Assembly (NCBI GenBank): GCA_947501605.1
Contig: CANMWZ010000033.1
Span: forward strand, 1 to 48,780
Source of the DNA: Planctomycetota bacterium
GTDB lineage: Bacteria; Planctomycetota; UBA1135; UBA2386
Reading direction: 5' to 3'
Length of the DNA stretch: 48,780 nucleotides
This document shows positions 1 through 48,780 of this stretch, piece by piece. How positions within the stretch are numbered: position 1 is the first letter of the stretch; each line of letters opens with the position of its first letter. The notes under the pieces are model-generated. The model did not search any database, was not told the DNA's origin, and worked only from the letters and a program-made list of their open reading frames with translations. A program made the position numbers and the translations under genes.

Positions 1-2
1 CC

Positions 3-377
3 CCGCGCAGTCGCTACGTCGCCGACCTCGTCGGCGTCAACCTCGTGCGCGGCACCTGCCGCGACGGGGTCATCACGACCGAGAACGGCGGCACCCTGCG
101 CGTGGCCCACCGCGGCGAGGGCGCCGTGCTCGCAACCGTGCACCCGCGCGCGATCTCCTTGTTCCAGGAGCGGCCGAGCGGCTCGCCGCGCAACGTCTGG
201 CAAGCAGCAGTCACTGCCGTCGAACCGGCAGTCGATTGCCTGCGCGTGCGCTTCGACGGCCCTTTCCCGCTCGTCGCCGAGATCACCGACAGCGCCCGCC
301 GCGAACTCGGCATCGAGGTCGGAGCGAGACTGTGGCTGGCGCTGAAGGCCACCGAGATCAGCGTCAGCGAGGCGTAG
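3..377 (+). CDS. ABC transporter ATP-binding protein, C-terminal TOBE domain (ModC-like), 5' truncated by window
   Basis: Frame open from base 3: PRSRYVADLVGVNL...GSPRNVW...LVAEITDSARRELGIEVGARLWLALKATEI, typical of molybdate ABC ATPase C-termini. Confidence 0.8.
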   Translation, partial: PRSRYVADLVGVNLVRGTCRDGVITTENGGTLRVAHRGEGAVLATVHPRAISLFQERPSGSPRNVWQAAVTAVEPAVDCLRVRFDGPFPLVAEITDSARRELGIEVGARLWLALKATEISVSEA

Positions 378-452
378 CGAGATCGCCGTCTGCGCAGGAA
401 GCCTGCAAGCTCGACCCCAGAGTTGGGGACCGGTCCTTCAGCCTCCGCAGCC

Positions 453-1073
453 CTACCGCCCGTCGAAGAACTCGCGCACGGGCGCTGCCGCGCGAAGCAC
501 CTTCCGCAGCGTCCGCGCGTAGTCCACCGCCGCGCGATGGTCCTGGTCCCAGTCCCGTTCGGGCGGGGTCGGTGGCAACTCGACGTGCACTCGCTTGGTG
601 CGCAACCCCGTGCGGAAGTCGACGAGGAACAGGTTGCCGTCGGCAGGGGCGACCTCGTTGCCGGCGACGCGCACGGCGCATTCGACGTCGTCTCCTCGGG
701 GTGTGCGACGGGCATCGATCTGCCAATGCATCGCTTCGTCGCCGACCTCGGCTTCATGGACGCTCTTCGCGACCCGCCCGTCGCTCTCGCAGCTGTGGCT
801 GTAGCGCGTGCGGCCGGCGACCCCGAGTTCGGGCTCCGAGATCAGGTACACATGCACGATCTTCGGCCTTGTCTCGCCGATGCGCACCACGCTGAAGCCG
901 GCTCGACACCCGTCCTCGCCGCCGCAGTCGACGTGCTGGAGGGAGAGTCCGTCGACCATGCTCCCCTGGGACTCGGTGATGGTCGACTCGGTGCACCCGG
1001 TGGGGATCGTCCCGAGCAACAGGGAGACGCACGCGGCGATTCGCGAGGGGAACGAGGAGCGGCGGTGTGGCAT
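453..1073 (-). CDS. Hypothetical exported protein / possible lipoprotein
   Basis: ATG at 1073, basic then hydrophobic N-terminus (RIAACVSLLLGTIPTGC); fills gap downstream of acr3; no family recognised. Confidence 0.55.
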   Translation of the reverse strand: MPHRRSSFPSRIAACVSLLLGTIPTGCTESTITESQGSMVDGLSLQHVDCGGEDGCRAGFSVVRIGETRPKIVHVYLISEPELGVAGRTRYSHSCESDGRVAKSVHEAEVGDEAMHWQIDARRTPRGDDVECAVRVAGNEVAPADGNLFLVDFRTGLRTKRVHVELPPTPPERDWDQDHRAAVDYARTLRKVLRAAAPVREFFDGR

Positions 1074-1160
1074 GGAACTCCGTGACGAGTGGACGTCGAG
1101 TCTATTGGCAACTCGGAGAGTTCGCAGGTCGACGTCAGTCCGAAGCCCTTCCCGCACCGC

Positions 1161-2180
1161 TCAAGCCGGGAACCAGTGCCGCGTGCGATTGGCGAACCAC
1201 ACCAGCGACAGCATCACGGGGACTTCGATCAACACCCCGACGACCGTCGCCATCGCCGCACCCGACGACAACCCGAACAGCCCGATCGCGACGGCAACCG
1301 CCAGCTCGAAGAAGTTGGATGTGCCGATCAGCGCCGCGGGGGCCGCGATCGGGAACGGCAACCGCAGCCACTTCGCTGCCAGGTAGGTGATCGCGAAGAT
1401 GCCGTAGCTCTGCAGCACGAGCGGCGCGGCGATCATCGCCACGCGTTCCGGACGAGCGAGCAGCAGTTCGCTCTGGAACGCGAACAGCAAGACCACGGTC
1501 GCGAGCAGGCCGGTGATCGACCAAGGCTTCAACGCAGCAGTCCGCGCCGCCACCGCCGCGGGGCCGCCGCGACGCAGGAGGCGTTTCCGCGTCCACACGC
1601 CGGCGAGGAACGGCACCACGACGAACAGGCCGACCGAGACCAGCAGCGTCGTCCACGGCACCACGACGTCACTGACGCCGAGCAAGAACGCGGCGATCGG
1701 CGCGAACGCGACGATCATGACCAGGTCGTTCACCGTCACCTGGACCAACGTGTAGGCCGCGTCGCCCTTCGTCAGCTGGCTCCACACGAACACCATCGCC
1801 GTGCACGGCGCGACGCCGAGCAGGATCATGCCGGCCATGTACTGCGTCGCGTCCGCCTCGGGCAGAAGGTCCACGAACAGGACGCGGAAGAACAGCGCGG
1901 CGAGCGCAGCCATCGTGAACGGCTTCACCAGCCAGTTGACGACCAGGGTCAGCACGAGACCCTTCGGCCGACGCCCGACATCGGCGATGCAGCTCGGTTC
2001 GATCGCGAGCATCATCGGGTAGATCATCACCCAGACGAGGACCGCGACCGGAAGGTTGATGCTCGCGACCTCGAGCTCGGCGACGAACGCAACCAGACCC
2101 GGTGCGACGCGCGACAGCAGGACGCCGGCAGCGATCGAGAGGGCGACCCAGAGCGACAGGAACCGTTCGAAAACACCCAT
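1161..2180 (-). CDS. acr3: ACR3-family arsenite efflux transporter
   Basis: [62 protein letters not shown] motifs; highly hydrophobic. Confidence 0.96.
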
Positions 2181-2185
2181 AGCGG

Positions 2186-3127
2186 CTATTGCTGCTGCGT
2201 GCGCAGGGCTTCACGGAGACTCTCGTGCTGCGACCGCACGACGCTCTCGAAACTGCCGTAGGCGGGATTCGGGACCAGGATCCAACGCTGCCCCCAGAAG
2301 TCGGCGAGGTCGTCGACCAAGCGCTCGCGCGAACGTTCCACGGCAGCGCCTTCCACGGCTCGGCCCTGCGGCGCATCGTTCTTGCGCGGGTCGACGCCCG
2401 GAGCGAAATCGCCGAGGTTGTCCCCGACGAGTTGCAGGATGCGGAAGCGCTCGGCGACCACGCGCCGGCGCGCCGACTTGTCGCCGTGTTCGCCCGCGGT
2501 GAGCACGACATCGAAGCCGTCGCGTTCGTCGATCGGGAACCCGAGCTTCCGCAGATTGCTGCGGGTGTCGGACTCTTCCGTGCTCCCGCGCTCCTTGTCG
2601 TCGGAATCGCTGCGGCGATTGGTGACGTAGACCACGCGGATGCCGAGTTCGTTGGCGCGCAGAGTGTAGGCCAGTGCACCCGGCAACGCGGCAGCCTGCT
2701 GTTCGTGCACCCACTTCGCCCACGACTCCGACTCGAACGGCTTGCTCTCGAGGATCCGTCGCGCCGCGTAGGCGGTGTTGTCGAGCACGGTCTCGTCGAC
2801 GTCGAGCACGACGGCGAGAGGCAGGTTGCGGTAGACCTCGGCAGCGCCCTGCTCGAGGCACGCGGTCCAGAGATCGTCGTGGACCGCGTCCTCCAGCGAA
2901 CGCGACGCCGAACGAAACGCCTGGAGGCAGGCGGCGCGATATTCGGCACTGCGCTGCATCCAGACCACGGCCAAGGTCTGGTCGTGAGCTTTCGGGCTCT
3001 CTGCCTCGGCGGCCACGACGACCTCGGCAGCCTGTTCGGTCTTGGTCGTCGCCTGCGCGCGAGCGTCGGCAGTGACGGCGAGGAGGAGGACGGTGGGGAT
3101 CCACGTTGCAGCACTGGCGATGCGCAT
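2186..3127 (-). CDS. Secreted class C acid phosphatase / 5'-nucleotidase e(P4)-like (HAD superfamily)
   Basis: Signal peptide; [40 protein letters not shown] motifs. Confidence 0.9.
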
Positions 3128-3256
3128 GCGCGGATGCTGGGAGATCGCCCGAGTGGTGTAAAGCGCGCCCTGGCAGAGAGCCGCGCTCCAATCGTCGGTG
3201 CCACCATTCGCGGCCGACCCCGTAGCACTGCGTAGTCGCGGGGGGACATCGGAACC

Positions 3257-3284
3257 TTGTGAGCACCGCGTCCTGGCCTATCGT
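3257..3284 (+). promoter_or_regulatory. Putative sigma-70 promoter of arsR (TTGTGA-N16-TATCGT)
   Basis: Consensus-like hexamers; the -10 overlaps the palindrome and lies 9 nt before the ATG at 3294. Confidence 0.4.
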
Positions 3285-3295
3285 CATTCGACGAT
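3280..3295. promoter_or_regulatory. Putative ArsR operator 1 (ATCGTC-ATTC-GACGAT)
   Basis: Perfect 6-4-6 inverted repeat overlapping the arsR start; repeated before arsM. Confidence 0.7.
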
Positions 3296-3635
3296 GACTC
3301 CATCCAGGACCGCTACCCGATCGACTGCTGGCGAGGACGCGCCGGACCTTCGCCCCGTCGAAGGCGGCAAGGCCGATGCCGAACTGGCGCTGCTGACGAA
3401 GGCGCTCGGCCACCCCGCGCGCGTCCGCATCATCCGTCTGCTGGCGCGCCTCTCCGGCTGCGTCTGCGGCGCGATCGTCGACGAGGTCGGCCTCGCCCAA
3501 TCGACCGTCTCCCAGCACCTCAAGGTGTTGAAGGACGCCGGCCTGATCCGCGGCGACATCGATGGCCCGCGCACGTGCTACTGCCTCGACCCACAGACCC
3601 TTCGCCGCTTCAAGGCACTCGTCGGGAGCCTCTGA
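3294..3635 (+). CDS. arsR: ArsR/SmtB metalloregulator
   Basis: [42 protein letters not shown]; ars context. Confidence 0.93.
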
Positions 3636-3655
3636 CGATCGTCGAACGACGATCG
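3636..3655. promoter_or_regulatory. Putative ArsR operator 2 (CGATCGTC-GAAC-GACGATCG)
   Basis: 8-4-8 inverted repeat with the same core as operator 1, between arsR and arsM. Confidence 0.65.
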
Positions 3656-3702
3656 CAGTCCCGCCCACAATCCCGGTTCGAACACCCACCCACGAGACTG
3701 AC

Positions 3703-4506
3703 ATGACCACCGACAAGAACACCGACGTCCGCGACTCCGTTCGCACCCACTACGCCGCGATCAGCACCTCGACGGGCAGCTGCGCGCCTGGTTGCTGCGG
3801 CAGCAACCCCGACGCGTCGCTGGCTCTCGGCTACTCCGAGACCGAACTCGCCGCGCTGCCCGATGGTGCCAACCTCGGCCTCGGCTGCGGCAATCCGACG
3901 GCGATCGCAGCGCTCTCGCCCGGCGAGCGCGTGCTCGACCTCGGCAGCGGTGGCGGCATCGACTGCTTCCTCGCGGCGAAGCGCGTCGGAGCCAAGGGCA
4001 AGGTCATCGGTGTCGACATGACGCCGGAGATGCTCCAGCGCGCGCGCGCAGCCGCTCAGCGGATGAAGGTCAAGAACGTCGAGTTCCGTCTCGGCGAGAT
4101 CGAACACTTGCCGCTCGCTGACGGCAGCGTCGACGTGATCCTGTCGAACTGCGTCATCAACCTGTCGCCGGACAAGGGGCAGGTGTTTCGCGAGGCCTTC
4201 CGTGTGCTCAGCAAGGGCGGTCGTCTGGCGATCTCGGATGTCGTCGCGACGACATCCATGCCCGCGGCCTTGAAGGCTCATGGCTCGGCCCTTTCGGGCT
4301 GCGTATCGGGCGCCGCAACGGTCGCGGACATCCAAACCATGTTGCAGGCCGCTGGCTTCACGAATGTGCGCATCGACGTGAAGCTCGAGAGCCGCGCTTT
4401 CATCAAGGACTGGCTACCCGGCACCGGCGCCGAGAACGTCGTCGCTGCAGCGGTGATCGAGGCGAGGAAGCCTCTCGGTTCCTGCTGCCCACCCGACTGC
4501 TGCTGA
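3703..4506 (+). CDS. arsM: Arsenite S-adenosylmethionine methyltransferase
   Basis: GCC, LGLGCGNP, VLDLGSGGGIDC, SNCVINLSPDK, SGCVSGA; C-terminal CC pairs. Confidence 0.93.
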   Translation: MTTDKNTDVRDSVRTHYAAISTSTGSCAPGCCGSNPDASLALGYSETELAALPDGANLGLGCGNPTAIAALSPGERVLDLGSGGGIDCFLAAKRVGAKGKVIGVDMTPEMLQRARAAAQRMKVKNVEFRLGEIEHLPLADGSVDVILSNCVINLSPDKGQVFREAFRVLSKGGRLAISDVVATTSMPAALKAHGSALSGCVSGAATVADIQTMLQAAGFTNVRIDVKLESRAFIKDWLPGTGAENVVAAAVIEARKPLGSCCPPDCC

Positions 4507-4590
4507 GCCGCGCGGAACGCAGCCGCGATTCGGGTCGATGTGAGAACTGCACCTTGCTCGCCCCGCCGTCGTCCGTACCGTGGCCCAGCG

Positions 4591-5400
4591 ATGCGTGCGA
4601 TCCCGATCTGTCTGGCTGCGATGCTGACTGCGTGCGGCTCGTTTCCGATCACGTCCGAACCGCTGCTGCAGTTCTCGCCCTACCTCGCCAAGTACCGACT
4701 GCGCGGCGACGTCGCGATGCAGAACGACCCAGGCACGGGGATCGAGAACAACGCCGCGCAATCGACCGACACGTTCGGTCTCGGCGACTACGAGGATGAC
4801 CTCGGTCTGCGCTTCGACCTCGGGGATGGATTTGGCGGTCTCCGGCTCGACTACTACCACCTCGACATGAGCACCTCGACCAGCGGGCAGCTCGGCGATG
4901 ACTTTGGCGCCCTGATCGCCGGCGACGTGGCGCGGATGCGTGCGGGCATGGACGAATGGCGCCTCGCGTTTTTGCAGTCGGTGTGGAACGTCGATGCCAG
5001 TTACCGCGGAACCCCCGTCGAGTTCAAGCTGGCCGTCGGCGGTGCCTGGGCCAATCGCGACCTCTCGATGCGGGTGACCACCACCGACGGCTTGCGCACC
5101 CAGGGCGTCGACCCGAGTGGCGACGCCTTCTACCTGGCTTCGCGCTTTCGAGCCAAGGTCCGCCAGGTCTCGCTCGACCTCGACTACGCGATCTGCCCGA
5201 GCCTCACGACGGGCGACTTCGACGGCACGCAACACGACATCGAAGCGCGCTTCTCCTATGCGGTGCCGTTCCAGGACGTGACCATGTTCGCCGGCTATCG
5301 CTATTCGGTACTGAGGGCAGAAGGCGATCAGGACGGCTTTGGCTGGCAGTCCGATCTGCGCGTCGATGGCGTGCAACTCGGCGTCACGGTCACGTTCTGA
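4591..5400 (+). CDS. Putative outer-membrane beta-barrel protein with lipobox
   Basis: LTAC lipobox; alternating beta-strand pattern, AGYRY, C-terminal GVQLGVTVTF ending in Phe. Confidence 0.7.
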   Translation: MRAIPICLAAMLTACGSFPITSEPLLQFSPYLAKYRLRGDVAMQNDPGTGIENNAAQSTDTFGLGDYEDDLGLRFDLGDGFGGLRLDYYHLDMSTSTSGQLGDDFGALIAGDVARMRAGMDEWRLAFLQSVWNVDASYRGTPVEFKLAVGGAWANRDLSMRVTTTDGLRTQGVDPSGDAFYLASRFRAKVRQVSLDLDYAICPSLTTGDFDGTQHDIEARFSYAVPFQDVTMFAGYRYSVLRAEGDQDGFGWQSDLRVDGVQLGVTVTF

Positions 5401-5413
5401 ACGCGCGCGCCGA

Positions 5414-6724
5414 TCAGCCGACGTAGGGATCGGCGGCGATGGCCGGCAGCGACTGCAAGTCAACCGTGAGGTCCGAGCCCGGTCGCACGAACACCATCTG
5501 CACGACCGAGAGGTAACGTTCTGCGAATCCACCCTCGCAGTAGGCGAGATACCACTCCCAGGTACGGAGCAGCTGTTCGGAGTAACCGGCAGCAAGCACC
5601 GCCGCCTTGTTCTTCAGCAGCAGCAGGCGCCACTGCCGCAGTGTTTCGGCGTAGTGCCGCGCGAAGTCCTCGAGGTGAACCAAGCGGAGGTCCGAGCCCT
5701 TGGTCGCAGCATCGACCAAGGCGGTCACTGAGGGGATGAAGCTGCCCGGGAACACGTAGCGCTTGATGAAGTCCACGTGCTTCAGCGCCGCTCCATACTG
5801 CTGGTCTTGGATCGTGATGGCTTGCATCGCCATCGAACCGCCTGCGCGCAACAACGCACTGCAGCGACCGAAGAAGGCGGGCAAGAACCGATGGCCGACG
5901 GCTTCGACCATCTCGCAGTTCACCAACTTGTCGAAGGTACCCTGCAGATTGCGATAGTCCTGGTCGACCAGAGCGATGCGTTCCTTCAGGTCGGCTGCGG
6001 CAAATCGATCCGCCGCCGATCGGAACTGCCGGACGCTGATGGTCGTGGTGGTGACCTTGGCGCCAAACTGGCCGGCCGCACAGAGCGCCATGCTGCCCCA
6101 GCCGGTGCCAATCTCCAGGAGATGGTCCTGCGACGACAACGCGAGCTTCTGGCACAAGCGACGCAGCTTGTTCTGCTGCCCATGCTCGAGGTCGCCGGAT
6201 GCCGTCTTTGTCGCCGCGAAGACCGCCGACGAGTAGGTCATGCTCGGATCGAGGAAGGCGGCGAAGAAGTCGTTGCCGAGGTCGTAGTGCGCGGCAATGT
6301 TGCGCCGCGATCCGGACACCGAGTTCGGCCGCATCGCGTGCCAGAGTTTGAGCAGCGGCGCAAACAACGAACCGAGGCCGCGCTCGCACGCATCGAGCAC
6401 CGCTCGGTCGCGCAGCATGATGCGCACGACGCGCGCCGGGTCGTCGCTGTGCCAATACCCTTGCGAAAAGGCCTCTCCGGCCCCCAACGCGCCACGCAGC
6501 GCGATCGCACTCCAGAACCGGCCATCGCGAACCTCGATGTGGGCCGCGCCGAGGTCAGCGTCCTTCTGGCCGCACGTGGTATCGCCGCCGGCAGCAGGGC
6601 CCGAGAGCACGAGCGCACCATTCTGCAACGTACGCAAACGCTCGATCACGCGGTCGCGCAACAGTCGTTGAAAGAAGGGGAGCCGCGCGCGCGCGCCGGC
6701 AGCCGTCATCGTCGTCGTGGTCAT
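5414..6724 (-). CDS. cfa: Cyclopropane-fatty-acyl-phospholipid synthase family methyltransferase (UfaM/CfaS-like)
   Basis: NIAAHYDLGNDFF, MTYSSA, LLEIGTGWG, EMVEAVG, FIKRYVFPG, YLAYCEGGF; ATGA overlap with DUF1365 gene. Confidence 0.92.
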   Translation of the reverse strand: MTTTTMTAAGARARLPFFQRLLRDRVIERLRTLQNGALVLSGPAAGGDTTCGQKDADLGAAHIEVRDGRFWSAIALRGALGAGEAFSQGYWHSDDPARVVRIMLRDRAVLDACERGLGSLFAPLLKLWHAMRPNSVSGSRRNIAAHYDLGNDFFAAFLDPSMTYSSAVFAATKTASGDLEHGQQNKLRRLCQKLALSSQDHLLEIGTGWGSMALCAAGQFGAKVTTTTISVRQFRSAADRFAAADLKERIALVDQDYRNLQGTFDKLVNCEMVEAVGHRFLPAFFGRCSALLRAGGSMAMQAITIQDQQYGAALKHVDFIKRYVFPGSFIPSVTALVDAATKGSDLRLVHLEDFARHYAETLRQWRLLLLKNKAAVLAAGYSEQLLRTWEWYLAYCEGGFAERYLSVVQMVFVRPGSDLTVDLQSLPAIAADPYVG

Positions 6725-7497
6725 GCTGCTGCCTTGCGCTTGCTCGGGTGCGAATGGAACCGCGCTCCCTTCCACCATAGTTTCAGAGCGTTGAGATGGA
6801 TGGCGAGAATGACCTTCAAGGTCGTCCACGGGTAGTGAAACCGGAGTCGCCGAAGATTCGCTTTCGTGAACTCGCTGCGCTGCATGTGCAACTCGGCGTC
6901 GAACACGATCACACCGCGTTCGCGGTTGTGCATCTGCACCGCGAGCGTCTCGCCTGGCGTCGTGAAACTCCACTCGTAGGTCTGCTCCATCGGCTGGAAC
7001 GGGCTCACATGGAACCGCTTGTCCATGACCGCACTCGCACCATCACCGTTTGCCGGCGTGAAGTAACGGAAGCGCTCGCCCCACGGTGTGTTGGTGATTT
7101 CCGCCAGCACGCCCTGCAGACCACCGTCGCTGCGAAAGCAGTAGTAGAAGGTCACCGGGTTGAAGACATAGCCAAACGTGCGCAGGCTGGTAAGCATGCG
7201 CACTGGGCCGGTTGGACGTTGGCCCGAGAGGCGTTCCACCTCGTCGCCGACGGCGACCGCGAGCGGGACCGAGGCCGGCCCCAGGTAGTCGGAGCGGGCG
7301 TAGCGCATGGGCTTCCACCACTTCGCTTGCAACACCGCACCGTCGCTGACGAGCGCATCGATTTCGTCCAAGTCGAGGCAGACGAAGAACAGGCGATAAC
7401 CAAACGAGTGCCCGGTCACGTCGCGACGACGATGCTGCACCCGCCCCTCGTAGAGCGAACTGCGCAGCAGCGGCAGGGCGTCGGTGCGACGGCTCAC
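6721..7497 (-). CDS. DUF1365 family protein (UfaO-like)
   Basis: LYEGRVQHRR, FGYVFNPVTFYYC, AEITNTPWGE, KRFHVSPF, ALKLWWKG. Confidence 0.92.
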   Translation of the reverse strand: MSRRTDALPLLRSSLYEGRVQHRRRDVTGHSFGYRLFFVCLDLDEIDALVSDGAVLQAKWWKPMRYARSDYLGPASVPLAVAVGDEVERLSGQRPTGPVRMLTSLRTFGYVFNPVTFYYCFRSDGGLQGVLAEITNTPWGERFRYFTPANGDGASAVMDKRFHVSPFQPMEQTYEWSFTTPGETLAVQMHNRERGVIVFDAELHMQRSEFTKANLRRLRFHYPWTTLKVILAIHLNALKLWWKGARFHSHPSKRKAAA

Positions 7498-8834
7498 GAT
7501 GCGATCTCCGCCGATGGCGGCGTCGACGCCCCGAGGTGCCGAAGCGAGAGATCATAGTCCTGGGTCACTGCGAGGGCGCTTTGCACGCCGTCCTCGTGGA
7601 AGCCGTTGCCACACCAAGCACCGCAGAACCACACCCGCCCGCTCCCTTGGAGTGCTGGCAGACGTTGCTGTGCCGACACTGCCGCACGGTCGAAAATCGG
7701 ATGGTCGTAGACGAACTTGCGCAGGATGCGCGCCGGGTCGATCGCCGAGGTCTGGTTGAGGGTGACGACGAACGTCGGGTGTCCGGGCCGCTCGGCGGCG
7801 GACGGCAAGCCCTGCAGGTGATTCATGCAATAGCTGACTGCGACCCGCTCCTGCGCCTGCAGGGGCAGTCGGTAGTTCCAAGCCGCCCACGCCAGCTTGC
7901 GATCGGGCAACAACCGTTCATCGGTGTGCAGGACCACGTCATTCTGCTGGTAGCGCACGGCTGCGAGCACCGAACGCTCGTCCGCACTGGCGTCCCGCAG
8001 GAGGCGCAAGGCCTGGTCGCTGTGCGTCGCGAGCACGACGGCGTCAAACTCGCGCAAGTCGTGCCCTGCAACCTCGACGCGCACCCCATTCTGCGTACGC
8101 ACGACGCCCTGCACGGGTTGCGCGAGCTGGACGCGATCGCGGAACGGCGCGGCCAGCGGTGCAAGGTAGCTCCGGGACCCGCCGGTGATCGTGCGCCACT
8201 GCGGGCGGCCATCCACTTGCAGCATGCCATGGTGCTGGAAGAACCGGATCAGGAAGCGCGCCGGCATCGCCAGGATCGACTGCGGTTCTGCTGACCAGAT
8301 CGCGGCCGCCATCGGCACGAGGTAGTGGTCCACGAAGGCGCGGCCGTAGCGCCCGCGCTGGAGAACTTCGCCGAGGCTCGGATCGGCGGCGCTCGCGAGC
8401 AACGGTTCCGCCGCGCGTTGGAATCGAAGGATGTCGCGGATCATGCCCCAGAACGACGGCCGCAGCAGGTTGCGCCGTTGGGCGAACAACTGGTTCAGCG
8501 ACGTGCCGCAGTACTCCAAGCGGGTGCGCTCGCAGTGGACCGAGAAGCTCATGGTCGTCGGCTGGCTCTCGACGCCAAGATGCGTGAGCAGCTGGACGAA
8601 GCCCGGATAGTTGCGCTCATTGAAGACGATGAAGCCGGTGTCGATCGCGTAGGGCTTCCCTGCGACCTCGACATCCACGGTGTGCGTATGGCCGCCGATG
8701 CGCGCTTCCGCTTCGAAGACCGTGACGTCATGACGGGTGTGCAGCAAGCGGGCCGCCAGCAGCCCGCTGATGCCGGTGCCGATGACGGCAATTCGACGTC
8801 GTCCGGCGCCGAGTCGCTCGGCCGCGCGCGTCAC
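7494..8834 (-). CDS. FAD-dependent oxidoreductase (COG2907, UfaD-like)
   Basis: IAVIGTGISGL, GGHTHT, DTGFIVFNERNYP, AWAAWNY, GFHEDG. Confidence 0.92.
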   Translation of the reverse strand: MTRAAERLGAGRRRIAVIGTGISGLLAARLLHTRHDVTVFEAEARIGGHTHTVDVEVAGKPYAIDTGFIVFNERNYPGFVQLLTHLGVESQPTTMSFSVHCERTRLEYCGTSLNQLFAQRRNLLRPSFWGMIRDILRFQRAAEPLLASAADPSLGEVLQRGRYGRAFVDHYLVPMAAAIWSAEPQSILAMPARFLIRFFQHHGMLQVDGRPQWRTITGGSRSYLAPLAAPFRDRVQLAQPVQGVVRTQNGVRVEVAGHDLREFDAVVLATHSDQALRLLRDASADERSVLAAVRYQQNDVVLHTDERLLPDRKLAWAAWNYRLPLQAQERVAVSYCMNHLQGLPSAAERPGHPTFVVTLNQTSAIDPARILRKFVYDHPIFDRAAVSAQQRLPALQGSGRVWFCGAWCGNGFHEDGVQSALAVTQDYDLSLRHLGASTPPSAEIAS

Positions 8835-9796
8835 GCGCTGTGCCTCTTCTGGGTCCGAGCTGCGACCGCCTTGGTCACCCGCTCAGGGATCGGTCGCAGT
8901 TGGATCAGGCCCGCGCGAGCCATCGCCCACAGGATGTAGAACGACAGGTCGATCTGCCACCAACGAAAGCCCTGGCGAACGGAGCCCGGACAGAAGTGAT
9001 GGTTGTTGTGCCAGCCCTCACCAAAGGTCAGGACTGCGAGCCAAGGCAGGTTGCGGCTCTGATCGCCGGTTTCGAAGGGCCGCTTGCCGAATAGGTGGCA
9101 GACGCTGTTGACCATCGACGTCACGTGGAATACCAGAGTCGTCGAGATGCAGAAGCCAAACACCACGAGTTGCCAGCCAGACGTCTGCAACCCCGGGGCG
9201 TGGACAGCGAGCACTTCGCCGAGCACATAGAGCAGAACGATCAGACTGAGCGGCGCGGCGATGTCGAAGCGATCGAGCCACCGTAGTTCGGCGTGCGGCG
9301 CGAAGTCAGGAACCTGCTGTAGGTCGGTGTGGAAGTTGCGCCGGGTGGTGAACCAACCGACGTGGCTCCACCAGAAGCGGCCGCCGAGCGGCGAGTGCGC
9401 ATCACCGGCCTCGTCCGAGTAGCGATGGTGGTTGCGATGGTGCGCAGCCCACCACAAGGGCCCACGTTGTGCGGCTGAGGCCGCTGTCCACGCGCCCAAG
9501 AACACGAGCCACCGCGGAGCTTCGTAGGTCCGGTGTGACAGGTAGCGATGGTAGACCGCCGTGATCGCAAACATGCGCACGGCGTAAAGCAGGACGCAGA
9601 CCAGCACGGCGAAGTCGCTGACGCCCGTCCAGATCGCCCCGAAGCAGCCGAGATGGAGGACGAAGAACGGCAGCAGCCGCCCCCACTCGACTCTGTCTTC
9701 GTCTGCGGGCGCGATCGGAAGCCGCACCCGCCGGTCGTTGTCGATCAGCGCCGCGATGGCGGTCACTGCACGAGCGACGGGGGAGCGCTTGGTCAC
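8831..9796 (-). CDS. Acyl-CoA/acyl-lipid (delta-9 type) fatty acid desaturase
   Basis: Three His boxes HRYLSH, HRNHH, HNNHH (GEGWHNNHH); GTG start at 9796 chosen. Confidence 0.93.
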   Translation of the reverse strand: MTKRSPVARAVTAIAALIDNDRRVRLPIAPADEDRVEWGRLLPFFVLHLGCFGAIWTGVSDFAVLVCVLLYAVRMFAITAVYHRYLSHRTYEAPRWLVFLGAWTAASAAQRGPLWWAAHHRNHHRYSDEAGDAHSPLGGRFWWSHVGWFTTRRNFHTDLQQVPDFAPHAELRWLDRFDIAAPLSLIVLLYVLGEVLAVHAPGLQTSGWQLVVFGFCISTTLVFHVTSMVNSVCHLFGKRPFETGDQSRNLPWLAVLTFGEGWHNNHHFCPGSVRQGFRWWQIDLSFYILWAMARAGLIQLRPIPERVTKAVAARTQKRHSA

Positions 9797-9805
9797 CGCG
9801 CGCCC

Positions 9806-9832
9806 TTCGCCGTCAGCCCGGCCGTGGATGCA
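9806..9832 (-). promoter_or_regulatory. Putative ECF promoter TGCATCC-N16-CGAA (desaturase operon)
   Basis: One of four identically spaced copies in this cluster. Confidence 0.8.
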
Positions 9833-9858
9833 CGCACTGGGCGGTAGAGACGCGGAGT

Positions 9859-9885
9859 TGCATCTGCCGCGCACGCAGCTACGAA
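9859..9885 (+). promoter_or_regulatory. Putative ECF promoter TGCATCT-N16-CGAA (DUF1295-methyltransferase operon)
   Basis: One of four identically spaced copies. Confidence 0.78.
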
Positions 9886-9894
9886 AGCGCGCCC

Positions 9895-10731
9895 GTGCCC
9901 GACCTGATCGAGACTGCCGCCGCCTTCCCGAGCCAGGATCTGCTCGCCATCGGACTCGCTGCCACGTTGGTCATGCTGGCGCTGTGGCTGCGACAGCTGC
10001 AAACCAAGGACGCCACCAGTGTCGACGTCGGCTGGGCTGCGACCATCGGCGCCCTGGCGGTAGGCCTCGCCGCCTGCGGCAGTGGTTCCTGGCTGTCGCG
10101 CGGCCTGGCTGCCGGCACTGCGCTGGTCTGGAGTGGACGACTGTCGCTGCATATCCTGTTCGATCGGGTACTGCGCCACCGGGGCGAGGACGCGCGCTAC
10201 GCCGCCTTGCGGGAGCACTTCGGGCCGCGCGCCGCTCAGCGCTTCGTCTGGGTCTACTTGATGCAGGGTGGCCTGGCCTTCCTGTTCGCCACGCCGTTCC
10301 TGGTACTGGTACACCATGATGCCACGGCCCTCGCTCCGATCCAGATTGGTGGCGCCTGCTTGTTTGTCTTCGGACTCGGATTGGAATCTACCTCCGACCG
10401 CTACTTGGCCGCGCATCGCCGCGACCCAAGACAGCGCGGACTTGCCTGCCGCAGCGGCCCGTGGCGCTTCAGCCGCCATCCGAACTACTTCGGAGAATGG
10501 CTGGTCTGGTGCGGCATTGGTGCGATCGCCAGCCCCTCTCCCTACGGCGAACTCGCGTGGCTTGCGCCCGCGCTGATGCTGGTGATGGTGCGCTTCGTCA
10601 GCGGCGTGCCCTGGGCCGAGCGCCAGTCGCTGAAGAGTCGAGGTGACGACTACCGCGTCTACCAGCGTGAGACCAACTGCTTCTTCCCATGGTGGCCGCG
10701 GCGCGTCGATGCCGCCAAAGGAACCTCGTGA
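9895..10731 (+). CDS. DUF1295 membrane protein (steroid 5-alpha-reductase-like)
   Basis: VDVGWA, GEDARY, GPWRFSRHPNYFGEW, YQRETNCFFPW. Confidence 0.92.
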   Translation: MPDLIETAAAFPSQDLLAIGLAATLVMLALWLRQLQTKDATSVDVGWAATIGALAVGLAACGSGSWLSRGLAAGTALVWSGRLSLHILFDRVLRHRGEDARYAALREHFGPRAAQRFVWVYLMQGGLAFLFATPFLVLVHHDATALAPIQIGGACLFVFGLGLESTSDRYLAAHRRDPRQRGLACRSGPWRFSRHPNYFGEWLVWCGIGAIASPSPYGELAWLAPALMLVMVRFVSGVPWAERQSLKSRGDDYRVYQRETNCFFPWWPRRVDAAKGTS

Positions 10732-11756
10732 GTCTGTCCGAACGCCTGCTCGAACGCGGCCTGTTGCCCGACTTCGTCATTCGCTACGGCATCCGTCGCC
10801 TGCTCCGCGACCGCTTGCGCGTCCAGCACGTGGACGATCCCGAACGAGTACAGCGCGACCTCATGGCGCACATCGCTGCCTGCGCCACCGCGCCGATTGC
10901 GACGGCGACCAAGGCCGCCAACGAGCAGCACTATGAGGTGCCAGCGGCGTTCTACGCCAAGGTCCTCGGCCCGCATCGCAAGTACAGCTCAGGCCTCTGG
11001 GACGACACTGCGACCACGCTGGCGAGCAGCGAGGCCAAGATGCTCGCAACGACTTGCGAGCGGGGCCAACTCCAGGACGGCATGCACGTCCTCGACCTCG
11101 GCTGCGGCTGGGGCTCGCTGTCGATGTGGATCGCGCGGCACTACCCAAACTGCAAAGTGCTCGGCGTCAGCAACTCCAACAGTCAGCGGCAGGACATCCT
11201 CGCGCGCGCGCAGAGTGAAGGGCTGCACAACCTCGAGATCGTCACGAATGACGCCAACCACTTCACGCCCGGACGCACGTTCGACCGCGTGTTCTCGGTC
11301 GAGATGTTCGAGCACATGCAGAACTGGCACCTCCTGCTGGCGCGCATCGCCAGCTGGCTCGCGCCCGAGGGCCGCATGTTCTTGCACATCTTCACCCATC
11401 GCACGGCGGGCTACTCGTTCGTAGCAGACGGCGACGGGGACTGGATGGCGCGTCAGTTCTTCACCGGCGGACAGATGCCGGCCGACAGTCAGATCCTCTA
11501 CCTGCAAGACCACATGGCAGTCGAGGAACACTGGCGCGTCAACGGCACGCACTACCAGCGCACCAGCGAAGCGTGGCTGGTCAACATGGACCGCGCTCGC
11601 GACGAGCTGTGGCCGCTGTTCGAACAGACCTACCAAGCCCGGGCAACGGCCATGTGGCACGGCTGGCGCACGTTCTTCATGGCGTGCGCGGAGTTGTGGG
11701 GATTTGACTCTGGCCGCGAGTGGTTCGTATCGCACTACCGGCTCAAGAAGCGCTGA
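10728..11756 (+). CDS. SAM-dependent methyltransferase, cfa / coclaurine N-methyltransferase-like
   Basis: ANEQHYEVP, LGPHRKYSS, LDLGCGWGSL, SVEMFEHM, WRTFFMACAELWG; GTGA overlap with DUF1295. Confidence 0.92.
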   Translation: MSLSERLLERGLLPDFVIRYGIRRLLRDRLRVQHVDDPERVQRDLMAHIAACATAPIATATKAANEQHYEVPAAFYAKVLGPHRKYSSGLWDDTATTLASSEAKMLATTCERGQLQDGMHVLDLGCGWGSLSMWIARHYPNCKVLGVSNSNSQRQDILARAQSEGLHNLEIVTNDANHFTPGRTFDRVFSVEMFEHMQNWHLLLARIASWLAPEGRMFLHIFTHRTAGYSFVADGDGDWMARQFFTGGQMPADSQILYLQDHMAVEEHWRVNGTHYQRTSEAWLVNMDRARDELWPLFEQTYQARATAMWHGWRTFFMACAELWGFDSGREWFVSHYRLKKR

Positions 11757-11811
11757 ACCGGATCGCAGCGCGCGGGCCCAGGAACGCCCGGCGCAACGTT
11801 CGATCGCCCGT

Positions 11812-11849
11812 CTTCAGGGTCTCTGCTTCAGGGTCTCCCTTTCAGGGCC
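11812..11849. repeat. Three tandem 14-bp-period direct repeats (core TTCAGGG)
   Basis: CTTCAGGGTCTC at 11812 and 11826, TTTCAGGGCC at 11840, between convergent genes. Confidence 0.6.
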
Positions 11850-11855
11850 GCGTCG

Positions 11856-12923
11856 TCAGCCAATCGGCGCCAGGCGGTGCGCCGCCAGCACAGCGGCTTC
11901 GGCGTCGCCAGCGCCAGCCTCGGCGCCGAGTCGGAGGTGCAGGTCCGGTATGCGTGCGAACGGTGCACCACCCAGGAGGATCGGCGATTTGCCGTGAAGG
12001 TCCCGATCGCGCAGCTCGACCAGCGACCGCGCTTGCCCCAGATGCAGCAGCATGGTCGCGGACACGGCGAGCAGGTCGCACGGCCGATCGCCGATTGCCC
12101 ACGGCAAGTCGCTCGCTGGCAGGTCGGCGCCGAGGTTGGTGACGCGATATCCCGCGAGTTGGAGCCGCTGCGCGATGACGCGGACGCCGAGTTCATGCAG
12201 ATTGCCCTGCACGGCGAAGGCAACGACATGTGGCGCGGTCGGGGACGGTCGTGCAACCCGCTCCTGCAACATCAACAACACCTGCCCAGCAAGCTGGCTG
12301 GCAAAGTGCTCGTCGGCAATCGGAGCTTCGCCGAGCATCCACATGTGGCCGACTTCCCGTTGCGCAGGCGCGAGCACATGGTCATGGATCGCCGCAACCG
12401 AAGCGCCTCCGCGAATCGCCTCACGAACGATATCCAGCGCTTCGTCGCCGTTGCCTTCGAGCATCGCCAGCAAGAAGCGCTGAGCTACGAGCGTGTACGC
12501 CGAGGGTGCTTCGATCGGACTCGGCGGCACGCTGGGCACCGCGAGCGCGGACCGACGCGCGAGCGCGAGCACCGGCGCGATCACGACCTCGGCGCCTTGA
12601 GGTAACTCGCGGACGAGCACCTCGCACAACGCATCAATCGTGGCCGCAAGGTAGTCATCGGCAACGCCGCGGCGCGACAGGGCTGTGCGGTACCAAACCA
12701 CGGCGTCGGTGAACAGCAGGGGCGCGTCCACCGCGATGGCCTCGGCGAGCTGGAGGATCCGTACTTCGATGTCCGCGTCCGGCGAGGCGAAGGACTCTGG
12801 CAGCGCGGTCATCACGAAGCCGGGGCGCTGCACCTCCATGGCAACCACGGTTGCGCGAGCGAGGGCGCGCGCCGAGCGACGCAACATGTCGGCGACACTT
12901 CGGGGATTGGCCATGGCGAGCAA
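11856..12923 (-). CDS. Cobalamin (B12)-binding domain protein without HTH (start may be TTG 12923 or ATG 12914)
   Basis: VGHMWMLGEAPIADEH (W...EH), GNLHELG (His ligand), LGADLP, LLAVSAT, ILLGG as in CarH/LitR/AerR-type B12 modules; helical N-terminal domain. Confidence 0.88.
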   Translation of the reverse strand: MLAMANPRSVADMLRRSARALARATVVAMEVQRPGFVMTALPESFASPDADIEVRILQLAEAIAVDAPLLFTDAVVWYRTALSRRGVADDYLAATIDALCEVLVRELPQGAEVVIAPVLALARRSALAVPSVPPSPIEAPSAYTLVAQRFLLAMLEGNGDEALDIVREAIRGGASVAAIHDHVLAPAQREVGHMWMLGEAPIADEHFASQLAGQVLLMLQERVARPSPTAPHVVAFAVQGNLHELGVRVIAQRLQLAGYRVTNLGADLPASDLPWAIGDRPCDLLAVSATMLLHLGQARSLVELRDRDLHGKSPILLGGAPFARIPDLHLRLGAEAGAGDAEAAVLAAHRLAPIG

Positions 12924-12932
12924 AGGTCAGGT

Positions 12933-12959
12933 TTCGTCGGCCCGAGTCCCTGGGATGCA
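12933..12959 (-). promoter_or_regulatory. Putative ECF promoter TGCATCC-N16-CGAA (B12-binding gene)
   Basis: One of four identically spaced copies. Confidence 0.8.
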
Positions 12960-12961
12960 CA

Positions 12962-12988
12962 TGCATCCAATGGCGGAACTGCGGCGAA
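12962..12988 (+). promoter_or_regulatory. Putative autoregulatory ECF promoter TGCATCC-N16-CGAA (sigma/anti-sigma)
   Basis: Back-to-back with the previous copy; points toward the sigma gene. Confidence 0.78.
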
Positions 12989-13242
12989 ACCACCGGGCGA
13001 TACAGGCAACCGCCGCCCAGAGGCGTTTCTGACGATACACGCCGCCAACCATGCCTTCGCCCCAGATTCTCGACACTAGCGCCCAGTGCGCGCAGAGGAT
13101 CACGGGACCAAGCGGCGCGCACCCTCGCCGCGAGTCGCGCGGTAAAACGCGCCGTCGATCGGCTGGCATGACGCGCTCCCCGTCGAAGTCATCGTGCACA
13201 ATGGGCGACTCGCCGCTAGCTTCTCCGCCCCGCAATCCTCGC

Positions 13243-13803
13243 ATGGACACCCCACTGCTCGCACAGATTGCCGCCGGCCGCCCTGGCGCCGTCGAGAACT
13301 TCTTGCGACAGCACGGCAACTCGGTTTGGGGCCTCGCCCGCCGCTTCTGTCGCTCGGCCGAAGATGCCGAGGACGCGACGCAGGAGATCCTGGTCGAGAT
13401 CTGGCGCAACGCCGCCCGCTACAACCAAGACATGGGCAGCGAACTCACGTTCGTCATGACCATCGCCAGGCGGCGGCTGATCGACCGCACGCGCCGACTG
13501 GGTCGCCGACCAACGGTCGAGCTCTTGCAAGAAGCCGGCGATCTGCCGGCAGCGCCGCCCAAAGTAGATGCCGCTGAGTTTGACGACGAAGTTCGACGCG
13601 CTCAGGCCGCGATGCAGCAACTGCGGCCCGAACAGCGTCAAGTACTCGAGCTCGCGCTGACCGACGGCCGCACCCACCACGAGATCGCCATCTCGATCGG
13701 CATTCCCCTCGGCACCGTGAAAAGCCACGCGCGACGTGGCTTGATCCGGCTGCGCGCACTTCTTGGTGTCCAAGGGCCGCACGATGAGGGGGCTCAGTCG
13801 TGA
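13243..13803 (+). CDS. ECF RNA polymerase sigma factor (SigK-like)
   Basis: DAEDATQEILVEIW, TIARRRLIDR, THHEIA..IGIPLGTVKSHARRGL; start could be 13201. Confidence 0.95.
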   Translation: MDTPLLAQIAAGRPGAVENFLRQHGNSVWGLARRFCRSAEDAEDATQEILVEIWRNAARYNQDMGSELTFVMTIARRRLIDRTRRLGRRPTVELLQEAGDLPAAPPKVDAAEFDDEVRRAQAAMQQLRPEQRQVLELALTDGRTHHEIAISIGIPLGTVKSHARRGLIRLRALLGVQGPHDEGAQS

Positions 13804-14537
13804 ACGAGAACCAGAAGGAACCACTGGCCGACGCGGTCTTGGACGCCTGGGAACTCGGCGCCCAGGTCGACTACTCGGTCGCCGGCGCCGACCTCGTCGC
13901 GCGACGCGAACTGGAGCAGTTGGAGTCGACAGCGATTCTCGCGGCCACGGCGATCGCCGTGGCGCAAGCAGCCAAGGAGCCGATGCGGGCCGCCTTCGCG
14001 ATGCGCTTGACCGAGCTTGGACGCGAGTTCACCGCAGCCGCAGCACCAAGGGCTACTGCCGGGCGACGCCGTCCGATTGGTGCCTCGTTTTGGCTGGGAC
14101 TCGCCGCCGGCTTTGCAGTCGCATGGCTCGGCTTCGGCCGCACCGCGGACGCTGCGCCCGAGACCCTTCGTGAACAACTCATGCAGCAGGCTCGCTACGC
14201 CTCGGTTGCCTGGCAGCCTGGGTCGAGCCAAACGCACGGCCTGCCCCACGGGGATGTCGTCTGGTGCAAAGAGCGCCAGGAAGGATATCTCCGGATCGAG
14301 GGCCTCGAGCCATTGCCCGAAGGCCACCAGTACCAACTCTGGATCGTCGACGCCAACCGCGTCGGTGCCCCGGTGGACGGTGGACTGTTCGACCTCACGC
14401 GTACGGGCGAGCACGTGGTCCCGATCCAAGCCCGACTCCCGGTCAACGAAGCCAAGGCCTTCGTCGTGACCGTTGAGCAGCGCGGCGGCGTAGTTGTCAG
14501 TGAGCAGAAGGACGTCGTCGCCATCGCGACTCTCTGA
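13800..14537 (+). CDS. Membrane-anchored anti-sigma factor, RskA-type C-terminal domain
   Basis: Coupled to sigma (GTGA); TM FWLGLAAGFAVAWLGF; YQLWIVD, PVDGGLFD, AFVVTVEQRGGV. Confidence 0.88.
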   Translation: MNENQKEPLADAVLDAWELGAQVDYSVAGADLVARRELEQLESTAILAATAIAVAQAAKEPMRAAFAMRLTELGREFTAAAAPRATAGRRRPIGASFWLGLAAGFAVAWLGFGRTADAAPETLREQLMQQARYASVAWQPGSSQTHGLPHGDVVWCKERQEGYLRIEGLEPLPEGHQYQLWIVDANRVGAPVDGGLFDLTRTGEHVVPIQARLPVNEAKAFVVTVEQRGGVVVSEQKDVVAIATL

Positions 14538-14679
14538 TCAGGCGCTTGGCACGAGCCAAAGGCCTTCTAGCCGGCGGCACAACGGCTTCGTCGCGGAGTG
14601 CCCGGCAGACTGCCAACGGGCCGCGCCGACACGTCGCTGGTCACCTTGGTCGACGGTCTGAGTTCCGCTCGCTTGCTGC

Positions 14680-14708
14680 TTGCGCGAGGATCCGGCGCTC
14701 CCTATGGT
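14680..14708 (+). promoter_or_regulatory. Putative sigma-70 promoter of tRNA-Phe (TTGCGC-N17-TATGGT)
   Basis: 17-nt spacing followed by GC-rich discriminator CCGCGCC. Confidence 0.5.
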
Positions 14709-14749
14709 CCGCGCCTCGCACAGGAGCCCGCAAGGGATCGCTGTGCCGA

Positions 14750-14825
14750 GGGCAGGTAGCTCAGTTGGTAGAGCATGGCATTGAAAATGCCAGGGTCGCC
14801 GGTTCAACTCCGGCCCTGCCCACCA
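14750..14825 (+). tRNA. tRNA-Phe (GAA)
   Basis: 76 nt; GGGCAGG/CCTGCCC acceptor stem, D arm AGCTCAGTTGGTAGAGC, TGGCA-TTGAAAA-TGCCA anticodon arm, GTTCAA T loop, encoded CCA. Confidence 0.97.
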
Positions 14826-15111
14826 CTTAGACGCGAGTCGCGGGGTGCAGTCGGTACCTTCTCGCAGGCTCACCGCTCCCTGGTTTGGCCTTGGCCGTAT
14901 GGACCGCCCAGTCGGGTGCACCTCACTCGTGGCGCTGCCCACCAAGCGATGCCGCTGCAGCAACCGGCCGTTGCTCGACGCATCCTGTCCGCGTCGCCGG
15001 CAACCGAGTCGATCTCGGCGTCGTGCGAGCCACGTCGCCTTCCGGTCATGGGGAGTTCGTTAGACTCCGTGTCGTCGCCGCCCGCCCCTGTCGCCCAACC
15101 TCGGTACTCGC

Positions 15112-15945
15112 ATGCTCGCACTGCTGCTCGCCGTGTCCACGTTCGTCACCGTCCCCACTTCGCCCCATGCACGCGCGCCGCAGGATGTCCCGTTCGCCAA
15201 GGCTGGCACCAACCGCGACCCCAGCCAGCGCTTCCTCGACCTCGGCTCCAAGCTCGACCAGAAGGGCTTTGCGGTGGTCCTTGGCACGCTGAGCAAGGCC
15301 AAGGAGAGCAAGCGGGAGAAACTCGAGGACGGCAAGCTCGGCGGTGCCTCGATGGTGTCGGTCGTCTCGGGCACTCAGTGGTTCAAGACGCAGGTCACCG
15401 GGACGATGCTCGTGCGCGAACTGCTGTATGGCACCTTGCCCCAGAAGACTGCGATCCAGTTCGAGCAACAGGTCGCGCGGCTGCCCGACGGCAAGGAGAA
15501 GCGACAACTGCGCGATGACAGCGGCGCAGAACTCGTCGAAGGTACATTGGGCGCATTCGTCGTCGAGCTCGGCGCCAAAGGAATGCCCTTGCAGCTCGTG
15601 CGATTCGTGCCCTTTGACTCGAGCAACTACGCCAGCACCGACGCGGAAGCTGCCTTTGCCGAGGAAATGACAGACATGGTCGCCGTGAACGTGCATGTCG
15701 CAGCGCTGCGCCAGCGGCTCACGATGCTCGACGAAGCCCGCGACGAAGCGGCAGCCAAGGGCGCACGCGAGGCGCTGACGGACCAGCTCGGCAAACGGCC
15801 GACGATGAAGCGGACTGAAGACGAGATCCTGTTGACCGTGCACGCCGCACCGCTCGAGCAACGCGCACAGAAGGCACTGGATGCCGCTGCGAAGTCAGCC
15901 GAGACCACAGGAAAGAGCGGCAGCGACGCTGGCAAGGACGACTAG
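15112..15945 (+). CDS. Hypothetical exported protein
   Basis: Signal-like N-terminus MLALLLAVSTFV; natural composition; helical charged C-terminus. Confidence 0.75.
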   Translation: MLALLLAVSTFVTVPTSPHARAPQDVPFAKAGTNRDPSQRFLDLGSKLDQKGFAVVLGTLSKAKESKREKLEDGKLGGASMVSVVSGTQWFKTQVTGTMLVRELLYGTLPQKTAIQFEQQVARLPDGKEKRQLRDDSGAELVEGTLGAFVVELGAKGMPLQLVRFVPFDSSNYASTDAEAAFAEEMTDMVAVNVHVAALRQRLTMLDEARDEAAAKGAREALTDQLGKRPTMKRTEDEILLTVHAAPLEQRAQKALDAAAKSAETTGKSGSDAGKDD

Positions 15946-16188
15946 GACCATACAAAGGTCCGGGCCTGCGGTCCGTCCTGGCTCCGCGTCAAGCTCGCCG
16001 CCAACGAGGCCCCCCCCGAACACCGCACCTTGGCGGTGGCTCCGCTGCCCCATCAGGAGAATGGGCAGACGAGCCGATGGAGGGCACTCTCCCATGACTC
16101 GTTCCATGGGCGGCGGACGGACTGCGCGGCGTTGCGCACCTAGCCGGCCCGTTGCGAACGGCAGCTGCTGGACACCGTGCTCGATGCC

Positions 16189-16770
16189 ATGCCTTCCCCG
16201 GCGATAGAATCCCAACCCGACCTGCTGCACATGCTAGTGCAGGACCACCTGTTGAGCCGGTCCGTACTCGATGCGATGGAGCAACGCTGTGTCCAAGAAC
16301 GAGCGGGGCGGCCGCTGCAGGTAGCGTTCTGGCTGCAAGTGCTCGACTACTTCGATGGCTACTTCGACCGCGTGCATCACTGCGTCGAAGACGAACTCCT
16401 GCTACCGCGGCTCGCGCTCGAGGGCTTTGCCGCGAACGGCTCGGACGTGCGCCAAATGATGCAGGAGCACGAGCGGATGACATCTTTCCGGCAACACCTA
16501 CGGCACGCGCTGGGCCAGCGCGCTCGTGGCGGGCTGCACGCGATCGTCCAGGCCTTCGTCGCCTTGCACCGCCAACACCTCGCGCACGAAGAGCAGCATG
16601 TGTTCGCGCTGGTACGGACGATGCTCTCCAAGGCGGTGCAGTACGAGCTCGCTCAGGATCTCGAACTGCGCGCGGCCGCCAACGCCAGCGAACGCGCGGC
16701 CGCCGAGCTTCTCGTTGCCTCGCTTCGCCAGCAGGTCGATCGCGCCCCGCCCACGCAACCACGGAGTTGA
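16189..16770 (+). CDS. Hemerythrin/HHE cation-binding domain protein
   Basis: LVQDH, HHCVEDELL, MMQEH, HLAHEEQHVF pattern. Confidence 0.85.
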   Translation: MPSPAIESQPDLLHMLVQDHLLSRSVLDAMEQRCVQERAGRPLQVAFWLQVLDYFDGYFDRVHHCVEDELLLPRLALEGFAANGSDVRQMMQEHERMTSFRQHLRHALGQRARGGLHAIVQAFVALHRQHLAHEEQHVFALVRTMLSKAVQYELAQDLELRAAANASERAAAELLVASLRQQVDRAPPTQPRS

Positions 16771-16831
16771 GCCTGCGATCTCGCCCCGAGCTCTCCTTGT
16801 GCGGTGTGCCACATCGCGCGATCCTGCTCCG

Positions 16832-17373
16832 ATGGACCCGGCGATCTCGCTGAGCCACGGGCCAGCCATTGGCGCCGATGCTCGCGCTCGACTGCGGATC
16901 GCCGAGGCAGCGCGCGCTACCGGACTGCTGGCAGGTGCACAAGAGGCGAACGCCGCGATGGTCCGAGCCTCGTCGCGGCTGTGCCTTTCGGTGGAACACG
17001 GCGACTACAACGGCACGAGCCTGTTCGGCACCGGAATCGATCGCTTCTTGTGGCTCGCGTGCGCGGCCAACGATCTGGGCGTGGTGCGGATGTTCAGCAC
17101 CGACATGCCGAATGAGCGGGTCGTGTCGTTTGTGGTCCCGAGCTCGAGACGATGTGCGACCTCGTGCGCGACAGGCCAGGTGTCCACGGCGAACGCATGA
17201 TCGGTGGCGGCGATTGTGGAACGAGCGGGGCAATCGTCCTCCTCGGCGCTGCCGCCAGCGTGCGGGCGCACGTCGAGTGCGAGTACCCACGGCTGCAGCC
17301 CGCCTTTGCTACGAGCTTCGCCACACATGAGTGCCGCATGGCTGATGGGCTCACCCTGTTGCCTCTTTGGTGA
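16832..17373 (+). pseudogene. Galactokinase-like (GHMP kinase) gene with large internal deletion and frameshift
   Basis: N-terminal RASSRLCLSVEHGDYNG..GIDR in one frame; C-terminal PELETMCDLVRDRPGVHGERMIGGG in another; middle of the protein absent. Confidence 0.7.
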
Positions 17374-17431
17374 TGGCTACGACGGGACACGCCGCTCGCG
17401 ACGGCGACGGGAGCCGCCTACGCTCTGACCA

Positions 17432-18811
17432 ATGTCGTCTGCTCGGTTGCCGCTGTGGTTCCTCGTAGCAAACTGGGTTGTCGTCTGTGCGGCCTTCGTG
17501 CTCGGCATCGTACTCGGACGCCGCACGCCGCTCCCGGATCCCCAGGCAACCGCGATCCGCATCGTCTACGACGAGATCCAACGATCCTACGTGGACCAAG
17601 TCGATGGTCCCGCCATGCTCGATCGCGCGATCGCGGCGATGGCGCGGCTCGACGACTACAGCCGCTACATCCCACAACTCGAAGTGCCGCGCTTCGTCGA
17701 AGAGACGACCGGCACCTACGAGGGCATCGGCGTAGTGCTGCATTTCGCCGAAGACGGCGTGTTCGTCCGCATCCCCGTGGACGGCGGCCCTGGCGACCGC
17801 GCCGGCCTCATGCCCGGCGACCTCGTGGTGTCGATCGACGGCACGCGGATCGCCGATCTCGCCGCGCGCGAGCGCACCCAACTCGCCGAGGAGCGACTGC
17901 GCGGCGCAGCTGGTTCGCACGTGACCATCGTAATCGCGCGCGACGGCGAGGAACGGACGATGGACGTCGAACGCGCAGCCGTGCAGAAGAGCAGCGTCAA
18001 GTGGGCGCAGATGCTCGATGCCGATCGCGGCCTCGGCTACGTGCATCTCGCCGACTTCCACCCCGGCTCGCAAAAGGCTCTCGCTCGCGAACTAGAGACG
18101 CTCGGCAAGACCCACGGCGGCCTGCGCGGTGTCGTGCTCGACCTGCGGTTTGACCTCGGTGGCAGCCTCGACGAAGCCGTCGCCATCGCTCGCATGTTCG
18201 TCGAAGCAGGCAACATCGTGTCGCTGCGGCGGCGCGACAGCGAAGTGCTGGAGCGTTTCGATGCCGACACGACGCAATGCACGTTTCCCGACCTGCCGAT
18301 GGTCGTGATCGTCAACGAGAGTTCGGCCAGCGCCAGCGAAGTGCTGGCGGGTGCCCTGCAGGACCACGCGCGGGCGGCGATCGTCGGCACGGCGACGTAC
18401 GGCAAGGGCGTCGTAAACACGATCTACGAGTGGCACGGCCAGCCCTTCCGTCTCAAGCTGACGACCGCGCGCTACTTCACACCGAGCGGGCGCAACCTGG
18501 ATCGCGGCAGGCACCGCAACGGCACCCCGACCACCGCCAAGCGCGAGGCTACCAGCACAGCCGAGAGCGCGGCGTCGACGGACAAGGGCGGCGGCATTCA
18601 CCCTGATCGCGAGCAAGCGCTCGACGACGCGGTCCAAGAAGCCGCGCAGCGGGCGCTGGCCGAGTTCCCCGTGCCCGAGCATCACCGCGACGCACTCACA
18701 CGGTGGGCATTGGCACGAAACTCACGCGTTCCCGGCATCCTTTTGCCAAGCGAGGATCGCCAACTGCAGGTAGCGATCGAAGTGCTGCGCGAACGCATCG
18801 GCGGCGGGTAG
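17432..18811 (+). CDS. ctpA: S41 carboxy-terminal processing protease
   Basis: LDDYSRY, GIGV PDZ domain, LDLRFDLGG, SASASEVLAGALQD, TYGKG, TARYFTPSG. Confidence 0.92.
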   Translation: MSSARLPLWFLVANWVVVCAAFVLGIVLGRRTPLPDPQATAIRIVYDEIQRSYVDQVDGPAMLDRAIAAMARLDDYSRYIPQLEVPRFVEETTGTYEGIGVVLHFAEDGVFVRIPVDGGPGDRAGLMPGDLVVSIDGTRIADLAARERTQLAEERLRGAAGSHVTIVIARDGEERTMDVERAAVQKSSVKWAQMLDADRGLGYVHLADFHPGSQKALARELETLGKTHGGLRGVVLDLRFDLGGSLDEAVAIARMFVEAGNIVSLRRRDSEVLERFDADTTQCTFPDLPMVVIVNESSASASEVLAGALQDHARAAIVGTATYGKGVVNTIYEWHGQPFRLKLTTARYFTPSGRNLDRGRHRNGTPTTAKREATSTAESAASTDKGGGIHPDREQALDDAVQEAAQRALAEFPVPEHHRDALTRWALARNSRVPGILLPSEDRQLQVAIEVLRERIGGG

Positions 18812-18825
18812 TCTTGTCGCCCCCC

Positions 18826-19878
18826 ATGGTGCAGACCATCCTCGGTATCGAGACGTCGTGCGACGAGACCGCCGCTGCGGTCGTCGAGGACGGCGTACGC
18901 GTGCGGAGCAACGTGGTGCACTCGCAGGTGAACCTGCATGAGCGCTGGCGCGGCGTGGTACCGGAGATCGCGAGCCGATCGCACACCATGCGCATCCTGC
19001 CGATCGTGCAGCAGGCGCTCGAGGACGCGGGTGTTGCCGCGCGAGACCTCGACGCCATCGCGGTCACCCACCGACCCGGCATGGTTGGTTGCCTGCTGGT
19101 CGGCATGGCCGCCGCAAAGGCACTCGCGCTGCTGTTCGACAAGCCGCTGCTCGGCGTCGACCACGTGCAGGCGCACGTGCACACGGCGTTCCTGACCGCG
19201 CCCGACATGCTGCTGCCGTCGCTGTCGTTGGTTGCCTCCGGCGGCCACACGGCGATGTGGCTCGTGCGCGCACCGCTCGACACGGAGCGACTCGGAACCA
19301 CACGCGACGACGCCGCGGGCGAGGCTCTCGACAAGGGTGCCGCGTTGCTGGGACTGCCTTATCCCGGTGGACCTTCGATCGAAACCACAGGACTTGGTGG
19401 CAACCGTCGCGCAATCGACCTGCCTCGGTCGATGCTTGCGCCCGATTCGCTCGACTTCTCGTTCAGCGGGCTCAAGACCGCCCTGCTCTACCATCTGCGC
19501 GGCCCAGGTGCCGTTCGGCCACAACCAGTGCTCGCGCCGCGCGAACTGCGCGATCTTGCGGCGTCGTACCAAGAAGCGGTCGTCGACGTGTTGATCCAGA
19601 AGTTGGTGCGCGCCGTGAAGCGCCATCCCGTTCGCAGCTTGAGCATCGGCGGTGGCGTGGCTCGCAACGAACGCTTGCGCGAGCGACTCCAGCAAGAACC
19701 GGCGCTGCGGTCGCTGCAACTGATCTTGCCACCGCTCTCCTTCTGTTCTGACAACGGCGCGATGATCGCACTGATCGGCCATTTCCAGTTGCGGCAGGGC
19801 CTCACCGCTGGACTCGAGCTCGAACCTGTGGCCACGCCGCAGGCGGGTGGCAAGGCGACGTCGAGGAGCACGCGATGA
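18826..19878 (+). CDS. tsaD: tRNA N6-threonylcarbamoyltransferase
   Basis: LGIETSCDETAAA, GVVPEIASRSH, HVQAH, SGGHT, DDAAGEALDK, FSFSGLKT, DNGAMI. Confidence 0.97.
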   Translation: MVQTILGIETSCDETAAAVVEDGVRVRSNVVHSQVNLHERWRGVVPEIASRSHTMRILPIVQQALEDAGVAARDLDAIAVTHRPGMVGCLLVGMAAAKALALLFDKPLLGVDHVQAHVHTAFLTAPDMLLPSLSLVASGGHTAMWLVRAPLDTERLGTTRDDAAGEALDKGAALLGLPYPGGPSIETTGLGGNRRAIDLPRSMLAPDSLDFSFSGLKTALLYHLRGPGAVRPQPVLAPRELRDLAASYQEAVVDVLIQKLVRAVKRHPVRSLSIGGGVARNERLRERLQQEPALRSLQLILPPLSFCSDNGAMIALIGHFQLRQGLTAGLELEPVATPQAGGKATSRSTR

Positions 19879-20644
19879 GTCAAGACCACGCTCACGCGCG
19901 ACTGCGCAACCTGCTCGCCGAAGTGCAGCGTGGAGAACTCAGCGTCGAGGATGCGCTGCGATCCATCCAGCCGACCACGGATCTCGGCTTTGCGACCGTC
20001 GATCACGATCGAACGCAGCGCTGCGGCCTCCCCGAGGTCATCTTCTGCCAGGGCAAGACGGCCAGCGATGCGGCCGCGATCGCCGTGGAGATCGTCGCTC
20101 GCAGCGGCCGCGTTCTGTTGACCCGCGCAGCGCCAGAGCACGTTGCCGCGACCGCGGCGGCCATGCCGGACGCGATCCACCATGAACGCGCACGCTGTAT
20201 CACCGTCGACCGCGTGCCAGTCGCGCTCGTCGGACTCGTTGCGGTAGTCGCGGCTGGGACCGCCGATCTCCCGGTCGCCGAAGAAGCGGCGGTCACCGCG
20301 ACTTTTTCTGGCGCCAAGGTCGAACGGCACTTCGACGTTGGTGTCGCCGGCCTGCACCGCTTGCTCGCGCGCGTCCCAGCAATCCGGCGCGCCTCGTGCA
20401 CCGTCGCCGTAGCCGGCATGGAAGGAGCGCTGCCGTCCGTGCTCGGTGGCTTGCTCGATCGGCCGGTGTTTGCGGTGCCCACCAGCATCGGTTACGGCGC
20501 TCACTTCTCTGGCCTGGCCCCACTGCTGACGATGCTGAACTCGTGTGCCGCTGGGGTGTCGGTGGTCAACGTTGACAACGGTTTCGGGGCTGGTTATCTG
20601 GCTGCGCTCGTAAACCGCCAGACACACTCCAGGACGCCCTCGAC

Positions 20645-20648
<4 letters not shown>
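19875..20648 (+). CDS. larB: Nickel-pincer cofactor biosynthesis protein LarB (PurE-like)
   Basis: [67 protein letters not shown]. Confidence 0.93.
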
Positions 20649-21841
<1,193 letters not shown>

Positions 21842-21937
21842 CAACTCACGCGCCTTGGTCATCGCCAGGCCGGCGGCACTGGGCGCCAGCTATCGGCTAT
21901 CGCCTCGATGGCAACGCCGACGACCGTCAGCAGCAGC

Positions 21938-23566
21938 TCAGCGGGTTCGCGTCAGCAACTGCTCGCGCTGCCACTTCGGCAAGTAGAAGTCGACCAGGAA
22001 CGGGTTCCAGGCGCGATCCTCCTGCGCGAACGCGTCCATCTCCACGTACTGCCCGGTGAGATCTTGCACGCGGTGGTCCGGGTCGTCCTGGAGATCCGGA
22101 GCCTGCACACGCAAACCGTGCCGCTCCTCATAGCGAATGATCGGGTAGAGCTTGCCGCTGTCGCCGTCATCCTGGCGCAAGACCACCGAACGCGCCCGCC
22201 GAAGCACGTAAATGCGGTTCTCTTCGTTGCGCCGGTACATCGTCGCCAGGTGGATCGAGAAGACGTCCGACTTGGTCGTGCAGAACAACTTGAAGTCCGT
22301 CTTCACCTGCGGGTCCGCCAGCTGCGCAAACTCCTCGATCTGCTCGAGGTCGTCGACGGTCGCGAAGAACCGTAGCTTTGGCTCTTCGCCAAGCTGCAGA
22401 TCACCGAACGCGAATGCGTCGGCGTTCCCACCCGTAGCAGACTCCTCTTCGGCTTCCGGATCGGGCTCGTTGCGGAAGCGGAGGATGGCGTCAATCACGC
22501 CATCGGGGATCGCAGCCTCGGGCATGATCGCGCGCAACACCGGCCGCGGCGCCAGATTGATGTTGATGCGAATACCCTCGCCCAGAGGTTGGACTGCGGG
22601 TGCGTTCGGATCCGTGCTCGGCGCGAGCCCCCCGCCCGGTGCGCCCGCGCTTTGGGCACCGCCTGCACCCGCAGGCGCCGGGCTGCCGCCCTGAGCGGGA
22701 GCGCCGGATGCCGGGGCCCCACCGCCCTGCTGCGCCTGCCTGCGTGCCACCTTCTCGGGATCGCCTGGATCGATCTGCAACGACGTCCACACCGTGAGAA
22801 CGGACTCGAGTCCGCGCAGGACGCGACCGTCGATGACCTGATCGTAAAAAAGCTCCTCGGTGACGTCGGGCAGCAACAACAGCTCATCGACGTGAACCGG
22901 CAGCGCGAGCTCGGAGACCTTGGTGTCGTCGCTCTTCAATGGCGGCTTTGGCAGGCGATCACTGCCGGAGCGGCGCGCCCATTCTTCGATCGCTCGCACG
23001 ATGCGGTCGGCCTCGGAGCTCCCGAGGTCCTTGTCTGTGTCTTCGCGCAGCGAGTCGAGCAGGCGAATCAACTGATCGCGGCTGAACTCGGCCCACTTCG
23101 GGTCCGGGCTCCACAGCGATAGCAGGTTGAACTTCGCGTTCTCAGCCTCGACCCAGTAGTAGGTCGTCAGGTCGTTCTCGGCACGCGATTGTGGCTTGGC
23201 CCAACTGTCCCGACTGCTGTCGCAGGTGGTGCTGGGATCGGCCTCCTCGCCCTCTTCGCCAGCCTCAGGGGATTGGCCGCCGGGCGCCGTGACGCCGCCT
23301 GGCGCCCCCATGGCGCCCAGTGCACCGCCGCTCTCTTCGCCGGCGGCGGCGCCCGCCAGATCGGTCAGCAGCGTGTCCTCGACTTCGGCCAGCGTGTTGT
23401 CCATCTGGTTGCGCATGCGCGCAAGCAGGGCGTCGTTCTCCCCGGTTACGCGCAGCAAGCGCGCGGAAACCACCAGTTCGGCGACGAGGATGTAGAGCAG
23501 AATGCTGAAGATCAGCGCGAGGATCAGGGCAATGCCCTGCTGCTCGTTGCGTGCTCGGAACGTCAT
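21938..23566 (-). CDS. GspK-like minor pseudopilin, enlarged and acidic
   Basis: QQG|IALILAL prepilin-type site then hydrophobic helix; ENAKFNL, DELLLLP, ININLAPRPVL, SDVFSI motifs. Confidence 0.78.
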   Translation of the reverse strand: MTFRARNEQQGIALILALIFSILLYILVAELVVSARLLRVTGENDALLARMRNQMDNTLAEVEDTLLTDLAGAAAGEESGGALGAMGAPGGVTAPGGQSPEAGEEGEEADPSTTCDSSRDSWAKPQSRAENDLTTYYWVEAENAKFNLLSLWSPDPKWAEFSRDQLIRLLDSLREDTDKDLGSSEADRIVRAIEEWARRSGSDRLPKPPLKSDDTKVSELALPVHVDELLLLPDVTEELFYDQVIDGRVLRGLESVLTVWTSLQIDPGDPEKVARRQAQQGGGAPASGAPAQGGSPAPAGAGGAQSAGAPGGGLAPSTDPNAPAVQPLGEGIRININLAPRPVLRAIMPEAAIPDGVIDAILRFRNEPDPEAEEESATGGNADAFAFGDLQLGEEPKLRFFATVDDLEQIEEFAQLADPQVKTDFKLFCTTKSDVFSIHLATMYRRNEENRIYVLRRARSVVLRQDDGDSGKLYPIIRYEERHGLRVQAPDLQDDPDHRVQDLTGQYVEMDAFAQEDRAWNPFLVDFYLPKWQREQLLTRTR

Positions 23567-23636
23567 GGGTCGGTGCGCTAGCTGGGCCGGCGCGAAGGTG
23601 CCTCTGACGCGGCATCCTAGCCGTTCTTCCGTGCGA

Positions 23637-25139
23637 CTACTGCTCACGCTCGGTCGGCGAACCACGATCGTTGACGATGCGCGGCGTGATTTGAAACGCG
23701 ACGCTGGTTTCCTGCCGGCTGGTCGAGGTCGAGCGGAACAGGAACCCGAGCAACGGAATGTCGCCGAGGATCGGCACCTTGGTCTCGCTCTGAAAGGTCG
23801 TGACCGACTTCAGACCGCCGATCAGAAGGCTGTGGTTGTGCTTCAGGTAGACGGTTGTGACAGCGCTGCGTTGGCTGGTGATCGGTGTCACTACCGGCGT
23901 CGTGTTGGCAAAGCCGGTGACCGCCGAGACGTCGGCGTAGAGCTGGAGCAGCACCGTGTCCTTGCCTGCGATGACCGGGATGATGTTCATCTTGACCCCC
24001 ACAGGCTTGAAGTCGATTTCGGCTGCGACTTCAGTGCCGAGCTGATTGATCTTCGCTCGCGGGAACGGGATCTGGGTCAGCGTCGAAATCGAGGCGACGC
24101 CACCATTGCGCACGACCAGCTTCGGCGAACTGGTGATGTCGGCGACGTTGTTCGCTTCGAGCGCCTGCAGCACCAAGTTGAGTTCCCAGCTGTCATGAAT
24201 GCCACCCAGGGTGAACAAGCCGACATCGGTCACCGGGCTGGCACCCACCACGGGTTGGCGCAACGGGAAGATCGAGGTATAGGCCTGCACCAAGGCGCCG
24301 CTGCTCAGGTTTTCGAGGTTCGGCGTGCCTGCGTTCACTCGCGAGACACCGAACGCGAGTGCATCGGCATTGGTGTACTCGATGACCTGTACCGTGATCT
24401 CGATCTGCGGGATGCTGGTGTAGAAGAGATCGAGCGCCCCCTCGAACGCGGTCAGTCCCGCCGCCGTCGCGGTGACGAGCAGCAGCGCGACCGGAGTCGA
24501 ATTGGCCACATCGACCTGCATCGGCGCACCGGTGACCGCCGAGCCCTGTGACGGCATCGGCGGGTCAGCAATCCTGGCGCCGGTGAGCTTCTCGAAGTCT
24601 GCTAGGTAGGTGATCTCGATTTCCCGGCCGCGAAGCATCCGGCCCAGGATGCTGTGGCTGTCCGCACCACCTACCTTCGTGCCTGGAGCCGGAGCGGTGA
24701 TGGGCTTTCCGGCTTCGAACACCGGCTGTGGTTGCTCCGGCCGAATCTCGTGGATCAGCTTGAGAAAGGTCGGGCCGAGGTCGCCAACCAAGAAGTACTG
24801 CTTCGTGATCTCGCCACCCGGACCGATGAGAATGCTCGGGCCAAACAGACCACGGAGATGCGCTTCGACTTCGCTGCGCGTCGGCTGGCCCTGGGGTTCT
24901 TGCGCATCCAGCGCCGGTGCAACGCCCACTCCGCGCGCATTGCCGGGCATGTCCGACAGACCCACAACCAGGGAACCGTTGGTCGAGGCGTCGGCGGCGC
25001 GCATGCCATCCACACTCGCCTGCACATCCATCGCGTCGACGCGGTGTGCAGGAGCACTGACGCAGCCGCTCAGCAGAGTGACAAGGACCGCAGACCGCCA
25101 CAGACACTCTGCGTCAGCACCGAGGATCAGGCGGATCAC
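23637..25139 (-). CDS. Secretin (type II/III secretion family), short, with lipobox
   Basis: PQIEITVQVIE, LQALE..ITSSPKLVV.NG, VGVKMNIIP, LLIGGL, KVPILGDIPLLGFLFR, ITPRIV; LSGC lipobox. Confidence 0.92.
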   Translation of the reverse strand: MIRLILGADAECLWRSAVLVTLLSGCVSAPAHRVDAMDVQASVDGMRAADASTNGSLVVGLSDMPGNARGVGVAPALDAQEPQGQPTRSEVEAHLRGLFGPSILIGPGGEITKQYFLVGDLGPTFLKLIHEIRPEQPQPVFEAGKPITAPAPGTKVGGADSHSILGRMLRGREIEITYLADFEKLTGARIADPPMPSQGSAVTGAPMQVDVANSTPVALLLVTATAAGLTAFEGALDLFYTSIPQIEITVQVIEYTNADALAFGVSRVNAGTPNLENLSSGALVQAYTSIFPLRQPVVGASPVTDVGLFTLGGIHDSWELNLVLQALEANNVADITSSPKLVVRNGGVASISTLTQIPFPRAKINQLGTEVAAEIDFKPVGVKMNIIPVIAGKDTVLLQLYADVSAVTGFANTTPVVTPITSQRSAVTTVYLKHNHSLLIGGLKSVTTFQSETKVPILGDIPLLGFLFRSTSTSRQETSVAFQITPRIVNDRGSPTEREQ

Positions 25140-25516
25140 AGGTTGGCGATGACGTCGCTAGTCAGGTCCGTTGGAATGCGACCGTTGTCGTTGGTGATGT
25201 CTCCCGTTCGCACCACCAGGTCCTTGCTCGACTTCGTCGCTGCTGCCTGCGCCGCCGTACGGATCCGCCGGTCCATTTCGCCAACCAGCAAGATGTAGCG
25301 CGCTGACCCACGACGAACCGCGTCAGCCTGAATCGTCTGCCATTCGACTGTGGCTTCCCGGACCCGCTGCTCGTCGATGGTTGCCGGCGCCGAGGTGTTG
25401 CTGGCGCTGCCAAAGTAGACCACCGCATCCGTTCGGAGGTCGACTTGCGCGATGGCAGAGGCGGCGAACATCAGCAAGCCGCAGCAGATCTTGACGAGTC
25501 GAGACGAGATGACCAT
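25136..25516 (-). CDS. Small exported protein with Skp/OmpH-like termini
   Basis: Signal peptide ending AIA; RIRTAAQAAATKSSKDLVV...DLTSDVIANL resembles the Skp C-terminus; GTGA overlap with secretin. Confidence 0.65.
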   Translation of the reverse strand: MVISSRLVKICCGLLMFAASAIAQVDLRTDAVVYFGSASNTSAPATIDEQRVREATVEWQTIQADAVRRGSARYILLVGEMDRRIRTAAQAAATKSSKDLVVRTGDITNDNGRIPTDLTSDVIANL

Positions 25517-25589
25517 GACCAATACCCCCGAGGTGTCGCCCAGAGCAGCCAGAGTCGAAAACTCAGACTGCCGCGGACGAAACCGGACT

Positions 25590-25605
25590 AGCAAGGGTTG
25601 TGCCT
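25590..25605 (-). promoter_or_regulatory. Sigma-54 (-24/-12) promoter AGGCACAACCCTTGCT
   Basis: GG-N10-GC with GGCAC and TTGC, ~75 nt upstream of the 25516 start and just downstream of a sigma-54 activator gene. Confidence 0.8.
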
Positions 25606-25724
25606 CAGATTGCGCCATGGGACTTGGCCATTTCCCGAAGTTGTTGTCTTCCCGTCGTTTCTGATCCTTCCATAATTACTCTGGCCAGTCACGCCGGGGC
25701 TCCATCCAGGCCGATGGCCAGAAC

Positions 25725-28700
25725 TCACTTAGAATCCGCCACGCCCCCAAGCGGCCCATGGCTAGATGTTGGCCGATAACGAGCGCCCCGGCGGCTGCCG
25801 ACGCGCTCGGCAAGGCCGAGATCGACAAGCTGCTGCAGGTCACGGAGACCCGTCCGATGCGAGATACCGGTGCTCTCCATGTGGTCCTGGGTAGCCATTG
25901 AACCAGCGGCAACCAGTCGCTCGTAGAGGAGACGAACCCGGGGCGGCAGCGCGACCAGCACCACATCGGGCAGCGGCGGCAGAACTGCGGGCGCGCCAAC
26001 GGCAGCGGGACTCACCGAGGCCTCGGTCGGTTCGGCCGGGGGCCCTGGGACCACGACCGGTGATTCCACTGTCACCGATACGGCGCCACCGACCTCGATG
26101 GTCGAGGGACTCGCTGGACTTGGCACGGTGGCAGGCGCCCCTTGCGTCGGCGCCTGCGACACGACGGCCGAACCAGAACCTGGAGCTACCTGGCTTGACG
26201 ACGGCAGTGCCGCCATGACGTCGCGGCGCTCGACCAGCTCGCCGCCGGCCAAGACCATCGCGCGGTAGACCGCGTTGCGCAACTCGCGGATGTTCCCCGG
26301 CCAGTCGCGGCGGAACAGGTCGTCCATGGCATCGGTAGTGAAGGCTCGCACCCGACTCTCGCCGGACGCGACCACTTCACTGCGGAACTGCTCGACCAGA
26401 GCCGGGATCTCCTGGCGCCGATCGCGCAGCGGCGGCACCTGAACGATGATTCCCTGCAGCCGGTAGTAGAGGTCCTCGCGGAACCGACCATCGGCAACCA
26501 TCTGGCCGATGTCGCGGTTCGTTGCGGCGACGACGCGCACGTCGATCGGCACCGGATCCGCGCCGCCGACTCTATCGACCTCGCGTTCCTGCAGCACCCG
26601 CAACAGCTTGACCTGCACGTCGAGCGGGATCTCCCCCACTTCGTCCAGGAAGATCGTGCCGCCATTGGCCTGCTCGAACTTGCCGATCTTGCGCCGATCG
26701 GCACCCGTGAACGCGCCCTTCTCGTGACCGAACAACTCGCTGGCGAGCAGAGTCTCAGACAACGCCGCGCAGTGCACCTTGACGAGTGGCCCACCCGCAC
26801 GGCGACTCCAACGGTGCAGCAGGTTGGTCAGCACCTCCTTGCCCGAACCCGTCTCGCCCAAGAACAGCACAGCGATGTCCGTCGGGGCGACGCGACGCAT
26901 CGTGCGATACACATCGCGCATCGCCGAACTGACTGCGGTGATGCCCGCACGCCGCAGGCTGGCGTCGACTTCGACCTCGACCGCGACCGGGGTCAGCGCC
27001 GAGCCTGATGCCAGCCGATCGCGCAGCACGTCGAAGAGGAACTCCGCCGACGCAGCCTCTTCGGGAAAGACTGCTAGCGCACTCGTCGGCAGCTTGTCCT
27101 CGATGTCGCTTTCGGGGGCCTGCTCGACCACGCGCTGCCACGATTCGAGGATGCGCAGCACCAGCGCTTCGCCGCTCGAACGGTCGCTCTTCGGCGCCAG
27201 CAACTGAAACTGACCCGACCCCGAATGGCACAGTAGAGCGCCGCGAGGAAGGTGCTCGCGGAGCACTGCCGCGAAGCGGCGGAGCCCACGTGGGCGACCA
27301 GCACCATCGCCCAGCCCAAGCGCCAGTAGGACCAGCGGCGCACCGCGCTGCTGCGCGACTGCCACTTCTTCGGCAACACGACGACGGAAGTAGTCGGGCG
27401 CAAACGCACCGGTCAACGGATCCTGCACTGCGTGTCGATACAGCTGCGCGTTGTCGAGCGCGACTGCAGCCTGCGCCACAACCGTCGCCAGCAGTTGCAG
27501 GTCGATCTCCTTGGGGCTCGCCCCTTGGAAACCCAAGAGCACCGCGCCACGGCAGCGTCCGCCGACCAGCAGCGGAATGCCGACAATGCTGTGAATGCCG
27601 GGCAGGCGCTGCAGCAACTCGCTGAACACGATCGGCAGTCGACACAGCGAGAATGGCCCGAGTGCTTGCGACAAGAACGAGAAGGTCAACGCCAGCTCGA
27701 GTCGTTCGGTTTCGAGGCCGCCATGCAACTCGACCTTGTTGGTATCCGGGTCGATGACGGCAATGCGCACGCGATCCGCCGGAACATGCTCCTCGCAGAA
27801 CCGTCGCAGCACCGCGAGCGTGTGATTGCTGTCCAGTTGCGCCGAGAGGTCGCGCATCGCTCGGTTGAGCTTTTGCAGGTCGTACAGCCGCCCTTGCAGG
27901 TCGCCAGCCATCTTGTTGAACGTGCGCGACAGCTGGCCGAGCTGGCCTGGCTCGTCGACCGGGACACGCGCGTCGAGCTGACCCTCGGCGAGCAGTTGCG
28001 CCCCGCGCTCGATCTGCTCGATCGGGCGACTGATGCGATGACTGACGACGAACGACACGAACGTCGACAGCACGAGCAACAGCCCACCGACCAGCACGAA
28101 GAAGGCGCGCACCGGAATGCGACCAATCGACAAATCGAGCGTCGCCGGCAAGTCGGGCTGTGCAAGGACCAGTAGCGCTCGAGGTGTGTCTTGCAGATCG
28201 CGCAGCACTTCACAACCACACAGCCAGTCCCCGTAGGCCGAGGACGCTCGCTCAACCACCGACTGCCGCTGGTCCATCGCGGCAAACATCGCCCGCTCGC
28301 GACTCGCCATGCTCGCGGGATCGCGGCCGTGCAACAGCAACGCGCTTGGTTCGATGCGCGTACCCGCAACCTCGATTGGGTAACCGCGAGGGTCGCACAA
28401 CATGACCGACGCACCGGGTGCAAGAGCACCGAGCAGATCCGCTCCGAGTGGCCGGGCCACGGTCAGCGCCAGCGTGCCGCCGCGCACGGGAGCCTCGCTG
28501 CGAACAGCAATCACGACCGTGCCCCAGTGCACGTAGACACCCGGTTCCAAACGAGCCGGCGCCTCAGTGCTCGCGAGCCTCGTGTCGCCGGCAACCGTAC
28601 TGAGTCCCTGATCGGCGCGGCCAGCGGGCATTGGGATCCACTCGAGCTTCAAGAAGCCGCCTTTCCACTCGGGCGGCAACTGTCCGGCGAGGAGCTGTTG

Positions 28701-31517
28701 CAGCGCTGGCAAGACCTGCGCGACTCGTTCCTTGAACTTGTCATCCTCGACCGAGCCGGAGCGCTTCTTGTAGAGCTCGGCAAGATCCTGCAACCACTGG
28801 CCCGCCGAACTCCGCAAGCGCTGCATCTGGTCGGTGAGCTGACCGGTGGCGTTCTGCACCTGTCGACGCATGCCCTCTTCTTGGTCGGTAACGTGACCGC
28901 GATCGATGACCTGCGCCAAGACGATCGACAAGACGATCAACGGCGCCAGCACCGCGACCGACAGTACGGCCATCAGGCGCGCACGCAAATTGGCGACCGC
29001 GGCGAGCAACTCGCCAAGCAACACCACGAGCAGCGGCGCCCCGAGCAAACACAGTAGGAGCCCCATTCGGCTCGCGCCGAGGTTGGCCGCAGGTCGGTCG
29101 GGATCGGTGACTGCGACACCGAGCACCGCACCGTCCCAACCCTCGCCGGCAAGTGGGATGTAAACTGAAGCGCGCGACGCGCCGCCCTTCGTCGTGACCA
29201 AATCGGGCACGGTCGGTGCCGCGTGTCCGGCGGCATCCCGCGGCAGCACTGCGACTTCCTGCCGCGACTCGGCCGACAAGGTGGACTCACTGAGTCGACC
29301 ATCGCGGTAGATCGTCAAAGCGGTACCCGCGAGGGCCTCGCGCATGTCGTCGCGCAACCTGCGGTCCTGACCTTCGCGCAGCAACGGCGAGTCCTCGGGA
29401 TCCTGCGGTGCCGCGGCCTTGTCGCTGCCAAACACCACCGAACGAAACCTCATGCGGTAATCCGCGAGGTTGCGGAACTCGATCGCCTCTAGTTCGGCAC
29501 CCGCCGGCAGCTCGAGAACCGGCAGCACCATGTTGATGCGGCGCTCCTTCTGCTCATCGACCCAGCTGAATGCGATCGCAGCCGGCGATCCTTCGGGTGG
29601 CTGATCGCGCGTGTTGTGCACGACCAACTCGTAGAACATGCTGACTTGGTGCTCGAGAGTCAGCGTCCGCGACGGCAAGCCGTTCTTGAAGTGCAGCAGG
29701 ACCTCGGCAACGGTCGCGCCAGGGTTGGCCGTCGGCACTCCGGGATACGTCGCGCGATAGAACAGCCAGAGCTTGGTGCACGGTTCCTGGCTCGGCGGCA
29801 CGGCGATACGACGCACCACTCCAGGGCCCAATTCGAGGCCAGCATCACGGGGATACGGCCCGCGCAGATCTGTGAGCACGCCGTCGAGCGACGGTTGCCC
29901 CAAGAACAACGGTTCCGCTGGTTCGTCGCGCTGACGCAACAGGGTGAGCCCGACCAGACGAACATCACCGCCCTGCGGCATGCGAATACCGAGAGTCCGC
30001 AGGGGGCCACGCAGCGGAAAACGATGCCAATCGGTCTCGCTCGGCTCGCGCGACCACACGCCACCCGGCTGGTAGTCACCGGCAAAATAGAGGCTCTCGA
30101 CACGTGCCGTGCTCGATCCGGCGTTGAGCTGCAACTCGATCTGCGGCTGCAGGTCACCATCCGGCGGAACCTGGAGCACTGACGCGAACGGGCGGCCGAG
30201 CACCACATAGAGCTCTTCGCCGACCAACGGTGGGTCGAACTGGAAGGTCTCGACTCGCTGCGCATCCAGCGGCAACCAGTAGGGCCGAACCTGAAACGGT
30301 TCGTCTGGATACTCGCGAACCGAACCGCCGAACTCATCGGCCGCGAACTGCGAAAGGAATCTGTAGCTGGTGTACTTCTGTCGAGCGACCGACTTGCCAG
30401 CGAGCAAATCCATCAACGCACGGTCACGACTCGCACCGCGGTAACTCGCGAGCGTGCCTTGCTCGAGTTTTTCAACGAGGCCGCGAACCGTCGCCACGCT
30501 GGTCGCGAGTTCTTCTCGTTGCGCGCGGTCGCGGTAACCAACCCACAGTTCGGGCAGGAACAGCCCGACAGCGAAGAGAATGACGCCCGCGGCCAGGACG
30601 AAGGGACGCAGCCACCGGACCCGCCCAGCAAGACGAGGCCACAGCCTCAGGGTCAGAAACAACATGCCGGCCGCGAACAGCGGCACCAGCAGATAGCGGA
30701 GGTCGGAGAGCATCTCGAGCGTGAGCAGGCGCGCCGGTAGCTCCGACACGAGCGGCCCTTCCCCCTGCAGATCCAGGCGACCGTGAACGTCGGCGGTCAG
30801 CGGATCGGCACCGGCCCATGCCAACCGGGTCGCCTCCCCGCTTGGCGCGTCGACGTCGACCAGAACCACATCGCACACCACCGTCAGCTGACCGGGGCGG
30901 ACGCAGGCGAGTTGGTGGAACGGGATCGCCGCTTCGAACTCATACACACCCGGACCGACTTGACGGCCGACAGCGGCGAACCCGGTCAGTGCGGAGCCAC
31001 TTTGGCGCGGCGCGTTCGCGCGCGGCTCGATTACGAGCCAGGGACGGAGGTCCGAAAGGGGCGACAGCGACAGTTGCACTTCCTCGCCCGCAGCCGCTGT
31101 CGAATCGGGACCGCCTGGGGCCAGTCCGAAGTACAGGTCGAGGTGGTCGCCACCCCCACCCGCGCCGACGCCGTGGTATTGGGCAACGTCATCGCGAACG
31201 CGACCGGCCAGATAGAGGGTGTTGGCATCGTAGGCAAACTGCAGTTGACAGGACGCATCCTCCGACCCAGTCCAGCCAGCCGCTGCTTCTTCAAGGAGCT
31301 GTTCGCGAGCGGCCAGTGTGACCTGTGGCCGCCAGGCCCATTCCGTCAAGTTCCCGTCGACGGTTGGAGCAAGACGGATTCGGGGGACGGAGGCCACTGC
31401 CGTGGAAGGCACAGGACCCTCGTTCTGAGCGGCCAAATCGGCCACGCCGACGGCAAGTCCAATCAGGACCGATGGCCAAATCCGGCACGACTGCGCAATT
31501 CGCCACAAATTCGCCAT
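25725..31517 (-). CDS. Giant membrane-anchored sigma-54-dependent activator (signal, CBM9/DOMON-like, 5 TM, HAMP, GAF, degenerate GGDEF, AAA+, wHTH)
   Basis: [55 protein letters not shown]...GQL...FNKM; DPLTG; N-terminal VDGNLTEW...[15 protein letters not shown]...YEFEAAIP; start uncertain. Confidence 0.9.
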
Positions 31518-31699
31518 GGGCTGGGCAGTGTAGATGCCCAGCTCGATGGAGCAAGTCGCCGCTCCCCACAAGGCGGAGGCCGCGGCGAGAGACGCGTAGG
31601 AAATGCAACGAGCCGGACAAGTCCGGCTCGCTGACTGCAGCACGCCGAGCCAACCGCCGTTCGGGCAGCGCAGCTCGGGTGCGGGCTAGGCGACGTGCC

Positions 31700-34600
31700 T
31701 CAGCGACGATCGCGCCGCGGCCCTCGCGGTCCGCGCGGGCCACGACCACCCGAATCTGGACGGCCGATCAGGCTGTCGGCATCCTCCAGATCCCCGATGT
31801 CTTGCCCCTTGATCGGGGGCGGCTCGACCAGGTCATCATCGGTCGGGTCGAACTCGCTCATCGGCAACTTGGAGGGCGAATCACCGCGGGGGCCACGCGA
31901 GCCCTCGTCACGAGAACGCCGTGCTGGGCCACGTTCGAGGCGATCCGTCGGGGCATCGCCGCCAAGGCCGCCGACTGGGCGGTCACCACGGACGGGGCGC
32001 TCGACGGGAACTGGCGCGTCTTCGCGAACCGGACGCTCGGGCCGACCAGCGTCACCCCGGAAGGGGCGATCCTCGCGCGGAGCGCGTTCATCGCGAACCG
32101 GACGGTCCTCGCGAACCGGACGATCCTCGCGCGGCCCGCGTTCCGGACGAGCGAACTCGCTGCGGACCGGACGGTCTTCGCGCGGCGCACGTTCCTCTCG
32201 CATCGGCCGGTCATCGCGGACCGGGCGATCCTCGCGCGGCGCACGCTCGTCGCGCACCGGGCGATCTCCCCGCGGTGCACGCTCGTCGCGGACCGGGCGT
32301 TCCTCGCGCGGGGCACGGGCGTCGCGCAGCGGTCGTTCCTCGCGCGGTGCACGCTCATCGCGCACCGGACGATCCTCGCGCGGGGCACGCTCATCGCGCA
32401 CCGGACGATCCTCGCGCGGGGCACGGGCGTCGCGTACCGGACGATCCTCGCGCGGCGCACGCTCGTCGCGCACCGGTCGATCTTCGCGCGGCGCACGCTC
32501 CTCGCGCATCGGACGATCCTCGCGCAGTGCACGCTCCTCGCGCACCGGACGATCCTCGCGCGGTGCACGCTCGTCGCGCACCGGACGATCTTCGCGCGGG
32601 GCACGTTCATCGCGCACCGGACGATCTTCGCGCGGTGCACGGTCAGCGCGCGGACCGCGGTCCTCACGGTGGCTACCGCCATCCTCGCGGGGCGCACGCT
32701 CAGGACGCGGGCTACGCTCTTCGCGCGGTGCACGAACCTCGGTCGGGCTGCGATCGTCACTCGGGGCGCGGTCTTCGCGCGGACCGCGATCGTCGCGGAA
32801 ACCACGCTCAGGACGCGGCGCCTGCTCCTCTCGCGGAGCACGCTCGGGGCGATCCCCGCGCGAACCGCGGTCGTCGCGCGGCGGGCGCGACGAGCCGTCG
32901 CCGTCGACCACCGGTGCATCCCCGCGCTCGGCCAGGATCACGGCCTTACGGCTCAACTTGATCTTGCCGAAGTCGTCGATGCCGATGACCTTGACCTTCA
33001 GCGTGTCGCCGATGCGGACGACGTCGGTGACCGACTTGATGAAGCCATCCGACAGCTCCGACACGTGCACAAGACCCTCTTGGCCCGGCAGGATCTCGAC
33101 GAACGCACCGAACTCCTTGATGGCCGACACGCGACCTTCGTAGATCTGGCCAACGCCAACTTCGGCCGTCATCGCCTTGATGTGCTCGACGCAGGCCATG
33201 ACCTTCTCGGCGTTGACGCCGGTCACCGTGCAGAGGCCGCCGTCCTCGATGCTGATGCGCACCTCGAACAACTCCTGCATGCCGCGGATGTTCTTGCCAG
33301 CCGGGCCAATGATCATGCCGATCTTCTCTTGCGGCACGGTCACAGACTCAAGGCGCGGCGCATTCGGGCTCAACTGCGAGCGCGGCTCGCGCAGCGTCTT
33401 CAGCATCTCGCGCAAGACGTGCAAGCGGCCTTGGCGCGCCTGCTCGAGCGCCTGCTTCAGGATCTCGCGGGTTAGGCCCTCGCACTTGATGTCCATCTGC
33501 AGCGCGGTGATTCCGCGGCCGGTGCCGACGACCTTGAAGTCCATGTCGCCGCATGCATCCTCGCTGCCGAGGATGTCGGACAGGATGGCGAACTTCTTGC
33601 CCTCCATCACGAGACCCATCGCGACGCCCGCGACCGGTTGCTTGATCGGAACGCCCGCGTCCATCATCGCAAGCGTCGCCGCGCACGCGGTCGCCATGGA
33701 CGAACTACCGTTCGACTCGAGGATCTCGCTGGTGATGCGGATGGTGTACGGGAAGTCCTCGCGCGACGGGAGCACCGGTTCGACACCGCGCTCCGCCAGC
33801 GCGCCGTGACCGATCTCGCGGCGACCAGGTGAACCCGTGCGCTTCACTTCACCGACGCTGAAGGGCGGGAAGTTGTAATGGAGCAGGAAGCGCTTCTTGC
33901 CCTCCGGCATCAGGCCATCGACCATCTGCTGATCGTCGATGCCGCCGAGGGTCACGATGCCGAGAGCCTGCGTCTCGCCTCGCGTGAAGAGCACAGAACC
34001 GTGCACGCGCGGCAGCACGCCAACCTCGATCGTGATCGGGCGGATCGACGTGTGATCGCGGCCGTCAGCGCGACGACCCTTGAGGATCGACTGGCGCTCA
34101 CCGTCCTTGATGGTGTTGCCGATGATCTCACCGGTGACCTTGCCCCACTTCATCTTCTCGGCATCGGTGCTGCCGGCCGGGGCTGGGAACGCCTGCGTTG
34201 CCGCTTCCTTGGCGACCTTGATTGCAGCGCTGCGCTGCTGCTTCGAACCCGGCGTCAGCGGGGCGCGACGCAGTTGGTCGCCGAACTGCGATTCGATCGC
34301 AGCGACGAGTTTCTCGTCGAGCTTCGGCGGAGTGAACGGCGCCTTCTGGCGGCCGGCGAGAGCGCGCAGTTCTTCGATCAGTGCGGCGACGTCGCGCGCG
34401 GTCTTGTGGCCCAGCTCGAGCGCTTCGAGCATGACCTCTTCGCTGACTTCCTTGGCGCCGGCCTCGACCATCACCACCGCGTCTTCGCTGCCGGCAACGG
34501 TCAGGTTCAGCTTGTTCTCCGGCGATTGGATCTGGCTCCACAGCGGGTTGATGACGAGCTTGTCATCGCGCATGCCGACGCGGCACATGCCGAGCGTCGT

Positions 34601-35263
34601 CCCATGCGGAATCGAACTCAGTGCCAGCGCTGCAAAGCATGCAATCGCGGCGACGACGTCTGGATCGTTCTCGCGATCCGTCGCAAGCACCTGCGACAAG
34701 ACTTGGACCTCGGCCTTGTAGCCGTCTGGGAACATCGGCCTCACCGAGCGGTCGATGAGGCGGCAGCCAAGGATCTCCTTGGTCGTCGGCCGGCCTTCGC
34801 GCTTGAAGAAGCCGCCGGGGATCATGCCTGCGGCCGCGGTCTTCTCGCGGTAGTCGACGGTGAGCGGGAAGAAGTCGACGTGGTCGCCGGCCTTCTGACT
34901 CTGTGCGGTCGCAAGAACCACGGTTTCGCCGTACGAGACGACCACGGCGCCGTCGGCCTGACGCGCCATTCGGCCCGTCTCGATCGTCAGCTTGCGACCG
35001 CCGATCTCGCGCTCCACGCGAATCGCCTTCGGAATGCCACCCGAGCTCACAGGCACGGGGGCGGGGGCGGCGCTGGTGCGCGCTGCGGGGGTAGTGCGCG
35101 CGGCCGGTTCGGCGGCGCGAGCGGTGCTCTTGGTCGACGGCTCTGCCGCGGCGGCCTCGGGCTTCTTGGTGCGCGGGCGTGCGCCGGCGCTAGCGCTGCG
35201 GGTGCCACTGCTCTTGCTGCGGCTGGTTTGAGGGGAGTCGTCGGTCTTCTTCTTGCTTGCCAT
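31700..35263 (-). CDS. pnp: Polyribonucleotide nucleotidyltransferase with N- and C-terminal low-complexity extensions
   Basis: [67 protein letters not shown] and S1 domains. Confidence 0.98.
32165..32632 (-). repeat. Coding tandem repeat in pnp: 26 x 18-nt units (36-nt higher order; [12 protein letters not shown])
   Basis: Counted in the translation; degenerate units flank the array on both sides. Confidence 0.95.
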
Positions 35264-35328
35264 TCTCGTTCTCGATGTGCCGCCTGCCTCGTTGAAACGG
35301 GCGGGTCAGCTTGGTCTCGGTCTCTTGG

Positions 35329-35474
35329 CCGTGCGTCACCCCCTCCTGGGGCCGTTGCACGGTTGCGGGCGGTTGCGTTGGTGCGATCGCCCTGCAGGTC
35401 GTCGGTATCCGCGCTCAAGGAGCGAGGAGCCGGTCCCACTACGGGCGCGCACCCTCCTGGTGCTCGTGCGCCCG
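35329..35474 (-). promoter_or_regulatory. Two hairpins with AGGAG loops in the pnp 5' region
   Basis: mRNA CCCC-AGGAG-GGGG (35329-35362) and GCACC-AGGAG-GGUGC (35442-35474), each with a further outer stem. Confidence 0.5.
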
Positions 35475-35636
35475 CATCGGCTGCGCACCGGCATCGCCGG
35501 CTGTGGTGCCATCTTGGCGCCAACGCAGCAGTTTGCCGCAGCCTCATTGCGAGGTGCGGTCGCATTGTCAGTTGGTTCTATCCTTCGTGGCTGCTCGACG
35601 CCGCGGCCGTTGCCGTAGCGCCCTCGCCCGGGCTTG

Positions 35637-35906
35637 CTACCTGCGCAGGCCCAGCTTGTCGGCGAGCTGGTTGTATCGATCGCGCGAGACGCGCTGCAGG
35701 TACTTCATCAGCTTGTTGCGGCGGTTGACCTGGAACAGGAGGCCGCGGCGGCTGGCGTAGTCCTTCGGGTGGCGCTGCATGTGCTTGGTCAGGTCCTTGA
35801 TGGACGCGGTCAGCACAGTGACCTGGACTTCGGGCGAACCCGTGTCGTTGTCGTGGCGCTTGTTGGACTGGATGAGCTGCTTCTTGGTCTCGGCGGAAAG
35901 TGGCAT
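35637..35906 (-). CDS. rpsO: 30S ribosomal protein S15
   Basis: 89 aa; HDNDTGSPEVQV, HPKDYASRRGLL, LGLRR; canonical position before pnp. Confidence 0.98.
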   Translation of the reverse strand: MPLSAETKKQLIQSNKRHDNDTGSPEVQVTVLTASIKDLTKHMQRHPKDYASRRGLLFQVNRRNKLMKYLQRVSRDRYNQLADKLGLRR

Positions 35907-36148
35907 CCCTGGATCCTCGTTCGGTTTCAAAACCAGCGCGCCAGAACAGGGATTCCAGCGGCGCGGTCGGCCAAAGGCAAAAACTTGAGGCGGGAAGGCT
36001 ACCGGTCGGCCGACCAAGTGCAAGCGCGCCGAGGAATGCGCGCGTCCAAGCCCCCCCAAAGGCCACACCAGCCAGACCGCCTCCCTTGCGGCCGCCGCGG
36101 CGCGCGCGCACCACCGAGACCGGAGGTTTCGTGCCCTCCGGCTCGCGG

Positions 36149-36754
36149 TCAGTTGCCGCCAGCGCGGCGTCGCTGCAGGTGGTTCAACACCTCGACCATC
36201 GCCTGCTCGGCACAACTCCGCCCCATCTGGTCCCGATCGCGCGGGGCCGCCGAAAGGCCACCGGCCTTGACCGACCCGGCCAGACTGCCACTCCAGAGGA
36301 TCTCGCCGTCGTTGGCGACGAGTGCCGCCTGCACGTCGAAGTCGACCTTCTTGTCCGCCATCATGTGAGACTCGTCCCACCGATTGACGCGAACGGCCAG
36401 AACTGCATCTTCTGACGACTTCCCGGCCACGCGCTTCAGGTACGCCGGCGTCATCAGGGTCTCGCCCGCCTGCTTCTGGTGCCGGAGCATCGCCGCATCC
36501 ACCAGCTCGAGCGACAACGGCGAGTAGAGCCGCGATGGCAACTGCCGCCACAACGCCTGCCGCATGTAGTCGACGTAGTTCGCCGCAGCCACACTCGCCG
36601 AGCCGTCCTCTACAGGCAGGACGGCGATGTCGGAAGGGTTGCGCAACGCCAGCGCCGGCGACGCCGCAAAGGAGGATGTCGCGTTGATCGGAGGCGGCGT
36701 CGCGCACGACGTCACCAACGCCAACAGAACGAGAGCAATGGACCGCTTCACCAT
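36149..36754 (-). CDS. Lipoprotein, possibly DUF799/GNA1162-like
   Basis: MVKRSIALVLLALVTSC lipobox; IAVLP, DAVL, GEILWS pattern. Confidence 0.7.
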   Translation of the reverse strand: MVKRSIALVLLALVTSCATPPPINATSSFAASPALALRNPSDIAVLPVEDGSASVAAANYVDYMRQALWRQLPSRLYSPLSLELVDAAMLRHQKQAGETLMTPAYLKRVAGKSSEDAVLAVRVNRWDESHMMADKKVDFDVQAALVANDGEILWSGSLAGSVKAGGLSAAPRDRDQMGRSCAEQAMVEVLNHLQRRRAGGN

Positions 36755-36884
36755 GACCTGAACTCGACGGGACTTCGCCAACAGACGCCGCGCAGGGTAG
36801 CGAACGAGTCGCCCGGGCGCACGCGTCCGAAGCCGGGATCCGCACGGTTGTCGACAATCATCGTCGTCGCCGCTGGAACGACGA

Positions 36885-37559
36885 TCACGCGGGCGACCAC
36901 GCGCGTTCACTGCGGAGACACGATTCGCACCGACCACAGGGCTCGGCGCCACCTTCGTAACAAGACCATAGGTCACTGCGGGCAATCCCGAGTTGGCGCG
37001 CGGCGGCGACGATCCCCCGCTTGTCGAGATGCTGCACCGGGCCGGCCACCGAAACGCCCGTTCGCGTGCCCTGCGTCAAGAACTCCCCCGCCGCGGCGAC
37101 GAACGCCTCCGAGTTGTCGGGAAACGTCGCCGCCTCCTCGCGATTGAACCCGGCGATTACGACCGTTGCGCCCAAGGCCTCGGCGAACGCGGCGCCGATG
37201 GCGAGGAATACACAGTTGCGCGCCGGCACCCAAACCGCAGCCGCGGTTCGCGCATCCCCAGGATCCGCAAGCGTGCCGCTCGGCATTGCCTTGCCGACGT
37301 CGACCAGCGCCGAGCCGACCAGATGAGACGCCGAGGCGAGCCACGGCAGTGCCACACGCTCCCACGACAACGAGTGCCTGGCGCAGAACTGCTGCGCGAC
37401 CTCGGCTTCGCGTGCGCTGGCCCGCTGGCCGTAATCGAAGGTAAGGCAACGCGCGAGGTGGTTGCCACCGGCCATCCATGCCGCCGCAGCCACGACCGAA
37501 TCGAGGCCACCCGAGAGCAGCGCGATGGCTACCCGCGGAGGAAACTGCCCCGCCGTCAT
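36885..37559 (-). CDS. queC: 7-cyano-7-deazaguanine synthase
   Basis: LLSGGLDS, FDYGQR, WVPARN, FPDNS, WSCY..PCGRCESC. Confidence 0.95.
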   Translation of the reverse strand: MTAGQFPPRVAIALLSGGLDSVVAAAAWMAGGNHLARCLTFDYGQRASAREAEVAQQFCARHSLSWERVALPWLASASHLVGSALVDVGKAMPSGTLADPGDARTAAAVWVPARNCVFLAIGAAFAEALGATVVIAGFNREEAATFPDNSEAFVAAAGEFLTQGTRTGVSVAGPVQHLDKRGIVAAARQLGIARSDLWSCYEGGAEPCGRCESCLRSERAWSPA

Positions 37560-37572
37560 GGATGGAACTTCG

Positions 37573-40509
37573 TCACTGCAGCGTGTAGGGGATCGCAGGT
37601 GCACGCGTCATCGTCACTTCGCGGTGCCGACGCTCCTCGAGCACCCAGTCCGCAACACCCGCGGACCCGGCGCGGAACAGGCGCGCGTAGGGCGTCACGA
37701 CCCACGCACCCAGCGCGATCGTCGGATTGGCGGCAGGTGCAGGAAACTGCCACGCACGGAGGGTCGGCGTCGCCGTCCCAGCATCGGTGTCCTCGGCGAT
37801 CAAAACCCAACCGCGCCCTGTCGCGTCGACAGCTACGAGGTCATAGGCACCCAGAAGACCCGTCGCCAACTGCCCAACCGTCGTGGTCTCCACCAGAGCC
37901 GTGTCGAGCGCGTCGTAGAGCTCGATGCGCGGTGGCGAGGTCAACGTTGTGCTGGCGCCGATGTCTTGCAGGTGCAGGTCTTGCGGCAGCACCGGAACCG
38001 AGGCCGTCCCGGTCGTCGCGTCGAGCTGCGCGCGCGTCCGCGAGATGCCGCCAGCCGTGTCCCGCGCCTCGCAAACGACCCACGACAACGGCGCGAAGCT
38101 GCTGATGCCGGTGAGGATCGCCGTCGACCACGCACCGTTGGCGGTGATCGACGCGGCGCTACCGGTCGGAAACCCGATGCCGATCGCGCCCTGGCCGATG
38201 AAGCCATCGATCGTCGCGACCATGCGAACCGTCGCGGGTGCGCTGAGGCTGGTGGCTAGGAAGCCGTTGGAACTGGTGAAGTCGTTCCCGCTGTAGGGCA
38301 CGAGCGTGGCAAACAACGATCCGACGTCGCGCAATGCAGCCGTGAGCGTCTGCGTCGCCCCGGCAGCAACGGGTGCAACTGGCGGCGTCGGCGAGACGAG
38401 GTCGGTGCCGCACAGGTTGCAGGCGTGGACCAGGAAGGCGGGGTTCGCGGTCGGCTCGAACACGCCACCGAACGCACTGAACATCATCGGTCGGTTGGGT
38501 CGGATGGCAGTCGCCGCGAGTGCCGTCGGTGTGCCCGTCGAAGTCCGGATGGTCAACGTCGCCGGGTCGTCCAGCAGATTGCTGCCGACGATCGCACTCG
38601 CGCCCGGCACGGTCGCCGGAAACGTGACCGACCCCGTGAGCGTAGCAACCGCGCTTGTGGCCGACGTCGTGCGCATGGGCAACGACGCAAAGCCGACCGG
38701 CGAGTCATACAGCGTGATGAGGTCATACCCCGGCTTGACCAGAGTGATGGTGTGTGTGCCGGCGGTGAGCCCGGTGAACGTGGCGCGCCCATCGCTCCCC
38801 GTCAGCGCCGTCTGGCGACCAATGGCCGGCGGCACCGTCGGCACCCCGGGATCGACGAGGACCTCGACATCACCCACCGCGCGAAGCGTCGCGGCGTCGA
38901 AGGCCTCGACGACCAGCGAACCACCGCTCGCCGATCCAGCCAGCACGCCACGCTGCAGCACGTTGCCCGTCGCCGGCGCCGCCGCGAGGTTGCCCGCCAG
39001 ATCCGTGATCGACAACGAGTAGCCAAGAGCCGTCGTGCGCCGACCGACGGCGACCGGGGCAAGCAGGAAGGTCCCGTTGGTGCGACTCGCGAACAGGCCA
39101 CCGGTGACCGGCGCTGGCGTGTTGAGCACAAATGACGCATCGCCGAGCGCTTCGCTCGCCGTTCCGAACAGCGTCATCGTCTCGAGTTCGGCGTAGAGGT
39201 CCGTGCCATTGCTACCTGTCGGCGGACCGAGGCTGACGAGCGTTGGGCGCACCGTGTCCTGCGCCGCGGCGTTGTTGCCGCGCACCGCACCCGAGTGCTG
39301 GCTGCCGCGGAACAACTGGGCAGTGAACGTGATCGCGCCATCGTCGAACAACAGCCGGCCGATGCTGCCGAGCGTGCCGGAGAAGTCCACCACAACAGTC
39401 TGTGCACCTGCGGCCAACAGGGTGGCATTGCGCTGAACGAGCGCGATGTCGCCCGTCGCCGTCGTACTGCGATTCGACCCATAAACGCGCGCATTGACGA
39501 CATCACCAGCGGCCGCATCCGCCGGCAACACGACGGCAAGACGCAGAGTTGCGAGATTGGCGAGGTTGACTTTGTGGGGGAATCCCACCGACAGATTGTC
39601 CACCGCGATTGACGTCGGGTTCGGCGGCCCGCCAGTGGTGAACCGCGAGAACGGAGTGCGGTTGCTGAACTGCAGCACGCCGGTAGTGCCAAAGGTGATG
39701 CTGGCATTGACGACGAACTCAAACGTCGTGCTAGCCTGCCACAGCGCGTTGCTCGCGGGGCGAAAGCCAACGACGCGTGCTTCCGGCAGGTTCGTCACGG
39801 AGAGTGGCAGACTCGGCGTACCAACGATGTTCGCGCCGCCTTGCTCGCGCAGCGTGAAGTTGTTCACCAGTGACGCGAGGTTGACCGGGCGCGTGAACAC
39901 GCAAAGGAAGTCCGTGTCGCGCTGATTGTCGCGCTGGTTGTCGCGCGGGTAGACCGCGAGGATCGACGCATCGGCGGTAGCGGCTGGATCGACCGTGAAC
40001 GTCGCCAGTACCGTCTCGGTCGATGCCGAGAACCGCACGCCATCCGCGTCGCGACCGCCTGCCAGCAGAACCACGTCGTAGGACGTGGCCTGGGGTGAGT
40101 CGAGCGCCGCGACCGGCCGCATCACCAACACGCGCGAACCGGCAAGGAAACTGTAGATCACCGGCACCGACGTCTGGGTGCTGGCTGGGCGCAAGACCAC
40201 CTTGGCGTCATTGGCCGTTGGCGTTGTCGGCAGTAACGAAGCCTCGTTCATGCTCTCTGAGAACTCGACCACTACCGGCACCGTGGCCGGCCACCCCCCA
40301 CCCTTGGGGTAGGTCTGGCGCACGATCGGCCGACCGTCGCGCGCATCCCCCCCCACGGGCAACACTTGGATGGTCGAAACCACCGTAGGGCTGGTGATGG
40401 GCGGCGTGACGTCTGGATCGAAGGCGCGGCCAACGTTGTCGCATGAGGCGAGCGACACGAGGACTGCGAGGACGCCGACGAGGGCTTTCTGTGGAAGGAG
40501 TCGGAGCAT
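37573..40509 (-). CDS. Large Thr/Ala/Val-rich lipoprotein with Ig-like domains
   Basis: LASC lipobox; VVVEFSESMNEASL and VFTRPVN (Big_5-like), DTVRP, TDLAGN, TGSDGRATF. Confidence 0.85.
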   Translation of the reverse strand: MLRLLPQKALVGVLAVLVSLASCDNVGRAFDPDVTPPITSPTVVSTIQVLPVGGDARDGRPIVRQTYPKGGGWPATVPVVVEFSESMNEASLLPTTPTANDAKVVLRPASTQTSVPVIYSFLAGSRVLVMRPVAALDSPQATSYDVVLLAGGRDADGVRFSASTETVLATFTVDPAATADASILAVYPRDNQRDNQRDTDFLCVFTRPVNLASLVNNFTLREQGGANIVGTPSLPLSVTNLPEARVVGFRPASNALWQASTTFEFVVNASITFGTTGVLQFSNRTPFSRFTTGGPPNPTSIAVDNLSVGFPHKVNLANLATLRLAVVLPADAAAGDVVNARVYGSNRSTTATGDIALVQRNATLLAAGAQTVVVDFSGTLGSIGRLLFDDGAITFTAQLFRGSQHSGAVRGNNAAAQDTVRPTLVSLGPPTGSNGTDLYAELETMTLFGTASEALGDASFVLNTPAPVTGGLFASRTNGTFLLAPVAVGRRTTALGYSLSITDLAGNLAAAPATGNVLQRGVLAGSASGGSLVVEAFDAATLRAVGDVEVLVDPGVPTVPPAIGRQTALTGSDGRATFTGLTAGTHTITLVKPGYDLITLYDSPVGFASLPMRTTSATSAVATLTGSVTFPATVPGASAIVGSNLLDDPATLTIRTSTGTPTALAATAIRPNRPMMFSAFGGVFEPTANPAFLVHACNLCGTDLVSPTPPVAPVAAGATQTLTAALRDVGSLFATLVPYSGNDFTSSNGFLATSLSAPATVRMVATIDGFIGQGAIGIGFPTGSAASITANGAWSTAILTGISSFAPLSWVVCEARDTAGGISRTRAQLDATTGTASVPVLPQDLHLQDIGASTTLTSPPRIELYDALDTALVETTTVGQLATGLLGAYDLVAVDATGRGWVLIAEDTDAGTATPTLRAWQFPAPAANPTIALGAWVVTPYARLFRAGSAGVADWVLEERRHREVTMTRAPAIPYTLQ

Positions 40510-40623
40510 CAGCGGGAACGAGGGCACCGGGACGGTGCACCGGCGAGGATTATTCCCGAACGTCGGGCATGGCAACAGGCACAGGATCGCGCGCGACCGC
40601 AATCGCCGCGAACAGCCTGCCTG

Positions 40624-42099
40624 CTAGCGAAGCGAAGCCGCAAGTTGCTCGACGAACGCGTCGACCGCAGCTTTGGCGGCATCGGGCTCGCAGGTGAAGT
40701 TGTTGACCAGGACCGAGAACGCGACCGGCGCTGCAGTCGCATCGCGATCGACGTAGCCCGACAAGCCGATGACATAGGACACGAACCCAGTCTTGGCGCG
40801 CACACGGCCGGCGGCAGCGCTGTCTTGGAATCGCGCCTTCAGCGTGCCCGAGACGCCGGCCACCGGCAGCGCGTCGTTCATCGGCCGCAACCGCGGCTCC
40901 GTGTGGACCGCCGCCAGCAACGCCACGAGCTGGCGCGGTTGCACCAAGTTGCGCCGCGACAGACCGGAGCCGTCGGCCAGAACCATCCCGGCAGTGTCGA
41001 CGTCGAGATTGGAAAGGGCCTGCTTGCCGAACCGTTCGCAGTCGGCGAAGGAACGGGCAAAAACAAGGCGATGCGCCGCCGTGCGCCAGCACTGTTCGGC
41101 GTAGAGGTTGATGCTGTGCTCTAGCAGCGGCACCACGATCGCCGACAGCGGCGGCGATCGATGCTCGGCCACGACCTGGGCCCCCGGTGGCGCGATGCCG
41201 ACCCCGGCCTCGCCATCGACAACGATGCCGCAGGCGTGCAAGGCCGCAGTGAAGGCGGCGGCCGCGTACGCCGCGGGATCGGGCACCGCGACCTGCAAGC
41301 GCACCGGCTTCGCGCCTGCCGCGATCGCACCCGTCACGACAACTTCTGAATCGAGCGGCGACCGCGCAAAGTGAACCCCGCTATCGCCGTTCGACGACAC
41401 CGTCGCGACTTCGCAGCGGAGCCACGTGGGAAGCGCGATAGGGAGCTCGAGTTCGAGGCGCGCGGGCAGGCCGAACGAGGTCGGGTGTACGAGCACTGTC
41501 AGCACATTCTGCGCGAAGTTCAGCGCCGCGCATGGGGCCGCATAGTCTTCCTCGAGGTAGTCCCACTGCCAACCGTTGCCGTAGCGAGCGAACGACTGCG
41601 CCGAGGCGTCCCCACGTACGCACCCACGCACGCGGCGAATGCCGCGGGCATGCAGCGACACCGCGAGTGCGTGCAGCGGCGCCATGACGTCACCCGAACT
41701 CGCGACCTCGGGCTCGCTGCCGAGCGACGGATCGCCGCCGCCGACGAGGAACAGATCGCCCGCAACCGTGTCGCCGTCAACCGACTCCGCCACGACGCGC
41801 GTGTCGAAGCGGAACTCGGTGCCGAGCCTCGAGAGCGCGATCGCCGAGCTCAGGAGCTTCATGTTCGACGCCGTGAGGAAGCCCTTGTCGGCATCGTGCG
41901 CACACAGCACGTCCCCGGTCTCGAGGTCGCGGACCATGACGCCGATGCGCGCACCGGCGAGGTCCTGGGTCGCGAGCAAGGTCGCGAGCGCTGCCTGCGC
42001 CTGCGCACTCGTCCCCTGCGACGGCGGCCCGCAAGGGCCGGCAGTGCACGCGGCGAGCAGGAGGACGGTGGCAAACGAGCTGCGAGCGGGAACGGTCAT
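40624..42099 (-). CDS. dacB: D-Ala-D-Ala carboxypeptidase/endopeptidase PBP4 (peptidase S13)
   Basis: ASNMK, GGGDP, SIN, DGSGLSR, AKTG; LAAC lipobox. Confidence 0.95.
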   Translation of the reverse strand: MTVPARSSFATVLLLAACTAGPCGPPSQGTSAQAQAALATLLATQDLAGARIGVMVRDLETGDVLCAHDADKGFLTASNMKLLSSAIALSRLGTEFRFDTRVVAESVDGDTVAGDLFLVGGGDPSLGSEPEVASSGDVMAPLHALAVSLHARGIRRVRGCVRGDASAQSFARYGNGWQWDYLEEDYAAPCAALNFAQNVLTVLVHPTSFGLPARLELELPIALPTWLRCEVATVSSNGDSGVHFARSPLDSEVVVTGAIAAGAKPVRLQVAVPDPAAYAAAAFTAALHACGIVVDGEAGVGIAPPGAQVVAEHRSPPLSAIVVPLLEHSINLYAEQCWRTAAHRLVFARSFADCERFGKQALSNLDVDTAGMVLADGSGLSRRNLVQPRQLVALLAAVHTEPRLRPMNDALPVAGVSGTLKARFQDSAAAGRVRAKTGFVSYVIGLSGYVDRDATAAPVAFSVLVNNFTCEPDAAKAAVDAFVEQLAASLR

Positions 42100-42145
42100 G
42101 CGAAGGTGATGTTCGCAGACCGCGCGCCAGCGGGGAACGGGCCGC

Positions 42146-43849
42146 CTACTTGCCGCCGCCAGGAAGCACGTCGCCAGGAACTGGTGCGTCGCCGCCGACC
42201 GGAGTTTCGGCGGGCGCGTCCTTTGGTTTCACGAGATCGGTGCGCGCCGGCTTCAGCTTGGTGAACAGCGCATTGTCGATCACGTAGTACCAAGGCCCGA
42301 AGCGTCGAGCGAGGCCATCGGCTTCCTTCTTGCCCTCCGCGATCTTGCTGTCGAACTCCCGCCACTGGTCAGCGCTGCGTCGCAGCTCGTCCTCGCCAGC
42401 CAACAACGCCGCGACAAGGTCTTGGCCCATGCCAACGCCGCCCTCGACTTGATCTGGCCCCTTGCTGAACAGCTTGTAGCCCTCGCCTTCGAGAGCGTAG
42501 ACGAGGTCTTGGCCCCACGGGTCCTGCTTCAACTCCGTCAACAACGCTGCGTCCGTCTCGTTCGGCTTCTTCGTCAGCTCCTGCAGCGACGGGGGCACCT
42601 TGCCTTCGTTCTTCTGCTTGTAGAGCTCGATCGCGTTGACGATCGCTTCGATCTGCTGCTGCGCCTCGCGACGCTGTGCAATCACATCGTCCGCCAGCCG
42701 CATGCCGCTCGGCTTCTGCAGCAGCGATTCATCGAACTCGGCGGAGACCATCAAGTAGCGATTGTTGCCCGCGAGCGGCGTCGGTCCCTGTTGGCCGTCC
42801 TTGGGGGCGTCCGGCTTGGCATCGCCTTCACCCGAAGTGATGGCCTCGCCCTCGCCGTAGACAATCTCGCCGAAGCGCAACGTGTAGCGCACGCCGTTCT
42901 TGCTCTCGAACGAGAGGTCGCCTTCGTTGCTGCGCAGAGATCCGTCGCGCAGAAGGAAGTAGCCCTTGCTCTGCAAGTTCAGCGCATCCTGCAGTGCCGG
43001 CCCGCCCTGCAAACGAGCATCGAGACCAGCAGGCTTCTTGCGCACACCGACGATCTTGATCTGACCGAGCGACTCGGTGACCTCGCGGAGCTTGTCCTCG
43101 TTGGCGGTGTCGGTCTCAGCCGTGCCTTCGACGATCCACTTCGACGCCTCGTCCTTCCTCACGATGATGCGATCGCCTTCCTTGATCTTCTGGGCCTGCT
43201 CATCGACCGAGTAGTTGTCGAAAACGACTTTGGCAATGTCCCAGGTCTTGGCCTTCAGCAGGTCCGTCTCGATCCAATCGGCGAACTTGGTCGACAGCTG
43301 GTTGTCGAACTTGGCAGCGTAGACTCGCTTCTTGCCCGGCAGGCGCACGAAGTGCATCCCGGGGCTGCCCTCGAGTTCCTTGCCGATGATCAGCGTCGCG
43401 AGCTCTTGCCCGCTGGCGTTCTTGAACACGACCTTGGTGCCGCGGCCCTTGGTGTCGAGGCTCTCCTCTTCGGGGTCGACGACGCCGCACTTGCCGTGAT
43501 CATCGACGATGTCGCTGATGACGCGGTCGCGCTGCATCCCGAGCATCATGGTGGCGCTCTTCGCCATTCGCGTCTTGGCGTCGGCCGGGTAGTTGCCGTG
43601 CGACGGGATGGTCCAGATGCCCTTGTCGTCGCGGCGCACATTGAACTGCCGGATCTCGGTGCTGCCGTCGTCGTACGACGCAACCCGCAACTCGGTCGCC
43701 AAGGACGCATCCGTGAACTCGGGGAACAGCACCTGCCCCTCGTCCGAGAACAGCGTGTTGTCGACCTTGCCGGGACCAGTCAGAGTGGCCAGGACACACA
43801 GCAGCGCCGAAGCGCCAACGAAGGTGATCGTCTTGATGGATTCGTTCAC
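42146..43849 (-). CDS. DUF4340 protein with inserted GspG-like domain
   Basis: N-terminal TM, WTI...YPAD, LIIGK, FVR, LSTKFADW; position after GldG; internal DPWG..Y..LFSKGPD. Confidence 0.82.
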   Translation of the reverse strand: MNESIKTITFVGASALLCVLATLTGPGKVDNTLFSDEGQVLFPEFTDASLATELRVASYDDGSTEIRQFNVRRDDKGIWTIPSHGNYPADAKTRMAKSATMMLGMQRDRVISDIVDDHGKCGVVDPEEESLDTKGRGTKVVFKNASGQELATLIIGKELEGSPGMHFVRLPGKKRVYAAKFDNQLSTKFADWIETDLLKAKTWDIAKVVFDNYSVDEQAQKIKEGDRIIVRKDEASKWIVEGTAETDTANEDKLREVTESLGQIKIVGVRKKPAGLDARLQGGPALQDALNLQSKGYFLLRDGSLRSNEGDLSFESKNGVRYTLRFGEIVYGEGEAITSGEGDAKPDAPKDGQQGPTPLAGNNRYLMVSAEFDESLLQKPSGMRLADDVIAQRREAQQQIEAIVNAIELYKQKNEGKVPPSLQELTKKPNETDAALLTELKQDPWGQDLVYALEGEGYKLFSKGPDQVEGGVGMGQDLVAALLAGEDELRRSADQWREFDSKIAEGKKEADGLARRFGPWYYVIDNALFTKLKPARTDLVKPKDAPAETPVGGDAPVPGDVLPGGGK

Positions 43850-43860
43850 AGGGTCACCTC

Positions 43861-46494
43861 TCACTTCACCATGCGATTCTGCGGGACGATCGCGCTCTCA
43901 CGAGCGCGACGACGAAGGAATGTAACGAGGCCCAACCCCAACGCCGGCACGATCGACAGCGCGATCATGCCGAGGCGGTAGGTGTTGTAGAGACCTCGCT
44001 TCTTGGCGTCGCGATCATGGCGCGAACGCTCGATGCTCGTCTGCTTGGCGCCCTCGATCTGCGCCTTGCTCAGGTCGAGCTTGCGGTTCTCCTTTTCCTC
44101 GATCTCTTGGATGCGGATCTGCTTGGCCTGCTCGTCGAGCTCCGCGTTGTCGCGAACCACGGCGACGGCGTCGTCGAGTCGCTTCTGCGCATCGTCGAGT
44201 TCTTTCTTGGCCGCGTCTTCGGCAGTCTCCTTGGAACGGATCCACTCGCGCTCGAAGTCACGCTGTGCGTACTCGACGGCCTCCAGCTTTCGCAGTTGCG
44301 GCCGGCGGCTGCGCAGGTCGATCAAGCTCGAATCGCCCGCGAGTTGGTCGATGCAATTCAGCACGAAGGTCACGTTGTCGAAGCGGAGGTTCGGATCCTC
44401 GGCAGCGCGGCGGAGTTCGAAGAACTGGTTCGACACCAGGTCGAGGTCGCCCAGGACCACCACGCGCGGACGCTTGCCGTCCTTCTCCGGACCTTGGACA
44501 CGGGCAGCGAGCACATAGTCGGCGGGCCGCGGCCGATTGACGCGGCGAGGGTTGATCTGCTGGCCACCGCCAAATGGGTTGAACACGAACAGATCGCTCG
44601 TCGCGACCGTGCCGTTCATCTCCTCGTTGGTTGGGTCCGGCTGGACCGAGCGCAGCAGCGGCTGAAACTCGAAGCCCTCGACGGCCTGGGGCTGGAAGTG
44701 ACCGCCAAACAACATCACCGTGCGATCGAGACCCTTGGTGACCGCCTCGTCGACCGCATAGCCACGCGGATCGACGAACACGAACTCCGGCGGCAGGCCA
44801 CCGCCCGCGAAGGTGCGATAGCTGAGGTCCCAAACGACTTGGCCGATCGGCATCCGCACACCGAAACTGCCGAGGAAGTTGGCGAACGCCGCGAGGTCCT
44901 TCTGCGGGCCGCCGCCGCCCATCATCTGCGCCCGCGGACCGCCCTTCTGGTCGGTCGCCGCGGTGCCGGGCGCTTCGAGCGGGGCCGGGTCCTCCATCAG
45001 CAGCGCAGCGTTGCCGGCGAGGATCCACTGCTGCAGGCGGTCCAGCTGCTCCTTGCTCAACGAGCTAGGCTGCGGCACGACCAGGGCGTCGATCGTTGCC
45101 GGGTAGTCGCTGTCGGCGTCGACGTTCTCGACCTTGTACTGAAGCAGCAACTCCTCGACGATCTGCCAGCGCGGCTTCTGCGAGAAGTTCTGGAAGTCGA
45201 ACCCGCCGTAGAGCTCGACATCCGTCTTGAGCACGCCCACCGTCTTGCGCGCCTGTCCAGCAGCGACACGGATACTGCGCATCAACTCGTACTCGAGCGG
45301 CACCGCCGCATCGACGAACGGGACGACGATTTCTTCGGTGCCGCACTGCACGGCAAAGCCGAGGAAGACAATCGTCTCGACGCTCACACCGCCTTCGTCG
45401 AGCTGGGCGCGACGACCCGTGATCTTGAAGTTCTTCTCCGCGTCCACTGCCTCAGGCGAGAATGGCTCGGTCAGCACCACGCGCTGCTCAACGGCGGCGC
45501 CGCCAAGGTGATCGAACTGGTCGATCAAGTTCAGCAAGGCACGCTTTTGCTGCAGCAGGTTCGCGGGAACTTCCGGCGACACAAACGCGGAAACGATGAC
45601 CGGCTTCTTGGGATCGAGTTGCGTCAGCAACTTCCGGCTCTCGCTACTGAGCGAGTGGATGCCTTCCACGGTGCTGTCGAGGCGCGGCAGCTGATTGACG
45701 CCGACAATCGCCAGAGCGGCGGCGCTGACCGCGAGGGCCACGAAGCGCACCGAGCGATGAATGCCCTCGTTGCCGCCAGCGAGGTGATGACGCCGGGCAA
45801 GCAGCGCGAGGTTGCAGTAGAGGAAGGCAACCGTGAGGCCGACGAACAGGAGCAGACCACCGCTGGTGATCATCCCGCGGCCGAAGTCCTCGAACTGGCC
45901 GCGAGGTCCGTTTGCGTAACCGCGGACGCCGAGGCCCACCATCTGCATCAGACTGCCGCTGCCGACGACGAAGGCGCTGCACAGGCCGCCGACGATCAGG
46001 GAGACCGTCATGTTGTCCGTCAACTGCGAGCCCAACATCGACACGCTGACGAGCAGCGCGCCAAGCAGGAAGAAGCCCAGGTAATTGGCAAACAACAGGC
46101 CCCAGTCCGGGGACCCGAGGATCGACAGGCCAACGGCGAGGGCCAGCAGGAACAGCAGTGACACCGTGTAGATGCCGAGTGCGGCGAGGTACTTGCCCAG
46201 CAGCAGCTCGCTGTCGCGCGCCGGCAACGTGAACAGCAGTTCTTGCGTCCCGTTGCTGCGCTCGTTGCTCCAGGTCCCCATCGTGATTGCGGCTGTGAAC
46301 AGCACAGCAATCCACGGGAACGTGCGATTGAGTAGGTCCAGTGTGGCGAGGTTGTCGCGGAAGAACTCGCCGGGCAACAGCAGCGCCGACACGCTCAACA
46401 GCACGAACAGGCTGATGAAGACGTAGCCCGTGGGATTGCCGAACCAACTGCGCAGGTCGCGCTTGGCGACGGCGAGGATGATGTTCTTGTTCAT
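43861..46494 (-). CDS. GldF-like ABC permease fused to GldG-like periplasmic domain
   Basis: RDLRSWFGNPTGY, WSNERSNGTQELLFTLP, LLLGKY; HSLSSES, LEYEL, VLGDLD, NCIDQL; coiled coil and C-terminal TM. Confidence 0.9.
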   Translation of the reverse strand: MNKNIILAVAKRDLRSWFGNPTGYVFISLFVLLSVSALLLPGEFFRDNLATLDLLNRTFPWIAVLFTAAITMGTWSNERSNGTQELLFTLPARDSELLLGKYLAALGIYTVSLLFLLALAVGLSILGSPDWGLLFANYLGFFLLGALLVSVSMLGSQLTDNMTVSLIVGGLCSAFVVGSGSLMQMVGLGVRGYANGPRGQFEDFGRGMITSGGLLLFVGLTVAFLYCNLALLARRHHLAGGNEGIHRSVRFVALAVSAAALAIVGVNQLPRLDSTVEGIHSLSSESRKLLTQLDPKKPVIVSAFVSPEVPANLLQQKRALLNLIDQFDHLGGAAVEQRVVLTEPFSPEAVDAEKNFKITGRRAQLDEGGVSVETIVFLGFAVQCGTEEIVVPFVDAAVPLEYELMRSIRVAAGQARKTVGVLKTDVELYGGFDFQNFSQKPRWQIVEELLLQYKVENVDADSDYPATIDALVVPQPSSLSKEQLDRLQQWILAGNAALLMEDPAPLEAPGTAATDQKGGPRAQMMGGGGPQKDLAAFANFLGSFGVRMPIGQVVWDLSYRTFAGGGLPPEFVFVDPRGYAVDEAVTKGLDRTVMLFGGHFQPQAVEGFEFQPLLRSVQPDPTNEEMNGTVATSDLFVFNPFGGGQQINPRRVNRPRPADYVLAARVQGPEKDGKRPRVVVLGDLDLVSNQFFELRRAAEDPNLRFDNVTFVLNCIDQLAGDSSLIDLRSRRPQLRKLEAVEYAQRDFEREWIRSKETAEDAAKKELDDAQKRLDDAVAVVRDNAELDEQAKQIRIQEIEEKENRKLDLSKAQIEGAKQTSIERSRHDRDAKKRGLYNTYRLGMIALSIVPALGLGLVTFLRRRARESAIVPQNRMVK

Positions 46495-46505
46495 CTTCTA
46501 GTTCC

Positions 46506-47249
46506 TCAGTGAGCCACGGAGCCGGTCATGGAATGGAAGGCCTGGTCCATCTGGCCCTGCCCCTTCTGTTTGAACTGCTGCGGCGTGCCGTCGAAGACCA
46601 GCTTGCCTTCGTTGACGAGAATCAGTCGGCCGGCCATGGCTTCGACCTCTTGGAACAGGTGCGTCGACAGCAGGATCGTGCGGGTCTCGCCGAGCTTCTT
46701 GATGAGGTCGCGCACGTGCCGGATCTGGTTCGGATCGAGACCCGTAGTCGGCTCGTCGAGGATCAGCACCTCGGGATCGTGGAGCAGCGCCTGGGCCATG
46801 CCGACGCGCTGCTTCTGGCCCTTGCTGCACTTGCGGATCGGCTTGTCGAGTAGGTCCTGCAGGGCGCATTCCACTGTGACGAAGTCGAGTCGCTCTGCGA
46901 AGCGCTGCCGCGACAACCCGCGAGCGTCGGCAAAGAACTGCAGCAGTTCGCGCGGCGTCATTTCGGGGTACAGCGGGCCGTTCTCGGGCAGATACCCGAG
47001 CTTCTCGACGGCGCGGATGCGGTCTTCGACAATGTCGATGCCGCCCAGGCGGGCTTTGCCCGACGTCGGCGTCAGGTAGCCGGTCAGGACCTTCATCGTC
47101 GTCGATTTGCCGGCGCCGTTGGGGCCGAGGAAGGCAACCACCTCGCCACGGTGAACCGTGAAGCTGAGGTGGTCGATGGCAGCGAAGGACCCGTAGTGCT
47201 TGCACAGGTCGATCGCCTCGATCATGGGGTAACGGGGCGTATCGGTCAT
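46506..47249 (-). CDS. ABC transporter ATP-binding protein (GldA-like)
   Basis: GPNGAGKST, GYLPE, SKGQKQRV, ILDEPTTGLDPNQI, STH. Confidence 0.95.
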   Translation of the reverse strand: MTDTPRYPMIEAIDLCKHYGSFAAIDHLSFTVHRGEVVAFLGPNGAGKSTTMKVLTGYLTPTSGKARLGGIDIVEDRIRAVEKLGYLPENGPLYPEMTPRELLQFFADARGLSRQRFAERLDFVTVECALQDLLDKPIRKCSKGQKQRVGMAQALLHDPEVLILDEPTTGLDPNQIRHVRDLIKKLGETRTILLSTHLFQEVEAMAGRLILVNEGKLVFDGTPQQFKQKGQGQMDQAFHSMTGSVAH

Positions 47250-47530
47250 GGGAGTCGCTAGGTGGTCACACGATCTCGGAAGAGTCTCCGTTCCCTGCGG
47301 GCGCTCGCTCCACCCGTTGGTTCTGGATCACCGGGTGGGTCACGCTCGACCTCGCGGTCGACGCGTTTGCGCCGAACGGGGCCGAAACCCTTAACCATGG
47401 AGGACGTCAGGAGCAACGGCTAGCGCCGCGAACCGCAGATCCAACCGCGGCTCGGGAACGGCGCCGCAGGACGCCGAGGGCCGCCAGAAACTCCAAGCTG
47501 CCCTGCCCAACGCGACCGGTGATGCGGCGG

Positions 47531-48130
47531 CTATCGGCACCAGTAGTAGCCCGAGTAGCCAAAGCCGAAGCCCCACCACGGCCACGGGTCGCGCCAGTAG
47601 TACCGACTGGGCGGATCAGGTAGCCAGGTCTGGAACGGCGTGACCTGCGCATAACTGCCGCTCCCATCAGCCGCCTCGATGCGCCAGTGCAACTCAAAAC
47701 CCTCGACCGACCGGGGCAGGAGCCCACCGTCAATCACGAAGGCAATGCCGAGGCTTGCCGTCGTGCCAGGTTCCGCCACGGCAACCGCAGGCAGCGGCAA
47801 CAACGCGCGGGCCTCGCTGCGGCCGCCCTCACTGACAACCGCACGCACGTGCACGTTTTGCGGGTCGAGCCGCAGAGGCACACTGCCAGGATTCTCGATC
47901 TCGAAGCCGAGCATCAGCTCCGTCTGCGCCTCGCCACCAGGCGGCGTGTTGCGTCGGGCACCGTCGCACCACAGCCTCACTTCGCCTTGCCCCGGGGAGG
48001 GCAGAGCATAGACCGCGGCCTGCATGCCGGTCGGGCCACTGCCGTTTCGGCTCTCACGCGGCGCGAACATCCGATTGCTGGTGCAACTAGCCAGCAGGCC
48101 GAGAGCAACGACCAACGATGACTTCAGCAT
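47531..48130 (-). CDS. Hypothetical lipoprotein with aromatic C-terminal tail
   Basis: LASC lipobox; ends YYWRDPWPWWGFGFGYSGYYWCR; overlaps the ytxJ stop. Confidence 0.75.
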   Translation of the reverse strand: MLKSSLVVALGLLASCTSNRMFAPRESRNGSGPTGMQAAVYALPSPGQGEVRLWCDGARRNTPPGGEAQTELMLGFEIENPGSVPLRLDPQNVHVRAVVSEGGRSEARALLPLPAVAVAEPGTTASLGIAFVIDGGLLPRSVEGFELHWRIEAADGSGSYAQVTPFQTWLPDPPSRYYWRDPWPWWGFGFGYSGYYWCR

Positions 48131-48459
48131 TTGCACCCCCATGCGGCCTCGAGAGAACCGCGCGTGATCGCCATATGACTCGCGTGCCACACCGGCTTGC
48201 CCTGCTCGAACAGGATCGCCTGCGGTGACTGGTGCTTGACGCCGCAATGGTCGGCAATCCCGCGCGCGACCGGACGGTCGTCGAGGACGTCGACGAGATA
48301 GGCTGGCACTTCGGGGTTGTCGCGGCAGAACTCCTCGTACTCCCTTTGCGCCTCAGCACTGATCGGGCACGCCGAGGAGTGCTTGAACACCAACAGTCGC
48401 GGGTGCTGTTGCAACGCAAAGGTGAAGCTGTGGAGATCGCGAAGCACCAGTTGGCTCAT
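48124..48459 (-). CDS. ytxJ: Monothiol bacilliredoxin YtxJ/BrxC (DUF2847)
   Basis: FKHSSACPIS, GVKHQSPQ, VWHASH. Confidence 0.9.
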   Translation of the reverse strand: MSQLVLRDLHSFTFALQQHPRLLVFKHSSACPISAEAQREYEEFCRDNPEVPAYLVDVLDDRPVARGIADHCGVKHQSPQAILFEQGKPVWHASHMAITRGSLEAAWGCKC

Positions 48460-48588
48460 CGCCGCCATGTTTGCCCACGGCAGCAGCCGCGCAAGGGGGG
48501 GTGCCGACTTCGTCGGCATTTGCCGTCAGGGTTGTCGCCGGCTGCGGAGGATGGCACACTGCCGTCTCGCTCAGTCCGAAGGAGCCCC

Positions 48589-48780
48589 ATGCATCGAACG
48601 AAGTACGCTGACTCGTTTCTCTGGCTGATCGCCGTGTTGCTGATGACCACCGCGGCACTCGCACAGGAAGGCAGACTGCGGCCCGGTCCATGGGCCAAGG
48701 AACGCATCCCGGAAGGTTGGATCGTACACAACACCAAGAACTACCACGTCCAGTCGCAGTGCGGTCTCGAGAAGGCCAAG
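48589..48780 (+). CDS. Exported protein, 3' truncated by window (possibly DUF1570-like)
   Basis: AAGGAG RBS, ATG, signal peptide ending ALA-Q, GW...TKNYHV; open to the window end. Confidence 0.7.
   Translation, partial: MHRTKYADSFLWLIAVLLMTTAALAQEGRLRPGPWAKERIPEGWIVHNTKNYHVQSQCGLEKAK

Follow-up and report, generated by a model that had tools for sequence, protein, structure and literature searches.

A predicted membrane-anchored sigma-54 activator linked to a conserved promoter upstream of mini-Skp and short-secretin genes in Planctomycetota

Which genes does a giant sigma-54 activator control in Planctomycetota, and what machinery would these genes serve? The question is raised by the window, the 48,780-nucleotide stretch of DNA analysed here. 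A sequence-only reading of it had described an activator gene followed by a correctly spaced -24/-12 site and by genes for a Skp-like protein, a short lipobox secretin and a GspK-like pseudopilin, and had proposed that an extracytoplasmic, possibly glycan, signal switches on an alternative pore and tip. All five elements were confirmed, coordinates included, and all lie on the minus strand, as do the features given below. The unit contains no genes for an ATPase, a platform protein or a major pilin, as that reading had also observed, and the inventory of gsp and pil genes placed other T2SS/T4P machinery elsewhere in the genome, as it had supposed. No published description of the locus was found in the openly accessible literature searched.

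A comparison across relatives found the linkage conserved. The gene order activator-Skp-secretin-K was kept in 61 of the 77 callable loci. In these 77 loci, the Skp and secretin genes were always together (contig edges excepted), and none retained the activator after losing Skp and secretin. The secretin-gspK linkage was found in 73 of the 77, and in 4 loci gspK alone remained, without the activator, mini-Skp and secretin. Upstream, rpsO-pnp (31700..35906), which lies outside the system, is a conserved anchor of the locus. Since the rpsO-pnp linkage is as firm as that of gspK, synteny alone is no proof of function. In a quick GspK tree, three activator losses (G018, G032 and G036) were nested inside activator-bearing clades, and no activator ortholog was found elsewhere in these three genomes.

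The activator (25725..31517; 1930 amino acids) begins with a signal peptide-like segment, is predicted to have five transmembrane helices (amino acids 275-293, 306-324, 820-838, 848-866 and 1140-1158), and has the features of a membrane-anchored one-component sigma-54 enhancer-binding protein. Its domain order is CBM9/DOMON, jelly-roll, dCache, HAMP, GAF, degenerate GGDEF, AAA+ and a DeoR-like winged helix-turn-helix (wHTH). Sigma54_activat (PF00158) was matched with an E value of 6e-67, HAMP and GAF were also matched, and the protein scored under every NCBIfam cut-off shown. The sigma-54-interacting AAA+ domain and its lid (26190..26936) carry the GAFTGA motif, which is likewise unaltered in all 22 held-out activators that could be read, as well as in most other orthologs; four activators of family f2 have GAFSGA or GAYSGA instead. 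HAMP, GAF and the GGDEF-like domain span 27048..28046. The last of these shows domain homology (E 8e-18), but its GG(D/E)EF active-site motif is degenerate, and the region does not qualify as a diguanylate cyclase. The C-terminal wHTH (25770..25910), which follows a low-complexity linker, is of the DeoR/DIP2311 type and not the usual Fis type; its DIP2311-like match (E 2e-5) is under the cut-off, and HTH_DeoR was matched in several orthologs. A word-based search returned at least 77 proteins, and those with a taxon label were all from Planctomycetota.

Like bEBPs of the NifA/NorR/FhlA/DmpR type, the protein combines GAF, AAA+ with GAFTGA and a C-terminal HTH, and next to its gene lies a -24/-12 promoter with upstream sites. 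Unlike them, it has five predicted membrane helices, about 950 residues outside, a HAMP domain, a dead GGDEF-like module and a DeoR-type wHTH. No description of this architecture was found in the literature searched. Judged from its sequence, the protein is likely an activator of sigma-54 in which transmembrane sensing is wired directly to AAA+, with no phosphorelay, and it raises the question of how a membrane-tethered AAA+ ring reaches its enhancer.

Mini-Skp (25136..25516; 126 amino acids) has a signal peptide, followed by a Skp/OmpH body whose helical arms are very short. The OmpH/Skp label was confirmed in 36 of 62 members in the family alignments, and the top three structural matches were Skp, CC_1914 and SkpA (Z 7.8, against 3.7 for the best unrelated row). 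The model contains helices 49-64 and 72-95 only and thus lacks the long coiled-coil arms. Pentatricopeptide matches were rejected as repeat-summing artefacts. An Atlas search with mini-Skp returned Planctomycetota clusters only.

The gene for the short secretin (23637..25139; 500 amino acids) overlaps the mini-Skp stop codon. The protein has a lipobox (LSGC), one N3-like domain and a secretin core (PF00263, E 1e-37). Matches begin at the N3 region, with none to N0-N2 or the S-domain, the full N0-N1-N2-N3 periplasmic stack is absent, and the GspD profile scored 140 bits against a cut-off of 351. In the textbook mode of docking, GspC cannot engage a secretin that lacks N0-N2. HxcQ, BfpB and TcpC are lipoprotein secretins, and RcpA/CpaC are short Tad secretins; the protein shares with them the lipobox and a reduced periplasmic part, but it scores nearer to GspD, and its operon is without an ATPase, platform or pilin of its own.

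What would a dedicated mini-Skp do beside an N3-only secretin? Its arms seem too short to enclose the cavity of a general chaperone, and we propose a dedicated role: mini-Skp may serve the secretin as a chaperone or as an adaptor in the periplasm that replaces N0-N2. The analogy is SkpA of the T9SS, in which a secretion machine has taken over a Skp scaffold for its own use (PMC10994853). Mini-Skp shares the fold of Skp/OmpH and SkpA but differs from them in its about 105 mature residues, short arms, extra N-terminal strand and linkage to a secretin gene.

We favor, with a probability of about 0.5, the reading that the activator responds to an extracytoplasmic cue by switching on mini-Skp and the short, lipid-anchored secretin, which would form an inducible second gate in the outer membrane, likely serving the core T2SS. 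Taken separately, the link between the short-secretin pore and type II secretion is evenly balanced. In Pseudomonas, the orphan GspC-GspD pair XphA/XqhA provides a separately encoded, environment-regulated extra secretin that works with the core T2SS, as the review PMC6567927 describes; here, in contrast, the partner is Skp-like and not GspC, the secretin has no N0-N2, and a dedicated sigma-54 activator is adjacent. A broader version, in which a five-span receptor-to-DNA protein reads periplasmic polymers or surfaces and fires sigma-54, mini-Skp replaces the secretin N-domains, and the resulting gate, of a new kind, gives large cargo a second, inducible way out or in across the lineage, appears unlikely.

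The best surviving alternative keeps the same regulation but takes the secretin and mini-Skp as a stand-alone gate (for uptake, release or stress) or as part of another pilus-type machine, with the gspK adjacency as old synteny. The absence of N0-N2 fits this alternative, as does the placement of the short secretins in a clade of their own, separate from the D-E-F GspD, in an unrooted FastTree tree. Four genomes without the short secretin retain gspK and other secretins, and the core machine can therefore do without it. The separate promoter systems of gspK and the unit, the unrelated genes that in several genomes interrupt the secretin-gspK pair, and the six secretins and several pilin clusters of this genome point the same way. 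On the other hand, the closest profiles of the short secretin are GspD, and not PilQ, MshL or RcpA, and the gspK linkage is firm. We consider the alternative rather doubtful, and we retain the second gate serving type II secretion as the preferred reading.

The regulatory half of the preferred reading draws on the promoter and its upstream sites. The predicted promoter, AGGCACAACCCTTGCT (25590..25605), has GG-N10-GC spacing and a predicted +1 near 25579. It lies 119 nt beyond the stop codon of the activator, and 89 nt separate it from the mini-Skp ATG at 25516. Upstream of mini-Skp, the -24/-12 pattern was found in 33 of 42 activator-bearing loci (5.0 expected; 2 in antisense) and in 24 of 24 held-out loci (1.7 expected). 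The strict pattern was absent from 9 of the 42, including all three loci of family f8, which has a weak -12. Among 12 activator-less loci, 10 lacked the promoter; G018 retained the -12 half and lost the -24 GG. The promoter of the window ranks first among 262 candidates in its genome, which encodes about 18 sigma-54 activators and two rpoN, and no sigma-54 motif at training-set scores was found in gspGHIJ, gspDEF or five other pilin/activator leaders. These results support a predicted sigma-54 promoter upstream of mini-Skp and secretin that is conserved and activator-linked.

A helically phased, enhancer-like repeat, TGGC[GC][AG]AWW, also tracks the activator. In the window, these predicted activator sites occupy 25625..25775, with starts at 25775 (reverse), 25741, 25720, 25687 and 25630. 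The half-site occurred 147 times in the 42 activator loci (25.8 expected) and 4 times in loci without an activator (2.4 expected); the held-out counts were 80 in 24 activator loci (14.8 expected) and 1 without activator (1.4 expected). Three further positions that were not selected for (A, W and W) agreed in 97, 116 and 110 of 138 sites, and spacings peaked at 10-11, 21-23, 33 and 42-44 nt. Family f7 is poor in the half-site as defined, with 3 sites in 4 loci. Another five half-sites lie over the activator's own 5' end (31430..31516; 31516, 31505, 31478, 31444 and 31435), and pnp-proximal half-sites numbered 49 in 26 regions (22.2 expected), and autoregulation is possible. Some of the data in which the half-site and ECF motifs were counted had already served to discover them, and the only counts independent of motif discovery are those from held-out loci, from families f2 and f8, and the later ECF counts at gspG and gspC-like genes. 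The phased half-site repeat that tracks the activator, and the first rank of the promoter in its genome, are new here. Together with the activator and two targets, the predicted sites and promoter make up a complete testable circuit in an uncultured freshwater/wastewater order of Planctomycetota.

It is probable from these sequence features that the wHTH binds the phased sites and that GAFTGA opens the sigma-54 promoter. In the proposed mechanism, a ligand or envelope cue would act at the modelled dCache and/or CBM9/DOMON and jelly-roll domains, and the signal would pass, by analogy with these families, along the last helix and then HAMP until it reaches GAF and the catalytically dead GGDEF-like module, which would restrain AAA+. 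The wHTH would bind sites 25-170 nt upstream of -24 as well as the half-sites over the activator's own start, judging from footprinting, and GAFTGA would open the predicted promoter at 25605-25590.

Alternatively, the half-site binder could work chiefly by repression or in some other way that bypasses sigma-54 (TyrR/NtrX-like), or another activator could drive the promoter. Half-sites as near as 10-35 nt to -24, those over the activator's start, the altered GAFTGA of family f2 and the weak -12 of family f8 are consistent with this idea. Furthermore, the activator-less loci L169 and L170 retain GG-N8-TTGC, and no activator ortholog was found in their genomes; the promoter there may therefore answer to another activator or be a relic. 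The intact GAFTGA in all readable held-out activators and most others and the loss of the promoter from 10 of 12 activator-less loci, however, make the idea improbable, and activation by the adjacent protein remains our preferred reading.

In the sequence-only reading, one promoter drives the three genes together, and these make up an alternative module of pore and tip that responds to glycan. The CBM9/DOMON-like domain (30762..31400; about amino acids 40-252; predicted periplasmic) has the CBM9/DOMON fold, with Z 16.7 and rmsd 3.0 over 182 aligned residues against 1i82, and Z 13.6 against the haem-binding DOMON 2ivf; the CBM9_1 label (PF06452) was confirmed in 33 of 34 in the family alignments. 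Residues W71 and W175 of 1i82 form the two-tryptophan sugar clamp of CBM9, and the copy in the window lacks both aligned tryptophans. The W71-aligned residue is G in the window, with the tryptophan missing in its clade and kept in many distant orthologs; the second is not conserved, and family f2 activators are without the CBM9 domain. The second predicted periplasmic region is a jelly-roll-like beta-sandwich (29403..30398; about amino acids 374-705), a candidate domain that matched 7wuw (Z 10.8), CBM8 7t7z (Z 8.4) and EphB2 7s7k (Z 8.2); an Atlas search with residues 330-815 gave no usable match. The dCache-like domain (28137..28916; about amino acids 868-1127), which matched 4xmq (Z 11.8) and LuxQ 3c38 (Z 11.7), directly precedes the last helix and HAMP. 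With both clamp tryptophans absent from the window's copy and dCache feeding straight into HAMP, a glycan is just one of the possible cues. The extracytoplasmic sensor architecture is supported, and the glycan part of the earlier claim stays hypothetical.

The alternative tip fared worse. The GspK-type minor pseudopilin (21938..23566; 542 amino acids) has a T2SSK domain and a class III signal peptide without E5, and the T2SSK label was confirmed in 25 of 31 in the family alignments; its 32.6 bits against the NF037980 cut-off of 130 mark it as a divergent member. It is the sole K-type match in the genome, where D-E-F are on contig C6, G-H-I-J on C3, a C-like gene (by reading of the sequence) on C1, and L/M occur only as PilM/N/O-like genes. 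The gspG-H-I-J cluster has no K, and 0 of 20 gspG loci of relatives had a GspK match. The protein would complete a K-less GHIJ cluster as GspK does with gspGHIJ, although its gene, unlike usual gspK, is apart from GHIJ and encodes 542 residues. In front of gspK lies an ECF-type promoter motif, GGAAG-N16-CGTC-NN-A (23603..23630), with the bipartite GGAA-16/17-GTC form at fixed spacing; it was found in 51 of 70 loci (0.55 expected) and also precedes gspG and the gspC-like gene. A second sigma-54 motif before gspK was rejected (1 of 53 loci). The 70-nt gap between secretin and gspK holds no terminator-like site, and neither does any interval from pnp to gspK, in scans in which sigma-70-type and terminator signals were not above shuffles; read-through from rpsO-pnp is therefore possible. 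The cotranscription of gspK that had been assumed can be at most read-through, because the gene has its own ECF-type motif and is retained without the rest of the unit. Although the gap and the CBM9- and CBM8-like folds fit the glycan-responsive pore and tip, the single GspK, its separation by inserted genes in some genomes and its persistence alone in four make that proposal quite improbable. More likely, gspK encodes the tip that type II secretion normally uses in this cell and has its own predicted promoter; it would be independent of the sigma-54 promoter, and read-through may add GspK.

It is hardly credible that the -24/-12 motif is a chance match and that transcripts running on from rpsO-pnp account for expression of the unit: the window alone gives a non-significant count (3 one-mismatch matches, 1.37 expected; 12 of 100 shuffles reach 3), terminator-like sites are lacking and activator-less genomes keep the unit behind pnp, but the motif is significant because its position is conserved across loci far over shuffles in both the discovery and held-out sets.

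In public RNA runs, the stretch was present in 7 of 11 listed, always as contigs; coverage of the region is even in runs X1 and X2, which may contain DNA. In one study, two contigs over the mini-Skp and secretin start end at 25583 and 25588, overshooting the predicted +1 on its upstream side by 4 and 9 nt, and in a second study contigs stop short of it. Since the ends come from one study and are inexact, they were not counted as promoter evidence. No contig bridged secretin and gspK, which is uninformative.

The ECF-type motif resembles the E. coli sigma-E promoter GGAACTT-16-GGTCAAA, as given in PMC1312014, and its presence before the scattered gspC-like, gspGHIJ and gspK genes suggests how a split T2SS may be co-regulated.

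The locus lies on the minus strand, where the sequence-only reading had placed all of its parts correctly: the gene of the 1,930-aa activator (31517-25725), a -24/-12 motif (25605-25590), a small gene encoding a Skp-like protein, mini-Skp (25516-25136), a secretin gene (25139-23637) and, after a 70-nt gap, a GspK-like gene (23566-21938). rpsO-pnp is upstream and carA is downstream and convergent; relatives carried Planctomycetota taxon labels. We searched 60 relatives with each protein and fetched 56 regions; a further 46 non-duplicate loci (of 78) came from a GspK scan. Of the total of 103 loci, 26 were cut at contig or region edges and 77 were callable. The full order activator-Skp-secretin-K was found in 61 of these 77; 12 had pnp-Skp-secretin-K with no activator and 4 had pnp-K alone. 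No activator ortholog was found in ten activator-less genomes searched further, whose completeness varied and for which part of the search had no positive control. On a quick GspK tree (47 rows), activator presence switched five times, and the activator-less genomes G018, G032 and G036 were nested among activator-bearing ones.

The neighboring PNPase (31700-35263, minus strand) has about 400 additional C-terminal residues of charged low-complexity repeats, and long PNPases (about 700-1150 aa) also occur in many relatives. In several distant families (loci L070-L074, L078, L082 and L083), a small cold-shock-like gene was read from the sequence between pnp and the activator gene.

In the window alone, the -24/-12 motif was not above chance. 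Across loci, GG-N8-TTGC preceded mini-Skp on the sense strand at 33 of 42 activator loci (5.0 expected; antisense, 2) and at none of the five activator-less loci that could be placed in this first count. A stricter pattern was found in 24/24 held-out activator loci (1.7 expected) and in 0/2 held-out loci without activator. The predicted sigma-54 promoter before mini-Skp was thus borne out by conservation, and it tracks the activator. However, those two held-out activator-less loci, L169 and L170, do fit the looser pattern, so the activator-less total is 2 of 12. G018 has retained the -12 half and lost the -24 GG; activator family f8 had no strict matches and f2 only weaker ones.

An unbiased count over 30 intergenic regions returned TGGCGA as the top 6-mer (20 loci versus 3.2). 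The half-site TGGC[GC][AG] occurred 147 times in the 42 activator loci (25.8 expected), 4 times in five loci without activator (2.4 expected) and 80 times in a held-out set (14.8 expected). It extends into AWW, positions that the selection did not involve, and copies on one strand lie whole helical turns apart. Copies also lie over the activator's own start; the half-site is rare in family f7. When a matrix derived from 30 relatives was used to scan the window's own genome, the mini-Skp promoter ranked first of 262 candidates by site count and score, and no such sigma-54 promoter was found at gspGHIJ or gspDEF. For these reasons, the predicted regulon looks like a single unit, mini-Skp plus secretin.

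By hydropathy, the activator has a signal peptide-like start followed by five helices, a pattern that fits three regions lying outside. Residues 35-1140 were modeled with AlphaFold from 34 sequences (pLDDT 81.8). At the N terminus, the model matched CBM9 (Z 16.7) as well as a haem-binding DOMON domain (Z 13.6); the middle of the outside part matched jelly-roll domains (Z 8-11; barely tested as a lone domain), and the part ahead of the last helix matched dCache sensors (Z 11.8). The inside part begins with HAMP and GAF, continues with a GGDEF-like domain lacking the GGDEF motif and with AAA+ bearing GAFTGA, and ends, past a low-complexity linker, in a DeoR-type winged HTH. In CBM9, two tryptophans clamp the sugar. 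The first is kept in many distant orthologs and is glycine in the window's activator; the second is not conserved among orthologs, and f2 activators lack the domain. A glycan signal, as originally suggested, may act here, with no indication favoring it over a small-molecule or envelope cue.

The mini-Skp is Skp-like by profile and by model (pLDDT 89.9), with Skp, CC_1914 and T9SS SkpA as top structural matches, but its arms are very short. T9SS SkpA shows how a secretion machine can take over a Skp scaffold as one of its structural components (PMC10994853, in part). The short secretin combines the secretin core with a single N3-like domain and carries a lipobox that many orthologs keep; its best-scoring profile is GspD, yet far under the cut-off. 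Short secretins form a clade of their own across the order and were not found in four genomes retaining gspK. Tandem duplicates in four genomes (L056, L057, L087 and L088) suggest mixed rings. The nearest functional precedent is the Pseudomonas orphan XphA/XqhA pair (PMC6567927, in part).

GspK had been proposed as an alternative tip, a role that our analysis did not support. In the genome (completeness 91%), we counted two rpoN genes, about 18 complete sigma-54 activator domains, six secretins and 11 matches to the T2SSE family. It carries gspGHIJ on contig C3 and gspDEF elsewhere. GspK is the sole match to its family profile in the genome, and the C3 cluster has no K, whereas by manual reading other minor-pilin clusters have their own K/X-like gene. 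Among 20 gspG loci from relatives, none had a GspK match and 14 had D-E-F upstream. Moreover, gspK has a separate ECF-type motif, GGAAG-N16/17-CGTC-NN-A, first spotted by eye, in 51 of 70 loci (0.55 expected; antisense, 1), including three with just pnp upstream. The motif is similar to the sigma-E promoter of E. coli (PMC1312014, in part) and precedes gspG in 11/20 relatives and gspD in 1/20. Strict matches in the window's genome lie near six genes, including gspK, gspG and a gspC-like gene. Besides gspK, members of this predicted ECF-type regulon are the gspC-like PDZ protein (C1:193509), gspGHIJ (C3:282036), a 432-aa lipoprotein (C13:28916) and a 175-aa protein (C16:46183). Unrelated genes also separate the secretin gene and gspK in several genomes. 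Such inserts (L043, L044, L045 and L047) encode carboxypeptidase-regulatory-domain repeat proteins, a UDP-GlcNAc 2-epimerase and a beta-lactamase-fold protein.

The system is real and conserved, and smaller than the sequence-only reading proposed. A signal would pass through the HAMP domain. The activator would bind the half-sites and turn on the sigma-54 promoter, a regulatory circuit that is likely. The mini-Skp and secretin may then work as partners in a unit serving T2SS, and for the whole model, T2SS role included, we estimate a probability of about 0.5. The main rival, in which mini-Skp and secretin form a stand-alone gate, seems rather unlikely. Every component belongs to a known family. 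In listings and the starts of abstracts of openly available literature, we did not find the activator architecture, its winged-HTH enhancer or the pair of mini-Skp and N3-only secretin described; the available portion of one paper mentions sigma-54 and pilin-type genes in Planctomycetia in general terms only (PMC12316311).

Elsewhere in the window, a Gld-like ABC transporter cluster (42146-47249, minus strand) includes a DUF4340 protein fused to a T2SSG (pseudopilin-like) domain. A cluster at 5414-14537 encodes CMAS methyltransferases, a desaturase, an amine oxidase, DUF1365 and DUF1295 proteins, a B12-binding protein and an ECF sigma factor with an RskA-type anti-sigma. On contig C10 (73794-85646), an ExbB/ExbD/ExbD and TPR cluster lies between two long secretins, one of which best matches the Amuc_1098 family.
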